Shown here: piece after piece, positions 1 through 64,000 of the stretch | Position numbering within the stretch: the first letter of the stretch is position 1 | Layout: the number at the start of each line of letters is the position of its first letter | DNA from: Terriglobia bacterium | GTDB lineage: Bacteria; Acidobacteriota; Terriglobia; 2-12-FULL-54-10 | NCBI GenBank assembly: GCA_963666975.2 | Contig: CAXVYR010000004.1 | Coordinates: 672,001-736,000 of the forward strand | Reading direction: 5' to 3' | Length of the DNA: 64,000 nt | The notes under the pieces: model-generated | Seen by the model: the letters and a program-made list of their open reading frames with translations, nothing else | Told to the model about the DNA's origin: nothing | Database searches by the model: none | Position numbers and translations under genes: made by a program

Positions 1-1
1 C

Positions 2-1141
2 CGCCCTGTTGACAGAGCCCTCGGCAAATCTGCATTTCGGTTCCCGTTGCTTGACCTCCGGGGAAGTGCCCGGCAGCTTGCTGCAGCCCCCGCCCATCAT
101 CGAAGTCATGCCGGCAAACCAGAAATAATCCGAGCCTGTGCCTTCCCGGCTGACGTTGGCCTGAACAAAATAGGGATCTGAATGGAAGTCATTTCGAAAT
201 GGCCAGAAATAGCCCCAGGCAAAGCGGGCAGCCAACCGACCCTGGCGGTCCAGGGTGCTGTAGGCGCGGATCGCTCCCCCGGTGTAGAGCGACGTCCCGT
301 TGAGGGTCACCCCCAAGGCTGCCGTCCAGGACAACCCCAGACGGTAGATCTCCGCCAATACATCGGGCGGATAAACGACATCCTGTTCCACATACCGATA
401 GCAGGTACCGCAGGCTCCCGTCTGCTCAAAATCTGTCGGCGCACCGCCAAGGTCTCCTAACGGCGAGTAGAGAAACTCGTCCCATTGATCCCCATAGAAC
501 TTTTTTACGGCATCGATCGCTTTCTGGTTCATCAGAAGTCCGGTAAAGCCCCCGCGAACAATCAACGGATTGTTGGGAGCAGCCAGATCCAGCAACTGCT
601 TGTTAATCTGGCGTCCCATAAGCTCCCTAATCTCTTTTCCCCACCGATATTCCTTCCCAAACAACAAACTGATCCGAATCCATTGTCCGGCCCTGGCCTT
701 CTGGACCGCTTCGTCGAGGACCCGTGGAAATTGCTGGACCACCTCAGCCGCAGGAACGTTCAAAAACCGCTCAATGTGCATGTCATCGGATACCACTTTC
801 CCTACAACCACCGGATTCAGCGGGCTCCAGTCCTGGGGGTGATCGTGCGTGGCGCCAAAGCCCGGCGTTACCGTCCTCCCCTTCAGGTCAATGGATTTGG
901 TGTTGCTATCTGCCAGCCGCCGAACCTGGGAGTTGCCACCCACGGCCACGATTTTTCCACCCCGGATCGCAATCGCCTGAGCGATGGTGCCCAACTCCGA
1001 GTTGACCTCATGGTTGTCCACGGTCACGATCTTCCCATTGTAGAGAATGGTATCCGGTGCTTGTTGGGCCCAAAGGAGGCCCCGTCCAGCCCAAATGACA
1101 CACACCATCAGCACAACTCGCAAAACCCATTGCTTTTTCAT
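2..1141 (-). CDS. Secreted amidohydrolase family 3 (YtcJ-like), runs off the window's left edge
   Basis: Own translation from ATG 1141: MKKQWVLRVVLMVCVIWAGRGLLWAQQAPDTILYNGKIVTVD...AQAIAIRGGKIVAVGG...IDLKGRTVTPGFGATHDH. This is a signal peptide plus the amidohydrolase N-terminal motif with HxH. Absent from the ORF track because no stop lies in the window. Confidence 0.85.
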   Translation of the reverse strand, partial: MKKQWVLRVVLMVCVIWAGRGLLWAQQAPDTILYNGKIVTVDNHEVNSELGTIAQAIAIRGGKIVAVGGNSQVRRLADSNTKSIDLKGRTVTPGFGATHDHPQDWSPLNPVVVGKVVSDDMHIERFLNVPAAEVVQQFPRVLDEAVQKARAGQWIRISLLFGKEYRWGKEIRELMGRQINKQLLDLAAPNNPLIVRGGFTGLLMNQKAIDAVKKFYGDQWDEFLYSPLGDLGGAPTDFEQTGACGTCYRYVEQDVVYPPDVLAEIYRLGLSWTAALGVTLNGTSLYTGGAIRAYSTLDRQGRLAARFAWGYFWPFRNDFHSDPYFVQANVSREGTGSDYFWFAGMTSMMGGGCSKLPGTSPEVKQREPKCRFAEGSVNRA

Positions 1142-1267
1142 GATTCACCCCTTCAGCTTTTGTTGGCAGGTTAAGCCAGAAGCTCCGAGTACAAAGTATA
1201 CGCTCCCCCGTTATCGGTTCCATCTCTTTTCGCCTCTCTTGTTGCAAGGCCTCAATCCTGTCCCCAA

Positions 1268-1296
1268 TTGCTTTCCCCTCTCCCCTCGTGTAATCT
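1268..1296 (+). promoter_or_regulatory. Sigma70-like promoter of the shared upstream module (copy 1)
   Basis: TTGCTT-17 nt-TAATCT, conserved in three other copies in the window. Confidence 0.6.
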
Positions 1297-1329
1297 TTTT
1301 CAATCATTTCAATCAGCCAAGGGTAATCC

Positions 1330-4300
1330 GTGCCCATGTCCCTAGATGCCCAGGTTCTTGCCAACCAGTATAGAGAATATCCAAATAGTTTGGATTTTTG
1401 GAACCACTTCCTGCGCAGGCTGGGTGTCTTTGGACTGGCGGTCATTCTTCACTTTCTGCTCGCACCTTACCACTCTCCAGCGCAGGGTCTCATCACCACC
1501 GTAGCCGGTAGTGGACGCTTCGTTTTTTCCGATGACGGCGGGTCGGCAACGAACGCGTCACTGGGAGAGATTGCGGGAATCGCGGTGGACGCGGCCGGCA
1601 ATGTCTTCGCAGCGGATTATGACAATAATCTCGTGGTGAAGATTTCCCCTGCCGGCGTTCTTACCGTGGTGGCGGGAAACGGTCTTTGTTGTTCGTCCGG
1701 CGATGACGGGCCGGCCACCAGCGCCTCGCTCACCTTTCCCGATGATGTGGCGGTGGATGCGGCCGGCAACCTGTACATCGCTTCCTTTGGCCGCATCCGC
1801 AGGGTTAGTCCGGACGGGATTATTGCCACCGTCGTGGTTGATGGCTTCAGCCCCAATGGTTTGACGGTAAACGCGGCCGGCGAGCTGTACATCGCGGACA
1901 CGCTGGACCACCAGATCTTCAAGGTTAATTTTTCCGAGAGGATTGTCACCACCGTTGCCGGCAGTGGGGTCGAGGGCTTTTCCGGAGACGGCGGGCCAGC
2001 CACAAGTGCCTCCCTCGCTTTGAACTTTCTTGGCTTGACCGGTTTGGCAGTGGATGCGACGGGCAACCTCTACGTCGCCGACACCAATAACCACCGCATC
2101 CGCAAGGTGAGCCCTGACGGGATCATCACCACCATAGCCGGTAGCGGTGAGACGGGCCGTTTCACCGGTGGTGGGTTTTCCGGCGATGGAGGGCCGGCCA
2201 TCAGCGCTTTACTGGATGCGCCGGAGGGAGTCGCAGTGGATTCCGCCGGTAACCTCTACATCGCTGACAGGTTTAACTTCCGCATCCGCAAGGTGAGCCC
2301 TGATGGGACTATCACTACCGTGGCGGGAAATGGAGATTTGGGCTTTTCGGGGGACGGCGGCCCCGCCATCAACGCTTCCCTGTCTTTTCTCTCCGATGTA
2401 GCGGTGGATGCGGCGGGCAACCTTTATGTGGCCGATTCGGATAACTATCGCGTCCGCAAGATCAGCCCCAATGGAACGATCACGACCATAGCCGGGAATG
2501 GTTTATTCAAATTTTCTGGGGACGGAGGCCCGGCTACAAGTGCCTCGCTCGATGCGCCCTTCGGCGTGGCGGTGGATTCGCTGGGCAACTCCTACATCGC
2601 CGACACGGATAACGACGCCATCCGCAAGGTAAGCCCCGAGGGGATCATTACAACCGTAGCCGGGGGGATTGGAGTCCGCGGCTTTTCCGGGGACGACGGA
2701 CCGGCGACAGCGGCAGCGCTGAATGAACCCTTCGATGTGGCCGTGGATGCACTGGACAACCTCTACATCGGCGACGCAGGCAATAACCGCATCCGCAAGG
2801 TCGGCCTTGACGGAACAATCTCGACCGTAGCCGGAAACGGAGTCGATGGCTTTTCCGGCGATGGGGGCCCAGCCACCAGCGCTTCTCTAAAGTCTCGTCT
2901 CAGCGTGGCTGTGGACACACTCGGCAACCTTTACATCGCCGACACCTTCCACAACCGCATCCGCAAGGTGAGCTTCGCCGGGATAATCACTACCGTGGCC
3001 GGGGACGGTTTCGGGGGCTTTTCCGGAGATGGAGATCTGTCCACCCGCGCCTCACTCGATCTCCCGCGTAGTGTGGACGTAGATGCGACGGGCAACCTGT
3101 ACATCGCCGATTCCGATAACGACCGCATCCGCAAGGTGCTGACCACCGTGTCCTCCTTCTCGGTTAGTCCTGCGACTCTGAATTTCACAGCGATTGCCGG
3201 CTCGACGGAGATTCCGGCTCACCGAATTACTGTTTCCAGCCCCATAGTCGGTCTGCCCTGGAGTACGCGGGCATCCACGGAAACCGGCGTCGGCTGGATA
3301 GCCCTTTCGGCTGTCTCTGGCTTTTCGCCCGGCACCCTGAGCGTTTTTGTGAGTGCGGCTAGTTTGGAGCCGGGCACTTACCGGGGCGCGGTGACGGTGC
3401 AGTCGGCCCTGGCTTCTCCTCCGACGCAGACCGTGACTATCGAGTTTACCGTCACTCCGGCTTTACCTGCGCAGCTTGCCGTCGAGTCCTCCTCGCTCAC
3501 CTTTGAAATTTCAACTGGAGTGGATTCCCCCCCGGCGCAGACGCTGCGCATCAGCAATGCCGGCGGAGGAACGCTCGACTGGATGGCGCAAGCCAGCACG
3601 ATTTCCGGCGGCAACTGGCTGAGCGTCTCGCCGTCCTCGGGCTCGGCTCCGGCTGGCGCGCCGGCGGTGGTCCAGGTGAGCGCCAACGTCGCCGGCCTGG
3701 AGCCTGCCGTTTATTCGGGCTCAGTCCGGGTCGAGAGCCCCGGTAGCGACCCGCGATCAGTAGCCGTGACTTTGCTCGTCTCGCAGGTGCCCCAGATTAT
3801 CCTAGTGAGCCACAGCGGATTACTGTTCACTGGGGTGGTAGGCGGCGGGATAGTGCCGCCGCAAACCTTCGATGTCCTCAACACCGGCGAAGGGACAATG
3901 AACTGGACGGTCGAGACCAGCACTACAGGGGGCGGCAATTGGCTGAGTGTGTCGCCAACCAGCGGCACGAGCGAGGCAGCCTCGGCGCAGTCCCCGACTG
4001 TCAATGTTATTGTGAACATGGCTGGGCTGCCCACCGGGGCGTATAGCGGACTGATCGAAGTCAGCGCGCCGGTGGCGAACAACTCGCCGCAGTTTGTCAC
4101 CGTAACCTTGAACGTGCTGCCGGCGGGGAGCAATCCGGGGGTGCTGGTGCGGCCAACAGGTCTGATCTTCACGGCGCAGGCCGGAACCTCTTCGCCCGGC
4201 TCACAAACGGTGCATCTGGCTACAGCAGGGCTCGGCAACCGGACATTTGTCAGCGGCCTGCTGACCCTCGATGGTGGCGATTGGCTGGAGGCGGTCCCGC

Positions 4301-5562
4301 ACAGCGGGGTAGTTTCAGCAGGCGACCCCGTGACGATTACCATCCAACCAACACTGAGCGAACTGGTTCCCGCAGTATACCGCGCCGCGCTGACTTTGCT
4401 GTTCGCCGACGGCAGCCCGACGCAGGTGGTAGACATCCTGTTTTTGGTGGTAGCGCCTTCGGCTGGCGCGACCTCGGCACGGCTTCGTTCCGCTCCCAGC
4501 CAAAATGAAACCGCGGAGGGCTGTGTTCCCCAGCGTTTACTCGCAGTGCAGCGCATTCTGGGAATCAACTTTGTTTCGCCGGTAGCCTGGCCCAGCACCA
4601 TCGAGGCGCAAGTGGTGGACGACTGCGGTAATGCGGTGGCTGATGCCCCTGTAGTTGCCAGCTTCTCGAACGGCGACCCGCCGCTGCCGCTGGTGAGCCT
4701 GCGCGATGGACGTTACGTGGGCACATGGAGGCCGGTGAACCCCGCAGCGCAGGTAACAGTGACGGTGCAGGCCAACTTGCCGCCACTGGTTCCAGTCGAG
4801 GTGCAGGTACAGGGCCAGGTGAGCAGCAATCCTGAGGCACCGGCGCTGAATACCGGTGGGATCGTCAACGCGGCCAGTTTTGCTCCCGGTGAAGCCTTGG
4901 CACCGGGCAGCATCGTCTCGGTGTTTGGGAGCAATCTGACCCAAGGGCAGCATTTTGCTTCGCAACTGCCGCTGGAAACCACACTGGGTGGGGCCCCGCT
5001 AGTGGTGGGTGGCGTGGAGCAACATCTGTTTTTCTCCAGCGACGGGCAGATCAACGCACAGATTCCCTTCGAGCTGCCAGCTAACAGCCGCCCGCAGATG
5101 GTGGTGCGGGTCCAGCGGGAAGGCGGCGCGGAAGCCATTAGCGTGCCGGAGACGATCACGATAGCGGAAGCGCGGCCCGCGATCTTCACCACCAATCAGC
5201 AGGGCACCGGACAGGGAGCAATCCTGAACCAGGACTCTTCGCCCAACTCGGCAAAGAACCCGGAAGTGGTGGGCAATGTGATTCAAGTATTCTCCACTGG
5301 GCTTGGCAACACGGACCCTGGGGTGCCGTCTGGCCAGCTAGCGCCGAGCCAAGAGCCCTTGGCACGGGTCATCATTCCAGTGCAGGCGCAAATTGGAGGG
5401 AGTTCAGCGGCGGTACAGTTCGCCGGATTAGCACCCGGCTTTGTGGGTCTTTACCAAGTAAACGTGCAGATTCCAGCAGGTGTTGAACCAGGTTCAGAAA
5501 TCCCGCTGGTCTTGTTCCAGAATGGTGTGCCCTCGAACACCGTCACTGTTGCACTGCAATAG
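1330..5562 (+). CDS. Secreted NHL-repeat beta-propeller + BACON/Ig-like + TIGR03437-type C-terminal domain protein
   Basis: Signal peptide, about 10 NHL repeats (VAVDAAGNLYIAD..NHRIRKV), WLSVSP-type Ig/BACON repeats and C-terminal FAGLAPGFVGLYQVNVQIP. Confidence 0.9.
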   Translation: MPMSLDAQVLANQYREYPNSLDFWNHFLRRLGVFGLAVILHFLLAPYHSPAQGLITTVAGSGRFVFSDDGGSATNASLGEIAGIAVDAAGNVFAADYDNNLVVKISPAGVLTVVAGNGLCCSSGDDGPATSASLTFPDDVAVDAAGNLYIASFGRIRRVSPDGIIATVVVDGFSPNGLTVNAAGELYIADTLDHQIFKVNFSERIVTTVAGSGVEGFSGDGGPATSASLALNFLGLTGLAVDATGNLYVADTNNHRIRKVSPDGIITTIAGSGETGRFTGGGFSGDGGPAISALLDAPEGVAVDSAGNLYIADRFNFRIRKVSPDGTITTVAGNGDLGFSGDGGPAINASLSFLSDVAVDAAGNLYVADSDNYRVRKISPNGTITTIAGNGLFKFSGDGGPATSASLDAPFGVAVDSLGNSYIADTDNDAIRKVSPEGIITTVAGGIGVRGFSGDDGPATAAALNEPFDVAVDALDNLYIGDAGNNRIRKVGLDGTISTVAGNGVDGFSGDGGPATSASLKSRLSVAVDTLGNLYIADTFHNRIRKVSFAGIITTVAGDGFGGFSGDGDLSTRASLDLPRSVDVDATGNLYIADSDNDRIRKVLTTVSSFSVSPATLNFTAIAGSTEIPAHRITVSSPIVGLPWSTRASTETGVGWIALSAVSGFSPGTLSVFVSAASLEPGTYRGAVTVQSALASPPTQTVTIEFTVTPALPAQLAVESSSLTFEISTGVDSPPAQTLRISNAGGGTLDWMAQASTISGGNWLSVSPSSGSAPAGAPAVVQVSANVAGLEPAVYSGSVRVESPGSDPRSVAVTLLVSQVPQIILVSHSGLLFTGVVGGGIVPPQTFDVLNTGEGTMNWTVETSTTGGGNWLSVSPTSGTSEAASAQSPTVNVIVNMAGLPTGAYSGLIEVSAPVANNSPQFVTVTLNVLPAGSNPGVLVRPTGLIFTAQAGTSSPGSQTVHLATAGLGNRTFVSGLLTLDGGDWLEAVPHSGVVSAGDPVTITIQPTLSELVPAVYRAALTLLFADGSPTQVVDILFLVVAPSAGATSARLRSAPSQNETAEGCVPQRLLAVQRILGINFVSPVAWPSTIEAQVVDDCGNAVADAPVVASFSNGDPPLPLVSLRDGRYVGTWRPVNPAAQVTVTVQANLPPLVPVEVQVQGQVSSNPEAPALNTGGIVNAASFAPGEALAPGSIVSVFGSNLTQGQHFASQLPLETTLGGAPLVVGGVEQHLFFSSDGQINAQIPFELPANSRPQMVVRVQREGGAEAISVPETITIAEARPAIFTTNQQGTGQGAILNQDSSPNSAKNPEVVGNVIQVFSTGLGNTDPGVPSGQLAPSQEPLARVIIPVQAQIGGSSAAVQFAGLAPGFVGLYQVNVQIPAGVEPGSEIPLVLFQNGVPSNTVTVALQ

Positions 5563-5586
5563 CCTCTTTGGGGCGCGGACTGGAAT

Positions 5587-5635
5587 AACTGGTTTGAAGA
5601 ACTGAAGCATGAAGGTGCCCACAGGGAATGACTGA
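5587..5635 (+). pseudogene. Orphan 3' end of kinase/TolB-like propeller gene (NWFEELK...KVPTGND*)
   Basis: aac tgg ttt gaa gaa ctg aag, then a 1-nt shift, then aag gtg ccc aca ggg aat gac tga. The TGA overlaps the next ATG. Confidence 0.7.
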
Positions 5636-5937
5636 TGAAAGCAAAGAAAATCTGCCCCAGGTGCAAGTGGGATTTTCATTTCAGGAAAAAGGGGAAGTGT
5701 CCGGGATGCGGGGCGACACTAATGCTTCCATCTGATCGATGGACGGAAGTTCGCCCAACAAAAGAGTATTATGCGTTGGACTATCCCTCATCGACAGGGC
5801 GATGGCATTACATTGACGATATGGACAAGGCTGTGCAGCGAGCCATGCTTCAATATGAGGCCGCGATGCAGGGTGAGAGAAAGCAAGCAGAAGAAAAAGA
5901 ATTGGCGAGAACGCTGTCCAGATACGGTCCCGATTGA
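5635..5937 (+). CDS. Small zinc-ribbon hypothetical protein
   Basis: CPRC...CPGC motif in a 100-aa ORF. Confidence 0.6.
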   Translation: MKAKKICPRCKWDFHFRKKGKCPGCGATLMLPSDRWTEVRPTKEYYALDYPSSTGRWHYIDDMDKAVQRAMLQYEAAMQGERKQAEEKELARTLSRYGPD

Positions 5938-6120
5938 GAACCTAATAAGCCATACGATCTGAGAATGGAACATGGCCTATTCAACCGCGCTTCCAAATCA
6001 TCAGTCCACCCCGAGCGAACCCGTCATTGCTTGACTGGAACTTGGAAGCAAACCATTGTCGGAGTGTACAATATCGAATCAAGAAAGCACTTACCGGACA
6101 TCCCCAAAAAGGAGGGTAAC

Positions 6121-6483
6121 TTGGCAACGCTGGATCGGTGCTGCTCTATTCACCCCTATTTCAAGATTCGTGAAGGACATGTGGAGGACTTCAAGGCCCT
6201 TTGTGAACGATTTGTTGCAAAAACGAATCAGGAACCCAAAGCTCTATATTATGGCTTCAGCTTAGATGGAAATGAAGTTCATTGCCGGGAAGGTTATTCA
6301 GATGCTGAAGGGTTATTGAGCCATCTCGATAACGTCGCATCCCTCTTGGAAGAGGCCCTCAAGATTGCCGACCTCACTCGTCTGGAAGTTCATGGTGCCG
6401 AAGAGGAGTTATCGAAACTGCGAGAGTCCCTAGCCTCACTCAAGCCACAATTCTTCACATTGGAGTATGGGTTCCGCCGTTAA
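6121..6483 (+). CDS. ABM-like (dimeric alpha/beta barrel) protein
   Basis: AAGGAGG RBS before TTG 6121; PYFKI..FKALC..EPKALYYGF..CREGYSDAEGLLSHL. Confidence 0.7.
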   Translation: MATLDRCCSIHPYFKIREGHVEDFKALCERFVAKTNQEPKALYYGFSLDGNEVHCREGYSDAEGLLSHLDNVASLLEEALKIADLTRLEVHGAEEELSKLRESLASLKPQFFTLEYGFRR

Positions 6484-6588
6484 CAACCTATCGCTCCAAG
6501 TCGTTTGCAAGTTGCTTCGTGATGACAGGGTGCGCGTAGACCTTCCCGATGAAACCCTGCCCTTCATGCAGGTGGGAACGAAGCGCCG

Positions 6589-6648
6589 CAAATCACCATC
6601 GTGCTGAACTGGTTTGAAGAGCTAAAGCGGCGGCTGCCTGCCAACTGA
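6589..6648 (+). pseudogene. Orphan kinase-family 3' end (QITIVLNWFEELKRRLPAN*)
   Basis: Direct translation; no upstream gene body. Confidence 0.8.
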
Positions 6649-6725
6649 ACCGCCGTAAGGCCCAAAAGTTAATTCCTGTTAGATTGGGGAGCGTGGCGGA
6701 TAATATCGATAGCCGGAAGGTAACC

Positions 6726-7400
6726 ATGAACAACTTATGTGCCGCATTTTTGTTGCTGGCAGCATTGGTATTCCTGATGTTTGGAGCCGCTCAGGCAGAG
6801 ACAATCCACTTCGACTCGGACTCCATCGGTTCCCTGCCTTCAGGTTGGTCCTCGGCGATGACCCACAGCGGTGGGCTGGGCCGGTGGGAGATCGTCAGAG
6901 ACGACACGGCGCCGAGCAAGCCCAATGTGCTGGCACAGCTTTCCTCCGACAGCACGCGTGGGCGTTACCCGCTGGCGGTCTTCAACAAAGTGAGTTGCAA
7001 GAATGGTGACCTGCGCGTGAAATTAAAGCCGGTCTCGGGCGAGGTGGATGCTTCCGGCGGCCTGGTATGGCGTTACCTGGACGAGAATAACTACTACATC
7101 GTCCGCGCCAATGCGCTGGAGGACAACGTAGTCCTCTATAAAGTCGAAAACGGCAAACGCTCTTCCCTGGCTCCGAAGGGAAAGGCCCTGGGAACATACG
7201 GCGTCGAGACAAAGGTGTCCGGGCAAACCTGGCACACACTCCGTGTCGCCTTCCAGGGCTCTCTCTTTACCGTCTACTTTAACGGAGAAAAGCTGTTTGA
7301 AGTGGAGGACACCACTTTCACCCAGGCAGGCAATGTCGGCTTGTGGAGCAAGGCTGACAGCGTCACCCATTTTGACGATTTTCAGGTTGCAGTGAAATAA
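6726..7400 (+). CDS. Secreted DUF1080/ConA-like domain protein
   Basis: Signal peptide; GGLVWRY.DENNYY..RANALEDN, WHTLRV.F.G, GNVGLWSKADSVTHFDDF. Confidence 0.8.
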   Translation: MNNLCAAFLLLAALVFLMFGAAQAETIHFDSDSIGSLPSGWSSAMTHSGGLGRWEIVRDDTAPSKPNVLAQLSSDSTRGRYPLAVFNKVSCKNGDLRVKLKPVSGEVDASGGLVWRYLDENNYYIVRANALEDNVVLYKVENGKRSSLAPKGKALGTYGVETKVSGQTWHTLRVAFQGSLFTVYFNGEKLFEVEDTTFTQAGNVGLWSKADSVTHFDDFQVAVK

Positions 7401-7454
7401 GGCACCGCTTGCCGCCCCGCGCTTGGCAGATGAAGCGAAGGCTATCCGCACCAC

Positions 7455-7617
7455 TGTGCGGAAATCAAATTATGGACCGAGAGAAGGGCTGGGGAATTGC
7501 TGGCTGAGTCTACCAAGCGCGGCGGGGACAGGAAGTCGGAATCAAAATCACGCGATGTTACTTTGAGCGAAGTTGGCATCACCCGGATGCAATCCCACCG
7601 CTGGCAGGCTGTGGCGG
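7455..7617 (+). pseudogene. Fragment of phage-type protein (N-terminal region seen in phage DNA methyltransferase-associated proteins)
   Basis: AEIKLWTERRAGELL...GGDRKS...TLSEVGITRMQSHRWQAVA; no proper start. Confidence 0.5.
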
Positions 7618-7694
7618 GGGGTTGCCTAAAAAGAAAAACTGCCGCACTCGACCTGCCCGCACTGCGAGGAGAGGGTATTCGACGCACTGCCCCC

Positions 7695-7854
7695 GGTGTA
7701 ATGCGGAGGAGGGAGGAGTTACGAGGAAAAATTGAAGAATGACCGTCAGTCCAAGGACACCCAGCCTGCGCAGGAGGTGGTTCCACAAATCCAAACTATT
7801 TGGACCAACGCCAAAGGGGTTTACAACAGCCTGGGTGCCTGGGGAAACTGACAC
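7695..7854 (-). pseudogene. 5' stub (signal-peptide region) of a third NHL-protein paralogue
   Basis: MSVSPGTQAVVNPFGVGPNSLDLWNHLLRRLGVLGLTVILQFFLVTPPS aligns with the N-termini at 1330 and 14241, then homology stops. Confidence 0.8.
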
Positions 7855-8140
7855 GTGTTACCCCTCGTTTCATTGAAAATGTTGAGGAAAGATTACATGA
7901 CGTGAAAAGGTAAATCAATTGTTGGACGGGGTTTCCTGGGCCTGTAGCTGGGCTCCGAGTGCGGTCGAGGAGACAAGCCCCAGATTACTCCTCAGTAGTC
8001 GCCTTATGTTTACCGACGATCCATTCTGCCCCAGTGACGGCGCACTCGGAAACTATCCGGCGGCAGGCCGTACATAGTTTCCGAGTAGGCGACCACTCGG
8101 ACAGAATCACGCCCTTCACATTTGAGGTCTTGACCGGTCA
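7855..8140. repeat. Dispersed non-coding repeat (promoter module plus hairpin module)
   Basis: Blocks shared with 14242-14530, 49425-49834 and 56145-56440. Promoter on the minus strand: TTGATT-17-TAATCT (7918-7890). Perfect 13-bp inverted repeat at 8044-8056/8074-8086. Confidence 0.85.
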
Positions 8141-8143
8141 AAC

Positions 8144-8173
8144 AACACGCCGCTACAACTCTTCAAACCAGCT
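8144..8173 (-). pseudogene. Orphan kinase-family 3' end (SWFEEL*RRV)
   Basis: The minus strand reads agc tgg ttt gaa gag ttg tag cgg cgt gtt, about 33 nt after the stop of the 8207 gene. Confidence 0.65.
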
Positions 8174-9453
8174 CTTCTTGTCTGCCTGTCAGTCTTACTA
8201 AATCAACTACTGCACAGTCATCGTGACCGTAGGGCTGCTCTGCCCGGCCACGTTAAGGACCACCGGCACGTCGTTGCCAGTCGTTACCCCCTCGGGAACC
8301 ACGGCGTTAACTTGATACAATCCAGCATAGCCCGGCGCGAGCCCTGCAAATTGTACCGGGGCATTCACTCCTCCAATGGTAACCATGACTGGGTTTGCCG
8401 TTATAGCTAGAGGAAGCGAGGAAGGCGCGGCTTCACCTGCGGTTACCGGCGGGTTTACCGCTCCCAGCCCGGAGCACCAGATAGTCACCACGTCTCCCGT
8501 CTTGGCCGGGTTCGACCCGTCCGCCAGCACCGAGGTCGTCGCCGTGGCCACAAAGACCAACCCTTGCCCCTTGCCCGACTGGTTCAGTGTAAAGACCGCC
8601 GGTTGGGCATCTGCTACAGTCACAGGTTCCGGCACTGTAAAACTCGTCCCCCGCTGCACCACAAGCTGATGCTCCGTGTTAGTGGCTATCCCGTAGGGCA
8701 CCATTGCGTTGATCTGTCCTTCGCTGGTGAACAGCAATGGGAGCGTTTGCCCGCCCAGCAGCACCGAGGTGCCCGCCAACTGCGTGGACAGCGGGAGCGC
8801 ATCGGCAGTGCCGGTCCCGTCGGCCATCTCCACCCCGAAGATCGAGATCATGCTGCCCGGCGAGGCTGGAACCAGCGCCGCGAAGCTGGCCGCGCTCACC
8901 ACCCCCCCTGCATTGACCTGAGGAATACTCGGATTGGCCTGTAGTCCTCCCACCAGATCGGCCGTTCCCTGCAACGTCGTGCCGGGGATCGCTGCCGTCA
9001 CCGTGATTGTGACCGCAGCTACTCCGGCATTGCGGGCCTGCCAGGTTCCGCTCCATCGCCCATCGCGCAGGGGGACCAGGCTCAGCGGAGGATCGCCGTT
9101 GGAGAAAGTCGCCAGCACGGACCCGCTGACCATCGGGTTGCCACAGTCATCCACCACCCGCACCTCCACCGGGGTTGGCCACGCGGCAGGCACGTTGAAC
9201 TGATCCGGCAATAAGGTGAAAACAGGGAGCAATTCCGTCGGCGTACAGGTGCTTTGCGCCGGAAATGCTTGCTGCTGCGCCCCTGCGCCGGCGGTCAATA
9301 CGAATAACAACCTCACCGTCCGGACAGTGCCATCCTGGAATAACAGTGTCAACACTCCTCGCCGGATGCCAGCCTCCAGCCCGCTGAGTTCGGGCTGCAC
9401 CACGATCCGGCTCGGCCGGTCTGGGGCTACTGTAGCGTTGGTGGGGAGGTGGA

Positions 9454-10902
9454 GAAGGTGTCCCAAACTCAGTTGCAGGTTGGGACGGCGGGTTGAGTTC
9501 ATATTACGCCACTTCCTCCTTGTGAGAGGAAGCAGCGTTTGGACTTCGGCCGAGAATCGATGCCAAAGCCCAGAGATCGTGATAACCCATGATCTTCCGG
9601 AAATTCTTCTCGGTCAGCAGAAACGCTCCTGCCACCCAGCGCAACGTCATCTCGCCGTCGCGCCAGCGGCAAACATTGCCAGTCTTTTTCCGCACGCCCG
9701 ACTGCGGGCTCTCGATGAGGTTCGTGGTTGCCAGGCAGCGGTGGAGGCTGGGAGGAACGTCGGCTCGATTGATCGTAAAGGTCTCCTCCAACCCTTCGCG
9801 CAAGCTGGCGGCTGCTGCCGGATGATCGCACTCGATCATCCCAGCGAGCTTTTTTATGCGCACGATGCCTTCCTCGGCTTGGGGCAATCGCCAGGCGGCG
9901 CGCATCAGCGACCGCACCTGATTCGCCAGCATTTTGTCGCCCTTTGGTAACCGCTCAGCCACGTTGCGCAGCTTATGAGTACGGCAACGCTGCACCAGCT
10001 GATTGCTGCCGAATACTTCCTCGATCCCCGCGCGGAGCGCTTTGGCGCCGTCGATCACAAACAGATAGCGCTGATCCGTGCGCAAACCTTGCTGGCGCAG
10101 GCGGGTGAGAAGGTCTTTCACCGCAGCGGCGTTTTCGGTCGCGCCCAGTTGAATCCCCAGCACATGCTTGCGGCCCTCGCTGTCCACGCCCACGGCGCTG
10201 ATGACGTGGTGGGAGCCGAACCGCATTCCGTCCAGGTAAATCACCAGAATCTCGACCTCCTCCCAGCGCCGCGCCAACAGTTCTTCCAGCCGCCGCGCTC
10301 CTTGCTCGGCCGCTTCCCGGCTCACCTGAGACTTCGACACCCCAGCGCTGTTGGCCATCTCCGGGATCACCTCGCGGTAGTTCCGCGTCGAAACCCCTTT
10401 CAACAGTGCCTCGAACATCTCCTCGCCCGTCTTCTCGCTTTTCCGCAGCGCTTCGTAGGCCGGCACCGCTTCTTCCCCTCCGCCCTTCCGGCGCAGCCGG
10501 GGCCGCTCCACCCGCAGCTGGCGATCGGCCAGTTTCACCCTCCCCAATTGCCGGCCATGCCAGCGCACCTCTCCGCTCGCCTTCCCGGGACTCTTTGGCC
10601 CCGCGATTTGCTCTGCGCTCATGCTCAGAATCGTTTCAATCAAACCTCGCCCGGCCCGATCAATCACCTCATCCACCGCCAGACGCGCCTCCGTGATCAG
10701 ATCCACCACCGGCAACAGCATCTGTCCGTTGGTTTGGCAAAACTTCTGGATGGTTTCTTCGGCTCCCTTGGAACCCAGTTCCAAAACGTGATATTTTCCC
10801 TTCATTCGGCGGTTCTCCTTCTATAGGATTTAGGCTTGGCCCGATTCTATTCGATTCGGGCCGAACCGCCGTTCAACCTTCAACTATGTATGGGACACCC
10901 TC
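9454..10902 (-). mobile_element. IS256-family element, copy 1
   Basis: Imperfect TIRs GAGGGTGTCCCATACATAGTTGAAGGTTG / GAAGGTGTCCCAAACTCAGTTGCAGGTTG; TSD GAGGTGGA at 9446-9453 and 10903-10910. Confidence 0.95.
9504..10805 (-). CDS. IS256 (Mutator-type) transposase
   Basis: GVSTRNY, IYLDG, FVIDGAKAL, QRCRTHKLRN, TTNLIES motifs. Confidence 0.95.
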   Translation of the reverse strand: MKGKYHVLELGSKGAEETIQKFCQTNGQMLLPVVDLITEARLAVDEVIDRAGRGLIETILSMSAEQIAGPKSPGKASGEVRWHGRQLGRVKLADRQLRVERPRLRRKGGGEEAVPAYEALRKSEKTGEEMFEALLKGVSTRNYREVIPEMANSAGVSKSQVSREAAEQGARRLEELLARRWEEVEILVIYLDGMRFGSHHVISAVGVDSEGRKHVLGIQLGATENAAAVKDLLTRLRQQGLRTDQRYLFVIDGAKALRAGIEEVFGSNQLVQRCRTHKLRNVAERLPKGDKMLANQVRSLMRAAWRLPQAEEGIVRIKKLAGMIECDHPAAAASLREGLEETFTINRADVPPSLHRCLATTNLIESPQSGVRKKTGNVCRWRDGEMTLRWVAGAFLLTEKNFRKIMGYHDLWALASILGRSPNAASSHKEEVA

Positions 10903-12489
10903 GAGGTGGACGAACCAATCCACTCCATCAAAAGTCACCCGCCCCGAGGCAAAGTTGGTCGGACTGGCAGCAAGGTTGGAGACAAACACGTTCTGAGAGC
11001 CGGGCGAAGTCTCACCGGCCTCGGCGGTGAAGATCACTCCGGTCGGGCGCACGATCGGTCCAGGGTTGCTGCCTGCGGGCAGAACGTTCAGGACGATAGA
11101 AACAACCTGGGGGGAGTTGTCGGCCGTGGGCGAGGATACCTGCACCTGACCGTAGTATTCTCCTGCCGCCAGTCCCTCTGGACGGATGCTGGCTTCCAGC
11201 TGTGGAATATTCGAGGAGGCTGCGTCGGTGGAGTCGTTGGTGGGGCTCACCGTCAGCCAGCTTGGACCGCCTGAGAGCGTCGAGGTGCTCACCGACCATT
11301 CCATCACACCCTGTCCGGAGTTCAACACCTCAAAGGTCTGCGGCGGCACCCGACCTCCGTTGGCCACCGCCGTAAAGGTCAAACCGGTCTGGGAGAGCAG
11401 GATGGAGGACTGCTCAATCGCGCTTATGGTGATTGTGACAGGCACATCAATGCTCTGGTTGGTGGTGGAACTGAAAACCGTGATGCGCCCAGTGTATGTG
11501 CCGACATCCAATCCACTGGGGTCAATCGTCACGGGCACAAAGACAGGGTCCGCCAGCGTGGCAGTGCCGCTCTCGGTTTCGACCGTCAGCCAGGGGCCGC
11601 CGGAGGCGGTGGTGGCCGTGACCTGAAAGTCTAACGAGCCGCCCCCCTGATTAAGAACCTTGATCTGCCTTCTCCTTGCCTCGTCGCCCTGCACAAACGA
11701 GAGGGTTCTGCTCCTGGGTCTCACCGCCAGGTTGGGTTCCGCTGCCGTCTCCACGTTGAACGTCACCATGACCATCCGCATCGCTGGATCTGCATTCAGT
11801 GCCGTAATGTTCACAGTTCCTGAATAGGTGCCGGGAGTGAGCTGTGCGGGGTCCGCAGTAATCTCCACTGTGGTCGGCATCGATCCGTTCAAGGGAGTTG
11901 CCTCCAGCCACGCACTGCCGCTGGAAGTACTTAAGCTTACGGAGAACGGAATGCCGGGAACCAAGCTGGAGATGGTAACGTTCTGCGCCGCAGAGGGCAG
12001 CCCGCCTGCCTGAGCGGAGAAGCTCAAAGCTTCCGGCAAAACGAAGAAGGAAGGCGCGGCCGCCAGTATCACCCGGATACGATTGTTCAATGTATCGGCA
12101 AAGTAAAGGTTGCCGACCGTATCGACCGCCACCCCGCGGGGTAGATTTAGGGAAGCGCTGGTGGCCAGCCCGCCATCGCCGGAAAAGCCCAAGTCTCCAT
12201 TGCCGGCCACGGTGGTCATGATCCCGTCGGCGCTGACCTTGCGGATGCGGTTGTTCTGCGTGTCGGCGATGTAGAGGTTGCCGGCCGCATCCACCGTCAC
12301 ACTTTGGGGTAGATTCAGGAGGGCGCTGGTGGCGGGACCTTCATCGCCGGAAAAGCCCGCTTCCCCGGTGCCGGCCACAGTGGTGATAATTCCGCCGGGG
12401 CTGACCTTGCGAATGCGGTGGTTATCCGTGTCGGCGATGTAGAGGTTGTCGGCCGCATCCACCGTTACACCGAGGGGTCGATTCAGGGA

Positions 12490-13805
12490 GGTGCTGGTGG
12501 CGGGGCCTCCATCGCCAGAAAAGCCCCGTTCTCCGTTCCCGGCCACGGTGGAAATAATCCCGCCAGGGCTGACCTTGCGGATGCGGTGGTTGAACCGGTC
12601 GGCGATGTAGAGGTTGTCGGTCGCATCTACTGCGATCCCAAAGGGCTGATTCAGGGAGGCGCTGATGGCAGGGCCTCCATCGCCAGAAAAGCCCCGTTCT
12701 CCGTTCCCGGCCACGGTGGAAATAATCCCGCCAGGGCTGACCTTGCGGATGCGCTGGTTGAGCCAGTCGGCGATGTAGAGGTTGCCGGCCGTATCGAACG
12801 CCACCCCGCGGGGTAGATTTAAGGAAGCGCTGGTGGCCAGACCGCCATCGCCGGAAAAACCTCGAATTTCATTACCAGCTACGGTCGAGATAACCCCACC
12901 AGGGCTGACCTTGCGGATGCGGCTGTTGGACAGGTCGGCGATGTAGAGGTTGCCGGCCGCATCCAAGGCCACACTGGTGGGATTATTCATTAATGCGCTA
13001 GTGGCCGGCCCACCGTCGCCTGCGAATTTGAATATTCCGTTGCCAGCCACCGTGCTAATAATCCCGTCGGCACTGACCTTGCGGACGAGGAAGTTCTCCG
13101 TGTCGGCAATGTAGAGTTTGCCGGTCACATCCACCGCCACATCGCGGGGAAAATTCAATTTGGCGTCGGTAGCCGGCCCGCCATCGCCGGAAAAGCCTGC
13201 TTCCTCGGTCCCTGCCACAGTAGTGATAATTCCGGCGGTATCAACCTTGCGGATGCGGTGGTTATCCTTGTCAGCGATGTAGAGGTTGCCGGCCGCATCC
13301 ACCGTGATGTCAAAAGGTAGATTCAGTGAGGCGCTGGTGGCAGGGCCTTCATCGCCAGAGAAGCTTGCTTCCCCGGTGCCTGCCACGGTGGTGATGATCC
13401 CATCAGGGCTAACCTTGCGGATGCGGTGGTTGAACAGGTCGGCGATGTAGAGGTTGCCGGTCGCATCCACCGCGATCCCAAAGAGCTGATTCAGGGAGGC
13501 GCTGATGGCAGGGCCTTCATCGCCAGAGAAGCTCGCTTCCCCGGTGCCTGCCACGGTGGTGATGATCCCATCGGGGCTAACCTTGCGGATGCGGTGGTTG
13601 AACCGGTCGGCGATGTAGAGGTTGCCGGTCGCATCCACCGCGATCCCAAAGGGTTGATTCAGTGAGGCGCTGGTGGCAGGGCCTTCATCGCCAGAGAAGC
13701 TTGCTTCCCCGGTGCCTGCCACGGTGGTGATGATCCCATCGGGGCTAACCTTGCGGATGCGGTGGTTGAACCGGTCGGCGATGTAGAGGTTGCCGGCTGC
13801 ATCGA
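12490..13805 (-). repeat. Near-identical 168-bp intragenic NHL repeat units
   Basis: Three near-identical 56-aa units at about 13320-13805 and two at about 12490-12780. Confidence 0.85.
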
Positions 13806-14241
13806 CCGTCACACTGTGGGGTTGATTCAGTGAAGCGGCGGTAGCCGGACCGCCATCACCGGAAAACCCACGGATACCGTTGCCCGCCACCACGGTGAGC
13901 ATCTCTGTGGGAGAGACCTTCATCACCATGTGGTTGCCGAAATCAGCGGCGAAAAGATTACCGGCCGCGTCTACTACAACTCCGGAAACCAACCCCAGCG
14001 GGGCATCAGTCGCTGGCCCTCCGTCGCCCTGAAAGGTCCGATCCGTGCCAGCCACCGTCGTGATGATGCTTTGTGGAGTGATGCCCTGCGCCAAGGAAGG
14101 AGGAGTTGCGAGGAAAAAGTGAAGAATGACCACAAGTCCCAGGACACTCAGCCGACGCAGGATGTGGTTGCACAAATCCAAATTCCTTGGACCTACGCCA
14201 CACGGGTTGGCAAGAGCCTGGGCACCTGGGGATATGGGCAC

Positions 14242-14530
14242 GGATTACTCCCGCATAATTGAAAATATTGGTCAAAGATTACACGAGGGGAGAGGGGAAA
14301 GCAATTGGGAACAGAAGACTTCCTCGGCTTACAGCCGGGCTCCGAGTGCAGTCGAGGCGGACAATTCCCAGATTACTCCTCAGTAGTCGCCTTATGTTTA
14401 CCCACAATTCCGCAGGTTAATCTGAAGTTCTGCCCGCGTGACGGCGCACTCGGAAACAATTCGCTTTGGCAAATCACGCGTTAACGGTCGAGCGGCTCTG
14501 GTCCGACAGATCGCAAGTAAACGCCGTAGG
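14242..14530 (-). repeat. Dispersed non-coding repeat including promoter of the 14241 gene
   Basis: TTGCTT-17-TAATCT (14304-14276); 14345-14465 aligns with 56145-56260 and partly with 7950-8055. Confidence 0.85.
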
Positions 14531-15162
14531 CTTTATCCATTCAATCCCGCCGACCACCTGCACAGAATGCAGTGGGTCTCCCCTTACGATTGCCCCTCTT
14601 GAAAGACTTCCCGTGGCGATCCACTGAGAAAATGTAGTAAAGATTGTAGAAAGTCTACAGTAAATTAGGTAGAATGTCTATTTAAGTGGTCTGTAATGAG
14701 AGGCTTGCAAGGTAGATCGCGGTTGCCCAAGGCGATTGCCGCGCCTTTTCGCCAATGCCCTATTTTTAGATGCTTACGGTTCAATGAGTTGGGACCGACC
14801 TATTGAAACTTGTGGAACCGCGGTGAGCCTGAGTGCTGTGGCAGCTACAATATTATCTACATCCATTGGGGTGGAACTGGAGTGCCCCCCTTGCCTTAGG
14901 CAAACTGCCATTGCTACACTTACCGACTTCTGCGGCTGGTTCGACTACCGACATCTTTTGATGGTCATCTATCTTGGCGATGAACCGCTGAGCCCCGGGT
15001 CGGATTTCGGATTGGAGATAACTCTATGCCTAATACAGGTTCAATTGACCACACGATCTAATTTTTGGCGAACGACAGGCCGCAACGCGTCATTTTCGCG
15101 ATCGTGTCGGACTTTCCATATCGAGATTGACTTAAGTCTTCTTTTCCTGTGAGATCACACTC

Positions 15163-15843
15163 GTGAAACCTTTGGAGTTACTCGGTCAAACACTCACGCC
15201 CGACGGTACCGACATGAAGCTGACCCGTCGCGCGAGCGAGTACGTCATTCTCGCCAATGGCAAAAGCCTCATGTCGAGCCGCATGCACGGCTCGGAGGAG
15301 GCGCTGGCCACGCTCGCCTGCCGACGGGTGCGGACGCTGGAGCAGCCCTGCGTGCTCGTCGGCGGCCTCGGAATGGGCTTCACGCTCCGCGCGACGCTCG
15401 ATTTCCTCCCACCGGACGCGATGGTTGTCGTCGCAGAGCTGGTGCCGGCAATAGTGGAGTGGAACCGTGGCCCGCTCGGGCCGTTGGCGGGACACCCGCT
15501 GAAGGATAAGCGCGTACGGGTCGACGTGGGAGACGTCGCAGTCACGCTCAATTCGGGCCCTGGCCAGTTCGATGCCGTGCTACTCGACGTGGACAACGGC
15601 CCGGCCGCGTTTACCGCGTCGGACAACGCCGGGCTCTACGATGACCGGGGATTAGCCGTTACTCGCGCGGCTCTCAAGATGGGCGGGGTGCTGGCCGTCT
15701 GGTCTGCCCGGGATGATCGCAAATTCGAGCAGCGCCTGCGCTATGGCGGGTTCGCCGTCGAGGTGGAGCGCGTGCGCGGTCGCCTGAAGAAGGGCGGCCC
15801 TCGCCACATTATCTTTCTGGGTCACAAACCTCCATCGACTTGA
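15163..15843 (+). CDS. Spermidine synthase-like SAM-dependent methyltransferase
   Basis: LMSSRMHGSEEALA, VLVGGLGMGFTLRA, FDAVLLDVDNGP. Confidence 0.85.
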   Translation: MKPLELLGQTLTPDGTDMKLTRRASEYVILANGKSLMSSRMHGSEEALATLACRRVRTLEQPCVLVGGLGMGFTLRATLDFLPPDAMVVVAELVPAIVEWNRGPLGPLAGHPLKDKRVRVDVGDVAVTLNSGPGQFDAVLLDVDNGPAAFTASDNAGLYDDRGLAVTRAALKMGGVLAVWSARDDRKFEQRLRYGGFAVEVERVRGRLKKGGPRHIIFLGHKPPST

Positions 15844-15916
15844 GAGCACCCCCAAAGAGGCCATCGTGACTAGAGCAAATTCATAGTTGCTGTATAGCTT
15901 TCCAGAACGCTCGTGA

Positions 15917-16120
15917 AGCCCCTGAGGGGCGTAAGAGTTTAGCCCACGGCGCCAGCCGTGGGTGGGAAAGGCTACGCCGGATCAGCCCCGGAAGGGGCAC
16001 CGAAAGGAGCGAAAGACGAGGGCCGGAGCGTCTTGCGCCCCTCTGGGGCTTGGGGTAACACCGGTCCCCATTGTCCCAGGGCTTACGCCCTGGGCTAGAT
16101 TCTGCCGCCCTTGCAGGGCT
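15917..16120. repeat. REP-like nested palindromic element
   Basis: Hairpins gcccctgaggggc, cccacggc..gccgtggg, gccccggaaggggc and cccagggc..gccctggg between convergent genes. Confidence 0.75.
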
Positions 16121-16222
16121 GTGAAGCACTCTACACCAACTCTGAAACAGGCCTAGATTGCGGAAGCACCGAAGCCTGCAAACTCTAATCCTCTACATAG
16201 ACATTCCAAGTGATGCAAGATT

Positions 16223-16777
16223 TTATTGGATCACACCGCAGGCGACGCGGGCACCTGCATCGCCCGAGGGCTGGCTTTGAACATCGTCTTCCCCAGCGTG
16301 GACCACGACCGCCTTGCCGCGAATCGAGTTCGATCCTTCCAGGCTAAGAAATTCAAAATGCAAGTCCGCCATGACTTGACCCTCGGCATTGGCTTCCACG
16401 TTTCCCAGATCACCGATGTGGTGTTCGGCAGCATCCGGCGCGCCATGAGGTTTGTCATCGGGGTTAAAATGCCCCCCCGCGCTGCTTGCGTCAGGGGCAC
16501 TGCAATCACCTGTTGCGTGAATGTGGAACCCATGCCTGCCAGGAGTCAGTTCCGTTAAGTTGATTTCAACGTGGGTTTCTCCACTGACTTCCTCAAAATG
16601 TACCGTGCCTTCTACGGTATTGCCTTCGGTAGGTTGCAGGCTCGCCTCAGCGGTTCTCGCCATCGGTTGGGCCGGCGCTTCCGCTTGCTCGGCTGGCTGC
16701 TCTGTTGGCCCACATCCCATGAAGAAAACGATGGGCAACAATAAAAAGAACACCATCCAGCTTCTGTAGTTCAACAT
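16223..16777 (-). CDS. sodC: Cu/Zn superoxide dismutase, lipoprotein
   Basis: HGFHIH, SAGGHFNP, HIGDLGN, GDAGARVACGVI; lipobox-like FMGC. Confidence 0.95.
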   Translation of the reverse strand: MLNYRSWMVFFLLLPIVFFMGCGPTEQPAEQAEAPAQPMARTAEASLQPTEGNTVEGTVHFEEVSGETHVEINLTELTPGRHGFHIHATGDCSAPDASSAGGHFNPDDKPHGAPDAAEHHIGDLGNVEANAEGQVMADLHFEFLSLEGSNSIRGKAVVVHAGEDDVQSQPSGDAGARVACGVIQ

Positions 16778-17045
16778 CCTATCCTCCTCAACAAAGGTTT
16801 CGGGGCTCTACCCGGAATTTCCGATTTGAGCCCCCGGAGTCAAAATATTACGCCAGCCGCATTATCGAGTCAATGGTTGCTATAGGAGCGGTCCGGAATT
16901 ATTCTTGTAGCGATTCCCTGAGCGGTGTAGCCGCCAACCGGACAGGGCCCCGACTTTCGCCCCGCAAAGGCTAGGCGGCTGAACTATTCTAGCTCAAACT
17001 GCTATCGACCTTTTAGCTCAACAGCCTATGCCAGCATCCTTGCCT

Positions 17046-17930
17046 TCAACTCGGATTTGTTTTGCTTCCTAGGGAAGCCCTAAAAGGGATGCCGGATTCC
17101 TTATTAACCATCCGGTCAATATCCGCTTCCGTGAACCCTTGTTCTCGGAGAGCCAGGAAAAAGAACACCAGCCCGTCCGGATGCAGCGGATTGCCGGCTT
17201 GGCCCAGGTCGCTGGACAAAATGCAATGCTCCGTTCCGATTGCGCGGATTGCAGTGGCATACTCCTGAATATCATGTTCTCGGAGCAATGCGTTATATAC
17301 GAACTCCACATACGCTCCCAGGTTTGCCGCCTCCTGCATTTGCGGTACACTCATATTAAGCGTCATGGCGTGGGTCACGACGATCCGCTCGATCCCCAGA
17401 TTACGGGCTTCCCGAATCAACAGCAGGCTTTCTTCCGGCGCGGAATGGCCTGTGGCAAGCGTCAGCTTGTGCTGAGCAATAATTTCCAGCACCGCTTTCA
17501 CCTCCGGTCTTAACTGGCCACCGCGGGAGACGGAGACAAAGGGGCGGTTTTCCAGGGAACGGCGCACTTGGTTTTCTGCGTTAACGGTCGGCATCCAGAC
17601 AACCCGACCCCATCCTCCTTTGACAATGGTCATTTGTTCGACAGCAGCCGGATTCACGCCTCCGACTGCGCGATTGAGCACAATCCCGCCGAATACCTCA
17701 ATGCCTGGCACTACCTTCCGGACCAGATAGGCCAGCGCAGTCGTGGGTTCGTAATGGTTCTTGAAAACCAGACCACGGATCCCCCGTTCCCGTGCCAGTT
17801 TTGCAAGGTCAATTGGGTCAATGGAGCGGGCCCTGCTGTCGGGATCGGCATGGACATGGATGTCCACAACGCCCGAAACAGTTTGCGCGCTAAGCGCCAA
17901 GGGGAAAAACAAAATTGCCAAATACCGCAT
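17046..17930 (-). CDS. Amidohydrolase-fold protein (DUF6282-like), apparent frameshift near the C-terminus
   Basis: DIHVHADPD, KNHY, LATGH, THA, SSDLGQ. The expected end NPASLLGLP* lies in another frame, stopping at 17069. Confidence 0.8.
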   Translation of the reverse strand: MRYLAILFFPLALSAQTVSGVVDIHVHADPDSRARSIDPIDLAKLARERGIRGLVFKNHYEPTTALAYLVRKVVPGIEVFGGIVLNRAVGGVNPAAVEQMTIVKGGWGRVVWMPTVNAENQVRRSLENRPFVSVSRGGQLRPEVKAVLEIIAQHKLTLATGHSAPEESLLLIREARNLGIERIVVTHAMTLNMSVPQMQEAANLGAYVEFVYNALLREHDIQEYATAIRAIGTEHCILSSDLGQAGNPLHPDGLVFFFLALREQGFTEADIDRMVNKESGIPFRASLGSKTNPS

Positions 17931-18275
17931 GCTTTTGGGCGAATGCAGAGTTGAACTCAAAAATTCCGATCCATAAACCACTCCGCCAACTCCAGTGTGA
18001 ACCGAAATTAGTTTTTGATCCTCCGGCAGTTGCGATTATACAGCATTTGCCTCTAACTGAGCCCTTCCAGCGTAGTATTTGCTGCCAGTGGCTCCGAGCG
18101 GTTCTCTCAGCTCCCAGGACCCATCCCCTCGGCTGTTTTCTGCTAAAATCGCGCGGCCAAAATCGTCGACCGCGCAGTTCCTGGATGCGGGGACTTCCTG
18201 CACTGGGTTACGTGTTTGTAGTGACTGTAGCGAGGTTATGAGGAGGGAGTGGATCACGTCCGTCGCCGGGGAATT

Positions 18276-19016
18276 CTATTCCCGGAAATGGAACTGCATC
18301 GTGATCCCCCTGATCTTGATCACATCCCCTACCCGCAATTCCCTGGCTGTGGTGAGCGGCTCTGAATTGATCTTGGTGGCGCCGACTTTATCTGACGGAG
18401 CAATGGTGTACTGGCCTTCCTTGCGATTGATCACGGCAGCGACCTTGGGAACAAACCAGCCGCGCAGCTTCACCGAAGCCATCGTGTCTTTGCCGATCAC
18501 GCTCAGTTTGCTGGTGAGGATGTATTCGCGCTGGTCGGTTTTCCCGCTGAGCACCGTGAGGCAACCGACCATTACCTGGGATTCCGGCGAGACTCCTTCC
18601 TGTGCGATGGCGGTGGATTGGGCCAGCAACTCCCGCCGACTCTTTGTATCAAGCACAAACGTCTCATCCATTTTCTCCATCGGCGAGCTTATGACGGTTT
18701 CCACCTCAACGGGCTGTGTCGGCACCTCGCCTTCATCCTGAAAGATCAACGTGTGTTTCCCGATCACAATTACGTCGCCATTCTTCAGCGGGCTCCTGCG
18801 GATTCGCTGGTCGTTCAGGAAAGTGCCGTTCATGCTGCTTAAGTCTTCCACCGCGTAACACCCCTGCTCCAATATGACCCTGGCATGGCGCCCGGACACA
18901 GCAAGGTTATCGATGACCACGTCGTTGCCGATAGTGCGTCCGATGCGAATAGCAGTCTTCTGGAGAGGAATTTCTTTCAGAACTGAGGCCTCATACTTTA
19001 GGATCAATTTGGCCAT
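18276..19016 (-). CDS. Tandem FHA-domain protein
   Basis: IGR..NDVVIDNLAVSGRHA..DLSSMNGTFLN plus a degenerate second FHA domain; GGAGG RBS. Confidence 0.9.
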   Translation of the reverse strand: MAKLILKYEASVLKEIPLQKTAIRIGRTIGNDVVIDNLAVSGRHARVILEQGCYAVEDLSSMNGTFLNDQRIRRSPLKNGDVIVIGKHTLIFQDEGEVPTQPVEVETVISSPMEKMDETFVLDTKSRRELLAQSTAIAQEGVSPESQVMVGCLTVLSGKTDQREYILTSKLSVIGKDTMASVKLRGWFVPKVAAVINRKEGQYTIAPSDKVGATKINSEPLTTARELRVGDVIKIRGITMQFHFRE

Positions 19017-19310
19017 GCTTGATTTCCTCCAGACAGGAATCTTACCGCTGACCGGATCGAATTTTGGTGCCAACCGTAGAGAGTCTATATCAAAGCATGG
19101 GACTGTGAAACGGGTTTGGTGGGAGGAATGGCTACAGGCCAACGCCGAGTGTGGTCGAGGAGGCAATTCACAGATTAGCCCGCATAAGCCTGCGAAGAGG
19201 CGATCCTCGACCAGGATCGGAAAGAACGCCTAGCTAACGTGCGCGAAGTGCTCTTGGAAGATTCCCGGATCACTTGCCCTGTGAATCGAAACTTATACCA
19301 CCAGACCTTT

Positions 19311-19562
19311 TCACCTTCCTTTCTGCCGCTCATTCTTCTTGCTACCTGCTTTCGCAGCCTGTTGTTTTAACCGTGCCTGCCGTGCCCTTTGGTAGAGGGC
19401 AGATTGGCTGAGTTGGTCATCCGGCAGCCGTGGTCTGCCGCCTTTCCTTCCATTCTCACGGGCGATTTCCTGCAATCGTTCCAGTCCGAGCCGTTTCAGG
19501 CGTGCCGAATAGCTGCGCTTACCCAGCCAGCTAGTGAATTGTTGGATTTCTTTTTGGTTCAT
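19311..19562 (-). CDS. Small basic putative DNA-binding protein
   Basis: ARENGRKGGRPR motif; very basic. Confidence 0.5.
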   Translation of the reverse strand: MNQKEIQQFTSWLGKRSYSARLKRLGLERLQEIARENGRKGGRPRLPDDQLSQSALYQRARQARLKQQAAKAGSKKNERQKGR

Positions 19563-19929
19563 TCCATTATCCCAATTCGGTTTAGTTTAATTGTTAAGAG
19601 ATAATCCCTGCCCCCAATGGGCAATGAGTACCTGGTTAAAAAGTACTGCCTATTCATTGACCCAAATTTGGCCAGAATTCATAGTGTTTATTGTTAGGTG
19701 AAATCCAACTGTTCTGAGATTGAAACGAAAGGGGCATGTCCCATGAAAACGCTTCTACCCCGCGAGAGTCAAACGAGAAAAGAAAAGAATTCCCATTTGA
19801 TGCTGTTTTGCGCGCTCCTGTTGGCGAGGAAATCCAGAGCCACGTTGGAGGAAGCGATTGGGGTTGCTCCACTCGATGGAAATGCCAAGTGTTTAGCGGA
19901 ATCTCTCTTAACCTAAGGAGGCAGTTGTC

Positions 19930-20286
19930 ATGCTGGCAGGAACCCAACACCAGTTCGACTTTCCCAAGTTTGCCCTTACCCTCCCTGGTCTCCCGTCCCA
20001 CGATATGTTGAGGGTAGTGGAGGAGGAGATAAAAGACCTTTCCAACACTCCTCCGGATGACCCAGTGTGCCAATACAGGGAGGTTTATTACAGGAAAAGG
20101 TTAAATCGATTACTCAGCTTCCTGCAAACATTTGAACTCCCTGCGGATATTGCTCCTCGAGAACAGGAAGCCTACCAAGCCATCACAAGCAGCCTCGAGA
20201 CAGAAGGGTTGCAAGTCCGAAAGCCGTCAATTAGATTTAGCCAGGTTCCCTTGGGCACCTGTTTGGAAATGGTGCCGAGCGCCTGA
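19930..20286 (+). CDS. Hypothetical protein
   Basis: TAAGGAGG RBS upstream of the ATG. Confidence 0.55.
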   Translation: MLAGTQHQFDFPKFALTLPGLPSHDMLRVVEEEIKDLSNTPPDDPVCQYREVYYRKRLNRLLSFLQTFELPADIAPREQEAYQAITSSLETEGLQVRKPSIRFSQVPLGTCLEMVPSA

Positions 20287-20394
20287 CTTCCTGCGGATAC
20301 AACAACCATAGAGCCCTGTTCGGTTCATTCAGAACCTAGCGGGGCTTTACTTTACCCTTAGACTCATTGTCCACTACTTCACCCTCTGGCAGGG

Positions 20395-20609
20395 CAGCAA
20401 GTACTCCTTCCGCCACCGGTAGTATGTCTGGGTGTGGATCCGGCTTCTTTGCATGGGGCACCGTCTTCCCGTTTGCGATCTGCACTTCGATCTGCCGTAG
20501 GACCGTTACGATCTGTTCCGGTTTGCTCTTCTCGATCGACATGATCTGCTTTCCTCCTTCATGAGATTCTCTCTCACTTCAGGTGGTACAAAAAGAGCCG
20601 GTCAGATCA
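20395..20609 (-). mobile_element. IS3-family left end and orfA remnant
   Basis: IR TGATCTGACCGGCTCTTTTTGTACCA; KPEQIVTVLRQIEV..GKTV, then frameshifted TYYRWRKEY. Confidence 0.8.
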
Positions 20610-20969
20610 CCTTCTTCTAACCTCCCACGTCAATATTGATGCGGATTCCAGCTTCAATATTGCTATCCGGAGGTTGACACCGAATGGGTAGCCACTCGGG
20701 ACCCACGGAGGGCGAAACTGCGCTGGAAGGGGCCAGTTTGGAGGCTGATGGCTGTATATTCGCGACCGCCGGAGCGCCAAAAAACTAATTCCGGGAAAAA
20801 CCTGGAAGACGGATAGGACCAGGCAGTGTTCTGCGTCGATTACGATGAAACCAAGGAGGCTCTGCTTGCTTTGATTCCGGACACAGAAGACCGGGTTGTG
20901 ATTGTATTGCTGAAAGACTTCAATTAAACTACCCTTTCGTTTTGTTATTAAGTTGATTCAGGAGGAGAG

Positions 20970-21200
20970 ATGCCCGCTACAGGAGTCGATGCAGCTATCC
21001 GCGAGCTTCAGCGCGAACAGGAAAGAATCCATGGAGTAATATCGGCTCTCAAGAGCCTCTTCCCCGGAAGCGGCCCTGGAAAGCGCACAAAACGCGGCAA
21101 ACGTAAACGCACTGGAAGGAAACTCTCGCAGGCTGCACGCAGGCGGATCTCTATAGCCGCGAAAAAGCGGTGGGCAACTCGGCGTGCTGCCAAGAAGTGA
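20970..21200 (+). CDS. Small basic histone-like/nucleoid-associated protein
   Basis: AGGAGG RBS; N-terminal coiled coil and RKLSQAARRRISIAAKKRWA tail. Confidence 0.7.
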   Translation: MPATGVDAAIRELQREQERIHGVISALKSLFPGSGPGKRTKRGKRKRTGRKLSQAARRRISIAAKKRWATRRAAKK

Positions 21201-21541
21201 ACTTTCAGTTTCAGGCGCGTTTAAACCTCACCCACCGCTGGAACTGATCGTATCCCGCTGGATAGAATAGACTGCTGCTGGTTCCACCGGAAACTGGCTA
21301 CTTCTGGTCCTGACCCCTTTATCCAGCCCTGGCCGACGCCCCTCGTTTCTCTGAAAATCCAGTAATAACCGCGCCGCACGCCGCCGGCAAGAGCGCGATC
21401 TTCCTCACCGCCGTAGGTGTGCCAGTCGAGCGCCGACTCCATATGTTATAGAATCTCGTTGGGCTATACTTTTTGCTGTTTGGCGTTCAAAATGATTGGA
21501 CAACGCCGACGCCGTTATAGAAGGAACTTCCGGTTCATACA

Positions 21542-22567
21542 ATGAACTTCTGGCACAATTTAACCAAACCAATCCTAGCTCTTGCTCCGATGGCTGGTGT
21601 GACTGATCCGGCTTTTCGGCGCATCATCGCAAAGTATGGCAAGCCGGATGTCTTATGGACTGAGTTTGTTTCCGCGGACGGACTTTTCTTGGGTGGTTAT
21701 GACGCTCTCATCAAAGATCTTGAATTTACGCAGTCAGAGCGACCGATCGTGGCGCAATTTCTTACCTCTAATCCGGATATGATGCGCAAAGCAGCATCGC
21801 TTGCAAGAGAACTCGGATTTGATGGATTAGATATAAATATGGGTTGTCCGGACAAAAGTATTGAAAAGCGAGGTGCCGGAGCAAACTTAATAAAACATCC
21901 GGAACTTGCCCAAGAAATAATTCGCGCGGCAAAAGAGGGGGCTGGTAATCTGCCTGTATCCGTCAAAACTCGCATCGGATGGATGAATAATGAACTTGAA
22001 ACTCTGCTTCCGGCGCTTTTAGAAGCGGAGCCTGCTGTGATCACCATTCACGCACGAACGCGCAATGAAATGTCCCGTGTGCCCGCTCGATGGGAACACA
22101 TAAAATGTGCTGTAGAGATTCGAAATGAAAAGGGAAGCGATACTCTTATCTTTGGTAATGGGGATGTCGCTTCGGTTGCTGAAGCCTTACAAAAAGTAAA
22201 AGAGACTGGTTGTGATGGAGTGATGATCGGTCGCGCGATTTGTGGCAATCCATGGTTATTCGCTAAAGATTCCCCGAAGGTTCTTCCAAAGGAAAAGTTG
22301 GAGGTTTTGGTAGAACATACAAAACTGTTTCAGGAATTGCTGCCACATAAACGTTTTGAGCTAATGAAAAAACATTACAAAGCCTATGTAACAGGCTGGG
22401 ATGGAGCAATGGAACTTCGAATGAAACTAATGGATGCAAGAGACGCAACTGAGGTAGCATTCATACTACGTTCGCAAGACTATTTGCCCCGCCGCCCGGC
22501 ATATGATTCTAGCCGTTCTTTTACCGACCCAACCTCCATCGCTTTAACCCAACCGGTGCGCCCGTAG
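21542..22567 (+). CDS. dus: tRNA-dihydrouridine synthase
   Basis: LAPMAGVTD, DINMGCP, VSVKTRIG, HART, GNGDV, GVMIGRA. Confidence 0.92.
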   Translation: MNFWHNLTKPILALAPMAGVTDPAFRRIIAKYGKPDVLWTEFVSADGLFLGGYDALIKDLEFTQSERPIVAQFLTSNPDMMRKAASLARELGFDGLDINMGCPDKSIEKRGAGANLIKHPELAQEIIRAAKEGAGNLPVSVKTRIGWMNNELETLLPALLEAEPAVITIHARTRNEMSRVPARWEHIKCAVEIRNEKGSDTLIFGNGDVASVAEALQKVKETGCDGVMIGRAICGNPWLFAKDSPKVLPKEKLEVLVEHTKLFQELLPHKRFELMKKHYKAYVTGWDGAMELRMKLMDARDATEVAFILRSQDYLPRRPAYDSSRSFTDPTSIALTQPVRP

Positions 22568-22668
22568 AGGAAATTCCTTCGGTCGAATGGAGACCATGCG
22601 CAGCAGCGGAGGAGCAGGCACGGTGTTATCCTGGTGGAGAATATGTCACAATAAGGCTGTAATTTCTC

Positions 22669-24351
22669 ATGTCCAATCCAAACATCCCGGAATCCCAATC
22701 CACGACAGAATTCACCGAGTCATTCGAGGACATGCTCTCCCAACACGAGCGGAGCCGTTCGCGCAAGCCTGATGGGGGCGGTCAAGGACTCGAAGGTACT
22801 GTGATCGCCGTTACCGGCGAATCGGTTTTCCTAGATATAGGCTTCAAGACCGAAGGCATCCTGCCGCTGGCGGCGTTCGCGGGCACTGGCGAATCAGTAA
22901 GACCCGGCGATAAGCTGCCGGTCACGATCAAGGGTCGCGATCCGGATGGCTACTACGTGCTTTCTCGCGGCCAGGTTGGGCAGCCAAAGGACTGGCCTTC
23001 GCTGGAGAAGGCCTTCGCCGATCAGGCGGCTATTGTAGGCACAGTGACCGGCGTGATCAAAGGCGGGCTGAGCGTGGATGTGGGTGTGCGTGCGTTCATG
23101 CCAGCCTCGCGCAGCGGAGCGCGCGACGCCGCCGAGATGGAGAAGTTGGTGGGGCAGGAGATGCGCTGCCGCATTATCAAGCTCGATGTGACGGATGAAG
23201 ACGTGGTGGTGGACCACCGTGTTCTTGCCCAAGACGAAGAGCGTGCCGTGAAGGAGCGCCGGTATTCGGAGATCAGGGAAGGCGAGACGGTGAGCGGCGT
23301 GGTCCGCAGCCTGACCGATTACGGCGCTTTCGTCGATATTGGCGGAGTGGACGCCTTGCTGCATGTCAGTGACATCGCCTGGGGCCGCGTCAACAAAGCG
23401 TCGGACGTACTCTCGCTCGAGCAGCAGATCGAAGCCAAAGTGCTCAAGGTCGAGCCCGCCAAGAGGCGCATTTCGCTGGGCATGAAGCAGCTTCAGCAGC
23501 ATCCCTGGGATTTGGTGGCCGAAAAGTACATAGTAGGCGAGCGCGTGCGAGGTGCCGTTACGCACGTAGCCGACTTCGGAGCGTTTGTGGAACTGGAGCC
23601 GGGGATTGAAGGGTTGATCCATATTTCGGAAATGTCGTGGTCCAAGAAAGTGAGGAATCCCAGCGACGTGGTGAAGCCGGGCGAGACGGTGGAAGCGGTG
23701 ATTCTGAGGCTGAACACGGCCGACCGCCGCATCTCCCTGGGCCTCAAGCAGGCGCTGGGCGATCCATGGGCCGAGGTGGCGCAGAAGTTTGCGGTGGGCT
23801 CAGTGATTGAAGGGCCGGTGACCAGCTTTACCAATTTCGGCGCCTTCGTGCAGCTTTCCGAAGGCGTCGAGGGCATGATTCACATTGGCGAGATCAGCGC
23901 CGACAAGCGCATCAACCATCCGCAGGACGTGCTGAAGGTCGGACAACCGGTCAAGGCCCAGGTGCTCGAAGTCGATACGGAAAGGCGGCAACTACGGCTG
24001 AGCATCAAGCGACTGGTTCCGAGCAGCCTCGATGAATACATAGCCGAACACAAGGAAGGCGACGTGGTCACGGGCCGGATGACCGAGGTTTCGAGCGGCC
24101 GCGCGCGCGTGGAATTGGGCGAAGGCGTCCAGGCCCTGTGCCGAATGGACTCGGAGGGCAAGGAGAAGGAAGAGACGCAGGCCGAAGAGAAATTGGATTT
24201 GTCATCGCTGACTTCCATGCTGAGTGCCCACTGGAAGGGCCGCGTTGTCGACGGGTCCAAATCGAAAGCCGTCAGCGTCGGCCAGATTCGCAGTTTTCGG
24301 ATTGCGAAGCTCGATCCGGCTGCGAAGAAGATTGAATTGGAGTTGGCGTAA
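22669..24351 (+). CDS. rpsA: 30S ribosomal protein S1 (RpsA-like; possibly a paralogue)
   Basis: Six S1 domains (DYGAFVDIGGVDALLHVSDI, DFGAFVELEPGIEGLIHISEMSW); no cmk upstream. Confidence 0.85.
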   Translation: MSNPNIPESQSTTEFTESFEDMLSQHERSRSRKPDGGGQGLEGTVIAVTGESVFLDIGFKTEGILPLAAFAGTGESVRPGDKLPVTIKGRDPDGYYVLSRGQVGQPKDWPSLEKAFADQAAIVGTVTGVIKGGLSVDVGVRAFMPASRSGARDAAEMEKLVGQEMRCRIIKLDVTDEDVVVDHRVLAQDEERAVKERRYSEIREGETVSGVVRSLTDYGAFVDIGGVDALLHVSDIAWGRVNKASDVLSLEQQIEAKVLKVEPAKRRISLGMKQLQQHPWDLVAEKYIVGERVRGAVTHVADFGAFVELEPGIEGLIHISEMSWSKKVRNPSDVVKPGETVEAVILRLNTADRRISLGLKQALGDPWAEVAQKFAVGSVIEGPVTSFTNFGAFVQLSEGVEGMIHIGEISADKRINHPQDVLKVGQPVKAQVLEVDTERRQLRLSIKRLVPSSLDEYIAEHKEGDVVTGRMTEVSSGRARVELGEGVQALCRMDSEGKEKEETQAEEKLDLSSLTSMLSAHWKGRVVDGSKSKAVSVGQIRSFRIAKLDPAAKKIELELA

Positions 24352-24693
24352 TAGACCTGACGGCACTGTCAAGTGGTGCTTTCGCAATCTAGTGTTGTTA
24401 AGCAGCCTCTGAAATCGCCGAGTCTTCCCGATCGGTCGAATTCGCGTGGAAGATGAACACACAGACGGTCCTTACCAAGCGCAAATAATTGGGGATGGAC
24501 GTGAAGATGTCGCGGAATGTCAACCGCCTGCTGGTCAGGTCGGCCTGCATAGCCGGAGTCCTGACTTCACATCCGAATTTCAGCGGTATTGTCAAGTTAG
24601 GGGAAATTCCCGAGGTGCTAGGATTGCAGCCCACAGGGGCCCGAGTCGTTCCCGGCGGGAAAGCGGAAGCATGGTAGTTTCAAAAAACCTTCT

Positions 24694-27645
24694 ATGGAGA
24701 TGGGAATGGGAATAGCAAAGGAAGCCCGATGCGTGGGGCTAGCATTTTTGATGGGATGGCTCTTTGTGCATGGAGATGCTCTTTGGGGACAGCAGCAAGA
24801 AACTCAAAGCACAGGGGAAACAGCCACAAGCACCTCGACTGCCTCCAGTCGGATTGACGAAAGCCAGTTAGTCGGATTACCACTCCAAGGGCGCAGTTAT
24901 ACCCAACTGGCTACCCTGGAAGCGGGGGTGAGCGATACATCGGCTACTGCGGCGTCTCGTGGGATTGGCGGTGGAGGGTTGAACGTGGCAGGGGGACGGA
25001 ATACCTCCAACATCTTCTTGCTGGATGGGACCAATATCATGACTCTTGGTAATATCGTCCCGCGAAGCGCAGCCGGAGTGCAACTGGGTTCTGATGCCGT
25101 CTTGCAGGTCCAGGTGTTCAGTACCACCTATTCCGCTGAATATGGCCGGGGCAGCGGCGGGATTCTGAACACCATCACGCGTTCGGGAACGCCCGAGTTT
25201 CATGGGACCTTGTTTGAGTACTTTCGCAATAGCAAGCTCGATGCTCGTAACTTTTTCGACCCGGGTGAGCCTCCTCCCTTCAAACGCAACCAGTTCGGTT
25301 TCACCTTTACCGGCCCGATCCGGAAGGAAAGAACTTTTTTTATGGGTAGCTTTGAGGCGATGCGTGACCGGTTGACGGACACTGATGTCAGCTTCTTTCC
25401 CGATCGAGAGGCGCGGCAGGGAATCATCACGGATAGAGACGGAATCGTGACTCGAACCATCGAGAGGGTGAACCCCGACGTAATTCCCTATTTGAACCTA
25501 ATGCCTATTCCCAATGGGGATCGGGTGGGTGGAGGAGTCGGAGAGAATCGCGCCGCACGGTTTCTGCCGACGGATGAGAATTTTTTCACGGTTCGCCTGG
25601 ATCATGAAATTTCCCAGCGCGACAGCTTGTTCGCTCGCTACACTTTTAGCGATGCCACCAGCAACTCCCCTGCAGACTCCTTCCTCTTTAAGAGGTTCGC
25701 CGAAAGCCGCCAACAGTATCTGACCCTGGTGGCGTCCCATATTTTTAGTTCCCGGACACTGACTTCATTCCGTTTTGGGTATACTCGGCCGACGAGTAGA
25801 GCCGACACATTCTCGTCCATTGAGATTCCCGAATCACTGTTTTTTGTTCAGGGAGGGCCCAGGTTTGGGCGAATCGAGATTCCCAGCCTGACGACCTTGG
25901 GAACGTTTACTACCCTTCCCGAAGTCAACATCGTGAATACCTTCCAATTTGCGGATGACGTGGTGGCTCAAAGAGGGTCTCATGCGCTAAAATTTGGCGC
26001 ACAGCTCCATCGCTACCGTTGGTTTACTTTCTCCAGCCGGAACTTTGGGGGGTTATGGTCGTTTAACAGCCTAGAAAGCTTTTTGGATGGCGGTCCGGAA
26101 GGGGGGAGAGGAACCTCCGTGTCCGTGGCATTGCCTGGTTCCAGCAGTAAGGTTGATTTTCGCCAAACTCTGGCGGGCTTCTACATTCAGGATGAATATC
26201 GAGTCACTCCTCGCCTTCTGCTCAGTCTCGGCTTACGCTATGAATTTATTACTCGCGTCCGGGAAAAGGATGGCCGAAGCCAATTTCTTGTCGACCCGTT
26301 GCGCGATCCGGAGATACAGGTGGGGCACTACATAGCTTCTAATCCTTCTCCTCGATATCCTGTCCCCCGGGTTGGTCTTTCCTGGTCTCCCTGGGGACAT
26401 CGAGATACGGTCATTCGTGGCGGCTTTGGGCTTTTCAACGACCAAATTGTTGAATATTTGGTGGACCGGCCAAAGACTTCGGTGCCATGGTTTCTGCTGG
26501 CGGAGAAACCCAACCTCGGGTCTGAGGAATTCCTCCGCAGTTTCCCTAATATCCTAGAAGTTGCCACCGGAGCATCCGCCAGCGCTCGCGTGATGGATTA
26601 TGAACACATCACGACCCCACGGGTGATGCGGTACAACTTCGCGGTTCAGGATGAGCTTCCAGGAGGGTGGCGAGTGCAGGCATCTTATGTAGGGGCCAGG
26701 GGGATCCATTTGTTTCGGTCCTATGGAGTAAACAAGTTCCCGTTCCCGGAAGTGCGGGAGGATGGGTCTTTGTTCTTCCCGCCGGATCCAAATCTCACTC
26801 CCATCAATCCGGCGTTTCGAAACATTGAAGTTACCAGCAGCGATTCGCAGTCCTTTTACAACTCATTGCAACTTGCTGCCCGCAAAACTGTCGGCCAAGG
26901 GCTTTCTTTGCGGGCTAGCTATAGTTTCGGCAAGTCAGTGGATGATGCTTCCAGGCTGAGCCCGAATGCCCAGTATGGATTTGACCGGACTCTGGAACGG
27001 GGCTTGAGCAGTTCTAATATCCGTCACCGACTTGTGTTTAACTATTTCTACACTCTTCCGTTTGGAAGTGGGCAGCGGTGGTGGAACTCCGGCATTGCCT
27101 CGCGAATATTCCGAGGCTGGCGGCTGGGGGGCATTCTGCGATTTCGTACTGGGACTCCTTTTAACCCGCAAGTGAGCGTTCGGTATCCGGATTTCCTGTT
27201 CGAGCCGACGCGGCCCAACCTGAAGGCAGGCCAAGACCTGAGTAACATAACCGAGGGCGTGACGGCTGGCTGCGGCTTTGATCCGGAAACCGGCAGGTTT
27301 GTGGTAGAGCCAGGTCAGATGTTGGGAACTCGGGAGCTATATTTCGACCCCTGCGTATTTGAAGTACCTCCGCCCGGAACCATGGGTAATGTGGGGCGCA
27401 ATACGCTCACTGGCCCGAGCGTATTTAACATGGATCTTTCTATCTCGAGAGAATTTGCGGTGGATTCCAAGAGACGACTTCAATTTCGGGCAGAAATCTT
27501 TAATCTGCCGAACCATACCAATTTTGGTCGCCGCTCTTCCCTGGTTTTCCGTGGTACCGGACGCCGCAACTTGTCAGCAGGAAGAATTACGAGCACTTCG
27601 ACCACTTCGCGGCAGATTCAATTCGCCTTGAGACTTTCGTTTTAG
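24694..27645 (+). CDS. TonB-dependent receptor-like (Oar-type) outer-membrane protein
   Basis: LPLQGRSYTQL, SAEYGR, FEYFRNSKLDARNFFD, C-terminal RQIQFALRLSF. Confidence 0.9.
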   Translation: MEMGMGIAKEARCVGLAFLMGWLFVHGDALWGQQQETQSTGETATSTSTASSRIDESQLVGLPLQGRSYTQLATLEAGVSDTSATAASRGIGGGGLNVAGGRNTSNIFLLDGTNIMTLGNIVPRSAAGVQLGSDAVLQVQVFSTTYSAEYGRGSGGILNTITRSGTPEFHGTLFEYFRNSKLDARNFFDPGEPPPFKRNQFGFTFTGPIRKERTFFMGSFEAMRDRLTDTDVSFFPDREARQGIITDRDGIVTRTIERVNPDVIPYLNLMPIPNGDRVGGGVGENRAARFLPTDENFFTVRLDHEISQRDSLFARYTFSDATSNSPADSFLFKRFAESRQQYLTLVASHIFSSRTLTSFRFGYTRPTSRADTFSSIEIPESLFFVQGGPRFGRIEIPSLTTLGTFTTLPEVNIVNTFQFADDVVAQRGSHALKFGAQLHRYRWFTFSSRNFGGLWSFNSLESFLDGGPEGGRGTSVSVALPGSSSKVDFRQTLAGFYIQDEYRVTPRLLLSLGLRYEFITRVREKDGRSQFLVDPLRDPEIQVGHYIASNPSPRYPVPRVGLSWSPWGHRDTVIRGGFGLFNDQIVEYLVDRPKTSVPWFLLAEKPNLGSEEFLRSFPNILEVATGASASARVMDYEHITTPRVMRYNFAVQDELPGGWRVQASYVGARGIHLFRSYGVNKFPFPEVREDGSLFFPPDPNLTPINPAFRNIEVTSSDSQSFYNSLQLAARKTVGQGLSLRASYSFGKSVDDASRLSPNAQYGFDRTLERGLSSSNIRHRLVFNYFYTLPFGSGQRWWNSGIASRIFRGWRLGGILRFRTGTPFNPQVSVRYPDFLFEPTRPNLKAGQDLSNITEGVTAGCGFDPETGRFVVEPGQMLGTRELYFDPCVFEVPPPGTMGNVGRNTLTGPSVFNMDLSISREFAVDSKRRLQFRAEIFNLPNHTNFGRRSSLVFRGTGRRNLSAGRITSTSTTSRQIQFALRLSF

Positions 27646-27870
27646 AGTTACTGGCTGAGTTGTTCAAAAGGGTTTCCTTCGGTACAGGGAACCAAACACG
27701 AAAATAATGAGGGTTCAATGGGAGTCCAATTCCTATCGCGCCAAGCGAAGCGACGGTACTGTCAAGTTAACGGTTTGAGCTCCTTGTGAACGCTTCATGG
27801 CAGTCTCTAAGTTGTTGATTCTTCGTTCCTGAGCGGACCGATTTCGCCTCGACAACGGGGGAGATTTCCC

Positions 27871-28509
27871 TTAACTTGACAATACCGTCGAGGTAGTCAC
27901 ATCCAGCACAGCTTTCAAAGTACCGCGTACGCCGGGCGGAAAGTGATCTGCAAATTGCCACAATCGCTGATGATTGAGCGTGGAAAGATCGATCTCGTCC
28001 CACGGGATTTCTTTTCCTTTCAAGCGCCGGTAATAGATCCAATCGAGCAGCGCCTTCTCCGGATAGGCTAAGATGGTCTCAGCTCCACTTGTGGTTCTCA
28101 CCTGCTCGAAGCCGAAGAACCGTTGGTCAGAAAAATGGATGTAGGAGATCTCGCCGAGGAAAGTTTCCACTCGGCGTGGGCGCCCTATCGTCACGCAGGT
28201 CAGGGTGGGAGTAACCTGCTGAGTCAGTCCGTGATAACTGAGTGCCCAATCGAGAGACAAATAGGCAGGAGGAAATAAAATTACGGCCAACTGCTCTCCT
28301 TGGGGACTTTTCAGGAGATTGGCATAGAGCCTGGGACCAACACGGCGCAACAACCCTACCTGCTGGTTGCGCCAGCAGACCTGACGGACGGCAGAGTCCT
28401 TCAACCCCGTCAGTTTTGCTAGGGATGTCACGGTGAGGAAATCGCCTTCTGGGCTCGGCAGATCTCGCAAAATAGACAACCAATTTCTCGTGGTAACGTA
28501 ACGCTTCAT
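27871..28509 (-). CDS. abiEi: Type IV TA antitoxin, AbiEi-like
   Basis: wHTH N-terminus; PAYLSLDWALSYHGL..Q, AYPEKALLDWIY. Confidence 0.85.
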   Translation of the reverse strand: MKRYVTTRNWLSILRDLPSPEGDFLTVTSLAKLTGLKDSAVRQVCWRNQQVGLLRRVGPRLYANLLKSPQGEQLAVILFPPAYLSLDWALSYHGLTQQVTPTLTCVTIGRPRRVETFLGEISYIHFSDQRFFGFEQVRTTSGAETILAYPEKALLDWIYYRRLKGKEIPWDEIDLSTLNHQRLWQFADHFPPGVRGTLKAVLDVTTSTVLSS

Positions 28510-29282
28510 AGCTTTGTGAAAGGCTTGAGTAGGTTCCTCACCGACCGAACGAGGCTCGCATAGTTGTCCTTGCGAAGCTTGTTAAGCCAGGGCGTCGGCA
28601 GGAGAGGAGCAAGATCGGCTTCGAGCCTGCTCGGGCTGATGAGTTTGAGTCTCCTCTGGATTTCAAGGTCCTCGATTTCTTCCAAAGCAAGCCAGTGCTC
28701 AAACTCCCGCTTGTCCAGCTTGGCTTCGAGATTCAGCAGATACCACAGATCGAACACATCCCGGGCCTTGAGGAATTTTCTTTTTAATAACGTCTTGATT
28801 TTGAGGAAGAGAAGTTCGTCGAGGACGGGACAGACCACGACTTCGCTTGCCAGCGATTCGGATCGGAGAAGTTTTGTCTCCGTTCGGCCTACTGCGCCGG
28901 CGATGCGGCTGAATTCGAGCACGACCATCCGACGGCTTGCCAGCCGAATATCTATGGTTGCCGGTTCCAGGCTGCGCACCCGACAATCAATGGGTTGCCT
29001 AAGAAGAGCGGCTAAGGGCAGGAGCCTCCGCTCCAGGCTTCCCGAGATTTTGGCTAAATCCCCGGAGTGCAATATTCGCAGGGGAAAGAGATCAACATCC
29101 CGGGAGTACCGAGGGCTGTCATAGAGGAGATGCAAGACATTACCCCCAATAAAGATGGCCAGATCCGGAAATACGCGGAAGAATACGAGCAAAGATTCGC
29201 GGGCTAGCGTGGATCCCAATGCATGGTCCTCTGCAACGCCTTGCTCCCGGGCTTGCCGGCGAATTTGCTCCCATAGGTTCAT
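28506..29282 (-). CDS. abiEii: Type IV TA toxin, AbiEii-like nucleotidyltransferase
   Basis: FIGGNVLHLLYDSPRYSRDVD, KIKTLL.R..ARDVFDLWYL. Confidence 0.85.
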   Translation of the reverse strand: MNLWEQIRRQAREQGVAEDHALGSTLARESLLVFFRVFPDLAIFIGGNVLHLLYDSPRYSRDVDLFPLRILHSGDLAKISGSLERRLLPLAALLRQPIDCRVRSLEPATIDIRLASRRMVVLEFSRIAGAVGRTETKLLRSESLASEVVVCPVLDELLFLKIKTLLKRKFLKARDVFDLWYLLNLEAKLDKREFEHWLALEEIEDLEIQRRLKLISPSRLEADLAPLLPTPWLNKLRKDNYASLVRSVRNLLKPFTKL

Positions 29283-29618
29283 GGCAATATTATAACAATT
29301 ATGTAGATAAAATGAAATATACTTAGCGGGACCTCAACCAAGCATATTCCATAATTCTTTATTAAATTCTGGCGGCTATGACCTTGCCGCCCTCGGTGGC
29401 TGATGGGCCGCGGAGCTGCTGGGACGAGTTGAACGCCTACCACCGCTTTTAGCAGCCCCTCCAGCAAATCGCTCATGACCCAGAAAGCTTCGGTGTCCGA
29501 TCAGCTGGCGTTAGGGTTGGGGATTTAGCTACCGTCTTCCTGGAGGCACCCCTTTCATGACATGACATAAGCGAGAAACAGCATGAGAGTGTGGATACGG
29601 TGGCTTTGTTTCGCAAAA

Positions 29619-30515
29619 TCAGCTTTCGCTGGAGACGCCCACTCTGATAGATGGAGGAACCGCTTTGCCCTTCCTCTGTCGCTGTAATTGCTCTAGCTGA
29701 CTCATCGCACGATGCAGCTGCCGCTCAATCGTCGTCTCGTAGCGAAGGATTTTGTCCAGCACATCCTTAGAGGGGAGGTGGAGCCTGGAGAGCTTTGACT
29801 CCAGCCGCAGGTTCTCATGTGCCTCGGTCCTCCGCCGTAAGTCTTCTAACCTTTCTTGCTCCTCATTAAGTTCCTGTAGGATGCTCTTCTTGCACTTCCT
29901 GGGAACGCCGCCGACATGATCCGGTTCAGCGGCCTCCACTGGATTGAAGGCGCGGCACCGGTTAGCAAGATGCTCTTCATCGTCTCCAAAGTACTCCGTG
30001 AGCCGCTTGTGGCCACTCTCGGAGAGATAGCCGATCTGTTTAACGTCCTCTTTGATCTCTTCCAGAAGATCAATTAGATACTCCAATCCCATGGAACTGT
30101 CCCGCAGGCCCCACCGGATGTAATATGAGTCGGAGTAAATTGCACGTTCAACCTTTTCAATTTGCTCGGAATTTTCTTTCTGCTCTGCGGTGTCCAGTTC
30201 ATTTCGTATCTCCCCGATCTCGCACCGTAGTACTCGGCGTAGCCTCCAGTAGCAAATGGCGATTTTCTCAACCTGCATCTCTTCAACGATGCCTTTGGGC
30301 TGTCTATCAACTCGGAGTTGAGCAAGCAGGCCATTAAACTCGGCCTTGTTCTCCTTGCCGTCGCCGGCTTGAATCAAAACCTCCTGAGCTAAAAGTCCGT
30401 GTTTTAGGGCATTCCACCTGACCACCTTCTTTCCCTCCAGTGTTCTCGGCCCGGTGGATCGGCGGGCATTCCGCCGGTTCGCCTCAATCTTCTCAAATGA
30501 GGTATTCCTTGCCAT
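29619..30515 (-). CDS. Phage/MGE-associated hypothetical protein (ANRRNA..STGPRT..GK..NALKHG family)
   Basis: Characteristic N-terminus and C-terminal RYETTIERQLHRA; GGAGG RBS. Confidence 0.75.
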   Translation of the reverse strand: MARNTSFEKIEANRRNARRSTGPRTLEGKKVVRWNALKHGLLAQEVLIQAGDGKENKAEFNGLLAQLRVDRQPKGIVEEMQVEKIAICYWRLRRVLRCEIGEIRNELDTAEQKENSEQIEKVERAIYSDSYYIRWGLRDSSMGLEYLIDLLEEIKEDVKQIGYLSESGHKRLTEYFGDDEEHLANRCRAFNPVEAAEPDHVGGVPRKCKKSILQELNEEQERLEDLRRRTEAHENLRLESKLSRLHLPSKDVLDKILRYETTIERQLHRAMSQLEQLQRQRKGKAVPPSIRVGVSSES

Positions 30516-30767
30516 GACTGTTCCTCCAGATTGATGATCGCCCCACAGAGCTCCGCACGGCATCACGTGAGATGATAGCGAAGAGCCCGATCCCAAGTGG
30601 AAGCCAAAGGATCCCGGGGCTTAAAGGAACTATAGGGAGTTACGGTTGCTCATATAAGGCACGCAACGGAAATATTCCCTTTGGCTGCATACCCCAATGA
30701 AAAGGTTTGAGCCGAAAAGTCCCAAGTCTGTTCCTATCCCAAACGTTCGGCGAACACAGGCTTAGGG

Positions 30768-31471
30768 CTACATCAGCCTAAAGGTTGTGTGCTTTCTTTT
30801 GCGCCAGGCCTTTTGGGCCCTAGTGGGATGATCGAGGGCTTTGTTTGGATGCAACTGCTTTTGGACATAATTGATGAGCGTGCCAACTTCTTTGTCGCAA
30901 TAGGTCCCTGTCCGTAAATGGACTTCCCTGGTAAGATGCGTTCTCTCATAATTGCACCAACCGTCCCGCAAGGTCTGGGGATTTTTAAATGGACTTCCCT
31001 GGTAAGATGCGTTCTCTCATAATTGCACCAACCGTCCCGCAAGGTCTGGGGATTTTTGTTTAGACGTTGAATATCCTTCAGGAAAGCAGCACAGGGTTCG
31101 AGGTTTTCTTGCAAAGCTGAAAGATGGTCAATGAAGCGCCTCCAATGAATATTAGTAGGAGATGAAGCAAGGGCTTCTGTATCGAATTTGTCCAACTGGC
31201 GGGCCATCTTGCTCATGTTTTGGTATAGCGACCTTATTTCCCATCGCTTAGTGCCCTTGGGTTTAATGACATCCCAGGCCGACTTTCGGTCACTCACCAC
31301 TAGAAGCGTGGAAATGTATGTTTTCAATGTCACGGGGTCCATCCCTTTTATGCATAGACTCACCGCTGAATTCAGAGCGGGTTCGTCGTCCCCGAATAAC
31401 TCAACCAATTCTGGATACCTAGCCGTGTCTTCTTGGAGCGCTTTTCCCCGGCGGAGCTTCTGGTTGGGCAC
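30768..31471 (-). pseudogene. Hypothetical protein frameshifted by a 71-bp tandem duplication
   Basis: Removing one repeat copy joins the 31471 ORF to the 30768 ORF tail; GGAGGT RBS. Confidence 0.65.
30916..31057. repeat. Exact 71-bp tandem duplication
   Basis: 30916-30986 equals 30987-31057. Confidence 0.95.
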
Positions 31472-31859
31472 GGTTCACCTCCCGAGTAAAATCCGATTTG
31501 AAATGGGTCGGCGGGCCATCCAGAAGAAGCCGCTTTTCAGGCGACGCCAGCCGATATCGTACAATTCCCTGTAATTGTAATATTTCCTGTCACTCAGGGT
31601 CATTCACCACACTAAGATCGGTCTCTATGAACTAAGATCGCTGTTTCCGCTTAGGTCCTAAGAATATTCGTATGCAGGCTATTGTGGATTGGTTGTTCAG
31701 ACTTCTGGCGCGAGATGAAGCGCTCCTAATATTCCTTCAGATGGGTGCGCGACATGCCCTTGAGGATTCCGCGGAATTTTTCCAACGGCTGATCGGGAAA
31801 CGTTGTGATGATGCCGTCTTGTTCGAGCAGCGTGATCTGTTGACCCGGCCTCAGGCAAA

Positions 31860-32065
31860 CTCTTCTTAGCTCCGCACAGTCCGCAATAACTGATGACCCG
31901 CTTCACCGACCGCAAGCGCCGCACCTCACCGAGCTCTAGCACCCACGTCAGGGCCGTAATCAAACCTACGGCAGGGATCGTCCGGAGTCGTTCGACCCGC
32001 TCGGCCAACATCGGATCGCGGGCTAACAAGCGGAGCAAGGCCCTTTCGGTCTTCTGCAGCCGCAC
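31860..32065 (-). pseudogene. IS110-family transposase fragment
   Basis: RLRTIPAVGLITALTWVLELGEVRR..SVKRVISYCGL. Confidence 0.8.
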
Positions 32066-32116
32066 GAGAGTCTCCCAGCAAAGCCGGAGCAGAGGCCAAA
32101 ATCCTTCCTCGATCGG

Positions 32117-32230
32117 TCACGCAACGACGAGGGATACTTTGCCATGGTTCTTGCTAGTGGGTCTGACGGTGATCTCCACATCTTGTCCCAGGGCGGTGAG
32201 AAAGTCCATCAGGCGGCTCGACGGAGAAGG
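32117..32230 (-). pseudogene. 3' fragment of XRE-type antitoxin
   Basis: FSVE(shift)RLMDFLTALGQDVEITVRPTSKNHGKVSLVVA*. Confidence 0.6.
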
Positions 32231-32271
32231 CTCCGGACTGGCCGCGCTTGAGGCTGGAAACGTGCGGCTGC

Positions 32272-32404
32272 CATCTGCACTTCAATCTGCCGCAGGATCG
32301 TTACGATCTGTTCTGGTTTGTAATTCCTTATTGGCATGACCTGACTTCCTCCTCAAGTGGATTCTCTCTCTTTCCACTTTGTACAAAAGGGGCCGGTCAG
32401 GTCA
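32272..32404 (-). mobile_element. IS3-family left end remnant
   Basis: TGACCTGACCGGCCCCTTTTGTACA; MPIRNYKPEQIVTILRQIEVQMA, related to the 20.5 kb relic. Confidence 0.8.
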
Positions 32405-32502
32405 GACTGGAGGTTCGCTGAAAAAAGAGTCCAGGCGGCCAGTTTTTATTCCTCTCTTTTGGTTGGTCTCTTGGGAGGACGGAGGAACTGGTGCGGGATT
32501 GT

Positions 32503-32706
32503 CTATTGGTCCTTTTCCTTTGGTCGCCGTTGGGAAAGGAAGTGCTGGAAATACTTGGGGCCTTCCTTTTCGTAAGACTCGATACCGTAAGTGAGAAACA
32601 TCTCGCACACCTGCGAAATACTTCTGGCTTCGTGCCTCGCAACTCTTTCTAGACTCTTCTTCAGTTCAGCAGGAATGCGAAATCCTAGCGGCGCGTCCTT
32701 TTTCAT
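32503..32706 (-). CDS. Ribbon-helix-helix regulator, divergent from the recombination operon
   Basis: MKKDAPLGFRIPAELKKSLERVARHEARSISQVCE. Confidence 0.8.
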   Translation of the reverse strand: MKKDAPLGFRIPAELKKSLERVARHEARSISQVCEMFLTYGIESYEKEGPKYFQHFLSQRRPKEKDQ

Positions 32707-32709
32707 AGC

Positions 32710-32800
32710 CAACAATTGTAAGAGAATCTCCACAACATTCCAACAATTCTCTTGACAAGAAAAATAACCAATGTATTATAATGTTATAGATTGTTATAGG
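32710..32800 (+). promoter_or_regulatory. Divergent promoter/operator region
   Basis: TTGACA at 32752 with TATTAT at 32774 or TATAAT at 32777; repeated AACAAT and TGTTATA words. Confidence 0.65.
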
Positions 32801-32808
32801 AGTGCAGC

Positions 32809-33585
32809 ATGAAACGAAAAAGTTCCTCAAAACACTTACTGTTTAGGAAGAATCTCCGGATTACGAAAAAGTTGTGGCCCAGTGCAGTCAGTAAGGATCA
32901 GGCTGAAGGATTGGAAGCACTTACCGCTAGATACTTGTTTTCTGTTGCCATAGGCGATTTAATCCTCCTCGATGGCAAATGGTACGTCACCCACGCTGGC
33001 CTACTGCGCTTGGCCACCCGCAGTCGTTGTTCCGGCATCCGAGTGCAGCCAGTGCGTGAGTTCTGCGACGCCTCCACGAGCCGTTGGGTCTTCAAAGCGA
33101 CCGTTTACAAGTCCCCTCGGTCGAAAGGCTTCGTCGGTTACGGCGACGCCGATCCCTCCAATGTTTCCTCCTTGGTCCGCGGAGCCGAGATGCGCATGGC
33201 CGAAACCAGAGCCGTCAACCGGGCCCTCCGCAAGGCCTATGGGATCGGGCTGTGTTCAGTGGAGGAGATCGGGTCCTTCCCTCCCCCAAGCAAACCTACC
33301 AGTGACTCTGTAAAAGCTCTCACACAAATTGCGAAGATCGTCCCCGGCAACGGCCAACCGCGACTCCGCGATCGGCTCTGCCAGTTGATCCGCCAATACA
33401 GTCTGGATCCCACTCTGGTCAAACACTACGCAGCGGATTTCTGCGAAACCGAGAACCTGCGCGACGCCACCCGGGACCGCGTTGAAGCCTTTATTAAGAA
33501 TTTGGCTGAGCAGGCAGCCAAAGATCGAGCCGGGCTCCTATGCCAGCTTAACAGCTACGTACAGCCTCGGGAGGTGAAACCATGA
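32809..33585 (+). CDS. Putative ssDNA-annealing (Rad52-like) protein
   Basis: YVTHAGLL, FKATVY, GYGDA.P.NV, MAETRAVNRALR; lies upstream of SSB-like and exonuclease genes. Family call is recalled, not searched. Confidence 0.55.
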   Translation: MKRKSSSKHLLFRKNLRITKKLWPSAVSKDQAEGLEALTARYLFSVAIGDLILLDGKWYVTHAGLLRLATRSRCSGIRVQPVREFCDASTSRWVFKATVYKSPRSKGFVGYGDADPSNVSSLVRGAEMRMAETRAVNRALRKAYGIGLCSVEEIGSFPPPSKPTSDSVKALTQIAKIVPGNGQPRLRDRLCQLIRQYSLDPTLVKHYAADFCETENLRDATRDRVEAFIKNLAEQAAKDRAGLLCQLNSYVQPREVKP

Positions 33586-34004
33586 GACGTGAAATCCCAG
33601 GCCTCCACCAGAAAGCACAGTATAAGGACGAGATTCCGGAGGGCCTCTTCCTGGTCCGGGTCGAGCGGGCCTTCTACCGCTACCATCCGCAGAAGCCCTT
33701 CTTTGCAGTTCGCTTTGCTGTCATCCAGCCCGAGGAGTTTACTGGAGAGGCGTTGCCTGGCCGGCTCTACTGTACCCCCAAAGCCCTGTGGAAGCTCAGA
33801 TGGTTCCTGTGTGACTTCAGCTATGACGCAGAATTGTTTGGCCGGGATGTGATCGATGAAAAACTTCTCCTCGGCCTCCGCGGGATCATCAAGGTCTCCC
33901 ATACCACAATCAACGGCCGTTCCTTTCTCAATCTGGATGGCTTTGCCTCAGCGGATAAGTGGGAGGAGCTTTCAGCCTCTCCTGTCGGCAGCCGCGAAAG
34001 CTAG
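33582..34004 (+). CDS. Putative phage-type ssDNA-binding protein (DUF669-like OB fold)
   Basis: IPEGLFLVRVE..FAVRFAVI..KALWKLRWFL..LLGLRGIIKVSH; ATGA overlap with the upstream gene. Confidence 0.5.
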   Translation: MRREIPGLHQKAQYKDEIPEGLFLVRVERAFYRYHPQKPFFAVRFAVIQPEEFTGEALPGRLYCTPKALWKLRWFLCDFSYDAELFGRDVIDEKLLLGLRGIIKVSHTTINGRSFLNLDGFASADKWEELSASPVGSRES

Positions 34005-34014
34005 GAGGAGAGCA

Positions 34015-34818
34015 ATGACCTATAGCTACACCCAGATCAGCCAATACCTGGGCTGTCCCCGCCGCTATCGTCACCGTTATCTAGACGGCTGGAGGGAGAA
34101 GGATGCCCGGGCCGCAATGGTTTTCGGACGGGTGTTTGAGAAAGCCCTAGCCGCGTTTTTCCGCAGAGAGGATAGCGCCGCTGTCCTGTTCAAAGAGTGG
34201 GGAGCCTATCGTGAGGCCTCTTTGGTATACACCACCGGCGATTCCTGGGACCGAATGGTCCGGCAGGGTGTGCAGCTGCTCGAACGATTGGCTCAAGACA
34301 ACCGCATCCGCATCCCCCAACCGCGCCACAACATGCAGGTGAAGCTGCTGCGTCCACTCTCGAACGGGAACGACTTTGTGGCCTATGTCGATGCCATCGG
34401 CTATCTTGACGCCACTCGCTGCCTGATTGAATGGAAAACGACGGGCAGCCGCTACCCGGAACAGCCAGAGGGCTTACTGGCTCTTGATCCTCAGCTTGTC
34501 TGCTACTCCTGGATCAGCGGTATTGCAGAGGTGGCCATGGTGGTATTTGTACGCAAACGCATGCCAGAAATCCAATACCTGCGCACTTCCATCACTGAAG
34601 AACAACGCCAGGAGTTTGGGCAATTGGTCGAAGAGTCGATTTCTCGGATCGAGGCTGGACGCTTCCTGCCTCACACGGGCATCCGCTTCCCCCAGAATGG
34701 CTGCGTGAGCTGCCCTCACCTGGGTCTCTGCCTGGGGAAGCAAGACCTTGTCGATTCCAAACTGATCCGCCGACCGGGAGCAAGTGACCTTGAATGGCTT
34801 GACCAGCTTGAATACTAA
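34015..34818 (+). CDS. PD-(D/E)XK nuclease, Cas4/AddB-like with a four-Cys cluster
   Basis: SYTQISQYLGCPRRY, YVDAIG, IEWKT, QL..Y, CVSCPHLGLC; AGGAGG RBS. Confidence 0.85.
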   Translation: MTYSYTQISQYLGCPRRYRHRYLDGWREKDARAAMVFGRVFEKALAAFFRREDSAAVLFKEWGAYREASLVYTTGDSWDRMVRQGVQLLERLAQDNRIRIPQPRHNMQVKLLRPLSNGNDFVAYVDAIGYLDATRCLIEWKTTGSRYPEQPEGLLALDPQLVCYSWISGIAEVAMVVFVRKRMPEIQYLRTSITEEQRQEFGQLVEESISRIEAGRFLPHTGIRFPQNGCVSCPHLGLCLGKQDLVDSKLIRRPGASDLEWLDQLEY

Positions 34819-35557
34819 CGAGCGTCCCATCGTGGCTCCGAAACTCAACCACCGCCGGGCTCTTTTCGTGTTAGCCAAGATCGATGAGATCCTATCCTGG
34901 GAGCAAAGGGTGGAGCATGAACGAGACATCCGCTTTGTGGATTTGGGCCGCTACCTGTGCGAAGTCCGCTCCGGCCAGTACTGGCGTCTCGACAAGCTCG
35001 TTTCCTTCGATGAGTTTTTGGAGAAACGCTTCCCAGAGTCTCGGCGCAAGGCTTACTACCTGATGGCTATCCACGAGCATTTGCCAAGGGAAGTGCGAAG
35101 GGAGCTGAAACAAGTGGGCTGGGCAAAGGCGTCTGAGCTCGTCAAGGTAGCTCGTTCAGATGGGCAGGAGTTCGATTGTGCAATCTGGTTGCACAAAGCA
35201 CACTCCATGCCGACCGAGGCTCTCAAGCGGGAGGTCGAACGGCACCTGACGGGAAAAGAGACCGAGCCTTGGGAGATCATCTACTTCAAGGTGTACAAGA
35301 GCCAGTTGCCGGTTGTCGAGCAAGCCCTAGAAACGGCAGGACTGATGCTCGGTACCGATAAATCCCGTGGCTACTGCCTGGAGATGATCTGTGCGGACTT
35401 TCTGGCTGGAGCCAACATTGAAAATGTCAGCTCCGATGCCCTGCTCTTATCCCTCTGCAAGCTTTTCGAGCTTCTTCCTAGCTCGCAGAAAGGGAGGTTT
35501 TTGGAGCAGGTTGATGCAATCCATGATCCAGTTTCATCCCAAGCGACCGCGGATTAG
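34784..35557 (+). CDS. Helical protein resembling the N-terminal part of DUF222/HNH-type proteins
   Basis: SFDEFLE..SRRKAYYL, VGWAKASELVKVA..WL..A...TEALKREV. Confidence 0.55.
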   Translation: MTLNGLTSLNTNERPIVAPKLNHRRALFVLAKIDEILSWEQRVEHERDIRFVDLGRYLCEVRSGQYWRLDKLVSFDEFLEKRFPESRRKAYYLMAIHEHLPREVRRELKQVGWAKASELVKVARSDGQEFDCAIWLHKAHSMPTEALKREVERHLTGKETEPWEIIYFKVYKSQLPVVEQALETAGLMLGTDKSRGYCLEMICADFLAGANIENVSSDALLLSLCKLFELLPSSQKGRFLEQVDAIHDPVSSQATAD

Positions 35558-35762
35558 GCTTGCCAAGGAATCCTACCGAAGCCTGCGCCTACAAGTGCTG
35601 GAGCGGGACGGATGGCGGTGCCAGTCTTGTGGTTCTCTTTCTAACCTGCAAGTTCACCACCTCCAGAGCCGGAGCCATCGGGGGGATGATTCCGGGGAAA
35701 ATCTCCTGACCCTCTGTGCGCAGTGTCATCGAAACGTTCACATCCCAGGGAGAAACCAGTAG
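35523..35762 (+). CDS. Small HNH endonuclease
   Basis: VLERDGWRCQSCG..LQVHH..RS..G.D..NLLTLCAQCH. Confidence 0.9.
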   Translation: MIQFHPKRPRIRLAKESYRSLRLQVLERDGWRCQSCGSLSNLQVHHLQSRSHRGDDSGENLLTLCAQCHRNVHIPGRNQ

Positions 35763-35908
35763 CTGATATGCCCCCGAGGTAGTTCGTAAACGAGAGTTCC
35801 CGGTCAGTAGCGTTTCTTGAAGTCCCTGATCGACAATGCAGTTCCCCTTTGGTGGCGGGAGGATATAAGGGCTGCCGGAGGTGCCGACCTCCGATGCGCA
35901 CCCTCCTC

Positions 35909-36343
35909 CTATCCCTTTTTCTTTTCTGCCCTCTCGAGGATCTTCAGGAACACAGCGGGTGTGATGATTTGAACGTTTCGATACTTCTTCAAGGCCAGGA
36001 GGTCCTTGTCACCGCTCACCACATACCGAGCCTTCCCTTCAAGAGCTGCAGCCAGAAACTTGTCGTCTACGGGATCCCGACTTGCGTGTACCTCGATGGT
36101 TCCCGCCACTAGGTGGCATTCCTGAGCGAGGAGCTCAAGCAACAGGACGATCTCCTGCTCGCTCATCCAGCGGTATCTCTGGAGTTTTTCGTAGAGGAGC
36201 ACGCGTCCGATTTCTTGAAGGATGCTCGGCGAGAGGACTAACTCAAACCCACTGTGCCGCCAGGAGCGGAGGATGCGGTCTTCGTTTCCGCCGCGGATGA
36301 GGGTAGCGGAGACAACAACATTCGTATCGAGAACTGCCCTCAT
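35909..36343 (-). CDS. PIN-domain toxin
   Basis: RAVLDTNVVVSA, RDPVDDKFLAAA, VSGDKDLL. Confidence 0.9.
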   Translation of the reverse strand: MRAVLDTNVVVSATLIRGGNEDRILRSWRHSGFELVLSPSILQEIGRVLLYEKLQRYRWMSEQEIVLLLELLAQECHLVAGTIEVHASRDPVDDKFLAAALEGKARYVVSGDKDLLALKKYRNVQIITPAVFLKILERAEKKKG

Positions 36344-36627
36344 GGGCGAGACGGTCGTACCTGCCGCCGAGCGGCGATGACCGCCTCACGGACTATCTTT
36401 CGCACCTCCTGAGACCGGCTGCTTCTCGTCCGCGATTGCACCGCACTAATGAGCGCGAACAAATGCTCTTGGGATGCTTTCTTTCGAACTTCTCTCGTCT
36501 CGACGTAGAAGCGCAGCGCCTCCCGCAGGAGCTCCGATTTTGTTCGGTTTTCTTCTTGTGCTACCGCTTCGGCTTTCTTGAGTAAGGGTGGCGGGAGCGA
36601 AATTGTCATCAATCTACGGGTACTCAT
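36340..36627 (-). CDS. CopG/RHH antitoxin
   Basis: TISLPPPLL..E.RTKSELLREALR; overlaps the toxin start. Confidence 0.88.
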   Translation of the reverse strand: MSTRRLMTISLPPPLLKKAEAVAQEENRTKSELLREALRFYVETREVRKKASQEHLFALISAVQSRTRSSRSQEVRKIVREAVIAARRQVRPSRP

Positions 36628-36736
36628 AAGAGATGCCTCTTTCAGATTGTCATACAATGCATTACTAGCTTATCATCCAGCCACTTACCGTGTCAAGCGA
36701 CAACCGGACGGCTGCTCCCCTAGTTGGACAGAAGGT

Positions 36737-37045
36737 TTAAGCCGCAGATCGGGGCAGGACCTCGCGCTCGATCCGCTCCCGAAGCGCATCCTCGGCGAGG
36801 TCCAAGTCATATTTAGCTTGCAGATTTATCCACATTTCCGCCGAGGTGCCGAAATACCGCGCGAGCCGCATCGCCGTGTCGGCAGTGATGCTGCGGTCGC
36901 CTTTCAGAATCTGGGTGATCCGATTTGCCGGGATGCGCAGCGCCAGCGCCAGAGCATTGGCGGATTGGCCGCCTTCCTTCAGGATCTCCTGCAACGCCTC
37001 CCCGGGATGAATTGGAGGCAGCTTTCTCCGTTTGCTATGGGGCAT
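36737..37045 (-). CDS. higA: HigA antitoxin
   Basis: PPIHPGE, RSITADTAMRLARYFGTSAEMWINLQAKYDL. Confidence 0.92.
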   Translation of the reverse strand: MPHSKRRKLPPIHPGEALQEILKEGGQSANALALALRIPANRITQILKGDRSITADTAMRLARYFGTSAEMWINLQAKYDLDLAEDALRERIEREVLPRSAA

Positions 37046-37331
37046 ATTCCTTCTCCAAGTGGTAGTCCACGATCTCGACATCGCAGGCATCTCCGGCGCG
37101 CCAGACGAAGCAGATGCGGTACCGGTCATTGATCCGGATGCTGTACTGTCCCTTGCGGTCTCCTTTCAAGGCTTCCAGGCGCAGGCCGGGCAACCTTAAA
37201 TCTCCAAGCGATCGGGCCGCATGGAGAAATCCCAGGCGTACCCTCGCTGTGTGATCGATGGACTGAAACTTCTTGCTGAACTCTCGATTCCATAGCTGCT
37301 GGGTTTCTTTATCCTTGATCGTCCGGATCAT
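37035..37331 (-). CDS. higB: HigB (RelE-family) toxin
   Basis: MIRTIKDKET..RLEALKGDRKGQYSIRINDRYRICF..VEIVDYH. Confidence 0.92.
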   Translation of the reverse strand: MIRTIKDKETQQLWNREFSKKFQSIDHTARVRLGFLHAARSLGDLRLPGLRLEALKGDRKGQYSIRINDRYRICFVWRAGDACDVEIVDYHLEKEYAP

Positions 37332-37531
37332 ACCTAGGGCATAGTACGCCACGCATAAAGAACCTGTCAAGCTAAGATACCCGGTGCTGATTACCGGCGG
37401 CTATCGCTCGGCCGAGTTGAACCGCAAAGTCGGCGGCGCGTCCGTTAGCTACCACTGCGCCACGCCGACCCGTTGTGCCGCCGACATCCAGGTGCCAGGC
37501 TTGGCGCTCGCAGAGCTCTTCCGGTGGCTGT

Positions 37532-37615
37532 GCTGGGCAAAGGCGGCTGAGCTAGTCAAGGTCGCTCGTTCGGATGGGCAGGAGTTCGATTGTGCAATCT
37601 GGTTGCACAAAGCAC
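37532..37615 (+). repeat. About 84-bp diverged copy of 35118-35201
   Basis: gctgggcaaaggc..gtcaaggt.gctcgttc.gatgggcaggagttcgattgtgcaatctggttgcacaaagcac. Confidence 0.9.
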
Positions 37616-37785
37616 GATGCGAAGTGGCTGCCGAGGACCGGGAACCGAAAACCGGCATGCAGCTACCGGGGCGCCTCCAGGCGGGCACTTAGAATTGAAA
37701 GTAGGGGAAGAACTTGATAGCGATGGTGTTACAATCACTTGTACGTATGAGATTTGAACCCAAATCGAAAAGAGGGGTAGATAGG

Positions 37786-38022
37786 ATGGGCACAACTATC
37801 AAGGCTCGTTTTTCTGCCGGCGTCTTGAAACCTTTGGAAAAGCTGGAGCTCGGGGAAGGTGAGGAGGTCACTGTTACCATTGTAACTTTGCCCCCCTCAA
37901 CTCCTGCAGACTGGTTGAAGCGAACTGCCGGTGGTTGGGAAAGGCTAGTCGATGCAGAAAAGTTTAAGCGGGAAGTTTATGAGAGCCGTCTGTTAACGAC
38001 CCGCCCAGAACCCCGGCTATGA
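37786..38022 (+). CDS. AF2212/DUF104-like antitoxin
   Basis: TIKARFSAGVLKPLEKLELGEGEEVTVTI. Confidence 0.8.
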   Translation: MGTTIKARFSAGVLKPLEKLELGEGEEVTVTIVTLPPSTPADWLKRTAGGWERLVDAEKFKREVYESRLLTTRPEPRL

Positions 38023-38265
38023 CATTGGCTTCCTTCCTCATTGACACCGACTGACCAGGAGGCTTACCGGCAACTACGGCAGCAAGTATTTGAAAGAGAT
38101 GGATGGCGCTGCCAAAGCTGTGGGCGCTTGAGAGATCTGCATGTGCATCATATACAGCCCCGCAGCGCACAGGGAAATGATCTCGAAGGGAATTTGATTA
38201 CCCTGTGCACGACTTGTCACTATAACCTTCATCTACAGAAGAAAAGCCTTCCAACAATAGGTTAG
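38019..38265 (+). pseudogene. Truncated PIN toxin start (MTLASFLIDTD*) joined to a second HNH copy
   Basis: ATG overlaps the antitoxin stop; the following EAYRQLRQQVFERDGWRCQSCG..HH..NLITLCTTCH is a paralogue of 35523. Confidence 0.7.
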
Positions 38266-38407
38266 ACCTGGGGTATGTGAGTCGAAGCTTCGTGTTCCCC
38301 CAAGCATGGGTGAATTCAACGCGGCCGCTATCATACGATTCACATTCAGAACAGCAAGACGGATTCCAGTCTTTTGGGCATGGCAGTTGGCAGACGTGCC
38401 CTGAAAT

Positions 38408-39658
38408 CTACCGTTTAATACTCTTTACCACCCATTCAAGCAAAGCACTATATTCCTTGGCAGTTCTCTTGCGAGAAAGCTTGTTTACCGCATATTGACG
38501 ACCATTCCGACCAAGCGTTTGTCGCAGTTCATGATTGTTATAGAGCTGTTTAATTGCGCTTACCAGTACAGTTGTGTTTTCAGGTTCAACGTAGATTCCT
38601 GCGCGCGCCTCTTCCAGAAGCTCGCGGGCCTGCCCGTCTACACCCAGAATCACGGGACGACCGCAGGAGAGAAACTCCAGCATCTTCGTTGGGATCACAG
38701 TCTGGAAGATGTCGGCTTTCCTAAGCACGACCAGGCAAACATCCGAGGCTCGGATCACGGCCGCTATTTTTTCGCGGGGCTGCTGGGAAATAAAACGCAC
38801 GTTTCCCAACTTTCTTTCGCGCGCCGCCTGAATCAAACGGTCCTTTTCAGCTCCCTCACCCACAAAGAGAAACACAATATTCGGTTCGGTTTGCTCCAGC
38901 CTGGCCGCAGCTTCCAGCACGACACCCAACCCGTGGGCCGCCCCTATGGTCCCAATAAAAGACACAACAAATTTTCCCAGAAGAACCAAATCACTCTTCC
39001 AATCCGTTCCGTCGCTCTCCGGGGCGAACAGGTCCGTTTCCACACCGTTTTGCACTACGGAAATTTTTTCCGGATTCACCTTCCACTGGGAAACCAGTTC
39101 CCTCTTGAAGGCTGGCGTGACAACTACGATATGGTCCGACGTGCGGTAAAGAAAGGCGGCCAATTTCTGCAAAGTCGAGTACAGTAGTGATTGCTTGCCT
39201 CCGATTCCGGAGGCGAAAATGGATTCCGGCCACAGGTCCCGGATTTCCAGGATGAAGGGAACGCGCTTCACCCGGCTCAGCCACCAAGCCGTCAGGCCGA
39301 CCAAAAGCTGAGGGGAGGTCCCGATCACCACGTCCGGCCGGGCTAACATGCTCCCCGTCAGACAGGAGGAGAAAAAAAACGAAGCGTAATTCAGGACTCT
39401 CTCGAGAGGCTTCCGGTTGGGCAGAGGCAGTAGCCAGGTGCGTACCACATTCACCCCGCCCAACTGCTCTCTGCTGACTAGCCGCCGGAACCGGGACCGA
39501 TACTCCGGCAGCACGACACCAGTGGGGTGGTTGGGGAAACCGGTGAGGACGGTAACCTGGTGGTTTGCCCTCACCCAGTGAAGGGATAGTTCCGACACAC
39601 GGGCGGCTGGTGCGCCCATCTCCGGCGGGAAATATTGCGATACATAGAGAATTTTCAT
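38408..39658 (-). CDS. Glycosyltransferase family 4 (WbuB-like)
   Basis: MKILYVSQYFPPEMGA, EIRDLWPES, PTKMLEFLSCGRPVI. Confidence 0.92.
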   Translation of the reverse strand: MKILYVSQYFPPEMGAPAARVSELSLHWVRANHQVTVLTGFPNHPTGVVLPEYRSRFRRLVSREQLGGVNVVRTWLLPLPNRKPLERVLNYASFFFSSCLTGSMLARPDVVIGTSPQLLVGLTAWWLSRVKRVPFILEIRDLWPESIFASGIGGKQSLLYSTLQKLAAFLYRTSDHIVVVTPAFKRELVSQWKVNPEKISVVQNGVETDLFAPESDGTDWKSDLVLLGKFVVSFIGTIGAAHGLGVVLEAAARLEQTEPNIVFLFVGEGAEKDRLIQAARERKLGNVRFISQQPREKIAAVIRASDVCLVVLRKADIFQTVIPTKMLEFLSCGRPVILGVDGQARELLEEARAGIYVEPENTTVLVSAIKQLYNNHELRQTLGRNGRQYAVNKLSRKRTAKEYSALLEWVVKSIKR

Positions 39659-39719
39659 GCTTAGGCTAAGGACTAAAGAGGGTCAACATCCCCTTGTCCA
39701 GTGGGGGGTATCCGTTTTT

Positions 39720-41265
39720 TCAAGAATTGACTGGTGGCGAGACAACCTCTATTTTTGATACGATTCGATTTCCACTTGCCGCGCTGTCCAAACGGGAGAG
39801 TGTAACTAAGATGTGGCTTGCATCTCCCAGCTTCAAGCGGAGCTCATCCGGCTCACTTTGCTCTATCCAGGTGGAACCGTTGAACAGAACTGCCGTAATT
39901 AGACGGATCGGTAGCTGCCCACAAACATCCAACACAATGGAAGAGGTAGACTTCAACTCACCATAGGTCGGCGACACCCATCCGCGGACAGCCGTTAGTG
40001 AGGCTGAAATTGGAAAATCGGGAGGAACACTGGCCTTACCGCCGCGCACTAGATACACCCGGCCTTGTATGGAGCCGTATAGGTAAAGGGCTCCAGAGCC
40101 TTTATTCCCTTCCCAGTGACCTTCCCATGGCCATTGGGATTGAATGGTTAGCGGCAAGTTTGTCAGTAGCCAATGAAGGCTTGCTTGGTGCTCTCCTTTT
40201 CCCAATAATTCATCCACGATCAACCAACCAAAATCCTTCAGGCGCTGAACCGCCCTTCGGTGTGTGATTCCTAACCGCCGGTAGCCATCATGCTCACCTT
40301 CGAAGTAGTCCCATGCATTCAACTCGGTTGGACAAAATGACAGGACGGTTCCCTGAGCCCAATCAACCCATAGGAACCTCCCCAAACGCCACATTTGATC
40401 CATGTGATCTACAGTAACCGTATTGTGGGGCGCTGTTCCTGCTAGGCCATTGTCCCAGGGAGGTTCGCCATTGTACAAATATGTACCCGCGTCTTGCGCC
40501 ACGTTCGTCCCGCGCCACCATAGGTCAACGTGCAGCTGGTCCGCCTGAAACGGACGTCTGTTGTATCGGGCACAACGAACCAAGGCCCAAGAGTTGTCCC
40601 GGCCCAGCACATAATCCCCCCCACTCTGACCTGGTTTTTCCAATGGGGTACTCTTCGCTGATGGCAGCGCAGCTTTCCGATGACGGTCTTGATAGCCTGG
40701 ACCCAATAGCCAGGCCGATAGCTCATCCCAAGGTCCGGCAGCAAACGGAGGAGGACACCCCTGGGAACGAAATGCAACTTGCACAATGGATCGATAGTCG
40801 CCAAATGCATGGGGGGCTAGGTCCAGCACTAGACTACCGTCATTGGGGCCCTGGTTCGGGACTCTTCCACTGGTCCTTTCGGTCATTCGCAAAATATGGC
40901 GTGCTGCCCGTAGTACTATTTTTCCAAATACTGCATCCCAACCAAATCTGTACAACTCACCAAGCCGAAGTGCCCAAAGGCCCAAGTGTAAAACCATGCG
41001 TTGATAGTTGGAGGAATGTTGGATGTGCGAGCCGTCTTCAGCCAATTGATCTCGTATACCTTCAGCAAACAGACGAGCACCAAGGGTTTGCCAGCGAGTA
41101 GCCCATCGTAGCTCAGGGAAAAGAGTCCCTGCGGTCCAGAGACCGACTGCTTCCGAAATCAAATGATTACTCCGTTGAGACCGCGCATAACGGGTGGTTC
41201 TCTCAATGCGCCACGCGTGAGCACAAATCAGCGAAAACAGCCTGCCAACTCTTTCTGGGGTAGTG
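39720..41265 (-). pseudogene. Heparinase II/III-family protein, 5'-truncated
   Basis: SQRSNHLISEA, DGSHIQHSSNYQR, QADQLHVDLWW, HNTVTVD; N-terminal part missing next to the transposase. Confidence 0.8.
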
Positions 41266-41539
41266 GACGGGGACTCCAGAAAACCATATAGCCCGAAAGA
41301 CCAAGCCAGGATACGAAGAGCTGATTCCGGTCTATGGCGAATTGATATGTTGAGCGATTTTACCCGCGACCGCTGCTCAAGTGAGGTGAGGGGTGCATGC
41401 GGAGAGCAGTTGGTGGCAGTGACAGGATCACATCAGGCAACCGTGGCGCGTTTACAAGCTCAAACAGCGGCTGGTTTCGTTGGAAGTGCCGTTTACCGAT
41501 GTCCGCCGGATGCCACAGGGAGCACCAGTCTTTGGAGAA

Positions 41540-42628
41540 TCAGGCAGCCATTGGGGTGTGATAGAGGCCTCGGCAGTGGCTTTGCCATCTATAGGAATGG
41601 AGATTGGCGACTGGTCTTGGTATAGGCGCGTCTTGGTCAGGGGTTCGCCCTTCCAGTCCAGTATGCGAGCGATGCGCATTGAAATATGTCTTGAAATCGA
41701 GCAGCTTGTTTTCCAGATCCGCCGTGGTCCAGAACAACGTGCGATCCAAATACTCGCGTCGAATCGTGCCAATCATCCGTTCCACAAAGGGATGGGACAG
41801 GGGAACATAGGGGACGGTTTTGATCTCGGTCACCTCCAGTATCCGCAGATTGGCTTGCCACTGCCCAAACCGATAAAGGGGATCATGGTCGGAGCTGAGG
41901 TAGTTTGGCATCCAGCGTTGCCATCGAATGGCACGGTTGAACATCCGGCAAAGTGCGACACCATCGACGGTTCCGGCATGGACGCCGAACCCAATGATTC
42001 GGCGGGTGAATTGATCCATGACGACCAAGACCCAGTGGGTCCGCAACGTGGCCGATTCGCACCGGAACAGATCTAGACTCCAGAGGCTGTCTTTCATGTG
42101 GCCCAGGAAGGTCAGCCAGGATGGACCACCGGAGTCCTTTTCCGGCCGATAGTGGCTGGCGAGAATCCTTCGAACAACGTCTTTGTCGATGGCGATGCCG
42201 AAAGCCAAGGCAATCTGCTGAGCAATTCGCGGACAGCCCCAGGCGGGATTGAGCTGCTTCATCTGGACGACGGCTTCGATGAGTTCTTTGCTGGGCCCCT
42301 TTGGTCCGGGTTTACCTCTGCGCTTGGATGAAAAGAGAAGGCGATATTTTCGATTCCTCATAACCTGGTGGAAGTTCAGGAGAGTCGAAGGTTTCAGTAC
42401 GATTGCTGAATGGATCAGGCGGGCGGGGCGAATGAGGAGAGCACACAAACCGGCGACGAGGCGATCTGAAGTGAGTAGATTGGGTGACCGCTGCCGCGAA
42501 CGATTGAGGATCAGGAGTTGTTGCTTGACCAGAACGGACTCGGCGACCACAGAACGGATGCCGCCCGGACCCAAGAGTCGGGAGAGAGTAGCCATGACAT
42601 GGACGAAAAGGATGACGAGATCGCGCAT
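41540..42628 (-). CDS. Integrase-core (rve, DDE) transposase; element end probably TGT at 42695
   Basis: WGCPRIA, LWSLDLF, SDHDPLY, FVERMIGTIRREYLD, YFNAHRSH. Confidence 0.88.
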   Translation of the reverse strand: MRDLVILFVHVMATLSRLLGPGGIRSVVAESVLVKQQLLILNRSRQRSPNLLTSDRLVAGLCALLIRPARLIHSAIVLKPSTLLNFHQVMRNRKYRLLFSSKRRGKPGPKGPSKELIEAVVQMKQLNPAWGCPRIAQQIALAFGIAIDKDVVRRILASHYRPEKDSGGPSWLTFLGHMKDSLWSLDLFRCESATLRTHWVLVVMDQFTRRIIGFGVHAGTVDGVALCRMFNRAIRWQRWMPNYLSSDHDPLYRFGQWQANLRILEVTEIKTVPYVPLSHPFVERMIGTIRREYLDRTLFWTTADLENKLLDFKTYFNAHRSHTGLEGRTPDQDAPIPRPVANLHSYRWQSHCRGLYHTPMAA

Positions 42629-42696
42629 CTCAGCATCTTAGCAAGAACGGCTAACCCCAGGAATTGTGCCGTAAACTAGCAATTCGCCAGGGACAG

Positions 42697-43063
42697 GTGG
42701 CTGGCCTCGGCCTATAATACGACCCCGGAACAGTTCCACACCGGCTGGACTCGCCTGCGAGAGCATCTTGTGCAGTTCAATAAGAATGCAAACAGCTTTC
42801 CCAATGCCATCGCAACGATGTTCTGCTACATTACGGAGGATCGCGCTGAGGCCGACCGGATCCTGAACGAGATGCTGCGCAAGGCCATCAAGCGACCGGA
42901 AGATGAACTTCGCCAGCGGCTGCTAGTCGGCCCGGCCGAAGAATGCACTCGCAAACTCTCCGCTTACGAGAAGGCTGGAGCACAGATGGTTTTTGTTTGG
43001 CCCATTACGGACGAAACCCGTCAGTTGGAACTCTTTAAACAATCAGTCGCTTCCGGAATCTAG
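42697..43063 (+). pseudogene. 3' fragment of LLM-class flavin-dependent oxidoreductase
   Basis: WLASAYNTTPEQF...LLVGPAEECTRKLSAYEKAGAQ; begins at the element edge. Confidence 0.65.
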
Positions 43064-43120
43064 GAAAATCCCACGTTCATGGTCAGTATCCGGGTAGGTC
43101 TTAATCATCCGTTGATTGCT

Positions 43121-43250
43121 CGCCGGATAAGTAAACACTAGGCGACTTATCGTTACCTATCCGGGAAAACACCATCAATCCCCCTTCAAATCTGGTGGTT
43201 GCAGCATCAGCCCACCAGCGCAGACACCCAATTTATTTGCTCCCCCGTTG
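43121..43250 (+). repeat. Dispersed hairpin repeat (CCGGATAGGTAAACAC..GCGACT..ACCTATCCGG type)
   Basis: Related to 49171-49310, 56386-56440 and 60582-60599 (minus strand). Confidence 0.75.
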
Positions 43251-43510
43251 CGTGTACTCTAGCCCCAGTTTTGCCACCGATGGGAACGGCGGCGATTGGT
43301 GGTATAATGCTGCCAAAGGCAAGTGGCAGCGTTTTCAGGACCATTTGACAGGCTCTGGGACCGTTTCTGAGAAGAAACTTTGCTCGGAGTGTCAATTGGA
43401 GGCGAATGAGGGTATACGCTACGATGCTGGCAGGCCAAAAAGAAATTCCGGCTCAATAGATATGGGGGAGGCTTATATTGGGAGTTAATGTATCATTTCA
43501 AATCGAACAG

Positions 43511-44959
43511 GAGGGTGTCCCATACATAGTTGAAGGTTGAACGGCGGTTCGGCCCGAATCGAATAGAATCGGGCCAAGCCTAAATCCTATAGAAGGAGAA
43601 CCGCCGAATGAAGGGAAAATATCACGTTTTGGAACTGGGTTCCAAGGGAGCCGAAGAAACCATCCAGAAGTTTTGCCAAACCAACGGACAGATGCTGTTG
43701 CCGGTGGTGGATCTGATCACGGAGGCGCGTCTGGCGGTGGATGAGGTGATTGATCGGGCCGGGCGAGGTTTGATTGAAACGATTCTGAGCATGAGCGCAG
43801 AGCAAATCGCGGGGCCAAAGAGTCCCGGGAAGGCGAGCGGAGAGGTGCGCTGGCATGGCCGGCAATTGGGGAGGGTGAAACTGGCCGATCGCCAGCTGCG
43901 GGTGGAGCGGCCCCGGCTGCGCCGGAAGGGCGGAGGGGAAGAAGCGGTGCCGGCCTACGAAGCGCTGCGGAAAAGCGAGAAGACGGGCGAGGAGATGTTC
44001 GAGGCACTGTTGAAAGGGGTTTCGACGCGGAACTACCGCGAGGTGATCCCGGAGATGGCCAACAGCGCTGGGGTGTCGAAGTCTCAGGTGAGCCGGGAAG
44101 CGGCCGAGCAAGGAGCGCGGCGGCTGGAAGAACTGTTGGCGCGGCGCTGGGAGGAGGTCGAGATTCTGGTGATTTACCTGGACGGAATGCGGTTCGGCTC
44201 CCACCACGTCATCAGCGCCGTGGGCGTGGACAGCGAGGGCCGCAAGCATGTGCTGGGGATTCAACTGGGCGCGACCGAAAACGCCGCTGCGGTGAAAGAC
44301 CTTCTCACCCGCCTGCGCCAGCAAGGTTTGCGCACGGATCAGCGCTATCTGTTTGTGATCGACGGCGCCAAAGCGCTCCGCGCGGGGATCGAGGAAGTAT
44401 TCGGCAGCAATCAGCTGGTGCAGCGTTGCCGTACTCATAAGCTGCGCAACGTGGCTGAGCGGTTACCAAAGGGCGACAAAATGCTGGCGAATCAGGTGCG
44501 GTCGCTGATGCGCGCCGCCTGGCGATTGCCCCAAGCCGAGGAAGGCATCGTGCGCATAAAAAAGCTCGCTGGGATGATCGAGTGCGATCATCCGGCAGCA
44601 GCCGCCAGCTTGCGCGAAGGGTTGGAGGAGACCTTTACGATCAATCGAGCCGACGTTCCTCCCAGCCTCCACCGCTGCCTGGCAACCACGAACCTCATCG
44701 AGAGCCCGCAGTCGGGCGTGCGGAAAAAGACTGGCAATGTTTGCCGCTGGCGCGACGGCGAGATGACGTTGCGCTGGGTGGCAGGAGCGTTTCTGCTGAC
44801 CGAGAAGAATTTCCGGAAGATCATGGGTTATCACGATCTCTGGGCTTTGGCATCGATTCTCGGCCGAAGTCCAAACGCTGCTTCCTCTCACAAGGAGGAA
44901 GTGGCGTAATATGAACTCAACCCGCCGTCCCAACCTGCAACTGAGTTTGGGACACCTTC
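43511..44959 (+). mobile_element. IS256-family element, copy 2
   Basis: Same ends and length (1449 bp) as copy 1; TSD TCGAACAG at 43503-43510 and 44960-44967. Confidence 0.95.
43608..44909 (+). CDS. IS256 transposase
   Basis: Protein identical to 9504-10805. Confidence 0.95.
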   Translation: MKGKYHVLELGSKGAEETIQKFCQTNGQMLLPVVDLITEARLAVDEVIDRAGRGLIETILSMSAEQIAGPKSPGKASGEVRWHGRQLGRVKLADRQLRVERPRLRRKGGGEEAVPAYEALRKSEKTGEEMFEALLKGVSTRNYREVIPEMANSAGVSKSQVSREAAEQGARRLEELLARRWEEVEILVIYLDGMRFGSHHVISAVGVDSEGRKHVLGIQLGATENAAAVKDLLTRLRQQGLRTDQRYLFVIDGAKALRAGIEEVFGSNQLVQRCRTHKLRNVAERLPKGDKMLANQVRSLMRAAWRLPQAEEGIVRIKKLAGMIECDHPAAAASLREGLEETFTINRADVPPSLHRCLATTNLIESPQSGVRKKTGNVCRWRDGEMTLRWVAGAFLLTEKNFRKIMGYHDLWALASILGRSPNAASSHKEEVA

Positions 44960-45781
44960 TCGAACAGGGTCTGGAGTTGACTTCTCTAAAGTGGCTTCTT
45001 GACCATCATCGGACCAAAGAAGAGGAACGTCGTCGTATGGTTGCTGACTTAAATCTTAAGCCAGGCGACACGATACTGGACTTAGGGTGTGGGCCGGGTC
45101 TATGGACACCATTGTTGGCGGAGAAGGTTAAGCCTAATGGGAGGGTTATTGGGATTGATTTCAACCCAGAGTTGATAGCCTATGCTACAGATAATCTGAA
45201 AAAGGAACCTCTCAAAGACATTATTGAGTTTCAATTATCGGATCTCCACGCTATCCCCTTTGCAGATAATACTTTTGATGCAGTCTTTTTCGGCAATTGT
45301 TTCGCTTATGTCACAAATCCCTTCAATGTGCTGGAAGAGCAGAAGCGGGTAACAAAGACAGGAGGAAGAGTTGTCGCTAAAGATTGGGATGGTGCACTCC
45401 TCATTTTTCATCCTATTGACCCTCAGCTGTCTTTAAGAATCCTGGCAGCGACAACTCGGGCGCTTGAAGAAAATCCCCCGGAACTACCTTTTGATAACCT
45501 CGTCGGGAGAAAGCTAAACGGGATTTTCTTACAGGCAGGATTCAAAGACGTATCCACTGTTACCTATGCTGTACAGAAGCTCTCACCTCTTAAACCATAC
45601 GCCAAACGCTACATTACAAATAATGCCGAGTGGTACGCTAAAATTGGAGCTCCGAATTTGTCGGAAGAAGACGTGCAGCGGTGGGGGGCACATTTTGACC
45701 CGAACTCTGATGAGTATATCCTTGACCTAGAAGAGTTCTATTACTGTATGGTGGAGATGATTACGGTGGGCACGGTCTAAC

Positions 45782-46033
45782 GCGGTCCAACAGGCCCTGG
45801 AGGCAGAGAACGCCTTGCAGCGCGTGGAGTTTGAGGCGCAACAGGAAGTCACAAGGGCCGAAGCCGAAGCCAAGTCGCTGGAACTTCAAAAAGAGCAGGT
45901 GACGGATCAGTTGATCGAGTTGCGGAGAATCGAGGTTCTACAAACGGCGATGGAGAAGTGGAACGGAGTGATGCCTTCCGTGGTCACCAGCGGCGGACCG
46001 ATTCCTATATTGAATGTATTAGGTGGGCGGTAA
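45782..46033 (+). pseudogene. 3' fragment of SPFH/prohibitin-family protein
   Basis: AVQQALEAENALQRVEFEAQQ..AEAEAKSL..LIELRRIE..EKWNGVMP. Confidence 0.7.
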
Positions 46034-46655
46034 AGTAACGGCTGCTCCATCGGCAGCCCCTCATGGAGGAGCCCCGCACCAAAGTGCCTGATGTGCTGGC
46101 GGCTAATTGCCTCCCTTGTCCCCCCAAAGGACCTCGCTTGGTAGCTGCAAACAACTCTAGACAATCCCCAGGGCTGTGGCAGAATCCCTCCAATTACACT
46201 CCACAAGGAAAAAGCCATCACCTGGGATGGCGAAAACAGGAAGCCGGAGTTGCTGATTATCAGCTTAGAGACTCCGACTTTCTTATTTCCAGAAAACCTT
46301 GACCAACCTTTTTGCCTTCGGAAATCTGCCTTTCCTTCGCCGCCCACTTCAGCTGGGCAATCTGTTCCTTGATTTCGGGGGTTCTCTGTGAGGATTTGCC
46401 GGTGGTGCCAGCCCAGCCAGAAACACTTGGTTTCTGCAGCCTTCATTTATCCCAATTTCATCTCGCGTGGTGTTATGCTAAGGCGAATAGTTGAGAAAGT
46501 CGGTTTGCTTGAAACCATTCACAACAGTCGTTTGCTTCCAGACGAGTTGACTTCATCAAATGACAATAGCCGTTACGGGACAACCCGCTCTAGGGCCGGA
46601 TTACCTGACCGCTTCACAATAGCGGTGCGGCAACTTAAGAAGAAAAGAGAGAAAA

Positions 46656-46985
46656 ATGAAGAAATTGTTTGTCGGAAACATGAGTTTTGACACAACGGAA
46701 GGTGCCCTGCGGGCGATCTTTGAACCGTATGGAGAGATCACGAGCATCAATGTCATTACAGACCGCGACACAGGCCGGGCCCGAGGCTTCGCTTTCGTGG
46801 AATTGGCCGATGACGGTGAAGCGGCCAAGGCAATTACGGCACTGAATGGAAAAGAAGTGGACGGTCGCGCCTTGAACGTGAATGAAGCGCGTCCCAAGCC
46901 GGAGCGCAGTGGACCGCGGGACGGGGGAGGAGGAGGAGGCGGCCGCGGTCGTGGTGGCTACCAATCACGTGAACCGCGCTGGTAG
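46656..46985 (+). CDS. RRM RNA-binding protein with glycine-rich tail
   Basis: KLFVGNM (RNP2), RGFAFVEL (RNP1), LNVNEARPK. Confidence 0.95.
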
Positions 46986-47112
46986 CAAGCAACGAAATTC
47001 CCTCAGGGGACGATTTACTTCGCCCCCAACACCCTCTCTGCTGGCTTATATCTTTACGGCAGTCAAAACATTCTTCCTGGCCCCGGTTGGGGGCGTAGTT
47101 GAGGAGAGTCAG

Positions 47113-48807
47113 TTGGGTATCGAAGACAAATATGATCAGGTGATGGAACTGATCTCCTTGGGAAAAGAAAAGGGTTATTTGCTCTACGACGAAGTCAAGG
47201 AGCTGTTGCCGGCCGACATCAGCAACTCCGCAGAGATAGAGGACATCCTGGCCACTTTTGGGACGGCGGGCATTGAAGTCATCGAGGAGAGCCCCCAGCT
47301 GCCTTCCGAAGAGAAGATGAATGCCAAGCTGGACGACGCGGGCGAGGAAGCGGAGTTGGACCTCAGCCCGGAATCTCTTGATAAAACCAACGACCCGGTG
47401 CGTATGTATTTGCGCGAGATGGGAACCGTGCCGCTGCTGACTCGCGATGAAGAAGTAGAGATAGCAAAACGCATTGAGCGGGGACAAAACAACGTCCTGA
47501 AGGCGATATCCCGGTCCCCCATCATCGTCCAAGAGCTTCTTCTCTTGGGGAAAGACCTTCGCTCCTCCGCCAGGACAATCAAAGCATTGGTGGTCTTCAA
47601 TGACGATGAGTTAACCGAGGACCGCGTCCAGGAGAAGCTGGAGGAGGTCTGCGAAACCGTTGAAGAGATCAGCAAGCTTTCCAAAAAGGTGCAGCAGTTG
47701 AAGCTTCGCCTGGAGAACATTCCCCGGACAAAGAAACCGAAGGAATTTCGAAGGGCGCGCTTCCGGCTGGCGCGCCTCCGGATCCAAATATCCCAGATGA
47801 TCCGGGGGATCGTGTTCAAGCACACGGAACGCAAGCGCCTGATCGAAAAGGTCTACCGCACCGTGTATTCGCTTCAATCGCTGGAGCGGGAGCGGAAGCG
47901 GATTGAGACGCGGCTGAATTCGGCCACGGGTGACACGGCTAAGGAGTTGCGCAAAAGCCTGAATCAGACCAAGAGCCAGATTTCCGCCATTGAGGAGGAA
48001 TCCGGAGCCAAGTCTGCCGAGTTGCGCCGGACTCTTCAAATCCTCGCGGAAGGGGAGCGGGACGCCGAGATTGCCAAGCAGGAGATGACAGAGGCCAATT
48101 TACGGCTGGTAGTTTCCATTGCCAAAAAGTATACCAACCGGGGTTTGCAGTTCCTGGACCTCATCCAGGAAGGCAATATCGGATTGATGAAGGCGGTGGA
48201 CAAGTTCGAATACCGCCGGGGTTACAAGTTTTCCACCTACGCCACGTGGTGGATTCGCCAGGCCATTACCCGGGCGATTGCCGACCAAGCGCGCACCATC
48301 CGCATCCCGGTGCACATGATTGAAACCATCAACAAGCTGGTCCGCACCTCGCGGCAACTGGTCCAGGAGTATGGCCGGGAGCCGACCAGCGAGGAGATCG
48401 GCAAACAGATGGACATTCCTGTGGACAAGGTGCGGAAGGCCCGTAAGATTGCCCAGGAAACCATTTCGCTGGAGACGCCCATTGGGGAGGAGGAAGATGC
48501 TCACTTGGGCGACTTCATTGAGGATCAGGGAGCTGTCTCGCCGGCAGAAGCGGTCATCAACGTCAACCTGAAAGAACAGACCGCCGGGGCGCTCAAAACT
48601 TTGACTCCGCGCGAAGAGAAAGTTATCAAAATGCGCTTCGGGCTGGAGGATGGCAGCGAGCGCACCCTGGAAGAGGTGGGGCAGAGCTTCGCTGTGACAC
48701 GGGAACGCATCCGGCAGATTGAGGCCAAGGCGTTGCGCAAACTGCGCCATCCCTCTCGGAGCCGCAAGCTCAAGGCTTTCCTCGAAATCAACGCCTCCCG
48801 CGACTGA
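47113..48807 (+). CDS. rpoD: Group 1 sigma-70 factor RpoD (not in a dnaG operon)
   Basis: Region 1.1, [51 protein letters not shown]; GAGGAG before TTG 47113. Confidence 0.93.
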
Positions 48808-49004
48808 ATCACCGTCATCGCCCCCGTGCCTTCCCGGAGAATCGGGGTTGTTTTCCAAGAACGCAACGGCCGGGCTGCCGCACTTTGCCCTGCAATCCTC
48901 GAAACCAGCGTTGCAAAATAAGAATTGCAATTAAAGCAAACGGGCCATAATAGGGCAGCAGAGACTTGGTTCCAGATGGCAGTCCATACCGTAAACTCTA
49001 ACTT

Positions 49005-49090
49005 ATCAACTGGACCGATTTAGGGGGGACAGGTCAGCTGACCTGACCGGCTCTTTTTGTACCACCTGGAGTGAGAGAGAGAATCCCACG
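49005..49090 (+). mobile_element. Abutted IS3-family right and left ends
   Basis: TGGACCGATTTAGGGGGGACAGGTCA-gc-TGACCTGACCGGCTCTTTTTGTACCA; the second half matches the IS3 left ends at 20609 and 32404. Confidence 0.65.
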
Positions 49091-49139
49091 GCCGATTAGC
49101 CCCCGTCCTCAGGAACACCCTCACCGGACCAACCCTCCA

Positions 49140-49834
49140 CGATTACTCCCGAGTAACGGCGAAGGATAGAGTAATCCTGCCCGCCGGATAGGTAAACACT
49201 TTGCGACTACACAGGACCTATCCGGGGAAAAGCGGCCAAAATCCATTCAAACCAAGTGCTTGCAGCAGCCTTTCCCTCGCCGAAACCTAATTGACTTATC
49301 GTCCTGTTATCGAAAACGCCTCGGGCAATCGTCTCCCCCGTTCCGCAATTCTTTGCACCGAGGCGCTCCCGATCAACGCTAACTACTAGTCAGGGGTTAT
49401 TTCCCACAACGCCGTTTATGTCCAACTTCCGAGTAGGCGACCACTCAGCCAGCATGGATCGTCGGTAAACATAAGGCGACTAGGGAGGATCAATTTCCTA
49501 GAACGCCTATTCTGGGCGATTATGAAGGTTCAGCCACTTCTCGGAGCCGACTTAACGACCAAGTAGCGGCAAGCCGGCGGACCATACATTCCGAGTTGGC
49601 GACCACTCGGAAAGAATCACGCCCTTCACATTTGCGGTCTTGACCGGTCGCGCTTCCCAGATCACCGTTTGTGACCAACTTCCGTGTGAGCAGCTACAGA
49701 GGAGTAATCTAGAATTTTCTCCTCGACTGCACTCGGAGCTCGGCGGTAGGCAGAGCAAGTCCTTGTCCACAATTGATTTACCTTCCCACCTCGTGTAAAC
49801 TCTCACCAGAATTTCAAATCAGACAGGTGTAAAC
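49140..49834. repeat. Cluster of dispersed repeat modules plus promoter of the kinase gene
   Basis: 10-bp IR at 49184-93/49216-25; CCGAGT..ACTC hairpins at 49427 and 49589; TTGATT-17-TAAACT at 49773-49801. Confidence 0.85.
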
Positions 49835-52348
49835 GTGGGGGTTTCCTCGGGTACGCATCTTGGCGCTTACGAGATCCTCAGTCTATTAGGTTCGGGTGGC
49901 ATGGGTCAGGTTTGGCGAGCCAGACACTTGATGCTTGACCGCCAGGCTGCCATCAAGCTGATCCGCCCTGAGTCCTTTGGGCCTGGGGTAGGTGAGCAAG
50001 CTAATACCCTACTGCGTCGCTTCGAGCGCGAAGCAAAGGCGACCTCTGCCTTGCGGTCGCCCCACACCATCCAGGTATATGACTTTGGCACCACCGAGGA
50101 CGGCACTTTTTACTACGCCATGGAACTGCTCGAGGGGCGCGATCTCAACACCCTCGTGGAGCAGCATGGACCCCTTTCAGCCGAGCGGGTGATTTATATC
50201 CTGCGTCAGGTCTGCGAATCTCTTGCCGAGGCCCACCGCAACGAGTTCATTCATCGAGATATCAAACCAGCCAACATCTTTCTCACCGAGGTTGGCTTGA
50301 AGTACGACTTCGTCAAGGTGCTCGACTTCGGGCTCGTCCAGCACACACCGGGATCGGATTGGAAGGGTTCGCGTTTGACCGTCGAAGGTGTCGTCGCCGG
50401 TTCACCCGCCTTCATGGCTCCGGAAATAATCAGAGGCAGCTCCACGATTGACGAGAGAGTTGACATCTACTCGTTAGGGTGCGTCGCCTACTGGGTTCTC
50501 ACCGGGCAACTCGTTTTTGAAGGGGAGACACCGATGCAGATCATGGCGGCCCATCTCGAGCAGTCGCCTGCACCGCCTTCAACCCAATCCGAATTGGAAA
50601 TCCCAACCGCGCTTGACCAGATCGTCATGGCCTGCCTGGAAAAAGACCCCGCCAGGCGGCCGCAGAGCGTGGAGACGCTGTCTCGCCAACTTGCCGAGTG
50701 CTCAGGTAAGGAACCCTGGACCGAGAGGCGCGCTGAGGATTGGTGACTGGTCCATCATCCACCGAAGGCGCCGGTTGAACGGGCCAGTAGCGAGGGCACG
50801 ACGCTTGGAAGGTACATGCCCCCTAAGCCTAGTGCTGTAGTGGAAGAGGGAGCAGAACCGCGTGCACTTTCTCGCCGGCGGGTGTTGGCGGGAGCAATGG
50901 CAATCCTCCTGGCGCTGCTTGTCGGGATGAATCTGGGGAGTTGGCGGGAGTGGCTGCTTGGAGACGCTGATCGGGTCCGGATTGAATCGCTGGCGGTGCT
51001 GCCGTTAGAGAATCTCTCTGACGATCCAGAACAGGAGTATTTCGCAGACGGGATGACCGAGGCTTTGATCGCTGACTTGGCCGGCATCAGAGCATTGAAG
51101 GTGATCTCGCGGACGTCAGTAATGCGCTACAAAGAGAGGGAAAAGTCTCTGCCCGAGATCGCGCGGGAATTGGGGGTGGATGCGGTGGTCGTGGGCTCGG
51201 TAATGCGGGCAGGCGACCGGGTGCGGATCTCCGCGCAGCTCATCGACGCGGCAACCGATGAGCACCTCTGGGCAGAAAGCTACGAGCGGAACATGCGGGA
51301 CGTGCTGACGTTGCAGCGGGAGGTGGCGCGGGCCATTGCCCGCGAAGTCCGCATTCTTGTGACGTCGGTGGAAGGAGCGCGCCTCGCCAGGGCCCGTCGC
51401 GTCAACCCGGAGGCCTACGAGCTTTACCTGAGAGGCCGCTTCCACGTAAACAAGTACACGGAGGAGGGCTACAGACGGGCTTTGGAATATTTTCAACAGT
51501 CGATTGAAAAAGATCCTGACTACGGGGCTGCCCACGCAGGATCGGCCCAGTCGCACGGTCTGTTGGCTGCGTTCTATGGCCTCCAGCGTGAGTCGTGGCC
51601 AAAAGCAGAATCAGCGGTCCTGAAAGCACTGGAGCTTGATGAATCTCTTGCCGAATCTCATGTCTCGCTGGCACTGATTCGGCAGTACCGCGATTGGGAC
51701 TGGGCCGCCGCCGAAAGAGAATACAGACGCGCCATTGAGCTGAACCCCGGCTATGTGACCGCACACCACGAGTACGCGGCCTTTCTGACAGCGATGGGCA
51801 GGTCGGAGGAAGCTGTCGAAGAGATCCAGCTAGCTCGGGAACTCGATCCACTCTCCGTCGTCGTGAATCAGGATCTGGCATGGATCTACTATCGAGCGCG
51901 GGATTATAACCGAGCGATCGACCAGCTTCGCAAGACGCTGGACTTGGACCGAAATTTCGCGGATGCCCACCGCAAGCTGGGATGGGTACTTGCGGCAACG
52001 GGAAAGTTTGAAGAAGCCGTCGCTGAGATGCAGCAGGCAGCCACCCTTTCCTCAGACCCTATGATGTTGGCATCCCTGGGGCGTGTCTATGCGGTGTCAG
52101 GTAAACACAAGGAGGCGCTCACGATCCTTGGAGAACTCGAAGAGCGACCGGAGCGCAGTTATCTCTCGCCCTACATTGCACTAATCTATGTTGGTTTGGG
52201 GGAAACAGATCAGGCAATTGAATGGCTGGAGCAGGCCTACGCGGAGCACCACGGTCAACTAATCTACCTCAAAGACCCACGTTGGGATCCCATGCGCTCC
52301 GACCCTCGCTTCCAGGACTTGCTCCGCCGCATGAATCTCCCCGGATAG
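49835..52348 (+). pseudogene. Ser/Thr kinase-TM-TolB-N-TPR protein split by one in-frame TGA (50744-50746)
   Basis: GSGGMG, HRDIKPAN, DFG, APE; then SLAVLPLENLS..YFADGMTE and TPRs. Both ORFs are in the same frame with an open linker. Confidence 0.85.
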
Positions 52349-52492
52349 GCTACTCCTACTTCATGAGGAAAACGTCACTTCAATCACCGCATTAGAACGG
52401 CTTCCATCTAAAGGCTGAGAAGCCACGTCTCTTGCCGCCAGTTTGCCATCAAAGCAACGGTAGTTCACCGATGGCGTGAGGCTAGGGTCATC

Positions 52493-55400
52493 TTAGAAAT
52501 AGAATTTGAGTCCCAGTTGGATCACCCGTGCTGGCCTTTCGGGATCAAGCACCTGGGTAGTCTCTCCGAACTGCCCGCTGTTGACGTCGTTGTTGGGGTC
52601 GTCAAACTGCGGGGTATTCCATGCGTTGAGGAACTCGAACCGAAGCTCAAACCGCTGCTGCTCGTCAATGTGGAACTCTTTGAACAGGGAAAGGTCCGAG
52701 TTGTGATGCCACCAGGAGCTAAGACTGCTGCTACCACAGTTGCCAAAGGTGAACACGGCAGGTTGAGCGAACGCAGGGCTGCCGGGAAACAATTGCGCAA
52801 ACCGCTCGACTGTCCTTGGGCCCGACGGATCGCCGAAACAGTCTGCTCTGGAAACGTGGCCTCCACCGGTCTGACTGGCATCGCTGGCGAAGATGGCGAT
52901 GGGGACTCCGCTCGTGGAACTGACAATCCAGTTGAACTGCCAGTTGCCCAACAGCCTGCCCGCAAGCCCCTTGTTCAACAATGGCTGCCCATGCCCAAAG
53001 GGTAACTCCCACACGCCGTTTGCCACGACGCGGTGCCGTTGGTCGAAGACCAGCCGGCCGTAGTCGGCGGCAAGATCGTGAGCGTTCTGTGGCCGGTCCA
53101 GGACAGTGCCGGGGCCGCCTGACAGGTTGTCGCCTACATTCCCCAATGCCTTTCCCCAGGTATAAGCGACGTTGAACGTGTATCCCCGCGAGAACCGCTT
53201 GCGCACGTTCACCTGAAGGGAATGGTAATTGCTGTTGCCGTCGCTCGCCGTAAAATTGCTGATGTCGGCAAAGTCCGGGAGGGGACGCACCGCCGGGCCG
53301 ACTCCAGGGGTCAGGATGATTCCCTGGTTGATGTTCCGCTGCTTGCGCAATTTGTGGTTTACCTGTCCCACGTAGGAGACATCCACCGCCAGGTTTGGGA
53401 AAACCTGGATCTCGGGCCCAAAGCTCCACTGCTGAGAATAGGGAGTGCGCGCGTTCATGTCGATGCCGCGAAGTTCCGCTTCGGCTGGGATAGCTCGGTC
53501 GGGACGGCGGGAAACTCGTCTCGAAGCAAAAAATCCCTATTCGGAACCATGGGGCCGATTCCCTGCGGGAAACTGGCGTCAATCACCTGGGGCGGGTTGA
53601 GCGGCAAAGTATCCCGGCTCCCCGCACGATCTTGCGCCTGGAAATAGACGCCGAATCCGCCGCGCAAGACGAACCGCTCCCTGGGGCTCCATGCGAAACC
53701 AACGCGAGGAGCAATGTTATCGCGGTCCGGGTGAACCAGAGATCGGGCAAACACACTTCTCCCCGACGGACCCAGGGTCAGACACGGGAAGGCCGCCAGG
53801 CAGGCCGGGGGTGTAAATTCTCCTTCAAAGGCGGTGACCACCCCTCCCCGGCCCCCGTTGGCGGCAGGGTCAAAGTTCGAGATCAGCCGGTCGCGCTCGA
53901 TCTTCGGCGTGAAGTACTCGTACCGGAGCCCGTAGCTGAGGGTGAAGGCGGGAGTCACTCGCCAGATGTCCTGGCCGTAGAACATCCATCCGTCGGTATA
54001 GGTGTGTGCCACCAACGGTGTAGTCACCTCGATCCTTTCCACCAAGCCCAGCAACAAGTTGGCGACTCCGTCACCGGTCCAAAAAACGGGAATGATGTAG
54101 CGGCCGTTAGGAGCCTTGATATCAAAGAAGGTGTTCAGGGCACGCTTGAATTCAAAACCAAACTTCATTTGGTGGGCGCCGCGGAAAATAGAAAGGTTGT
54201 CGAGGGCCTGCCACACCTGGGAGCGTGCGAATTGGGGACGCCATTCGGCGGTTCCCAGCAGACTGTATCCGGACACGCGAATCGGAGGCAGCCCGAAGGC
54301 TAAGGTGCCTGGCAAGCCCGTCAGTCCGAACTGCGGACCGGCGTCTCCCTTCTCGGCCAGCGGTTCCGAAGTGGAACGGATGAGGTTGAAACCGAAACGA
54401 GCCTCGTTCAGGATGGACGGGCTGAAAGTGTGAAGCCAGGAGAGCGACGCCAGTTGCCCCCGGACTTCGCTCTCGGCGCTGAAGCCTCCGGTGGCAATCG
54501 GATCGGGAAATGGTCCGCGCTCAACGATGGTGTCGACGTCGAGGAACGAATAGCTGCCGTAGAGATTGTCTCTGTCGGTAAGTCGATGATCGATGCGAAC
54601 GTCAAAGTGGCCCGCGTCAAGAGGAATTTCGGGTGCTGAAGTAAAACCGAACGTGCCCTGGTTTGGATCCGGGTATAGTTGCACCAGTGCCATGCCGGCA
54701 GGGTCGCCGCAGGGCCGTCCGTCTGTCCGTAAGGAGGCCAGGTTGATTACGTCATTCACCTCGTCCACACAACCCGCAAGCTCCGGAATCACATCGGATG
54801 GATCCCTCAGGTCCCGGACGCCTGCAAAGATCCCATTTTTCATTGCAGACGTCGGCACCGTACCGCTGGCGGTCCTGCCTTCTTTCGCATTGGTCAACTG
54901 ATAGTCCGCAAAAAAGAAGGTACGATCGCGCAGGATCGGCCCACCCAAAGCAAAGCCCGCCTGGTTGCGTTTTTGCTCGGGGGATTCCAGTGCGGCGCGG
55001 TTGACAAAGAAATCCGTTGCGTTCCAGTTGTCGTTGCGATGAAACCACCAACCGGAGCCGTGAAATGTGTTGGTGCCGGATTTGATTTCCGCGTTGACCA
55101 CACCTCCCACGGCCCAGCCAAAGTCGGCGGTATAAGTGCGCGTCTGGATTCGGAATTCGCGTAGCGCATCTGGCGGCGGAGAAACTACCTGGGGGCTTCG
55201 CTCCTGCGCGTTTTGTGTGTAGGTGTTATTATCCACTCCGTTCAATACAAAGTAGTTCTGAAGAGAGAAGTTGCCATTTACATTGATGCGGCCTTCGCGC
55301 GGATTGTCCCGAACTCCTGGAGCCGGCAGAACACCGGGGCTGAGCAGCATCAAGTCAACATAGCGCCGACCGTCGAGCGGCAAGTCGAGAATTCTGTTGT

Positions 55401-55812
55401 TCTCAACCAAGGAAGCCACATCCGCAGATCCGGGTTGGATCAATGGTTGTGCTGCCGTTACCTCAAGCACTTCGTGCACGGGACCTGGTTGCATCACGAA
55501 ATCGACTGTTAGGCGGTCGTTCACATGCAAAACAAGACCAGTGCGAATGGAGGTCTGAAATCCGGATGCTTCAGCACGAATCTGGTATGGGCCGGCTCGC
55601 AAATTGGGTGCAACATACACCCCAACCTCGTTCGTCATTACCTCAGTCGCAACCCGCAACTCCCCATGAGTTATCGTTATCTTAGCTCCCGGAATAACGG
55701 CTTCGGTTGAATCCGACACAATGCCCGCAATCACTCCGGCGTTGGTCTGGGCATTCGATACGGGTGCCACAATCAAGCCCAAACATACCGCTATTGCCCA
55801 CCAATACAACAT
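52493..55812 (-). pseudogene. TonB-dependent receptor (Oar-type with carboxypeptidase-like N-domain), frameshift near 53490
   Basis: Two overlapping ORFs form one receptor ending in RVIQLGLKFYF. Confidence 0.88.
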
Positions 55813-56144
55813 TGATTTCCCTCAAGAGGCCTCAACTGGTATTTTCCAGCTACGATTTGCCAGGATGGACTGATGCAACCTGATCAATTCGCTCACACAT
55901 CGTGGATGAGGATTTCCGATTTGGGTTTCCTCACACCGCCAGTGTAGTTGTGAAGCCTGTCTGCCGCAACTGCCCAGCCCGATATTTTGTGCCAGTGACA
56001 GTGAGAGTCTGCATCACAACCTGGGACTGTGAAACTGGATTCCAGACAGGGCTGTGACTTCCCGATGCCGATGGCTGATAGCCAAGTGCCTGCCACTTAG
56101 CTGATGAGTCGGTTTACTGGAGAAGTGATCGCCCTCCCTGGAAC

Positions 56145-56440
56145 TCAGTCCAGGAGGCAAGTCCCAGATTATTCCCCATACGTCGCCTACTGTTTATCGG
56201 CGAATCCGCAGGTCAATCCGAAGTTCTGCCCGAATGACGGCGTACTCGGAAACAATTCGCTGATTCCGGTGCAGTGGGATCGACGCTCTCGTCAGAATCC
56301 TGCAAAGCGGTCCCCAAGTCCGGTTCTGGGAAGAGTCGATCTCGCACAGCAACGGCGATAGATCCTCTGTAACGCCGTACTGGTGAGTAATCCTGCCCGC
56401 CGGATAGGTCGCCACTAGGCGACTAGGCGGGACCTATCTC
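56145..56440. repeat. Dispersed non-coding repeat upstream of the TonB receptor
   Basis: Aligns with 14345-14530 and 49171-49225. Confidence 0.85.
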
Positions 56441-56473
56441 CGCGAACGTTGTCCGAAGAAGTTGGGCCGGATG

Positions 56474-56605
56474 GACCACTTGTCCGGATTGCCGACTATC
56501 CCTCCATTGAGGCTGGCAGCTACACGCGGTGCTGGGCTATAGACCCCCGGCGACCACTTGTCCGGATTGCCGACTATCCCTCCGATGCTGGGCTATAGAC
56601 CCCCG
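56474..56605. repeat. Local tandem duplication with internal deletion
   Basis: gaccacttgtccggattgccgactatccctcc and tgctgggctatagacccccgg each occur twice in A-x-B-A-B order. Confidence 0.85.
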
Positions 56606-56799
56606 GGCCTGTAATCCCTTCCTTCCCCCAAAACCAGTTTCACAACCCCGGGCTGTAATGTAAACTCTTTCAGTCACGCTGGCACAAAAGATCGGTCTGG
56701 TCACCCCTGGTTGACGGGCCAGTGGCTGGGTCGCCGAGCATGGCCGCTGTACTCGATTGCCTGACAGACCGTTACCCGGAGAACGGAGCCTCCTCAGAT

Positions 56800-59700
56800 A
56801 TGACCCGACCGCGCACGACCTACGCGCTGGACCTGGACACGTCGTCCTTCGTCGTCGAGGAGTACAACTGGGCGCCCGCGTTCTCGAACTTCCTCCCCGG
56901 TATCGCCGGGGCGTGGGGGATCCCGCTGTGGGCGTATTACGTCAACCGCGGACAAGCGATGACCTCCGTGGGCGTTCGCGACAAAGACGGGCAGATCCTC
57001 GAGTTCTACTCGCTGAATAAGGCCGTGATGCGTATCGAGCGCGAGGGCTTCCGGACGTTCGTTCGGATCGACGGCGGGCCCGTGTACGAGCCCTTCCGCA
57101 GAACCGAGCGCAACGGTATCTCGCAGACGATGATCATCTCCTCGGCGGAACTGGTCCTGCGTGAGCGGAACGATCCCCTGGGCCTCGAGATCGAAGTCGT
57201 GTACTTCACGCTGCCGAACCTGCCCGTGGCGGCCATGGCGCGGCAGGTGCGCCTGCGCAACCTCGCGGCCCAACGCCGGCGCGTCGAGTGGCTCGACGGC
57301 GCCGCGCGGATCATCCCCTTCGGCGTGGGGCTCGAGCGCAGCAAGGCAATTCCGCGTCATATCGAAGCGATGATGGGCGTGTGGAACGTTCACGGCGTCC
57401 CCCTGTTCCGACTCAAGCAGAAGCCCGAGGATCTTGCGCAGGTGGGCAGCCTCTCGGGGGGGCATTTCTACCTTGCGGCCGGTACCCGGCTCGGCCAGGG
57501 GCTCGTCGTCGACCCGGATGCAGTGTTTGGCGACGAGATCAGCCGCGACCACCCCTGGCGGTTCGAACGCGAGGGTGCGCCTGGCGTCCTCGCCGCCACG
57601 GCGTACCACGACAACAAGACGCCCGCAGCGTTTGTCGTTCGAGCGGACCAGCTGGCCGCCGGCGCCGAGGTCACGCAGAGTTCCGTGTTGGGCCATGTCC
57701 CGCGTGACGCGGACCTACTACCGCTTTTGTCGGCTATGCGGAGCCAGGACTTTTTCCATCGCAAGCGCTCCGAGAATGCCCGAGAGGTTGCCGAGATCGC
57801 GGGTCGTTGCTTCACTGTCTCGTCATCGCCCACGTTCGACGCCTACGCGCAGCAGAACTTCCTTGACAACGTCGTCCGTGGCGGCATGCCCAGGGTGTTT
57901 CAGACAGCGCGCGGTCCTAGCGCCTGTTACCTGTTCGGCCGCCGGCATGGTGGCTTGGAGCGCGACTACCACCACTTCGTCGTCGAACCCACCTATCTGT
58001 CGCAGGGAAATGGGTTCTACCGGGACGTGCTCCAGAACCGGCGGAGCGACACGTTCTTCTTCCCGGAAGTCGAAGACGCCAACCTGGTCACGTTTCTCAA
58101 CCTGTCGCAGTTGGATGGTTATAACCCGCTCGGTGTCGACGAGGTGACCTACCGCGTGGCGGACCAAGCGGCCCTTGGGGGATGGCTGCGGCGCAACGTC
58201 TCCTCTGCACCGGTCCGCGCCGACCTGCGCCGCTGGATGCAGAAGTCGTTCAGCCCGGGCCAGCTCGTGATGTGGCTCGAGGCAGGCACGGGCCGTCCGG
58301 TGCGCGATCGTGAGCGGGTCACCCGGGAGGTTCTGGCGTTCTGCGCTCAGAACGAGGTCGGCAGCCTGCACGAGGGCTTCTGGTCGGACCACTGGCACTA
58401 CAACTTCGACCTGCTGGACGCGATCCTGATGGTCTTTCCCGATCGCCTCGAGGACCTGCTGGTCGGGCGCCGCGTCTACACGTTCTTCGACGATCCGGAT
58501 GTCGTTCTGCCGCGGTCGGAGAAGACGGTGGCGGTCGGGGCGAAGATTCGTTGCTACGGCACCGTGATCCGAGACGGTGAAAAGGAGCGCTATATCCGGG
58601 CCCGGAAACACGATCCCTACACAGTTCGGACGCGGTACGGTCGCGGGACGATCTACAGGACGACGCTGCTCGTTAAATTGCTGTGCCTCGTCACGAACCG
58701 GCTCGGCACGCTCGATCCGGCCGGCACCGGCATCGAGATGGAGGCCGGCAAGCCGGGGTGGAACGATGCGCTCAACGGTCTGCCGGGCCTCTTCGGGTCC
58801 GGGCTCTCGGAGCTGCTCGAGCTGCGACGGGCGCTCCGGTTCATGCGAGACGCGCTCGACCGGATCGGCCGTCCAGCGTCCGAGACGTTACCCGTTTACG
58901 AGGAGCTCGCCGGGTTCGTGCGCACCCTGCGGCGAATCATTCGGCGCCGCCTGCGGTCACGCGCCGAGGGCGCGGCCTTTCGCTACTGGGACTCGGCCAA
59001 CACTGTCAAGGAACGCTACCGAGACCAAACTCGGCTCGGTGTCTCGGGTCTCACGGTCGACTTGTCGTTCCGCGAAATCCGCGGCTTCCTTGCGGACGCC
59101 GGGACGTTGCTCGACGCCACATTCCGACGCCCCACCCGCGCACAGGTGATGTCGCCCGGCGGCGTTCCGTACACCTACTTCCTCAACGAGATCGTCAAAC
59201 ATCGGCCGCTGTCTCGCCGGAACCATCAGGGATTCCCGCTGGTCAAGGCCGTGGGCTTCCGGCAGCGTCCGGTGAGGCTGTTCCTGGAAGGGGCGGTCCA
59301 CTGGATGAAGGACCGCCCCGAGGAAGCTGCAGACATCTACCGCGCCGTGCGCCGCTCAGGGGTCTTCGACCGCAAGCTCGCAATGTACAAAACGTCTGAG
59401 GACATGACGGGAGAGACGACCGAGCTGGGGCGTTCCGTCGGTGCTTATCCGCGCGGTTGGATCGAGAACGAGTCGATCTACCTGCACATGCACTATAAAT
59501 ATCTGCTCGAGGTGCTTCGGGCCGGGTTGTATGCGGAGTTCTGGAAGGACGCTCGGACCGGGCTGATCCCCTTCCTCGATCCAGCGGTCTACGGGCGGAG
59601 TACGCTTGAGGGGGCATCGTTCGTGGTTTCGAGCGCCTATCCCGACGAGCGGTTTCACGGCCGCGCCTTCCAACCGCGCCTGTCGGGCATGACCACGGAG

Positions 59701-60096
59701 TTCATCAGCATGTGGCTTCTGGCACTGGTCGGCTCACAGCCCTTCCGCGTGGCCACGAACGGAAACCTGACGCTGACCCTCGAGCCGCGGCTACCCGATT
59801 GGCTGTTCACCGAGCGCCAGACGAAGCGTCGGTACCACGACCCGCTGGATGGCTGGGGCGAGGTGAGCGTCCCGAAGGACGGTCTGGCGTTCAAGTTGCT
59901 GGGCCGCGTCCTTGTGGTGTATCGAAACCCGCGGCGTCGACCGACGTGGGGAGCCCGCGGGGTGCAGCCGATCGCGTACCGGCTCGAGTACCGCAGCGGA
60001 CAGGTTGTCGAGCTCGGCTGCGCCACGGTCGCTGGTGCGCACGCCGAGGCTGTGCGCGAAGGTGCGGTCCGCCGCATCGACGTCACGCTTCGGTAG
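56800..60096 (+). CDS. Large glycoside phosphorylase-like ((alpha/alpha)6, GH94-like) protein
   Basis: FSNFLPGIAG.WGIPLWAYYVNRGQ, SQGNGFYRDV.QNRR, EMEAGKPGWNDALNGLPG, GWIENESIYLHMHYKY. Confidence 0.65.
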   Translation: MTRPRTTYALDLDTSSFVVEEYNWAPAFSNFLPGIAGAWGIPLWAYYVNRGQAMTSVGVRDKDGQILEFYSLNKAVMRIEREGFRTFVRIDGGPVYEPFRRTERNGISQTMIISSAELVLRERNDPLGLEIEVVYFTLPNLPVAAMARQVRLRNLAAQRRRVEWLDGAARIIPFGVGLERSKAIPRHIEAMMGVWNVHGVPLFRLKQKPEDLAQVGSLSGGHFYLAAGTRLGQGLVVDPDAVFGDEISRDHPWRFEREGAPGVLAATAYHDNKTPAAFVVRADQLAAGAEVTQSSVLGHVPRDADLLPLLSAMRSQDFFHRKRSENAREVAEIAGRCFTVSSSPTFDAYAQQNFLDNVVRGGMPRVFQTARGPSACYLFGRRHGGLERDYHHFVVEPTYLSQGNGFYRDVLQNRRSDTFFFPEVEDANLVTFLNLSQLDGYNPLGVDEVTYRVADQAALGGWLRRNVSSAPVRADLRRWMQKSFSPGQLVMWLEAGTGRPVRDRERVTREVLAFCAQNEVGSLHEGFWSDHWHYNFDLLDAILMVFPDRLEDLLVGRRVYTFFDDPDVVLPRSEKTVAVGAKIRCYGTVIRDGEKERYIRARKHDPYTVRTRYGRGTIYRTTLLVKLLCLVTNRLGTLDPAGTGIEMEAGKPGWNDALNGLPGLFGSGLSELLELRRALRFMRDALDRIGRPASETLPVYEELAGFVRTLRRIIRRRLRSRAEGAAFRYWDSANTVKERYRDQTRLGVSGLTVDLSFREIRGFLADAGTLLDATFRRPTRAQVMSPGGVPYTYFLNEIVKHRPLSRRNHQGFPLVKAVGFRQRPVRLFLEGAVHWMKDRPEEAADIYRAVRRSGVFDRKLAMYKTSEDMTGETTELGRSVGAYPRGWIENESIYLHMHYKYLLEVLRAGLYAEFWKDARTGLIPFLDPAVYGRSTLEGASFVVSSAYPDERFHGRAFQPRLSGMTTEFISMWLLALVGSQPFRVATNGNLTLTLEPRLPDWLFTERQTKRRYHDPLDGWGEVSVPKDGLAFKLLGRVLVVYRNPRRRPTWGARGVQPIAYRLEYRSGQVVELGCATVAGAHAEAVREGAVRRIDVTLR

Positions 60097-60159
60097 GCGC
60101 TCACAATCCCGCCGCCGGCGGCCAGGTGGCAGTGGGATCGCCGTAGGTCGTCGCAAACA

Positions 60160-60225
60160 TGGCGAGGGAGAAGGATTTGACCCCCCCGACACGGTTTGCC
60201 GTCTAACGGTTTTCAAAACCGCGAC
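60160..60225 (-). tRNA. Degenerate 3' part of tRNA-Ser(UGA); possible att-site remnant
   Basis: Minus strand: GCGGT-TTTGAAA-ACCGT anticodon arm, long variable arm, GGTCAAATCC T-arm and CCA end; 5' half absent. Confidence 0.7.
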
Positions 60226-60310
60226 ATATCAGGCGGAGTCAAGAACCGCTGACTGTCGAGAAGCCATACACGAGATTTGACGAAGCCTTTATGAAGGCCC
60301 GCTGGCACGC

Positions 60311-60436
60311 GATATTTCCTCGGACGGACGACGCTTCCTGGCCGTCCAGCCCGTTGACCAGGAACAGCCTGCAACCAAAATCAACGTCGTCCTCAACTGG
60401 TTCGAGGAACTGAAAGAGAAAGTGCCAGTGCAGTAA
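60311..60436 (+). pseudogene. Orphan kinase-family 3' end (DISSDGRRFL...INVVLNWFEELKEKVPVQ*)
   Basis: 42 codons in frame; no gene body upstream. Confidence 0.85.
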
Positions 60437-60876
60437 CCCACCCACAGACCCCCGAGAGTAGCCCCCTCCCCAGCTTCCCGAAACTGCCTCACAATCGATT
60501 CGTTCCCGCTTCCGAGGCAGCCCCCAGCAGAACAACCCTCAGTGGACCTGTCCGTGGCGATTCCCCATGTGTAACGGCGAAGTGTTTACCTATTCGGCGC
60601 CAGTGGCCGGCCTTGCGGAATCTGGCTCTCCGAAAAGGTAGATTGTCGCCTTACCCCTACCCCCTGTATCAAAGGGTCCCAAACCGTGGCTTGCCAACCC
60701 ATTGAAAAATCAAGAGAGCCGTCTGCGGTTTTGTGCTGTATTAAACCATGTGGTTTAATGGCGAATGGAATTTCTCAAGAAAAAGAGCCAACGCGGAGCT
60801 GGCTCTTTATTTTTGGGTGTGTTTTTTTCTGCCTTTTGGCGTGATTTATTTGTTTTCAAAGAACGGTGTCGGAGTC

Positions 60877-61785
60877 CTACGCCGAGCAGTACTCAAACCG
60901 GATCGGTTGTTTGCTCTTTGAGTGCCACCAGGACTGGAAGTGCGCTGAGGGTTCGACCGGCCAGTCAAGAATTCGAGCGGACACAATAACCGGCAGAGGG
61001 TCAACATTAAACGGGTACGGTTCGCAAACAATACGTCGTTCACTTACTGGTTTCACTTTAATCGTCACTCGGTCCTCCCAGCTTCGCCGAGGAACTTCGA
61101 GCAGGTCGAACCCATCCTCGCCCAGTCCTTTCGCGTTGCCTGAACGGGCCGGGAGGAGCGGGGAGCACAGTGACAGCGACAGCCCATCCAAGAGTTGGAG
61201 CAGTCGAACATGCGGGTTTAAATGTTCCGTATCGACCCAGGCCGCGCAAGCTGGGTCTTTCCGAAGCCGTGCAGTTAACTCGTCCTGTATTTCTTTGAAT
61301 TCGCCAACAAAACTACGAGCAGTGTCGAGTTTATCCCCCATAAGGTGCGTTGACGAACCTTTCCAGAACAACGGATGAGTAAATGCCGGGTCCGGGTCGG
61401 TTTGACATCCGTGGTTATAGAGCCAATACGCATGGAAACTGATGAGCAGACTCACATACGGATGCTTTGGGCTGAAGCGAGGAATTCCGAGTCGCCACCG
61501 ATTCATGGCATCTTGCTGGTTCTTCAGCACATCAATAAGATCCAACGGAAGACCATCGACCACGGAAAGTTCGGGAGTAGCTTCCCATTCCCACCAGCCG
61601 TTGTCGTGCTGGGCAATGGCCAACACTGTCTCGGCCCGTAACCGCTCGGGATCACCCGAGTTGGCGAAGTGTCCAGGACGGGCAAACTCGTCGTTCCCCC
61701 AATTGGCAGCCAGAAGCCCTGCGACTTCAGCATGGTCTGGCTGGCTAACCAACCACATCTTTTTATCTCGCTGAGTTTTGAACAT
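60877..61785 (-). CDS. DUF3891-family protein
   Basis: SQPDHAEVAGLLAANW, AIAQHDNGWWEWE, PYVSLLISFH; GGAGG RBS. Confidence 0.8.
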   Translation of the reverse strand: MFKTQRDKKMWLVSQPDHAEVAGLLAANWGNDEFARPGHFANSGDPERLRAETVLAIAQHDNGWWEWEATPELSVVDGLPLDLIDVLKNQQDAMNRWRLGIPRFSPKHPYVSLLISFHAYWLYNHGCQTDPDPAFTHPLFWKGSSTHLMGDKLDTARSFVGEFKEIQDELTARLRKDPACAAWVDTEHLNPHVRLLQLLDGLSLSLCSPLLPARSGNAKGLGEDGFDLLEVPRRSWEDRVTIKVKPVSERRIVCEPYPFNVDPLPVIVSARILDWPVEPSAHFQSWWHSKSKQPIRFEYCSA

Positions 61786-61814
61786 AGTGTCCTCCGTTGC
61801 TTATTCAGAGTTAA

Positions 61815-63475
61815 GCCGGAATTAGTTTTTTGGCCTTCCGGCGGTTTCGAGAATACGGTCCTTAGCCTTCAATGCAGCCCTTCCAGCGCAGTGTTTTCTC
61901 CGAGATGCTGCCCGCGGCTCTCAGCCGCCCTTTTCGGGTCCCCGAAAACCATCGGCTCGGCTTCCAGAACCAGCTTTTTCAGACAACTCTCCATTCCTGG
62001 GGGATATCGGAATCGTTTTCTTGGGTGCCGCTGCATGAGCTATCCCGACGGAAGCGGCAGCCCATCGATCCGCCCCAGCATACTGGCAAACAGCCGCCGA
62101 GTCAGATGGTTCTCTGCCAAAAGCAGCCAGTAATAGCGCGCATGCTTCACCAGCCGTCCTCCCGTTTTCACCAACCGCTGCTGCAGGCTCGTCAAGGACC
62201 AGTGCCCGATCCTCTGCGGCAATACCAGCCGCCGCCACAGGTTGCCCAGGTTATAGGCGATGATGGTGAGCCACAGCCGCACCTCGTTGGATCGAAACCG
62301 ATGGCAACTCAGCCGCGTCATCTTCACTGCCTGCTTGCCCTCTTTGATCCATTGCTCAGCCGTCCCGCGCTTGTTGTAGAACCGTACCACCGCCCGACTC
62401 GGCAGGGTCAGATTCGTCACGATGAAACCCACTCGCGGAAACAGCTCTCCCTGGTGATGTTCCACCTTGGCAACGACCCGTCTCGCTTTGCTCCAACTCG
62501 CTGCTTGATAGAGAAAGCCCTTGTACTCTACCAACGTCTTCACACTGGGTCTTCCCACCGGACGCGGCAACAGTTCGGCGATATCCCGTTGCAGGTTCTC
62601 GTTCGCGGGTATGCGGATGGCGTACTTCACGCTCCGCTCTTCCAGGGCCTCGAAGACCTCTGGCTTGGCAAAGGCCGCGTCGGCCCGAACCGCGACTTCT
62701 TTTCCCATTCGCTGCTGCCGTTCAATCTCCGGCAAGAGGAACTCTTCCCATCCCTCAGCACTGTGAACGTTGCCAGGACGGAGCTTGCCCGCCAGACAAT
62801 CGCCGCCTCCATTGAACAACAGCAGCGGGTGATAACAGGTGGACTCAAAATGCCCGTGGTAGGCGCTATCCTCCTGTTCGCCGTAGACCGGAATCTCGGT
62901 CGAATCCATGTCCAACACTGTTCGGTGCGGCGAATCGATCCCTTCTGCCTTGCCGATCAGCTCCCGGTTTACCCGTGCCAGCCCCGCGAAGGTCCCCTCC
63001 TCAGCCAGGAGTTCCGTCTCGAAGGTTTGCAACCGGGATGGCAGTGCTGCCCCTCGATCCCAATTCTTCTCGGAACCGATCAGCCGGAAGGTCGGATCTT
63101 GGGAGAGTTTCTCGGCATCGTTCACATCCTCGTATCCAGCCAGGCGACTGTACACGGACTGCCGTAGCAGGTCCGCGAGGGGCAACCGTGTGTTCTTCCC
63201 CCGAGGATCGGCTAGGTGCTGCTTGATGAGTTCACCGAATCCCAATCGTTCGTCCAACTCCCGCACCAGAATCAACCCTCCGTTGGAGGTGACCCTCGAT
63301 CCGTGGAAAGCGACCTTCAACGAGGCATTAAAAGTGAGTTGAAATGGCTGATTTTGTCTCTCACCCATTCGGTGTGAACCTCCGGAAGGGAATGTTGCTG
63401 CTCGAACCAGCATCAATATTGACGTTGGAGGTTAGCAGAAGGTTGCTTCTACGATTTCAAACTGGAAATGCGGGG
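61815..63475 (-). mobile_element. IS1380-family element
   Basis: Flanked by TTAA on both sides; ends CCCCGCATTTCC and a degenerate GCCGGAATT. Boundaries are tentative. Confidence 0.7.
62040..63368 (-). CDS. IS1380 transposase
   Basis: VTSNGGL, GYEDVND, LDMDST, VRADAAF, YNKRGTAEQWIKEGK. Confidence 0.93.
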   Translation of the reverse strand: MGERQNQPFQLTFNASLKVAFHGSRVTSNGGLILVRELDERLGFGELIKQHLADPRGKNTRLPLADLLRQSVYSRLAGYEDVNDAEKLSQDPTFRLIGSEKNWDRGAALPSRLQTFETELLAEEGTFAGLARVNRELIGKAEGIDSPHRTVLDMDSTEIPVYGEQEDSAYHGHFESTCYHPLLLFNGGGDCLAGKLRPGNVHSAEGWEEFLLPEIERQQRMGKEVAVRADAAFAKPEVFEALEERSVKYAIRIPANENLQRDIAELLPRPVGRPSVKTLVEYKGFLYQAASWSKARRVVAKVEHHQGELFPRVGFIVTNLTLPSRAVVRFYNKRGTAEQWIKEGKQAVKMTRLSCHRFRSNEVRLWLTIIAYNLGNLWRRLVLPQRIGHWSLTSLQQRLVKTGGRLVKHARYYWLLLAENHLTRRLFASMLGRIDGLPLPSG

Positions 63476-63589
63476 TTAATAATATCTCTCGGCATTTTCA
63501 TGATTGGATTGGCTTGGAAGGCATGAACGCAGTGACGAGTGATAAAGTGATAAGAGGAGACAGAAGGCAGAGGTCAGGAGTCAGAATGA

Positions 63590-63750
63590 AAAGCAGATCC
63601 CCCTCGGCAATCCCTCGGCTTCGCTCGGGACATGGCTCGGGGCAGGCTTTCGCGGAGTTTACCCTGAGCAACGCCGAAGGGCTCAGGATGACCGCCCGCA
63701 GGGCGGTCAATCCGAGCCGCGACCTCTTCGGCTTCGCTCAGGGCAGGCTG
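63590..63750. repeat. REP-like palindromic cluster
   Basis: ccctgagc..gctcagga and cttcgctcagggcaggct-type units. Confidence 0.65.
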
Positions 63751-63801
63751 TGAGGGAGCGGTCAAAAATGATGAGAAAAGTGAGGAGCCAAGAGTTAGAA
63801 T

Positions 63802-64000
63802 TGTGCCCCGTCAGGGCTTGTTGGACAGGTAGAGGGTAATAGTTAAGGTGATGTTTTTGGCTCATCGTAGAGACTGAAAGGAACGAAGATGAGACAAAAA
63901 CAAGACGACAGGGGGGCGGTCGAGAAGGCCGTCCGGGAGATCAAACGCAGGACGCGGCGCAGGTTCAGCCCGGAAGACAAAATCCGCATTGTATTGCAGG
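63802..64000 (+). mobile_element. IS3-family left end and transposase start (ATG 63889), cut by the window edge
   Basis: TGTGCCCCG end; VREIKRRTRRRFSPEDKIRIVL. Confidence 0.85.

Follow-up and report, generated by a model that had tools for sequence, protein, structure and literature searches.

In integrons, gene cassettes are single, co-oriented, unrelated ORFs with no obvious promoter of their own that lie behind a common promoter. In the polymorphic toxin loci of the Rhs and CdiA types a conserved gene stays in working order while its tip is exchanged by homologous recombination, and the displaced ends come to lie as orphans downstream. Closer to the case described here is the reuse of promoters: putative mobile promoters were surveyed by Nijveen, Matus-Garcia and van Passel in 2012, and the same paper cites promoter capture by rearrangement in the E. 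coli citrate and Lactococcus ldh cases and names the Correia, ERIC and REPIN sequences as promoter-bearing miniature elements (PMC3575422). PMC6614815 and PMC11111574 deal with the activation of transferred genes.

Many unrelated genes in this acidobacterium and two of its relatives lie between pieces of a protein-kinase gene family: its start signals and first codons stand before them, and often its last codons after them, as though kinase genes had been emptied and refilled. We identified a 32-nt promoter-like block in 24 copies in three genomes. Four of them, each with a leader and GTG start, are in the window (the whole 64-kb stretch of DNA analysed here), and one genome scan gave 20 distinct copies in two related MAGs, where the overlapping loci L008 and L009 have two copies in common that were each counted once. 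Both MAGs are draft assemblies and each locus taken from them extends 2 kb either way. A kinase domain lies downstream of the block in one of the 24 copies. The others are followed by a kinase stub of 0–83 codons and then by cargo from at least 16 unrelated families, among them PAS-GGDEF, periplasmic binding protein, two PQQ dehydrogenases, NHL types, amidohydrolases, amidase, PilZ, Kelch, TonB-type outer membrane protein, SSF symporter and CBM9/DUF5916; a family match was obtained for 18 of the 20 cargo ORFs that lie on the module strand in the MAG loci. The anatomy and its recurrence are established. The joint best reading of the results given below is that what the window preserves are traces of evolution rather than a machine, kinase interiors having been replaced recurrently in place with the promoter retained by selection, and to this reading we assign a probability of about 55%.

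Within the window the pattern CAATTGNTTTNCCNTNNCNCNTCNTGTAANCT matches exactly four sites with no mismatches (1265 and 49770 on the plus strand, 7890 and 14276 on the minus strand) and gave no matches in 100 shuffles. Each of the four modules lies 33–36 nt 5′ of a GTG start, and they precede NHL gene A (module 1265–1296, plus; leader 1297–1329), NHL gene B (14276–14307, minus), a 91-codon NHL stub (7890–7921, minus) and the kinase at 49835 (49770–49801, plus), the one kinase linked to a module. This bears out a sequence-only reading of the window, which had assigned these four a common promoter, leader and GTG start. The first codons are related as well: MPMSLDAQ in gene A, and MPISPGAQ, MSVSPGTQ and MGVSSGTH, as had been listed before, in gene B, the stub and the kinase. 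The gene A module is identical at all 32 positions to the copies of gene B, L001, L016 and L020, and identical 32-mers precede different cargo in different genomes; the module of the stub has drifted to 25/32 against those of genes A and B. Upstream of the gene B module an extended repeat (14308–14465, minus) with a 10-nt inverted repeat (CCGAGTGCG...CGCACTCGG) is common to 7922–8059, 56146–56261 and L002 (repeats D8 and D9).

The consensus 3′ of the module, MPISPGARLGSYEVLSPLGAGGMGEVY, has Pkinase plus PD40 proteins as its best full-length relatives. Among 23 full-length relatives (at least 700 aa) of one kinase stub, precomputed Pfam lists give Pkinase in all 23 and PD40 in 22, and the NWFEELK terminus is present in strict form in 10 and under a looser pattern in 13. 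These counts support the link between the two kinase termini that the sequence-only reading had drawn. The stubs match the family N-terminus, M-x-[IL]-x-P-G-x-x-L-G-x-Y-E followed by the Pkinase glycine-rich loop; the family C-terminus, ...VVLNWFEELK(R/Q)(R/K)VP..., is the last propeller strand and is found on proteins with that N-terminus. Using 13 full-length kinases as tblastn queries, we found stubs of 17–83 aa with 69–80% identity in L001, L002, L005, L006, L008, L014, L016, L017, L018 and L020, and remnants that align with kinase residues of about 850–920 at 47–89% identity. Stubs too short for tblastn were read from DNA identity, the NHL genes retaining about eight codons. The same queries detected no piece of kinase residues of about 90–850 in 133 kb, 5′ stubs and 3′ remnants being all that was recovered. 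On these matches, stubs and remnants are predicted to derive from a Ser/Thr kinase plus PD40 propeller family. The kinase in the window (49835–52348, plus) carries a TM segment with TolB_N and TPR domains, has an in-frame TGA at 50744–50746, and ends past the TolB_N and TPR domains in ...RFQDLLRRMNLPG, which is not an NWFEELK terminus. This sole module-linked kinase is of the TPR type, and no intact NWFEELK kinase with the module was seen; it is the stubs that tie the module to the NWFEELK family as its putative native promoter.

We infer promoter activity indirectly, from the position of the module, its co-orientation with the downstream gene and its conservation. Its hexamers, TTGCTT and TAATCT separated by 17 nt, keep TTG and TAnnnT, score 6/12 as a σ70 promoter and were not listed by a consensus scan. 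Conservation is uneven along the units. In the orthologous units L004 and L006, from two genomes, the cargo is the same and the stub is decaying: the block is identical at 30/32 positions, the leader at 66%, stub and spacer at 72% and the cargo at 87%. Between genes A and B the block agrees at 32/32, the leader at 68% and codons 9–53 at 77%. Because the block is conserved while leader and stub decay, and the copy without cargo has drifted to 25/32, the promoter block is probably under purifying selection. Identical live promoters beside a drifted dead one fit selection, with gene conversion dispensable.

The rarity of kinases behind the block bears on an alternative that we consider possible but unlikely, in which the 32-mer with its leader and a variable number of kinase codons was pasted before resident genes, the cargo staying where it was and the 3′ remnants being separate arrivals or debris. 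A kinase-native promoter should precede more than one kinase in 24 copies, and this imbalance may point to propagation of the module, or of the hollow frame, in its own right. Homology among copies often opens within about 6 nt of the 5′ edge of the block; modules lie 24–139 nt past the end of the preceding same-strand gene in L008, L011, L012, L016 and L018; two L008 modules are 741 nt apart; and these features, like the absence of a kinase domain after 23 of the 24 copies, suit a mobile promoter. Near-identical promoter families before unrelated genes are on record, the survey of putative mobile promoters having required an identity of 80% or more across 50 nt or more in front of non-homologous genes (PMC3575422). 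Upstream of gene B we find 94% identity over 52 nt to the region before the L015 PQQ dehydrogenase gene (from 14258–14309), 91% over 68 nt to that before the L016 outer-membrane-protein gene (from 14242–14307), and 80% over 217 nt to L002 (from 14242–14455). Against such pasting, terminal repeats and target duplications were not seen at the module, and stubs of up to 83 kinase codons would serve no promoter purpose. L006 and L017, from one MAG, also appear to have a homologous divergent HU-like neighbour in common besides the module, with different cargo (a Pfam match in L006; in L017 a similarity judged by eye from the upstream alignment), a pattern that fits kinase loci as the recipients.

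The 3′ remnants argue further for replacement in place. An orphan NWFEELK remnant at 5587–5607 (plus) lies 24 nt 3′ of the gene A TAG, its kinase homology stopping after the K, and matches the L016 and L018 remnants in DNA; a second, SWFEEL-stop-RRVV-stop at 8138–8173 (minus), lies 30 nt 3′ of the gene B TAG. That both NHL genes are followed by such a remnant had been noticed before; two more had escaped that reading. One of these, APQITIVLNWFEELKRRLPAN and a stop at 6589–6648 (plus), lies 105 nt 3′ of a 172-aa ORF, matches the end of P0097 in tblastn at 82% across 17 aa, and is 90% identical in DNA to the L016 remnant. The other, at 60311–60436 (plus), comprises about 40 aa of the last PD40 blade ending in ...VVLNWFEELKEKVPVQ and a stop, with 67% tblastn identity over 39 aa to P0045 residues 853–891, and lies 215 nt 3′ of an unrelated 1124-aa gene (56722–60096). 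A cargo end is visible in nine units, and five of these (L007, L015, L018 and the two NHL genes) have a remnant 24–70 nt past the cargo stop (P = 3e-11; 4/8 and P = 6e-9 when the paralogous genes A and B are counted once). Pairing of both ends above chance, as the proposal of a kinase frame demands, is established, and under a mobile promoter each of the five would require two independent, ordered, co-oriented insertions. The remaining four evaluable units (L002, the first L008 copy, L013 and L014) have no remnant, and three of eight remnants (6589, 60311 and L016) have no recognisable module before their gene. All 3′ remnants are at most 45 aa and all 5′ stubs at most 83 codons, limits that random insertion with neutral decay does not obviously predict.

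The stretch between the two kinase ends speaks to how the cargo arrived. Nearly every unit has its own point at which kinase homology stops: just after the −10 element in L010; inside the leader in L007, L015 and the first L008 copy; at codons 6–10 in L019, the NHL genes, L011, L012 and L003; at codons 17–33 in L016, L001, L013, L017, the second L008 copy, L005, L006 and L020; and at codons 60–83 in L018, L002 and L014. Such variable breakpoints, which are established, bear on cassette swapping, the idea of the sequence-only reading. In such an exchange the 5′ module and the NWFEELK end would act as homology anchors, and hollow frame and cargo would be moved between kinase paralogs, by ordinary homologous recombination within or between genomes. 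The limits of homology between genes A and B, about 7 nt before the block and inside the NWFEEL remnant, coincide exactly with those of the kinase frame, the same 32-mers precede different cargo across genomes, and a trailer of about 75 nt after the stop is common to three MAG remnants, all of which would suit such an exchange. However, the breakpoints are individual to each cargo, the 3′ anchor is often merely 18–36 nt, orthologs are stable across genomes, and the same cargo occurs in two frames with different outer flanks only as old paralogs of 43–55% amino acid identity; the identical live promoters and the drifted dead one are explicable by selection. We regard active exchange as quite unlikely. 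Of the earlier idea of kinase ends as a reusable frame, the framing of unrelated cargo stands and extends well past what the window could reveal, with 24 modules in three genomes, but active swapping is not supported by the variable breakpoints and stable orthologs. In five paired units, the longest word shared between the junctions around the cargo is 5–7 nt, as in shuffles, giving no direct repeats; there is no common motif in the 24–70 nt between cargo stop and remnant, and no conserved structure in the trailers.

The two NHL genes and the stub probably record a single event. Gene A (1330–5562, plus; 1410 aa) begins with eight codons of kinase origin, has a hydrophobic signal-like segment, and carries NHL repeats together with BACON/Ig-like and Soli_cterm domains (Pfam TEN_NHL 188 bits, NHL 152 bits, BACON_2 62 bits; NCBIfam TIGR03437 206 bits), and converges on gene B. 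The N-terminal part of gene B (10873–14241, minus; 1122 aa; TEN_NHL 323 bits, NHL 231 bits) is 52% identical to gene A, and its C-terminal part (8207–9502, minus; 431 aa, Soli_cterm; TIGR03437 214 bits) is joined to it by P0123, a protein of a related strain that is continuous across the break. Both genes pass the curated cut-offs of 20 bits for NHL and 29 bits for TIGR03437, and are predicted to encode NHL-repeat/Soli_cterm secreted proteins. The 91-codon stub (7579–7854, minus) resembles genes A and B over their leader and signal region in codons 1–48 (repeat D6, 81%). It is what is left of an NHL paralog, its signal-peptide portion alone, and had been taken for a next cargo. The proposed order of module, gene B, remnant, hairpin repeats, module and stub is confirmed for the minus strand between 14307 and 7579, the spacer from remnant B to the next module (7922–8137, minus) being rich in repeats, with a 14-bp-stem hairpin and a repeat at 8063–8139 that recurs at 49573–49649 (D9 and D12); gene A, on the plus strand, falls outside that order. 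Between the remnants at 5587 and 6589 lie two small ORFs on the plus strand (5635–5937, 100 aa; 5965–6483, 172 aa) with no Pfam or NCBIfam match, and convergent with the stub is a gene for a 238-aa secreted lectin-like protein (6684–7400, plus), with weak Pfam matches near the cut-off (3-keto-disaccharide hydrolase/DUF1080-like). Gene A, gene B and the stub have one common breakpoint and look like products of one ancient capture followed by duplication, not of three swaps.

Gene B, which had been read as a full gene, is split by an insertion sequence (9452–10902, minus; 1451 nt) that its transposase (9504–10805; Transposase_mut 122 bits against a cut-off of 21) assigns to the IS256 family; a 100% identical inverted copy lies at 43511–44961. 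Its ends, GGTGTCCCA...TGGGACACC, are inverted and flanked by a target duplication of about 8 bp (GAGGTGGA / TCGAACAGG). This copy, the four transposase genes in the window and a database kinase (P0051) whose precomputed Pfam list includes Transposase_mut would be in keeping with IS-flanked cargo that landed in kinase genes, adjacent deletions by the IS then eating the kinase back to its promoter and gene end. We noticed no IS ends or transposase remnants at the stub–cargo and cargo–remnant junctions read, and hold this very unlikely. Extremely improbable is an artefact or coincidence, by chimeric MAG assembly at a repeat of about 100–200 nt or by convergent strong promoters: one MAG is highly fragmented (contigs of 3.7–38.6 kb), but the 64-kb window and a contig of 2.18 Mb show the same anatomy, a chimera joins only sequences that both carry the repeat, and the similarity spans spacer, leader and coding stub beyond the two hexamers.

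We infer the direction of the events, cargo into kinase locus, and their mechanism. In this lineage of acidobacteria, genes of the expanded Ser/Thr kinase plus PD40 propeller family would repeatedly have had their coding interior replaced by an unrelated gene in the same orientation. We take illegitimate recombination or deletion to be responsible, together with selection for expression. Each locus would have kept the promoter-like 32-mer, the leader with start codon and a kinase stub of 0–83 codons, and often also the last 6–45 kinase codons (...VVLNWFEELK...) with a short trailer. The cargo would be transcribed from the kinase promoter. For translation it would use a start of its own, except in the NHL genes, where it would be fused in frame to the first eight or so kinase codons. 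Purifying selection would preserve the promoter block as the stub decays. One capture within the window may have been duplicated to give gene A, gene B and the stub, an IS later entering gene B and the stub copy losing its cargo.

Set beside the known systems, these loci resemble integrons in their co-oriented unrelated cargo, which is sometimes arrayed (as in L008 and in contig JADFGZ010000004.1, with three modules on one strand). In contrast to integrons, every cargo has its own promoter copy and the junctions are variable; no common recombination site, flanking repeat or attC-like motif was found between cargo stop and remnant, and Pfam gave no integrase or recombinase family among 38 window ORFs (most at least 150 aa, two shorter), in agreement with the earlier statement that no dedicated recombinase was identified in the window. 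As in Rhs and CdiA loci, pieces of a conserved gene lie on either side of unrelated modules, and orphan ends accumulate downstream; in our loci, by contrast, the host gene has been destroyed, and what it surrounds is a complete gene in its own right. Miniature elements likewise supply promoters as short repeated DNA, and hairpin repeats adjoin some of our modules; unlike these elements, a transposon or a MITE, the module lacks terminal inverted repeats and target duplications, and the position of its 3′ edge differs from copy to copy. Putative mobile promoters share the near-identical upstream DNA before non-homologous genes, within and across genomes. The module differs from them in position, the survey's frame being −150 to −50; in entering the coding sequence, which the survey's filter excluded; and in copy number, 24 against mostly pairs (PMC3575422). 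It also comes from one identifiable gene family, and is matched beyond the cargo by that family's 3′ remnant. As promoter reuse, rather than as a swapping machine, the case stands out for its unusual clarity. In promoter capture, too, a promoterless or poorly expressed gene gains expression by coming under a resident promoter, at times together with a few resident codons; those cases are single laboratory events, whereas here one promoter family would have been captured at least 16 times, with both ends of the donor gene left in place.

A 32-nt promoter-like block, CAATTG(C/A)TTT(C/A)CC...TC(G/A)TGTAA(T/A)CT, occurs at exactly four sites in the window (1265 and 49770 on the plus strand, 7890 and 14276 on the minus strand) and was absent from 100 shuffles. 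At every one of these modules the distance to a GTG start is 33–36 nt, and the genes behind them are an NHL gene (gene A), a 91-codon ORF (the stub), a second NHL gene (gene B) and a Ser/Thr kinase gene. The sequence-only reading of four genes sharing this module and related first codons is thus confirmed. The kinase and the NHL genes resemble each other only as far as about codon 8. By scanning with the block as a pattern we identified 20 further loci (L001–L020) in two related MAGs, one of which is fragmented: 16 in an Acidobacteria MAG and four in a Terriglobia MAG, all on one 2.18-Mb contig, each locus reaching 2 kb each way. With the window's four this gives 24 distinct module copies from three genomes. 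Past the block their consensus runs through a leader into GTG CCC ATT TCC CCA GGT GCC CGT CTT GGC..., which is the start of a kinase gene, yet a kinase domain follows in only one copy (49770) and the other 23 are without it. We regard the module as a putative promoter. A simple consensus scan for promoters and terminators across 1100–14800 did not pick up the module, and it listed no terminator behind the kinase remnants described below. At gathering thresholds Rfam returned no RNA family at modules, stubs or trailers, and no tRNA genes were found.

Using an 86-codon kinase stub from a relative as query against a protein collection, we recovered 23 full-length relatives (at least 700 aa), all with a Pkinase domain and 22 with PD40. 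Their N-terminus reads M-x-[IL]-x-P-G-x-x-L-G-x-Y-E, and their C-terminus is strictly NWFEELK in 10 of the 23 and fits a looser pattern in 13. As judged by these proteins, both termini belong to one kinase-PD40 family, in agreement with the link that the sequence-only reading drew between M.lspGt.LG.YEI and V.NWFEELK ends. The kinase interior (residues ~90–850) left no fragment in the 133 kb searched by tblastn with 13 full-length kinases. The only window kinase with a module (49835–52348) carries TPR repeats at its C-terminus, not NWFEELK, a point missed by the sequence-only reading. A single in-frame TGA (50744–50746) separates its kinase domain from the TM, TolB_N and TPR portion; either the gene was interrupted by a nonsense mutation or it is naturally divided in two. 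A TonB-type outer-membrane barrel gene (52493–55812, minus strand) consists of two ORFs of 785 and 321 aa that overlap in ATGA and cover Pfam model positions 2–512 and 527–838, a possible frameshift or pseudogene.

After the module, kinase homology stops abruptly at a position specific to each unit. The breakpoint lies directly after the −10-like element in L010; within the leader in L007, L015 and the first L008 copy; at codons 6–10 in L019, the NHL genes, L011, L012 and L003; at codons 17–33 in L016, L001, L013, L017, the second L008 copy, L005, L006 and L020; and at codons 60–83 in L018, L002 and L014. That no stub exceeds 83 codons may plausibly be due to harm from a stub carrying a whole unregulated kinase domain. 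Past the breakpoint stands a co-oriented gene of a different family, the cargo. Cargo genes encode a PAS-GGDEF protein, a periplasmic binding protein, two distant PQQ dehydrogenases, NHL/lactonase-like proteins, several amidohydrolases, amidases, PilZ, DUF1554-like, Kelch and CBM9/DUF5916 proteins, a TonB-type outer-membrane protein and a sodium:solute symporter; an all-against-all comparison gave at least 16 unrelated families. Modules also form arrays on one strand. In L008 (JADFGZ010000076.1) a pair of modules spaced 741 nt apart encloses a PilZ gene and lies between two amidohydrolase genes, and the 38.6-kb contig JADFGZ010000004.1 has three on the same strand (L010, L019 and L020).

The two NHL genes of the window are convergent and lie between 1330 and 14241. 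Gene A (1330–5562, plus strand) encodes 1410 aa with NHL repeats, BACON/Ig-like domains and the Solibacter-type C-terminal domain TIGR03437. Gene B (start at 14241, minus strand) has the same architecture and is in two pieces, interrupted by a 1451-nt IS256-family element (9452–10902). Since its counterpart in a close relative, P0123, is continuous across the break, the insertion is recent. A second copy of the element, inverted and 100% identical, lies at 43511–44961, directly before a methyltransferase gene (44911–45780); flanking duplications of ~8–9 bp occur at both copies and suggest recent activity. The space between genes A and B holds three small plus-strand ORFs and, from 7854 on the minus strand, the stub, whose similarity to the NHL genes is confined to its first ~48 codons. 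At 43–52% amino acid identity, genes A and B are judged to be old paralogs. A search with the N-terminal 60 residues of gene B matched just one close relative besides the window's own protein, so the NHL fusion is narrowly distributed, which has no bearing on other cargo. Gene A, gene B and the stub have a common 5′ breakpoint, and the short visible start of L011 (MPISPGARVLSNNASG), as judged by eye without an alignment tool, is similar to the NHL gene starts; together these point to a single NHL capture that would predate the split of these genomes. The convergent module pair L013/L014 showed no synteny with the window's NHL locus by tblastx, and no 'before' state was recovered.

At the far end of the cargo we find the other kinase terminus. 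NWFEELK lies 24 nt past the gene A stop and SWFEEL*RRVV* 30 nt past the gene B stop, bearing out the claim that a remnant closely follows both NHL genes. The proposed minus-strand layout holds: remnant B is followed by hairpin-forming repeats and then by the stub's module. The sequence-only reading missed that gene A is on the other strand, that gene B is broken by the IS element and that two further orphan remnants (6589–6648 and 60311–60436) each sit just downstream of an unrelated same-strand gene. In nine units the cargo end and at least 100 nt beyond it are visible. Five of them (gene A, gene B, L007, L015 and L018) have a same-strand kinase remnant 24–70 nt past the cargo stop, those of L007, L015 and L018 being 43, 19 and 12 aa long; it is missing in L002, the first L008 copy, L013 and L014. 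With eight remnants in 133 kb, the chance per 100-nt strand-specific slot is ~0.003, and pairing in 5/9 has P = 3e-11; if the paralogs A and B are treated as a single unit, 4/8 remain (P = 6e-9). Modules and remnants are therefore paired above chance. About 75 nt after the kinase stop are common to three MAG remnants. Neither conservation nor unusual stability of structure was seen in the trailers behind the remnants; the hairpin repeats that follow remnant B scored best, with a z-score of −2.1.

Remnants A and B share the reading frame of their cargo, but four stops intervene at B, and the remnants of L007, L015 and L018 are out of frame; stop-codon read-through from cargo into remnant is therefore rejected. 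A fixed remnant–trailer–module junction is likewise rejected as a general rule; a module stands close behind remnant B only, and in L016 an 880-nt gap containing a dioxygenase gene follows the remnant.

We favour a history in which members of the expanded kinase-PD40 family would have been repeatedly overwritten from inside by other genes, through illegitimate recombination or deletion with selection for expression, the promoter-like block being retained by selection. Simple decay explains poorly both the absence of a kinase domain behind all but one module and the size of the 3′ remnants, all 45 aa or less. The orthologous units L004 and L006, which come from two genomes, have 87% DNA identity in the cargo, 30/32 in the block, 66% in the leader and 72% in stub plus spacer; the unit is vertically inherited, its promoter block constrained and its stub decaying. 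Between genes A and B the blocks are identical (32/32) and the leaders 68% so, while the block of the cargo-less stub has drifted to 25/32, the comparison of leaders and codons leaving out the kinase at 49835. Conserved putative live promoters and a drifted dead one fit selection. In one MAG, L006 and L017 have an apparently homologous divergent HU-like neighbour (by Pfam match in L006, by eye in L017) next to modules with different cargo, which suggests a kinase locus as the recipient.

The sequence-only reading went further and proposed an active cassette-swapping system. Against this stand the unit-specific breakpoints, the stable L004/L006 orthologs, the finding of no direct repeats beyond chance between the two junctions of each paired unit, and the 38 window ORFs scanned, which held transposases, none at a junction, and no integrase or recombinase family, in line with its remark that no dedicated recombinase was identified in the window. 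No motif is common to the cargo–remnant intervals. The promoter piece could be self-propagating. Alternatively, kinase-PD40 genes could be recombinase-free 'sockets', in which the conserved 5′ module and the NWFEELK 3′ module serve as homology anchors, so that a lodged gene would be expressed at once and could be transplanted by ordinary homologous recombination into paralogous kinase loci or other genomes with the family. The 23 modules without a kinase domain and the A–B homology ending exactly at the frame limits are the traces expected of such transplants; we nevertheless consider it unlikely.

Several other features of the window were recorded. The only Rfam matches are Acido-Lenti-1 twice (47.6 and 57.3 bits; 15917–15962 on the minus and 16075–16120 on the plus strand), facing each other and adjoining a Cu/Zn superoxide dismutase gene, and int-alpA once (16916–16981, minus strand, 37.3 bits), with no integrase beside it and DUF6282 as neighbour. 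Together with the Soli_cterm domain and the related MAGs, the Acido-Lenti-1 matches assign the organism to the Acidobacteriota. Short intergenic palindromes, CCGGATAGGT...ACCTATCCGG and CCGAGTNGGCGACCACTCGG, form REP- or MITE-like repeat families; their sites (43117–43161, 49178–49222 and 56394–56438; also 8081–8100, 49429–49448 and 49591–49610) are concentrated in the long spacers that precede the kinase and the gene at 56722, and related pieces occur in L002, L011 and L019. The gene at 56722 (56722–60096) lies in a high-GC stretch (0.63–0.65) and has a kinase 3′ remnant behind it; its 1124-aa product has no Pfam match and resembles GH149 beta-1,3-glucan phosphorylase only weakly (74.7 bits, cut-off 1150). 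An AbiEii-type nucleotidyltransferase toxin gene (28506–29282) and the overlapping upstream ORF (27871–28509), both on the minus strand, are likely a type IV toxin–antitoxin pair; they lie in a lower-GC stretch with a PD-(D/E)XK nuclease gene (33856–34818). Direct repeat pairs also occur in the lower-GC middle of the window (35115–35201/37529–37615, 94%; 20474–20609/32269–32404, 78%), and a 71-nt unit is perfectly duplicated in tandem at 30915–31056, within or beside an unannotated 232-aa ORF.

Bacterial promoter reuse has, to our knowledge, come to light mostly as paired similar upstream sequences that give no clue to their origin. In the present case the donor can be recognised, a single expanded kinase family whose two gene ends are preserved around the cargo, and the history can be read event by event from the sequence. 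Secreted enzymes, transporters and signalling proteins may have one regulatory input in common, predicting a testable regulon in soil Acidobacteria, which are still poorly understood. Large paralog families may offer new genes a place to land and be expressed and, if the frames also move between loci, would offer a new route of gene capture without a dedicated recombinase.

Literature on NWFEEL comprised unrelated human-protein papers only, and the Solibacter genome paper (PMC3174227) mentions kinase expansion but, by term search, describes no such arrangement, the term 'promoter' being absent from its main text; it is solely on these sources that framing by kinase ends appears not to be in print. 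The nearest described idea is that of 'putative mobile promoters' (PMC3575422), whose authors' own filter dropped promoters reaching into coding regions. By the identity criterion used there the kinase module qualifies, and it goes beyond those promoters in its identifiable donor family, its high copy number and its matching 3′ remnant. Compared with integron arrays, the tested integrase and attC features are lacking here while the outcome is similar, and kinase-PD40 sockets would be a functional integron analogue made from an expanded gene family.

What the first reader, a model, noticed from the sequence alone, without database searches (positions are those of the whole stretch)
32503..35762. 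Compact RHH-controlled annealase-SSB-Cas4-like exonuclease-helical protein-HNH operon without phage structural genes or integrase
Five tightly coupled genes sit behind a strong promoter opposite an RHH repressor. The first three resemble a Red/RecET-like recombination kit with an Fe-S-type PD-(D/E)XK nuclease. The last two resemble a split DUF222/HNH-type endonuclease. Inference: a cut-and-anneal module that could spread by homing or drive short-homology recombination, and a candidate engine for the mosaic junctions in this window. No CRISPR array or cas1 is nearby.
Basis: partly seen in the sequence, partly recalled or inferred. Interest (0 to 1): 0.72.

Follow-up and report, generated by a model that had tools for sequence, protein, structure and literature searches.

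The report
Multi-copy recombination gene cassette in Acidobacteria
A compact, repressor-controlled set of five phage-type DNA cutting, chewing and annealing genes sits here, and the same unannotated 3-kb cassette recurs, often several times per genome, in hundreds of soil Acidobacteria genomes without the usual phage or transposon machinery.

Summary
An RHH gene (32503-32733, -) faces a near-consensus promoter and five overlapping genes (32809-35762, +). g1 has a single-strand-annealing-protein fold. g2 is an OB-fold protein closest to the plasmid SSB PrgE. g3 is a RecB/Cas4-like PD-(D/E)XK nuclease with four invariant cysteines. g5 is a small HNH endonuclease.

The "split DUF222/HNH" reading fails. 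g4 has no DUF222 signal, and its longer relatives are fused to the nuclease g3 (31 of 36), not to the HNH (2 of 36).

The main new result is that g1-g5 is a discrete, strictly syntenic unit. At least 518 loci were found in species-representative genomes. The best 80 are almost all Terriglobia, with up to five copies per assembly. DNA similarity stops at the g5 stop codon, the flanks are unrelated, and all five genes are under purifying selection (dN/dS 0.07-0.22). In 16 sampled loci I found no head-tail modules, no terminal repeats and no conserved target sequence. A lone large terminase lies upstream in 5 of 80.

Best reading: a phage-derived, selectively maintained cut-resect-anneal cassette, probably selfish or mobile. 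How it moves is unknown. I found no description in print.

The parts
32503..32733 (-). Ribbon-helix-helix (Arc/CopG-like) repressor candidate, transcribed divergently from the operon
   Evidence: phrog_3431 Arc-like repressor 1.3e-8. Pfam RHH_5 and Arc hits at E about 0.01 are below cut-off. The equivalent slot in related loci holds RHH in 27 (+3 with both), HTH_3 in 14, two unnamed small proteins in 11 and 3, and nothing recognised in 22 of 80.
32752..32802 (+). Promoter (-35 at 32752-32757, -10 at 32774-32779), two tandem 10-mers at 32780-32799 (candidate operator), GGAG at 32799-32802
   Evidence: (11 of 12 consensus matches) and the sequence read. The operator role is inferred.
32809..33585 (+). 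g1: single-strand annealing protein (Rad52/Erf/RecT superfamily fold) with a C-terminal helical domain
   Evidence: No Pfam or NCBIfam hit. AF2 model with pLDDT 70 and a beta-beta-beta-alpha core at 85-144. BFVD Foldseek gave 10 hits at E<=1e-3, and all named hits but one in the top 50 are SSAPs. PDB hits are individually non-significant but include Mgm101, RAD52 and Red-beta. Distant phage relatives lie beside SSB, Gam-like and helicase genes.
33582..34004 (+). g2: OB-fold SSB-like protein (PrgE-like)
   Evidence: AF2 model with pLDDT 80, pTM 0.75 and the five-strand-plus-helix OB topology. Foldseek against PDB: PrgE of pCF10 at E 8e-6, probability 1.0, TM about 0.6, then classical SSBs at E 0.03-0.1. 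No hit in any sequence family library.
34015..34818 (+). g3: RecB/Cas4-like PD-(D/E)XK nuclease with a four-cysteine (Fe-S type) motif
   Evidence: PF12705 at 1.8e-16, 61 bits against cut-off 22. phrog_1218 exonuclease 1.2e-11. Invariant C14, C230, C233, C239, D126, K141, Q160 and nearly invariant Y164 in 30 sequences. cas4 TIGR00372 scores 18.8 bits against cut-off 65.
34784..35557 (+). g4: conserved protein of unknown fold, partner of the g3 nuclease
   Evidence: No Pfam hit. phrog_17202, unknown function, 1.2e-12. DUF3102 weakly in 9 of 31 relatives, best E 0.025. 31 of 36 longer relatives are g3-g4 fusions. Lowest dN/dS of the five genes, median 0.07.
35514..35762 (+). g5: small (about 80 aa) HNH endonuclease with a CxxC...CxxC zinc site
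   Evidence: PF01844 at 4.5e-10. Invariant C36, C39, H48, H49, N63, C68, C71, H72 in 25 sequences. Its stop codon is the right edge of all DNA similarity between copies. It is absent from L010 but present in the orthologous L024.
37529..37615 (+). 87-nt piece of a second, decayed g4 (94% identical to 35115-35201), fused in frame behind an M15 peptidase fragment (ORF 37384-37692)
   Evidence: Pfam and PHROG hits for the M15 part.
38041..38265 (+). Second, solitary HNH gene, 62% identical in protein to g5; probably the remnant of a second copy
   Evidence: PF01844 at 4.1e-11; tblastn.
29619..30596 (-). u325: protein of unknown function that recurs upstream of the cassette (accessory, not core)
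   Evidence: Relatives lie within 1-4 kb upstream, mostly on the opposite strand, in 21 of 80 loci. No hit in Pfam, PHROGs, NCBIfam, PADLOC or PDB sequences.

Best explanation
This is a phage-derived single-strand-annealing recombination cassette that lives as a discrete, multi-copy, selectively maintained unit in Terriglobia chromosomes.

Shown:
- A divergent RHH gene and a near-consensus promoter precede five translationally coupled genes: an SSAP-fold protein (g1), a PrgE-like OB-fold SSB (g2), a RecB/Cas4-like Fe-S nuclease (g3) with a dedicated partner protein (g4, naturally fused to g3 in some lineages), and a small HNH endonuclease (g5).
- The g1-g5 block recurs with the same order in unrelated chromosomal contexts.
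- All five genes are under purifying selection.

Inferred mechanism: the repressor keeps the operon off. On derepression the HNH nicks or cuts DNA, g3-g4 resects the 5' strand, g2 coats the 3' tail, and g1 anneals it to complementary single-stranded DNA, either another copy or exposed lagging-strand DNA. This produces gene conversion or insertion that copies the cassette or rearranges DNA between copies.

The cassette most likely persists as a selfish element spread by recombination rather than by an integrase or transposase. The ends of the block (the regulator with the g1 N-terminus, and g5) are exchanged between lineages more often than the g2-g4 core.
For: Gene functions: (see parts). g3-g4 linkage: 31 of 36 longer relatives are fusions.

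Abundance: at least 8000 relatives of g1 (candidate cap reached); the best 120 are 64-81% identical and carry no Pfam domain or name other than 'hypothetical protein'. 79 of the best 80 are from Acidobacteriota-lineage records and 1 from Dormiibacterota.

Multi-copy: 15 assemblies contribute 2-5 of the 80 loci. One pair, L058/L059, is 99.7% identical over 10 kb and may be an assembly duplicate.

Synteny and integrity: the g1-g5 order is the same in all loci that hold more than g1. 58 of the 74 loci not cut by the end of the DNA held have all five genes uninterrupted.

Discrete unit: DNA similarity of 88-93% between copies is confined to g1 through the g5 stop, sometimes plus the regulator, while the flanks are unrelated.

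Selection: median dN/dS is g1 0.22, g2 0.10, g3 0.11, g4 0.07 and g5 0.19 in 15 close pairs that I chose from the tree (14 for g5). Seven of them are pairs within one assembly.

Tree of 70 loci plus the window: the five copies of one assembly form one clade, the three copies of another fall in three clades, and two related assemblies share interleaved copies.

Mosaic ends: dS of g1 and g5 is several-fold above g2-g4 in the same pairs.

Decayed and nested copies: L040, L053, L063, L081 and window 37529-38265.

Not in prophages: 146 flank ORFs of 16 random loci gave 1 large terminase, 1 integrase and no portal, capsid or tail module.
Against: - No movement was observed. No two copies are near-identical apart from the possible assembly duplicate, so any spread is old or rare.
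- One orthologous pair (L010/L024) shows plain vertical inheritance, with the cassette diverging like its flanks.
- No terminal repeats, no conserved flanking target and no site preference were found. No known mobility mechanism is therefore indicated, and the sharp edges coincide with start and stop codons.
- The g1 model is only moderately confident (pLDDT 70, pTM 0.34). TM-scores to SSAPs are low (0.2-0.36), and no SSAP Pfam family matches.
- The g4 fold is unknown.
- A solitary large terminase gene upstream in 5 of 80 loci and an endolysin fragment in the window point to phage ancestry. They are equally compatible with a decayed prophage remnant.
- Long-read assemblies carry indel errors, so some 'broken' copies and some fusions may be artefacts.
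Confidence: 0.58

Rival explanations
1. Decayed prophage or phage-satellite early region. The cassette is simply the recombination module of temperate phages or satellites of Terriglobia. It is left behind repeatedly after the rest of the element decayed and has no mobility of its own.
For: All six proteins hit PHROG families. Distant relatives of g1 and g4 sit in phage or phage-plasmid genomes beside replication and recombination genes. A strong large terminase (phrog_38, E 3.8e-121) lies 1-4 kb upstream in 5 of 80 loci, with a possible small terminase in one. An M15 endolysin fragment lies 1.6 kb downstream in the window. The variable repressor slot resembles phage immunity regions.
Against: 0 of 16 random loci show a head-tail module within 8 kb. 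The terminase in L045 is followed directly by a metabolic gene. Independent decay would not leave the same five genes with the same sharp right edge at the g5 stop in about 70 contexts. It would also not keep them under purifying selection in up to five copies per genome. No match to g2 and only remote matches to g1 and g4 in 50,697 phage records.
Confidence: 0.2
2. Host-beneficial system. The cassette is a domesticated double-strand-break repair (single-strand annealing) module or an anti-phage defence module, kept by the host and duplicated like other paralogous families.
For: Purifying selection on all five genes and vertical inheritance at orthologous sites. The window copy lies among defence or toxin-antitoxin genes (AbiEi/AbiEii, PIN-RHH, HigBA). 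g3 and g5 hit Cas4, ZorE and DpdF domain models in PADLOC.
Against: No PADLOC model for g1, g2 or g4, and no system-level match. Flanks in other loci are mostly ordinary metabolic, envelope or regulatory genes rather than defence islands. A tight repressor, exchangeable regulator and HNH alleles, many decayed or nested copies and chimeric ORFs are more typical of selfish elements.
Confidence: 0.14
3. One reading: g4 and g5 are the two halves of a split DUF222-HNH homing endonuclease that homes the module into a specific empty site.
For: g5 is a bona fide HNH. g5 is present or absent at one orthologous site (L024 against L010). g4 and g5 overlap and are co-transcribed.
Against: No DUF222 signal in g4 at E<=1, nor in 31 relatives at E<=5. 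g4 is fused to g3 in 31 of 36 longer relatives and to g5 in 2 of 36. No conserved sequence next to the insertion edge in 71 copies.
Confidence: 0.05

Closest known systems
Phage single-strand-annealing recombination modules (lambda Red Exo/Bet, Rac RecE/RecT, P22 Erf, Sak/Sak4 with cognate SSB)
   Same: An annealase, a dsDNA-end nuclease and, in some phages, a cognate SSB are encoded together in one early operon under a repressor. PMC11611040 and PMC5928155: I saw titles and abstract starts in a search listing only. The g1 fold matches Erf, RecT, Bet, Rad52 and Sak3 models.
   Different: g1 belongs to no described SSAP sequence family. The nuclease is RecB/Cas4-like with an Fe-S motif and has an extra partner protein, g4. 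An HNH gene is a fixed member. The module stands alone in chromosomes, in several copies, without a phage around it.
PrgE of Enterococcus plasmid pCF10 (atypical OB-fold SSB)
   Same: Best structural match of g2 (E 8e-6, TM about 0.6). Both are encoded by mobile DNA. [quoted passage not shown]
   Different: 16-18% sequence identity. g2 sits in a recombination operon, not a conjugation operon. DNA binding of g2 is untested.
Cas4 / AddB / RecB-family Fe-S PD-(D/E)XK nucleases
   Same: Catalytic D...(D/E)xK, the QxxxY motif and the C...CxxCx5C cysteines are conserved. PF12705 is above cut-off.
   Different: It scores far below the cas4 equivalog cut-off (18.8 against 65 bits). No CRISPR array or cas1 is nearby. 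It is paired or fused with g4.
Free-standing HNH homing endonuclease genes of phages (e.g. T4 mobE), and nuclease genes at boundaries of genetic exchange
   Same: g5 is small and stand-alone. It lies at the edge of the exchanged block, shows allele replacement (dS up to 2.9 where the core has 0.2-0.3), and is present or absent at one orthologous site. PMC2790892 and PMC10448857: search listing only.
   Different: No target site is known. The element that would be mobilised is a whole recombination operon in a bacterial chromosome, not a phage gene neighbourhood.
DUF222-HNH proteins (mycobacterial REP13E12 family; recalled from memory, not from a call)
   Same: A multi-copy genomic repeat that encodes an HNH.
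   Different: g4 shows no DUF222 similarity and is linked to the nuclease, not to the HNH.

Membership tests
Lambda Red / RecET-type SSA recombination module | An SSAP of the Rad52/RecT/Erf superfamily | tested here: met
   Met at fold level only. All named BFVD hits but one in the top 50 are SSAPs, with 10 hits at E<=1e-3, and the core is beta-beta-beta-alpha. There is no sequence-family match.
Lambda Red / RecET-type SSA recombination module | An adjacent, co-transcribed dsDNA exonuclease | tested here: inconclusive
   A PD-(D/E)XK nuclease lies two genes downstream in the same operon. Exonuclease activity and polarity cannot be read from sequence.
Lambda Red / RecET-type SSA recombination module | Residence in a phage or prophage | tested here: not met
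   No structural genes or integrase in the immediate surroundings (27.8-38.3 kb) of the window. 0 of 16 sampled related loci have a head-tail module.
Pfam SSAP families (Rad52_Rad22, Erf, RecT, SSAP_Sak) | Profile match above the gathering score | tested here: not met
   No Pfam family at E<=1 for g1. The phage relatives phiT1 gp34 and API480_49 have none either. The Atlas gave only weak leads of 0.87.
Bacterial SSB (PF00436) | Sequence-profile match | tested here: not met
   No family at E<=1 in Pfam, and none in PHROGs or NCBIfam. No PDB sequence match for the profile.
Bacterial SSB (PF00436) | OB fold | tested here: met
   Model pTM 0.75. PrgE at E 8e-6, then many SSBs at E 0.03-0.1.
Bacterial SSB (PF00436) | Acidic C-terminal tip | tested here: inconclusive
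   Most relatives end in D-[LV], with one nearly invariant D near the C-terminus, but the window copy ends differently.
CRISPR-associated Cas4 | RecB-like nuclease motifs plus four Fe-S cysteines | tested here: met
   Invariant D126, K141, Q160, C14, C230, C233, C239 and nearly invariant Y164.
CRISPR-associated Cas4 | Score above the cas4 equivalog cut-off and a neighbouring cas1 or CRISPR array | tested here: not met
   18.8 bits against 65. No array. No Cas1 among the scanned ORFs.
DUF222-HNH (split) endonuclease | DUF222 domain in the upstream half | tested here: not met
   No Pfam hit for g4 at E<=1. In 31 relatives at E<=5, only DUF3102 appears, in 9.
DUF222-HNH (split) endonuclease | Relatives in which the two halves are one protein | tested here: not met
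   2 of 36 longer relatives include g5, and 31 of 36 are g3-g4 fusions.
HNH endonuclease (PF01844) | Profile match and catalytic and zinc residues | tested here: met
   40 bits against cut-off 21.4. Invariant HH, N, H and four Cys.
Free-standing homing endonuclease gene | Presence or absence at an otherwise conserved site | tested here: inconclusive
   One pair only: L024 has g5 and the orthologous L010 lacks about 460 bp.
Free-standing homing endonuclease gene | Cleavage of the endonuclease-less allele near the insertion point | not testable with these tools
   Needs an enzyme assay.
Transposon / insertion sequence | Transposase or integrase gene and terminal repeats or target duplication | tested here: not met
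   No such gene in the cassette. No terminal inverted or direct repeats. No conserved flank.
Known anti-phage defence systems (PADLOC 2.0) | Matches to the component models of one system | tested here: not met
   Only domain-level Cas4 and HNH hits. Nothing for g1, g2 or g4.

The most novel reading that the evidence does not exclude
The cassette is a new class of integrase-free, transposase-free mobile element. It spreads within and between Terriglobia genomes using only its own HNH nuclease, Fe-S exonuclease complex, SSB and annealase: break, resect and anneal into exposed single-stranded DNA or into resident copies. That would explain the lack of terminal repeats and target motif, the nested or split copies, the chimeric ORFs and the mosaic ends.
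Probability: 0.2. Interest if true: 0.9.

Novelty: new variant of a known kind. Interest (0 to 1): 0.62.

Why it matters
- Acidobacteriota are among the most abundant soil bacteria, yet their mobile DNA is poorly known. A very abundant, entirely unannotated five-gene unit (every named relative is 'hypothetical protein') that recurs several times per genome deserves a name and a function.
- If it moves or converts DNA by its own cut-resect-anneal enzymes, it would be a mobility mode outside the integrase and transposase classes that current surveys of mobile elements count.
- Practically, it offers a native annealase, SSB and exonuclease set from a phylum with almost no genetic tools, which makes it a natural candidate for recombineering in Terriglobia.
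- It also adds a new SSAP sequence family, a second PrgE-like SSB lineage, and a nuclease partner protein (g4) of unknown fold.

Tried and rejected
- **DUF222 reading of g4:** rejected.
- **Remote homology of g4:** profile against PDB sequences gave nothing. The profile search of 1.84 billion representatives gave 3843 hits, but the best 150 are all the same family, many fragmentary or chimeric. Phage and plasmid relatives are unnamed.
- **g3+g4 complex prediction:** never accepted because the queue was full, so there is no result either way.
- **Insertion hotspot in g4:** three junctions fall at codons about 108-112 (window 37529; the two halves in L053; L081). In 150 representative proteins the junctions spread over codons about 70-125, and that sample is biased by score. 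I therefore do not claim a hotspot.
- **Terminal repeats or target motif:** none found.
- **Known RNAs and tRNAs:** none.
- **Upstream families:** F3 (=u325), F5, F21 and F22 have no match in Pfam or PHROGs, and none of the representatives scanned matched NCBIfam; u325 also has none in PADLOC. The F3 and F5 profiles find nothing in PDB sequences. F5 has only weak P-loop hints in 3 of 13 members.
- **Conserved 80-110-nt stretch at the far end of the upstream arm:** it turned out to be the 3' end of the F3 gene plus a hairpin.
- **First tree attempt:** timed out and was redone with a faster alignment.
- **Literature:** searches found no description of this cassette. I saw listings only, and subscription journals are not covered.
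- **Not checked:** Metagenome contigs and viral contigs (closed).

Full report
**What is there.** A 76-aa ribbon-helix-helix gene lies on the minus strand (32503-32733). After a 75-nt gap, five plus-strand genes run to 35762.
- The gap contains TTGACA-16 nt-TATTAT (32752-32779), an 11 of 12 match and the best promoter-like site in 31500-38500.
- Two tandem 10-mers (32780-32799) and a GGAG six bases before the ATG follow.
- The genes are tightly coupled: g1/g2 overlap by 4 nt, g2/g3 are 10 nt apart, g3/g4 overlap by about 30 nt and g4/g5 by about 40 nt.
- From the Pfam match and the relatives, g3 starts at 34015, not at the first possible start at 33856. g5 starts at about 35514.

**The proteins.**
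- **RHH.** It matches an Arc-like repressor PHROG at 1.3e-8.
- **g1 (258 aa).** It has no match in Pfam, NCBIfam or PADLOC. An AlphaFold model from 44 relatives is of moderate quality (pLDDT 70, pTM 0.34) and has a beta-beta-beta-alpha core. Against PDB no hit is significant, but Mgm101, RAD52 and Red-beta are among the top hits. Against viral models there are 10 hits at E<=1e-3, and every named hit in the top 50 except one is a single-strand annealing protein: Erf, RecT, Bet, Rad52/22 or Sak3. Remote phage relatives lie beside SSB, Gam-like, helicase and replication genes. I accept g1 as an SSAP by fold. It is not a member of any described SSAP sequence family.
- **g2 (140 aa).** It has no sequence-family match, but its model is good (pLDDT 80, pTM 0.75) and has the OB topology. 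Its best structural match is PrgE, the atypical SSB of plasmid pCF10 (E 8e-6, probability 1.0), followed by classical SSBs.
- **g3.** It is a PD-(D/E)XK nuclease (PF12705, 1.8e-16). D126, K141 and Q160 and the four cysteines C14, C230, C233 and C239 are invariant in 30 sequences, and Y164 is nearly invariant. It is Cas4-like but scores far below the cas4 cut-off.
- **g5.** It is an 80-aa HNH with intact catalytic and zinc residues.

**g4 is not half of a DUF222-HNH protein.** It has no Pfam hit at E<=1. Across 31 relatives only DUF3102 appears, weakly, in 9 (best E 0.025). Among proteins longer than 450 aa that contain g4, 31 of 36 are g3-g4 fusions. Many join a near-complete g3 to a near-complete g4 in about 503 aa. 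Only 2 include g5. g4 is also the most constrained gene. I read it as a partner or C-terminal module of the nuclease; its fold is unknown. A complex prediction for g3+g4 could not be run because the queue was full.

**The cassette is a unit found far beyond this window.**
- The g1 family has at least 8000 members in the protein collection (cap reached). All are unnamed, and the best 120 are 64-81% identical.
Of the best 80 loci, 79 come from Acidobacteriota-lineage records and one from a Dormiibacterota record.
- Fifteen assemblies contribute 2-5 of these 80 loci. One pair may be an assembly duplicate.
- Every locus that holds more than g1 has the order g1-g2-g3-g4-g5.
- 58 of the 74 loci not cut by the end of the DNA held have all five genes uninterrupted: 51 by the strict test plus 7 where the only flag was the natural stop codon.

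**Edges and flanks.**
- DNA similarity between copies (88-93%) runs from inside g1, or from the regulator, to the g5 stop codon and no further. Beyond it the sequences and genes are unrelated.
- In 71 copies the 80 nt after the g5 stop carry no conserved position.
- There are no terminal repeats.
- The regulator slot varies: RHH in 27 (+3 with both), HTH_3 in 14, two unnamed small proteins in 11 and 3, and nothing recognised in 22 of 80.
- The flanks mostly encode ordinary genes such as glycosyltransferases, outer-membrane barrels, kinases and two-component systems.
- I drew 16 of the 57 loci with full 8-kb flanks at random and scanned 146 of their 151 flank ORFs of 150 aa or more against PHROGs. 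This gave one large terminase, one tyrosine integrase (L012, just downstream), a few transposases and two tail-labelled domain hits. There was no portal, capsid or tail module.
- A large terminase (phrog_38, 3.8e-121) lies upstream in 5 of 80 loci. In L045 it is followed directly by a metabolic gene.
- Two unknown families recur upstream: F3, which includes the window's u325, in 21 loci, and F5 in 16.

**Evolution.**
- dN/dS medians in 15 close pairs that I chose from the tree (7 within one assembly) are 0.22, 0.10, 0.11, 0.07 and 0.19 for g1 to g5 (14 pairs for g5).
- In the same pairs, dS of g1 and g5 is often several-fold higher than dS of g2-g4. For example, L068/L080 gives 0.82 and 0.15 against 0.12-0.20, and L015/L068 gives 2.9 for g5. 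The ends of the block are therefore exchanged between lineages.
- I built a FastTree tree of 70 loci plus the window on about 2.5 kb, rooted at the midpoint. L004, L005, L009, L022, L032, L033, L050, L058, L066 and L069 were left out for lacking a full g1-g4 span.
  - The five copies of one assembly form one clade.
  - The three copies of another assembly fall in three distant clades.
  - The copies of two related assemblies interleave, which indicates old duplications inherited vertically.
- L010 and L024 are orthologous loci whose flanks and cassette are 90-93% identical. L010 lacks g5.

**Decayed and nested copies.**
- Partial copies lie next to full ones in L040, L053, L063 and L081, and solitary HNH genes occur in several loci.
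- In L053, two complementary halves of an older copy meet at the same point in g4. They flank about 8 kb that holds an F3 gene, an RHH gene and a full cassette.
- The window has an 87-nt g4 piece at 37529-37615. It is fused behind an M15 endolysin fragment, and a second HNH gene lies at 38041-38265.
- Three junctions coincide at g4 codons about 108-112. A wider, score-biased sample shows a broad spread, so I leave this as unexplained.

**Interpretation.**
- The enzymology implied is the phage single-strand-annealing pathway with its own end-maker: cut or nick (g5), resect (g3-g4), coat (g2) and anneal (g1), held off by a repressor. These steps are inferred from folds and motifs, not shown.
- The population pattern fits a selfish element that propagates by recombination better than it fits repeated prophage decay or a plain host gene family. 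That pattern is a discrete block in unrelated contexts, several diverged but intact copies per genome, mosaic ends, and nested and chimeric remnants.
- No mobility mechanism is demonstrated, no recent copies were seen, and phage ancestry is evident.
- The claim that the module made the window's mosaic junctions is untested. Two identical IS256-family copies at 9452-10902 and 43511-44961 bracket the region and are the ordinary suspects.

**Novelty.** The components are of known kinds. The package has not been described in the papers my four searches could reach (listings only). It consists of a stand-alone, multi-copy, Terriglobia-wide SSAP-SSB-nuclease-partner-HNH cassette with no integrase, no transposase, no repeats and no target. 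I rate it a new variant of a known kind, with a minority chance that it represents a new mobility mode.

Noticed in passing
window 9452-10902 and 43511-44961: Two 100% identical, inverted 1451-bp copies of an IS256/Mutator-family element (the transposase at 43608-44909 matches PF00872) bracket about 32.6 kb that includes the finding. This could be a composite-transposon-like structure or an inversion substrate.
   Followed up: partly
window 29619-30596 (-) and related loci (e.g. L053:4335-5219, L062:4355-5353): The unknown 300-350-aa protein family F3/u325 has a conserved N-terminal STGPRT..GK..NA.KHG motif. It recurs upstream of the cassette in 21 of 80 loci. Its 3' end plus a conserved hairpin forms an 80-110-nt stretch that also occurs alone in some loci.
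   Followed up: partly
window 30915-31057: A perfect tandem duplication of 71-72 nt inside the unknown ORF 30773-31471.
   Followed up: no
window 37384-37692: A chimeric ORF. Its first ~57 residues are a Peptidase_M15_3 (phage endolysin-like) fragment, joined in frame to g4 codons about 111-139.
   Followed up: partly
window 27871-29282, 35909-36657, 36737-37370, 37714-38022: A cluster of toxin-antitoxin or abortive-infection genes surrounds the cassette: AbiEi/AbiEii, PIN with RHH antitoxin, HigB/HigA, and an AF2212-like small protein. L081 also has a HigBA pair beside a g4 fragment.
   Followed up: no
window 12095-13866 (inside ORF 10873-14241, -): About 10.5 tandem copies of a 168-nt (56-aa) unit at 79% identity within a 1122-aa ORF.
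   Followed up: no
L018, L032, L036, L041, L045 (e.g. L041:3735-5192, L045:3772-5346): A solitary large terminase gene lies 1-4 kb upstream of the cassette, with one or two small unknown genes between. One is phrog_26239 and one is a weak small-terminase hit. No portal gene follows; in L045 the next gene is an L-2-hydroxyglutarate oxidase-like gene.
   Followed up: partly
L010 versus L024: These are orthologous loci 90-93% identical across both flanks and the cassette. L010 lacks about 460 bp holding g5.
   Followed up: partly
L079 about 10971-11010: The sequence directly after the g5 stop looks like the 3' end of a tRNA gene (T-arm and CCA-like end). This was seen by eye in the output and not run through a tRNA finder.
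   Followed up: no
L012:11186-12364 (-) and L012:13004-13945 (+): A tyrosine integrase (phrog_1, 2.8e-30) lies about 270 bp downstream of g5, and a primase/helicase-like gene lies nearby. This is the only sampled locus with an integrase next to the cassette.
   Followed up: no
F5 family, e.g. L016:5354-6739 (-): A 400-570-aa unknown protein lies upstream in 16 loci. It has a P-loop-like conserved stretch and weak AAA/ORC-Cdc6-like Pfam hits in 3 of 13 members.
   Followed up: partly
P0301, P0302: These are database proteins in which a g4 part is fused behind a ParB-N plus DNA methylase, or behind a Ser/Thr kinase domain. They could be junctions of cassette fragments with host genes, or assembly or frameshift artefacts.
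   Followed up: no
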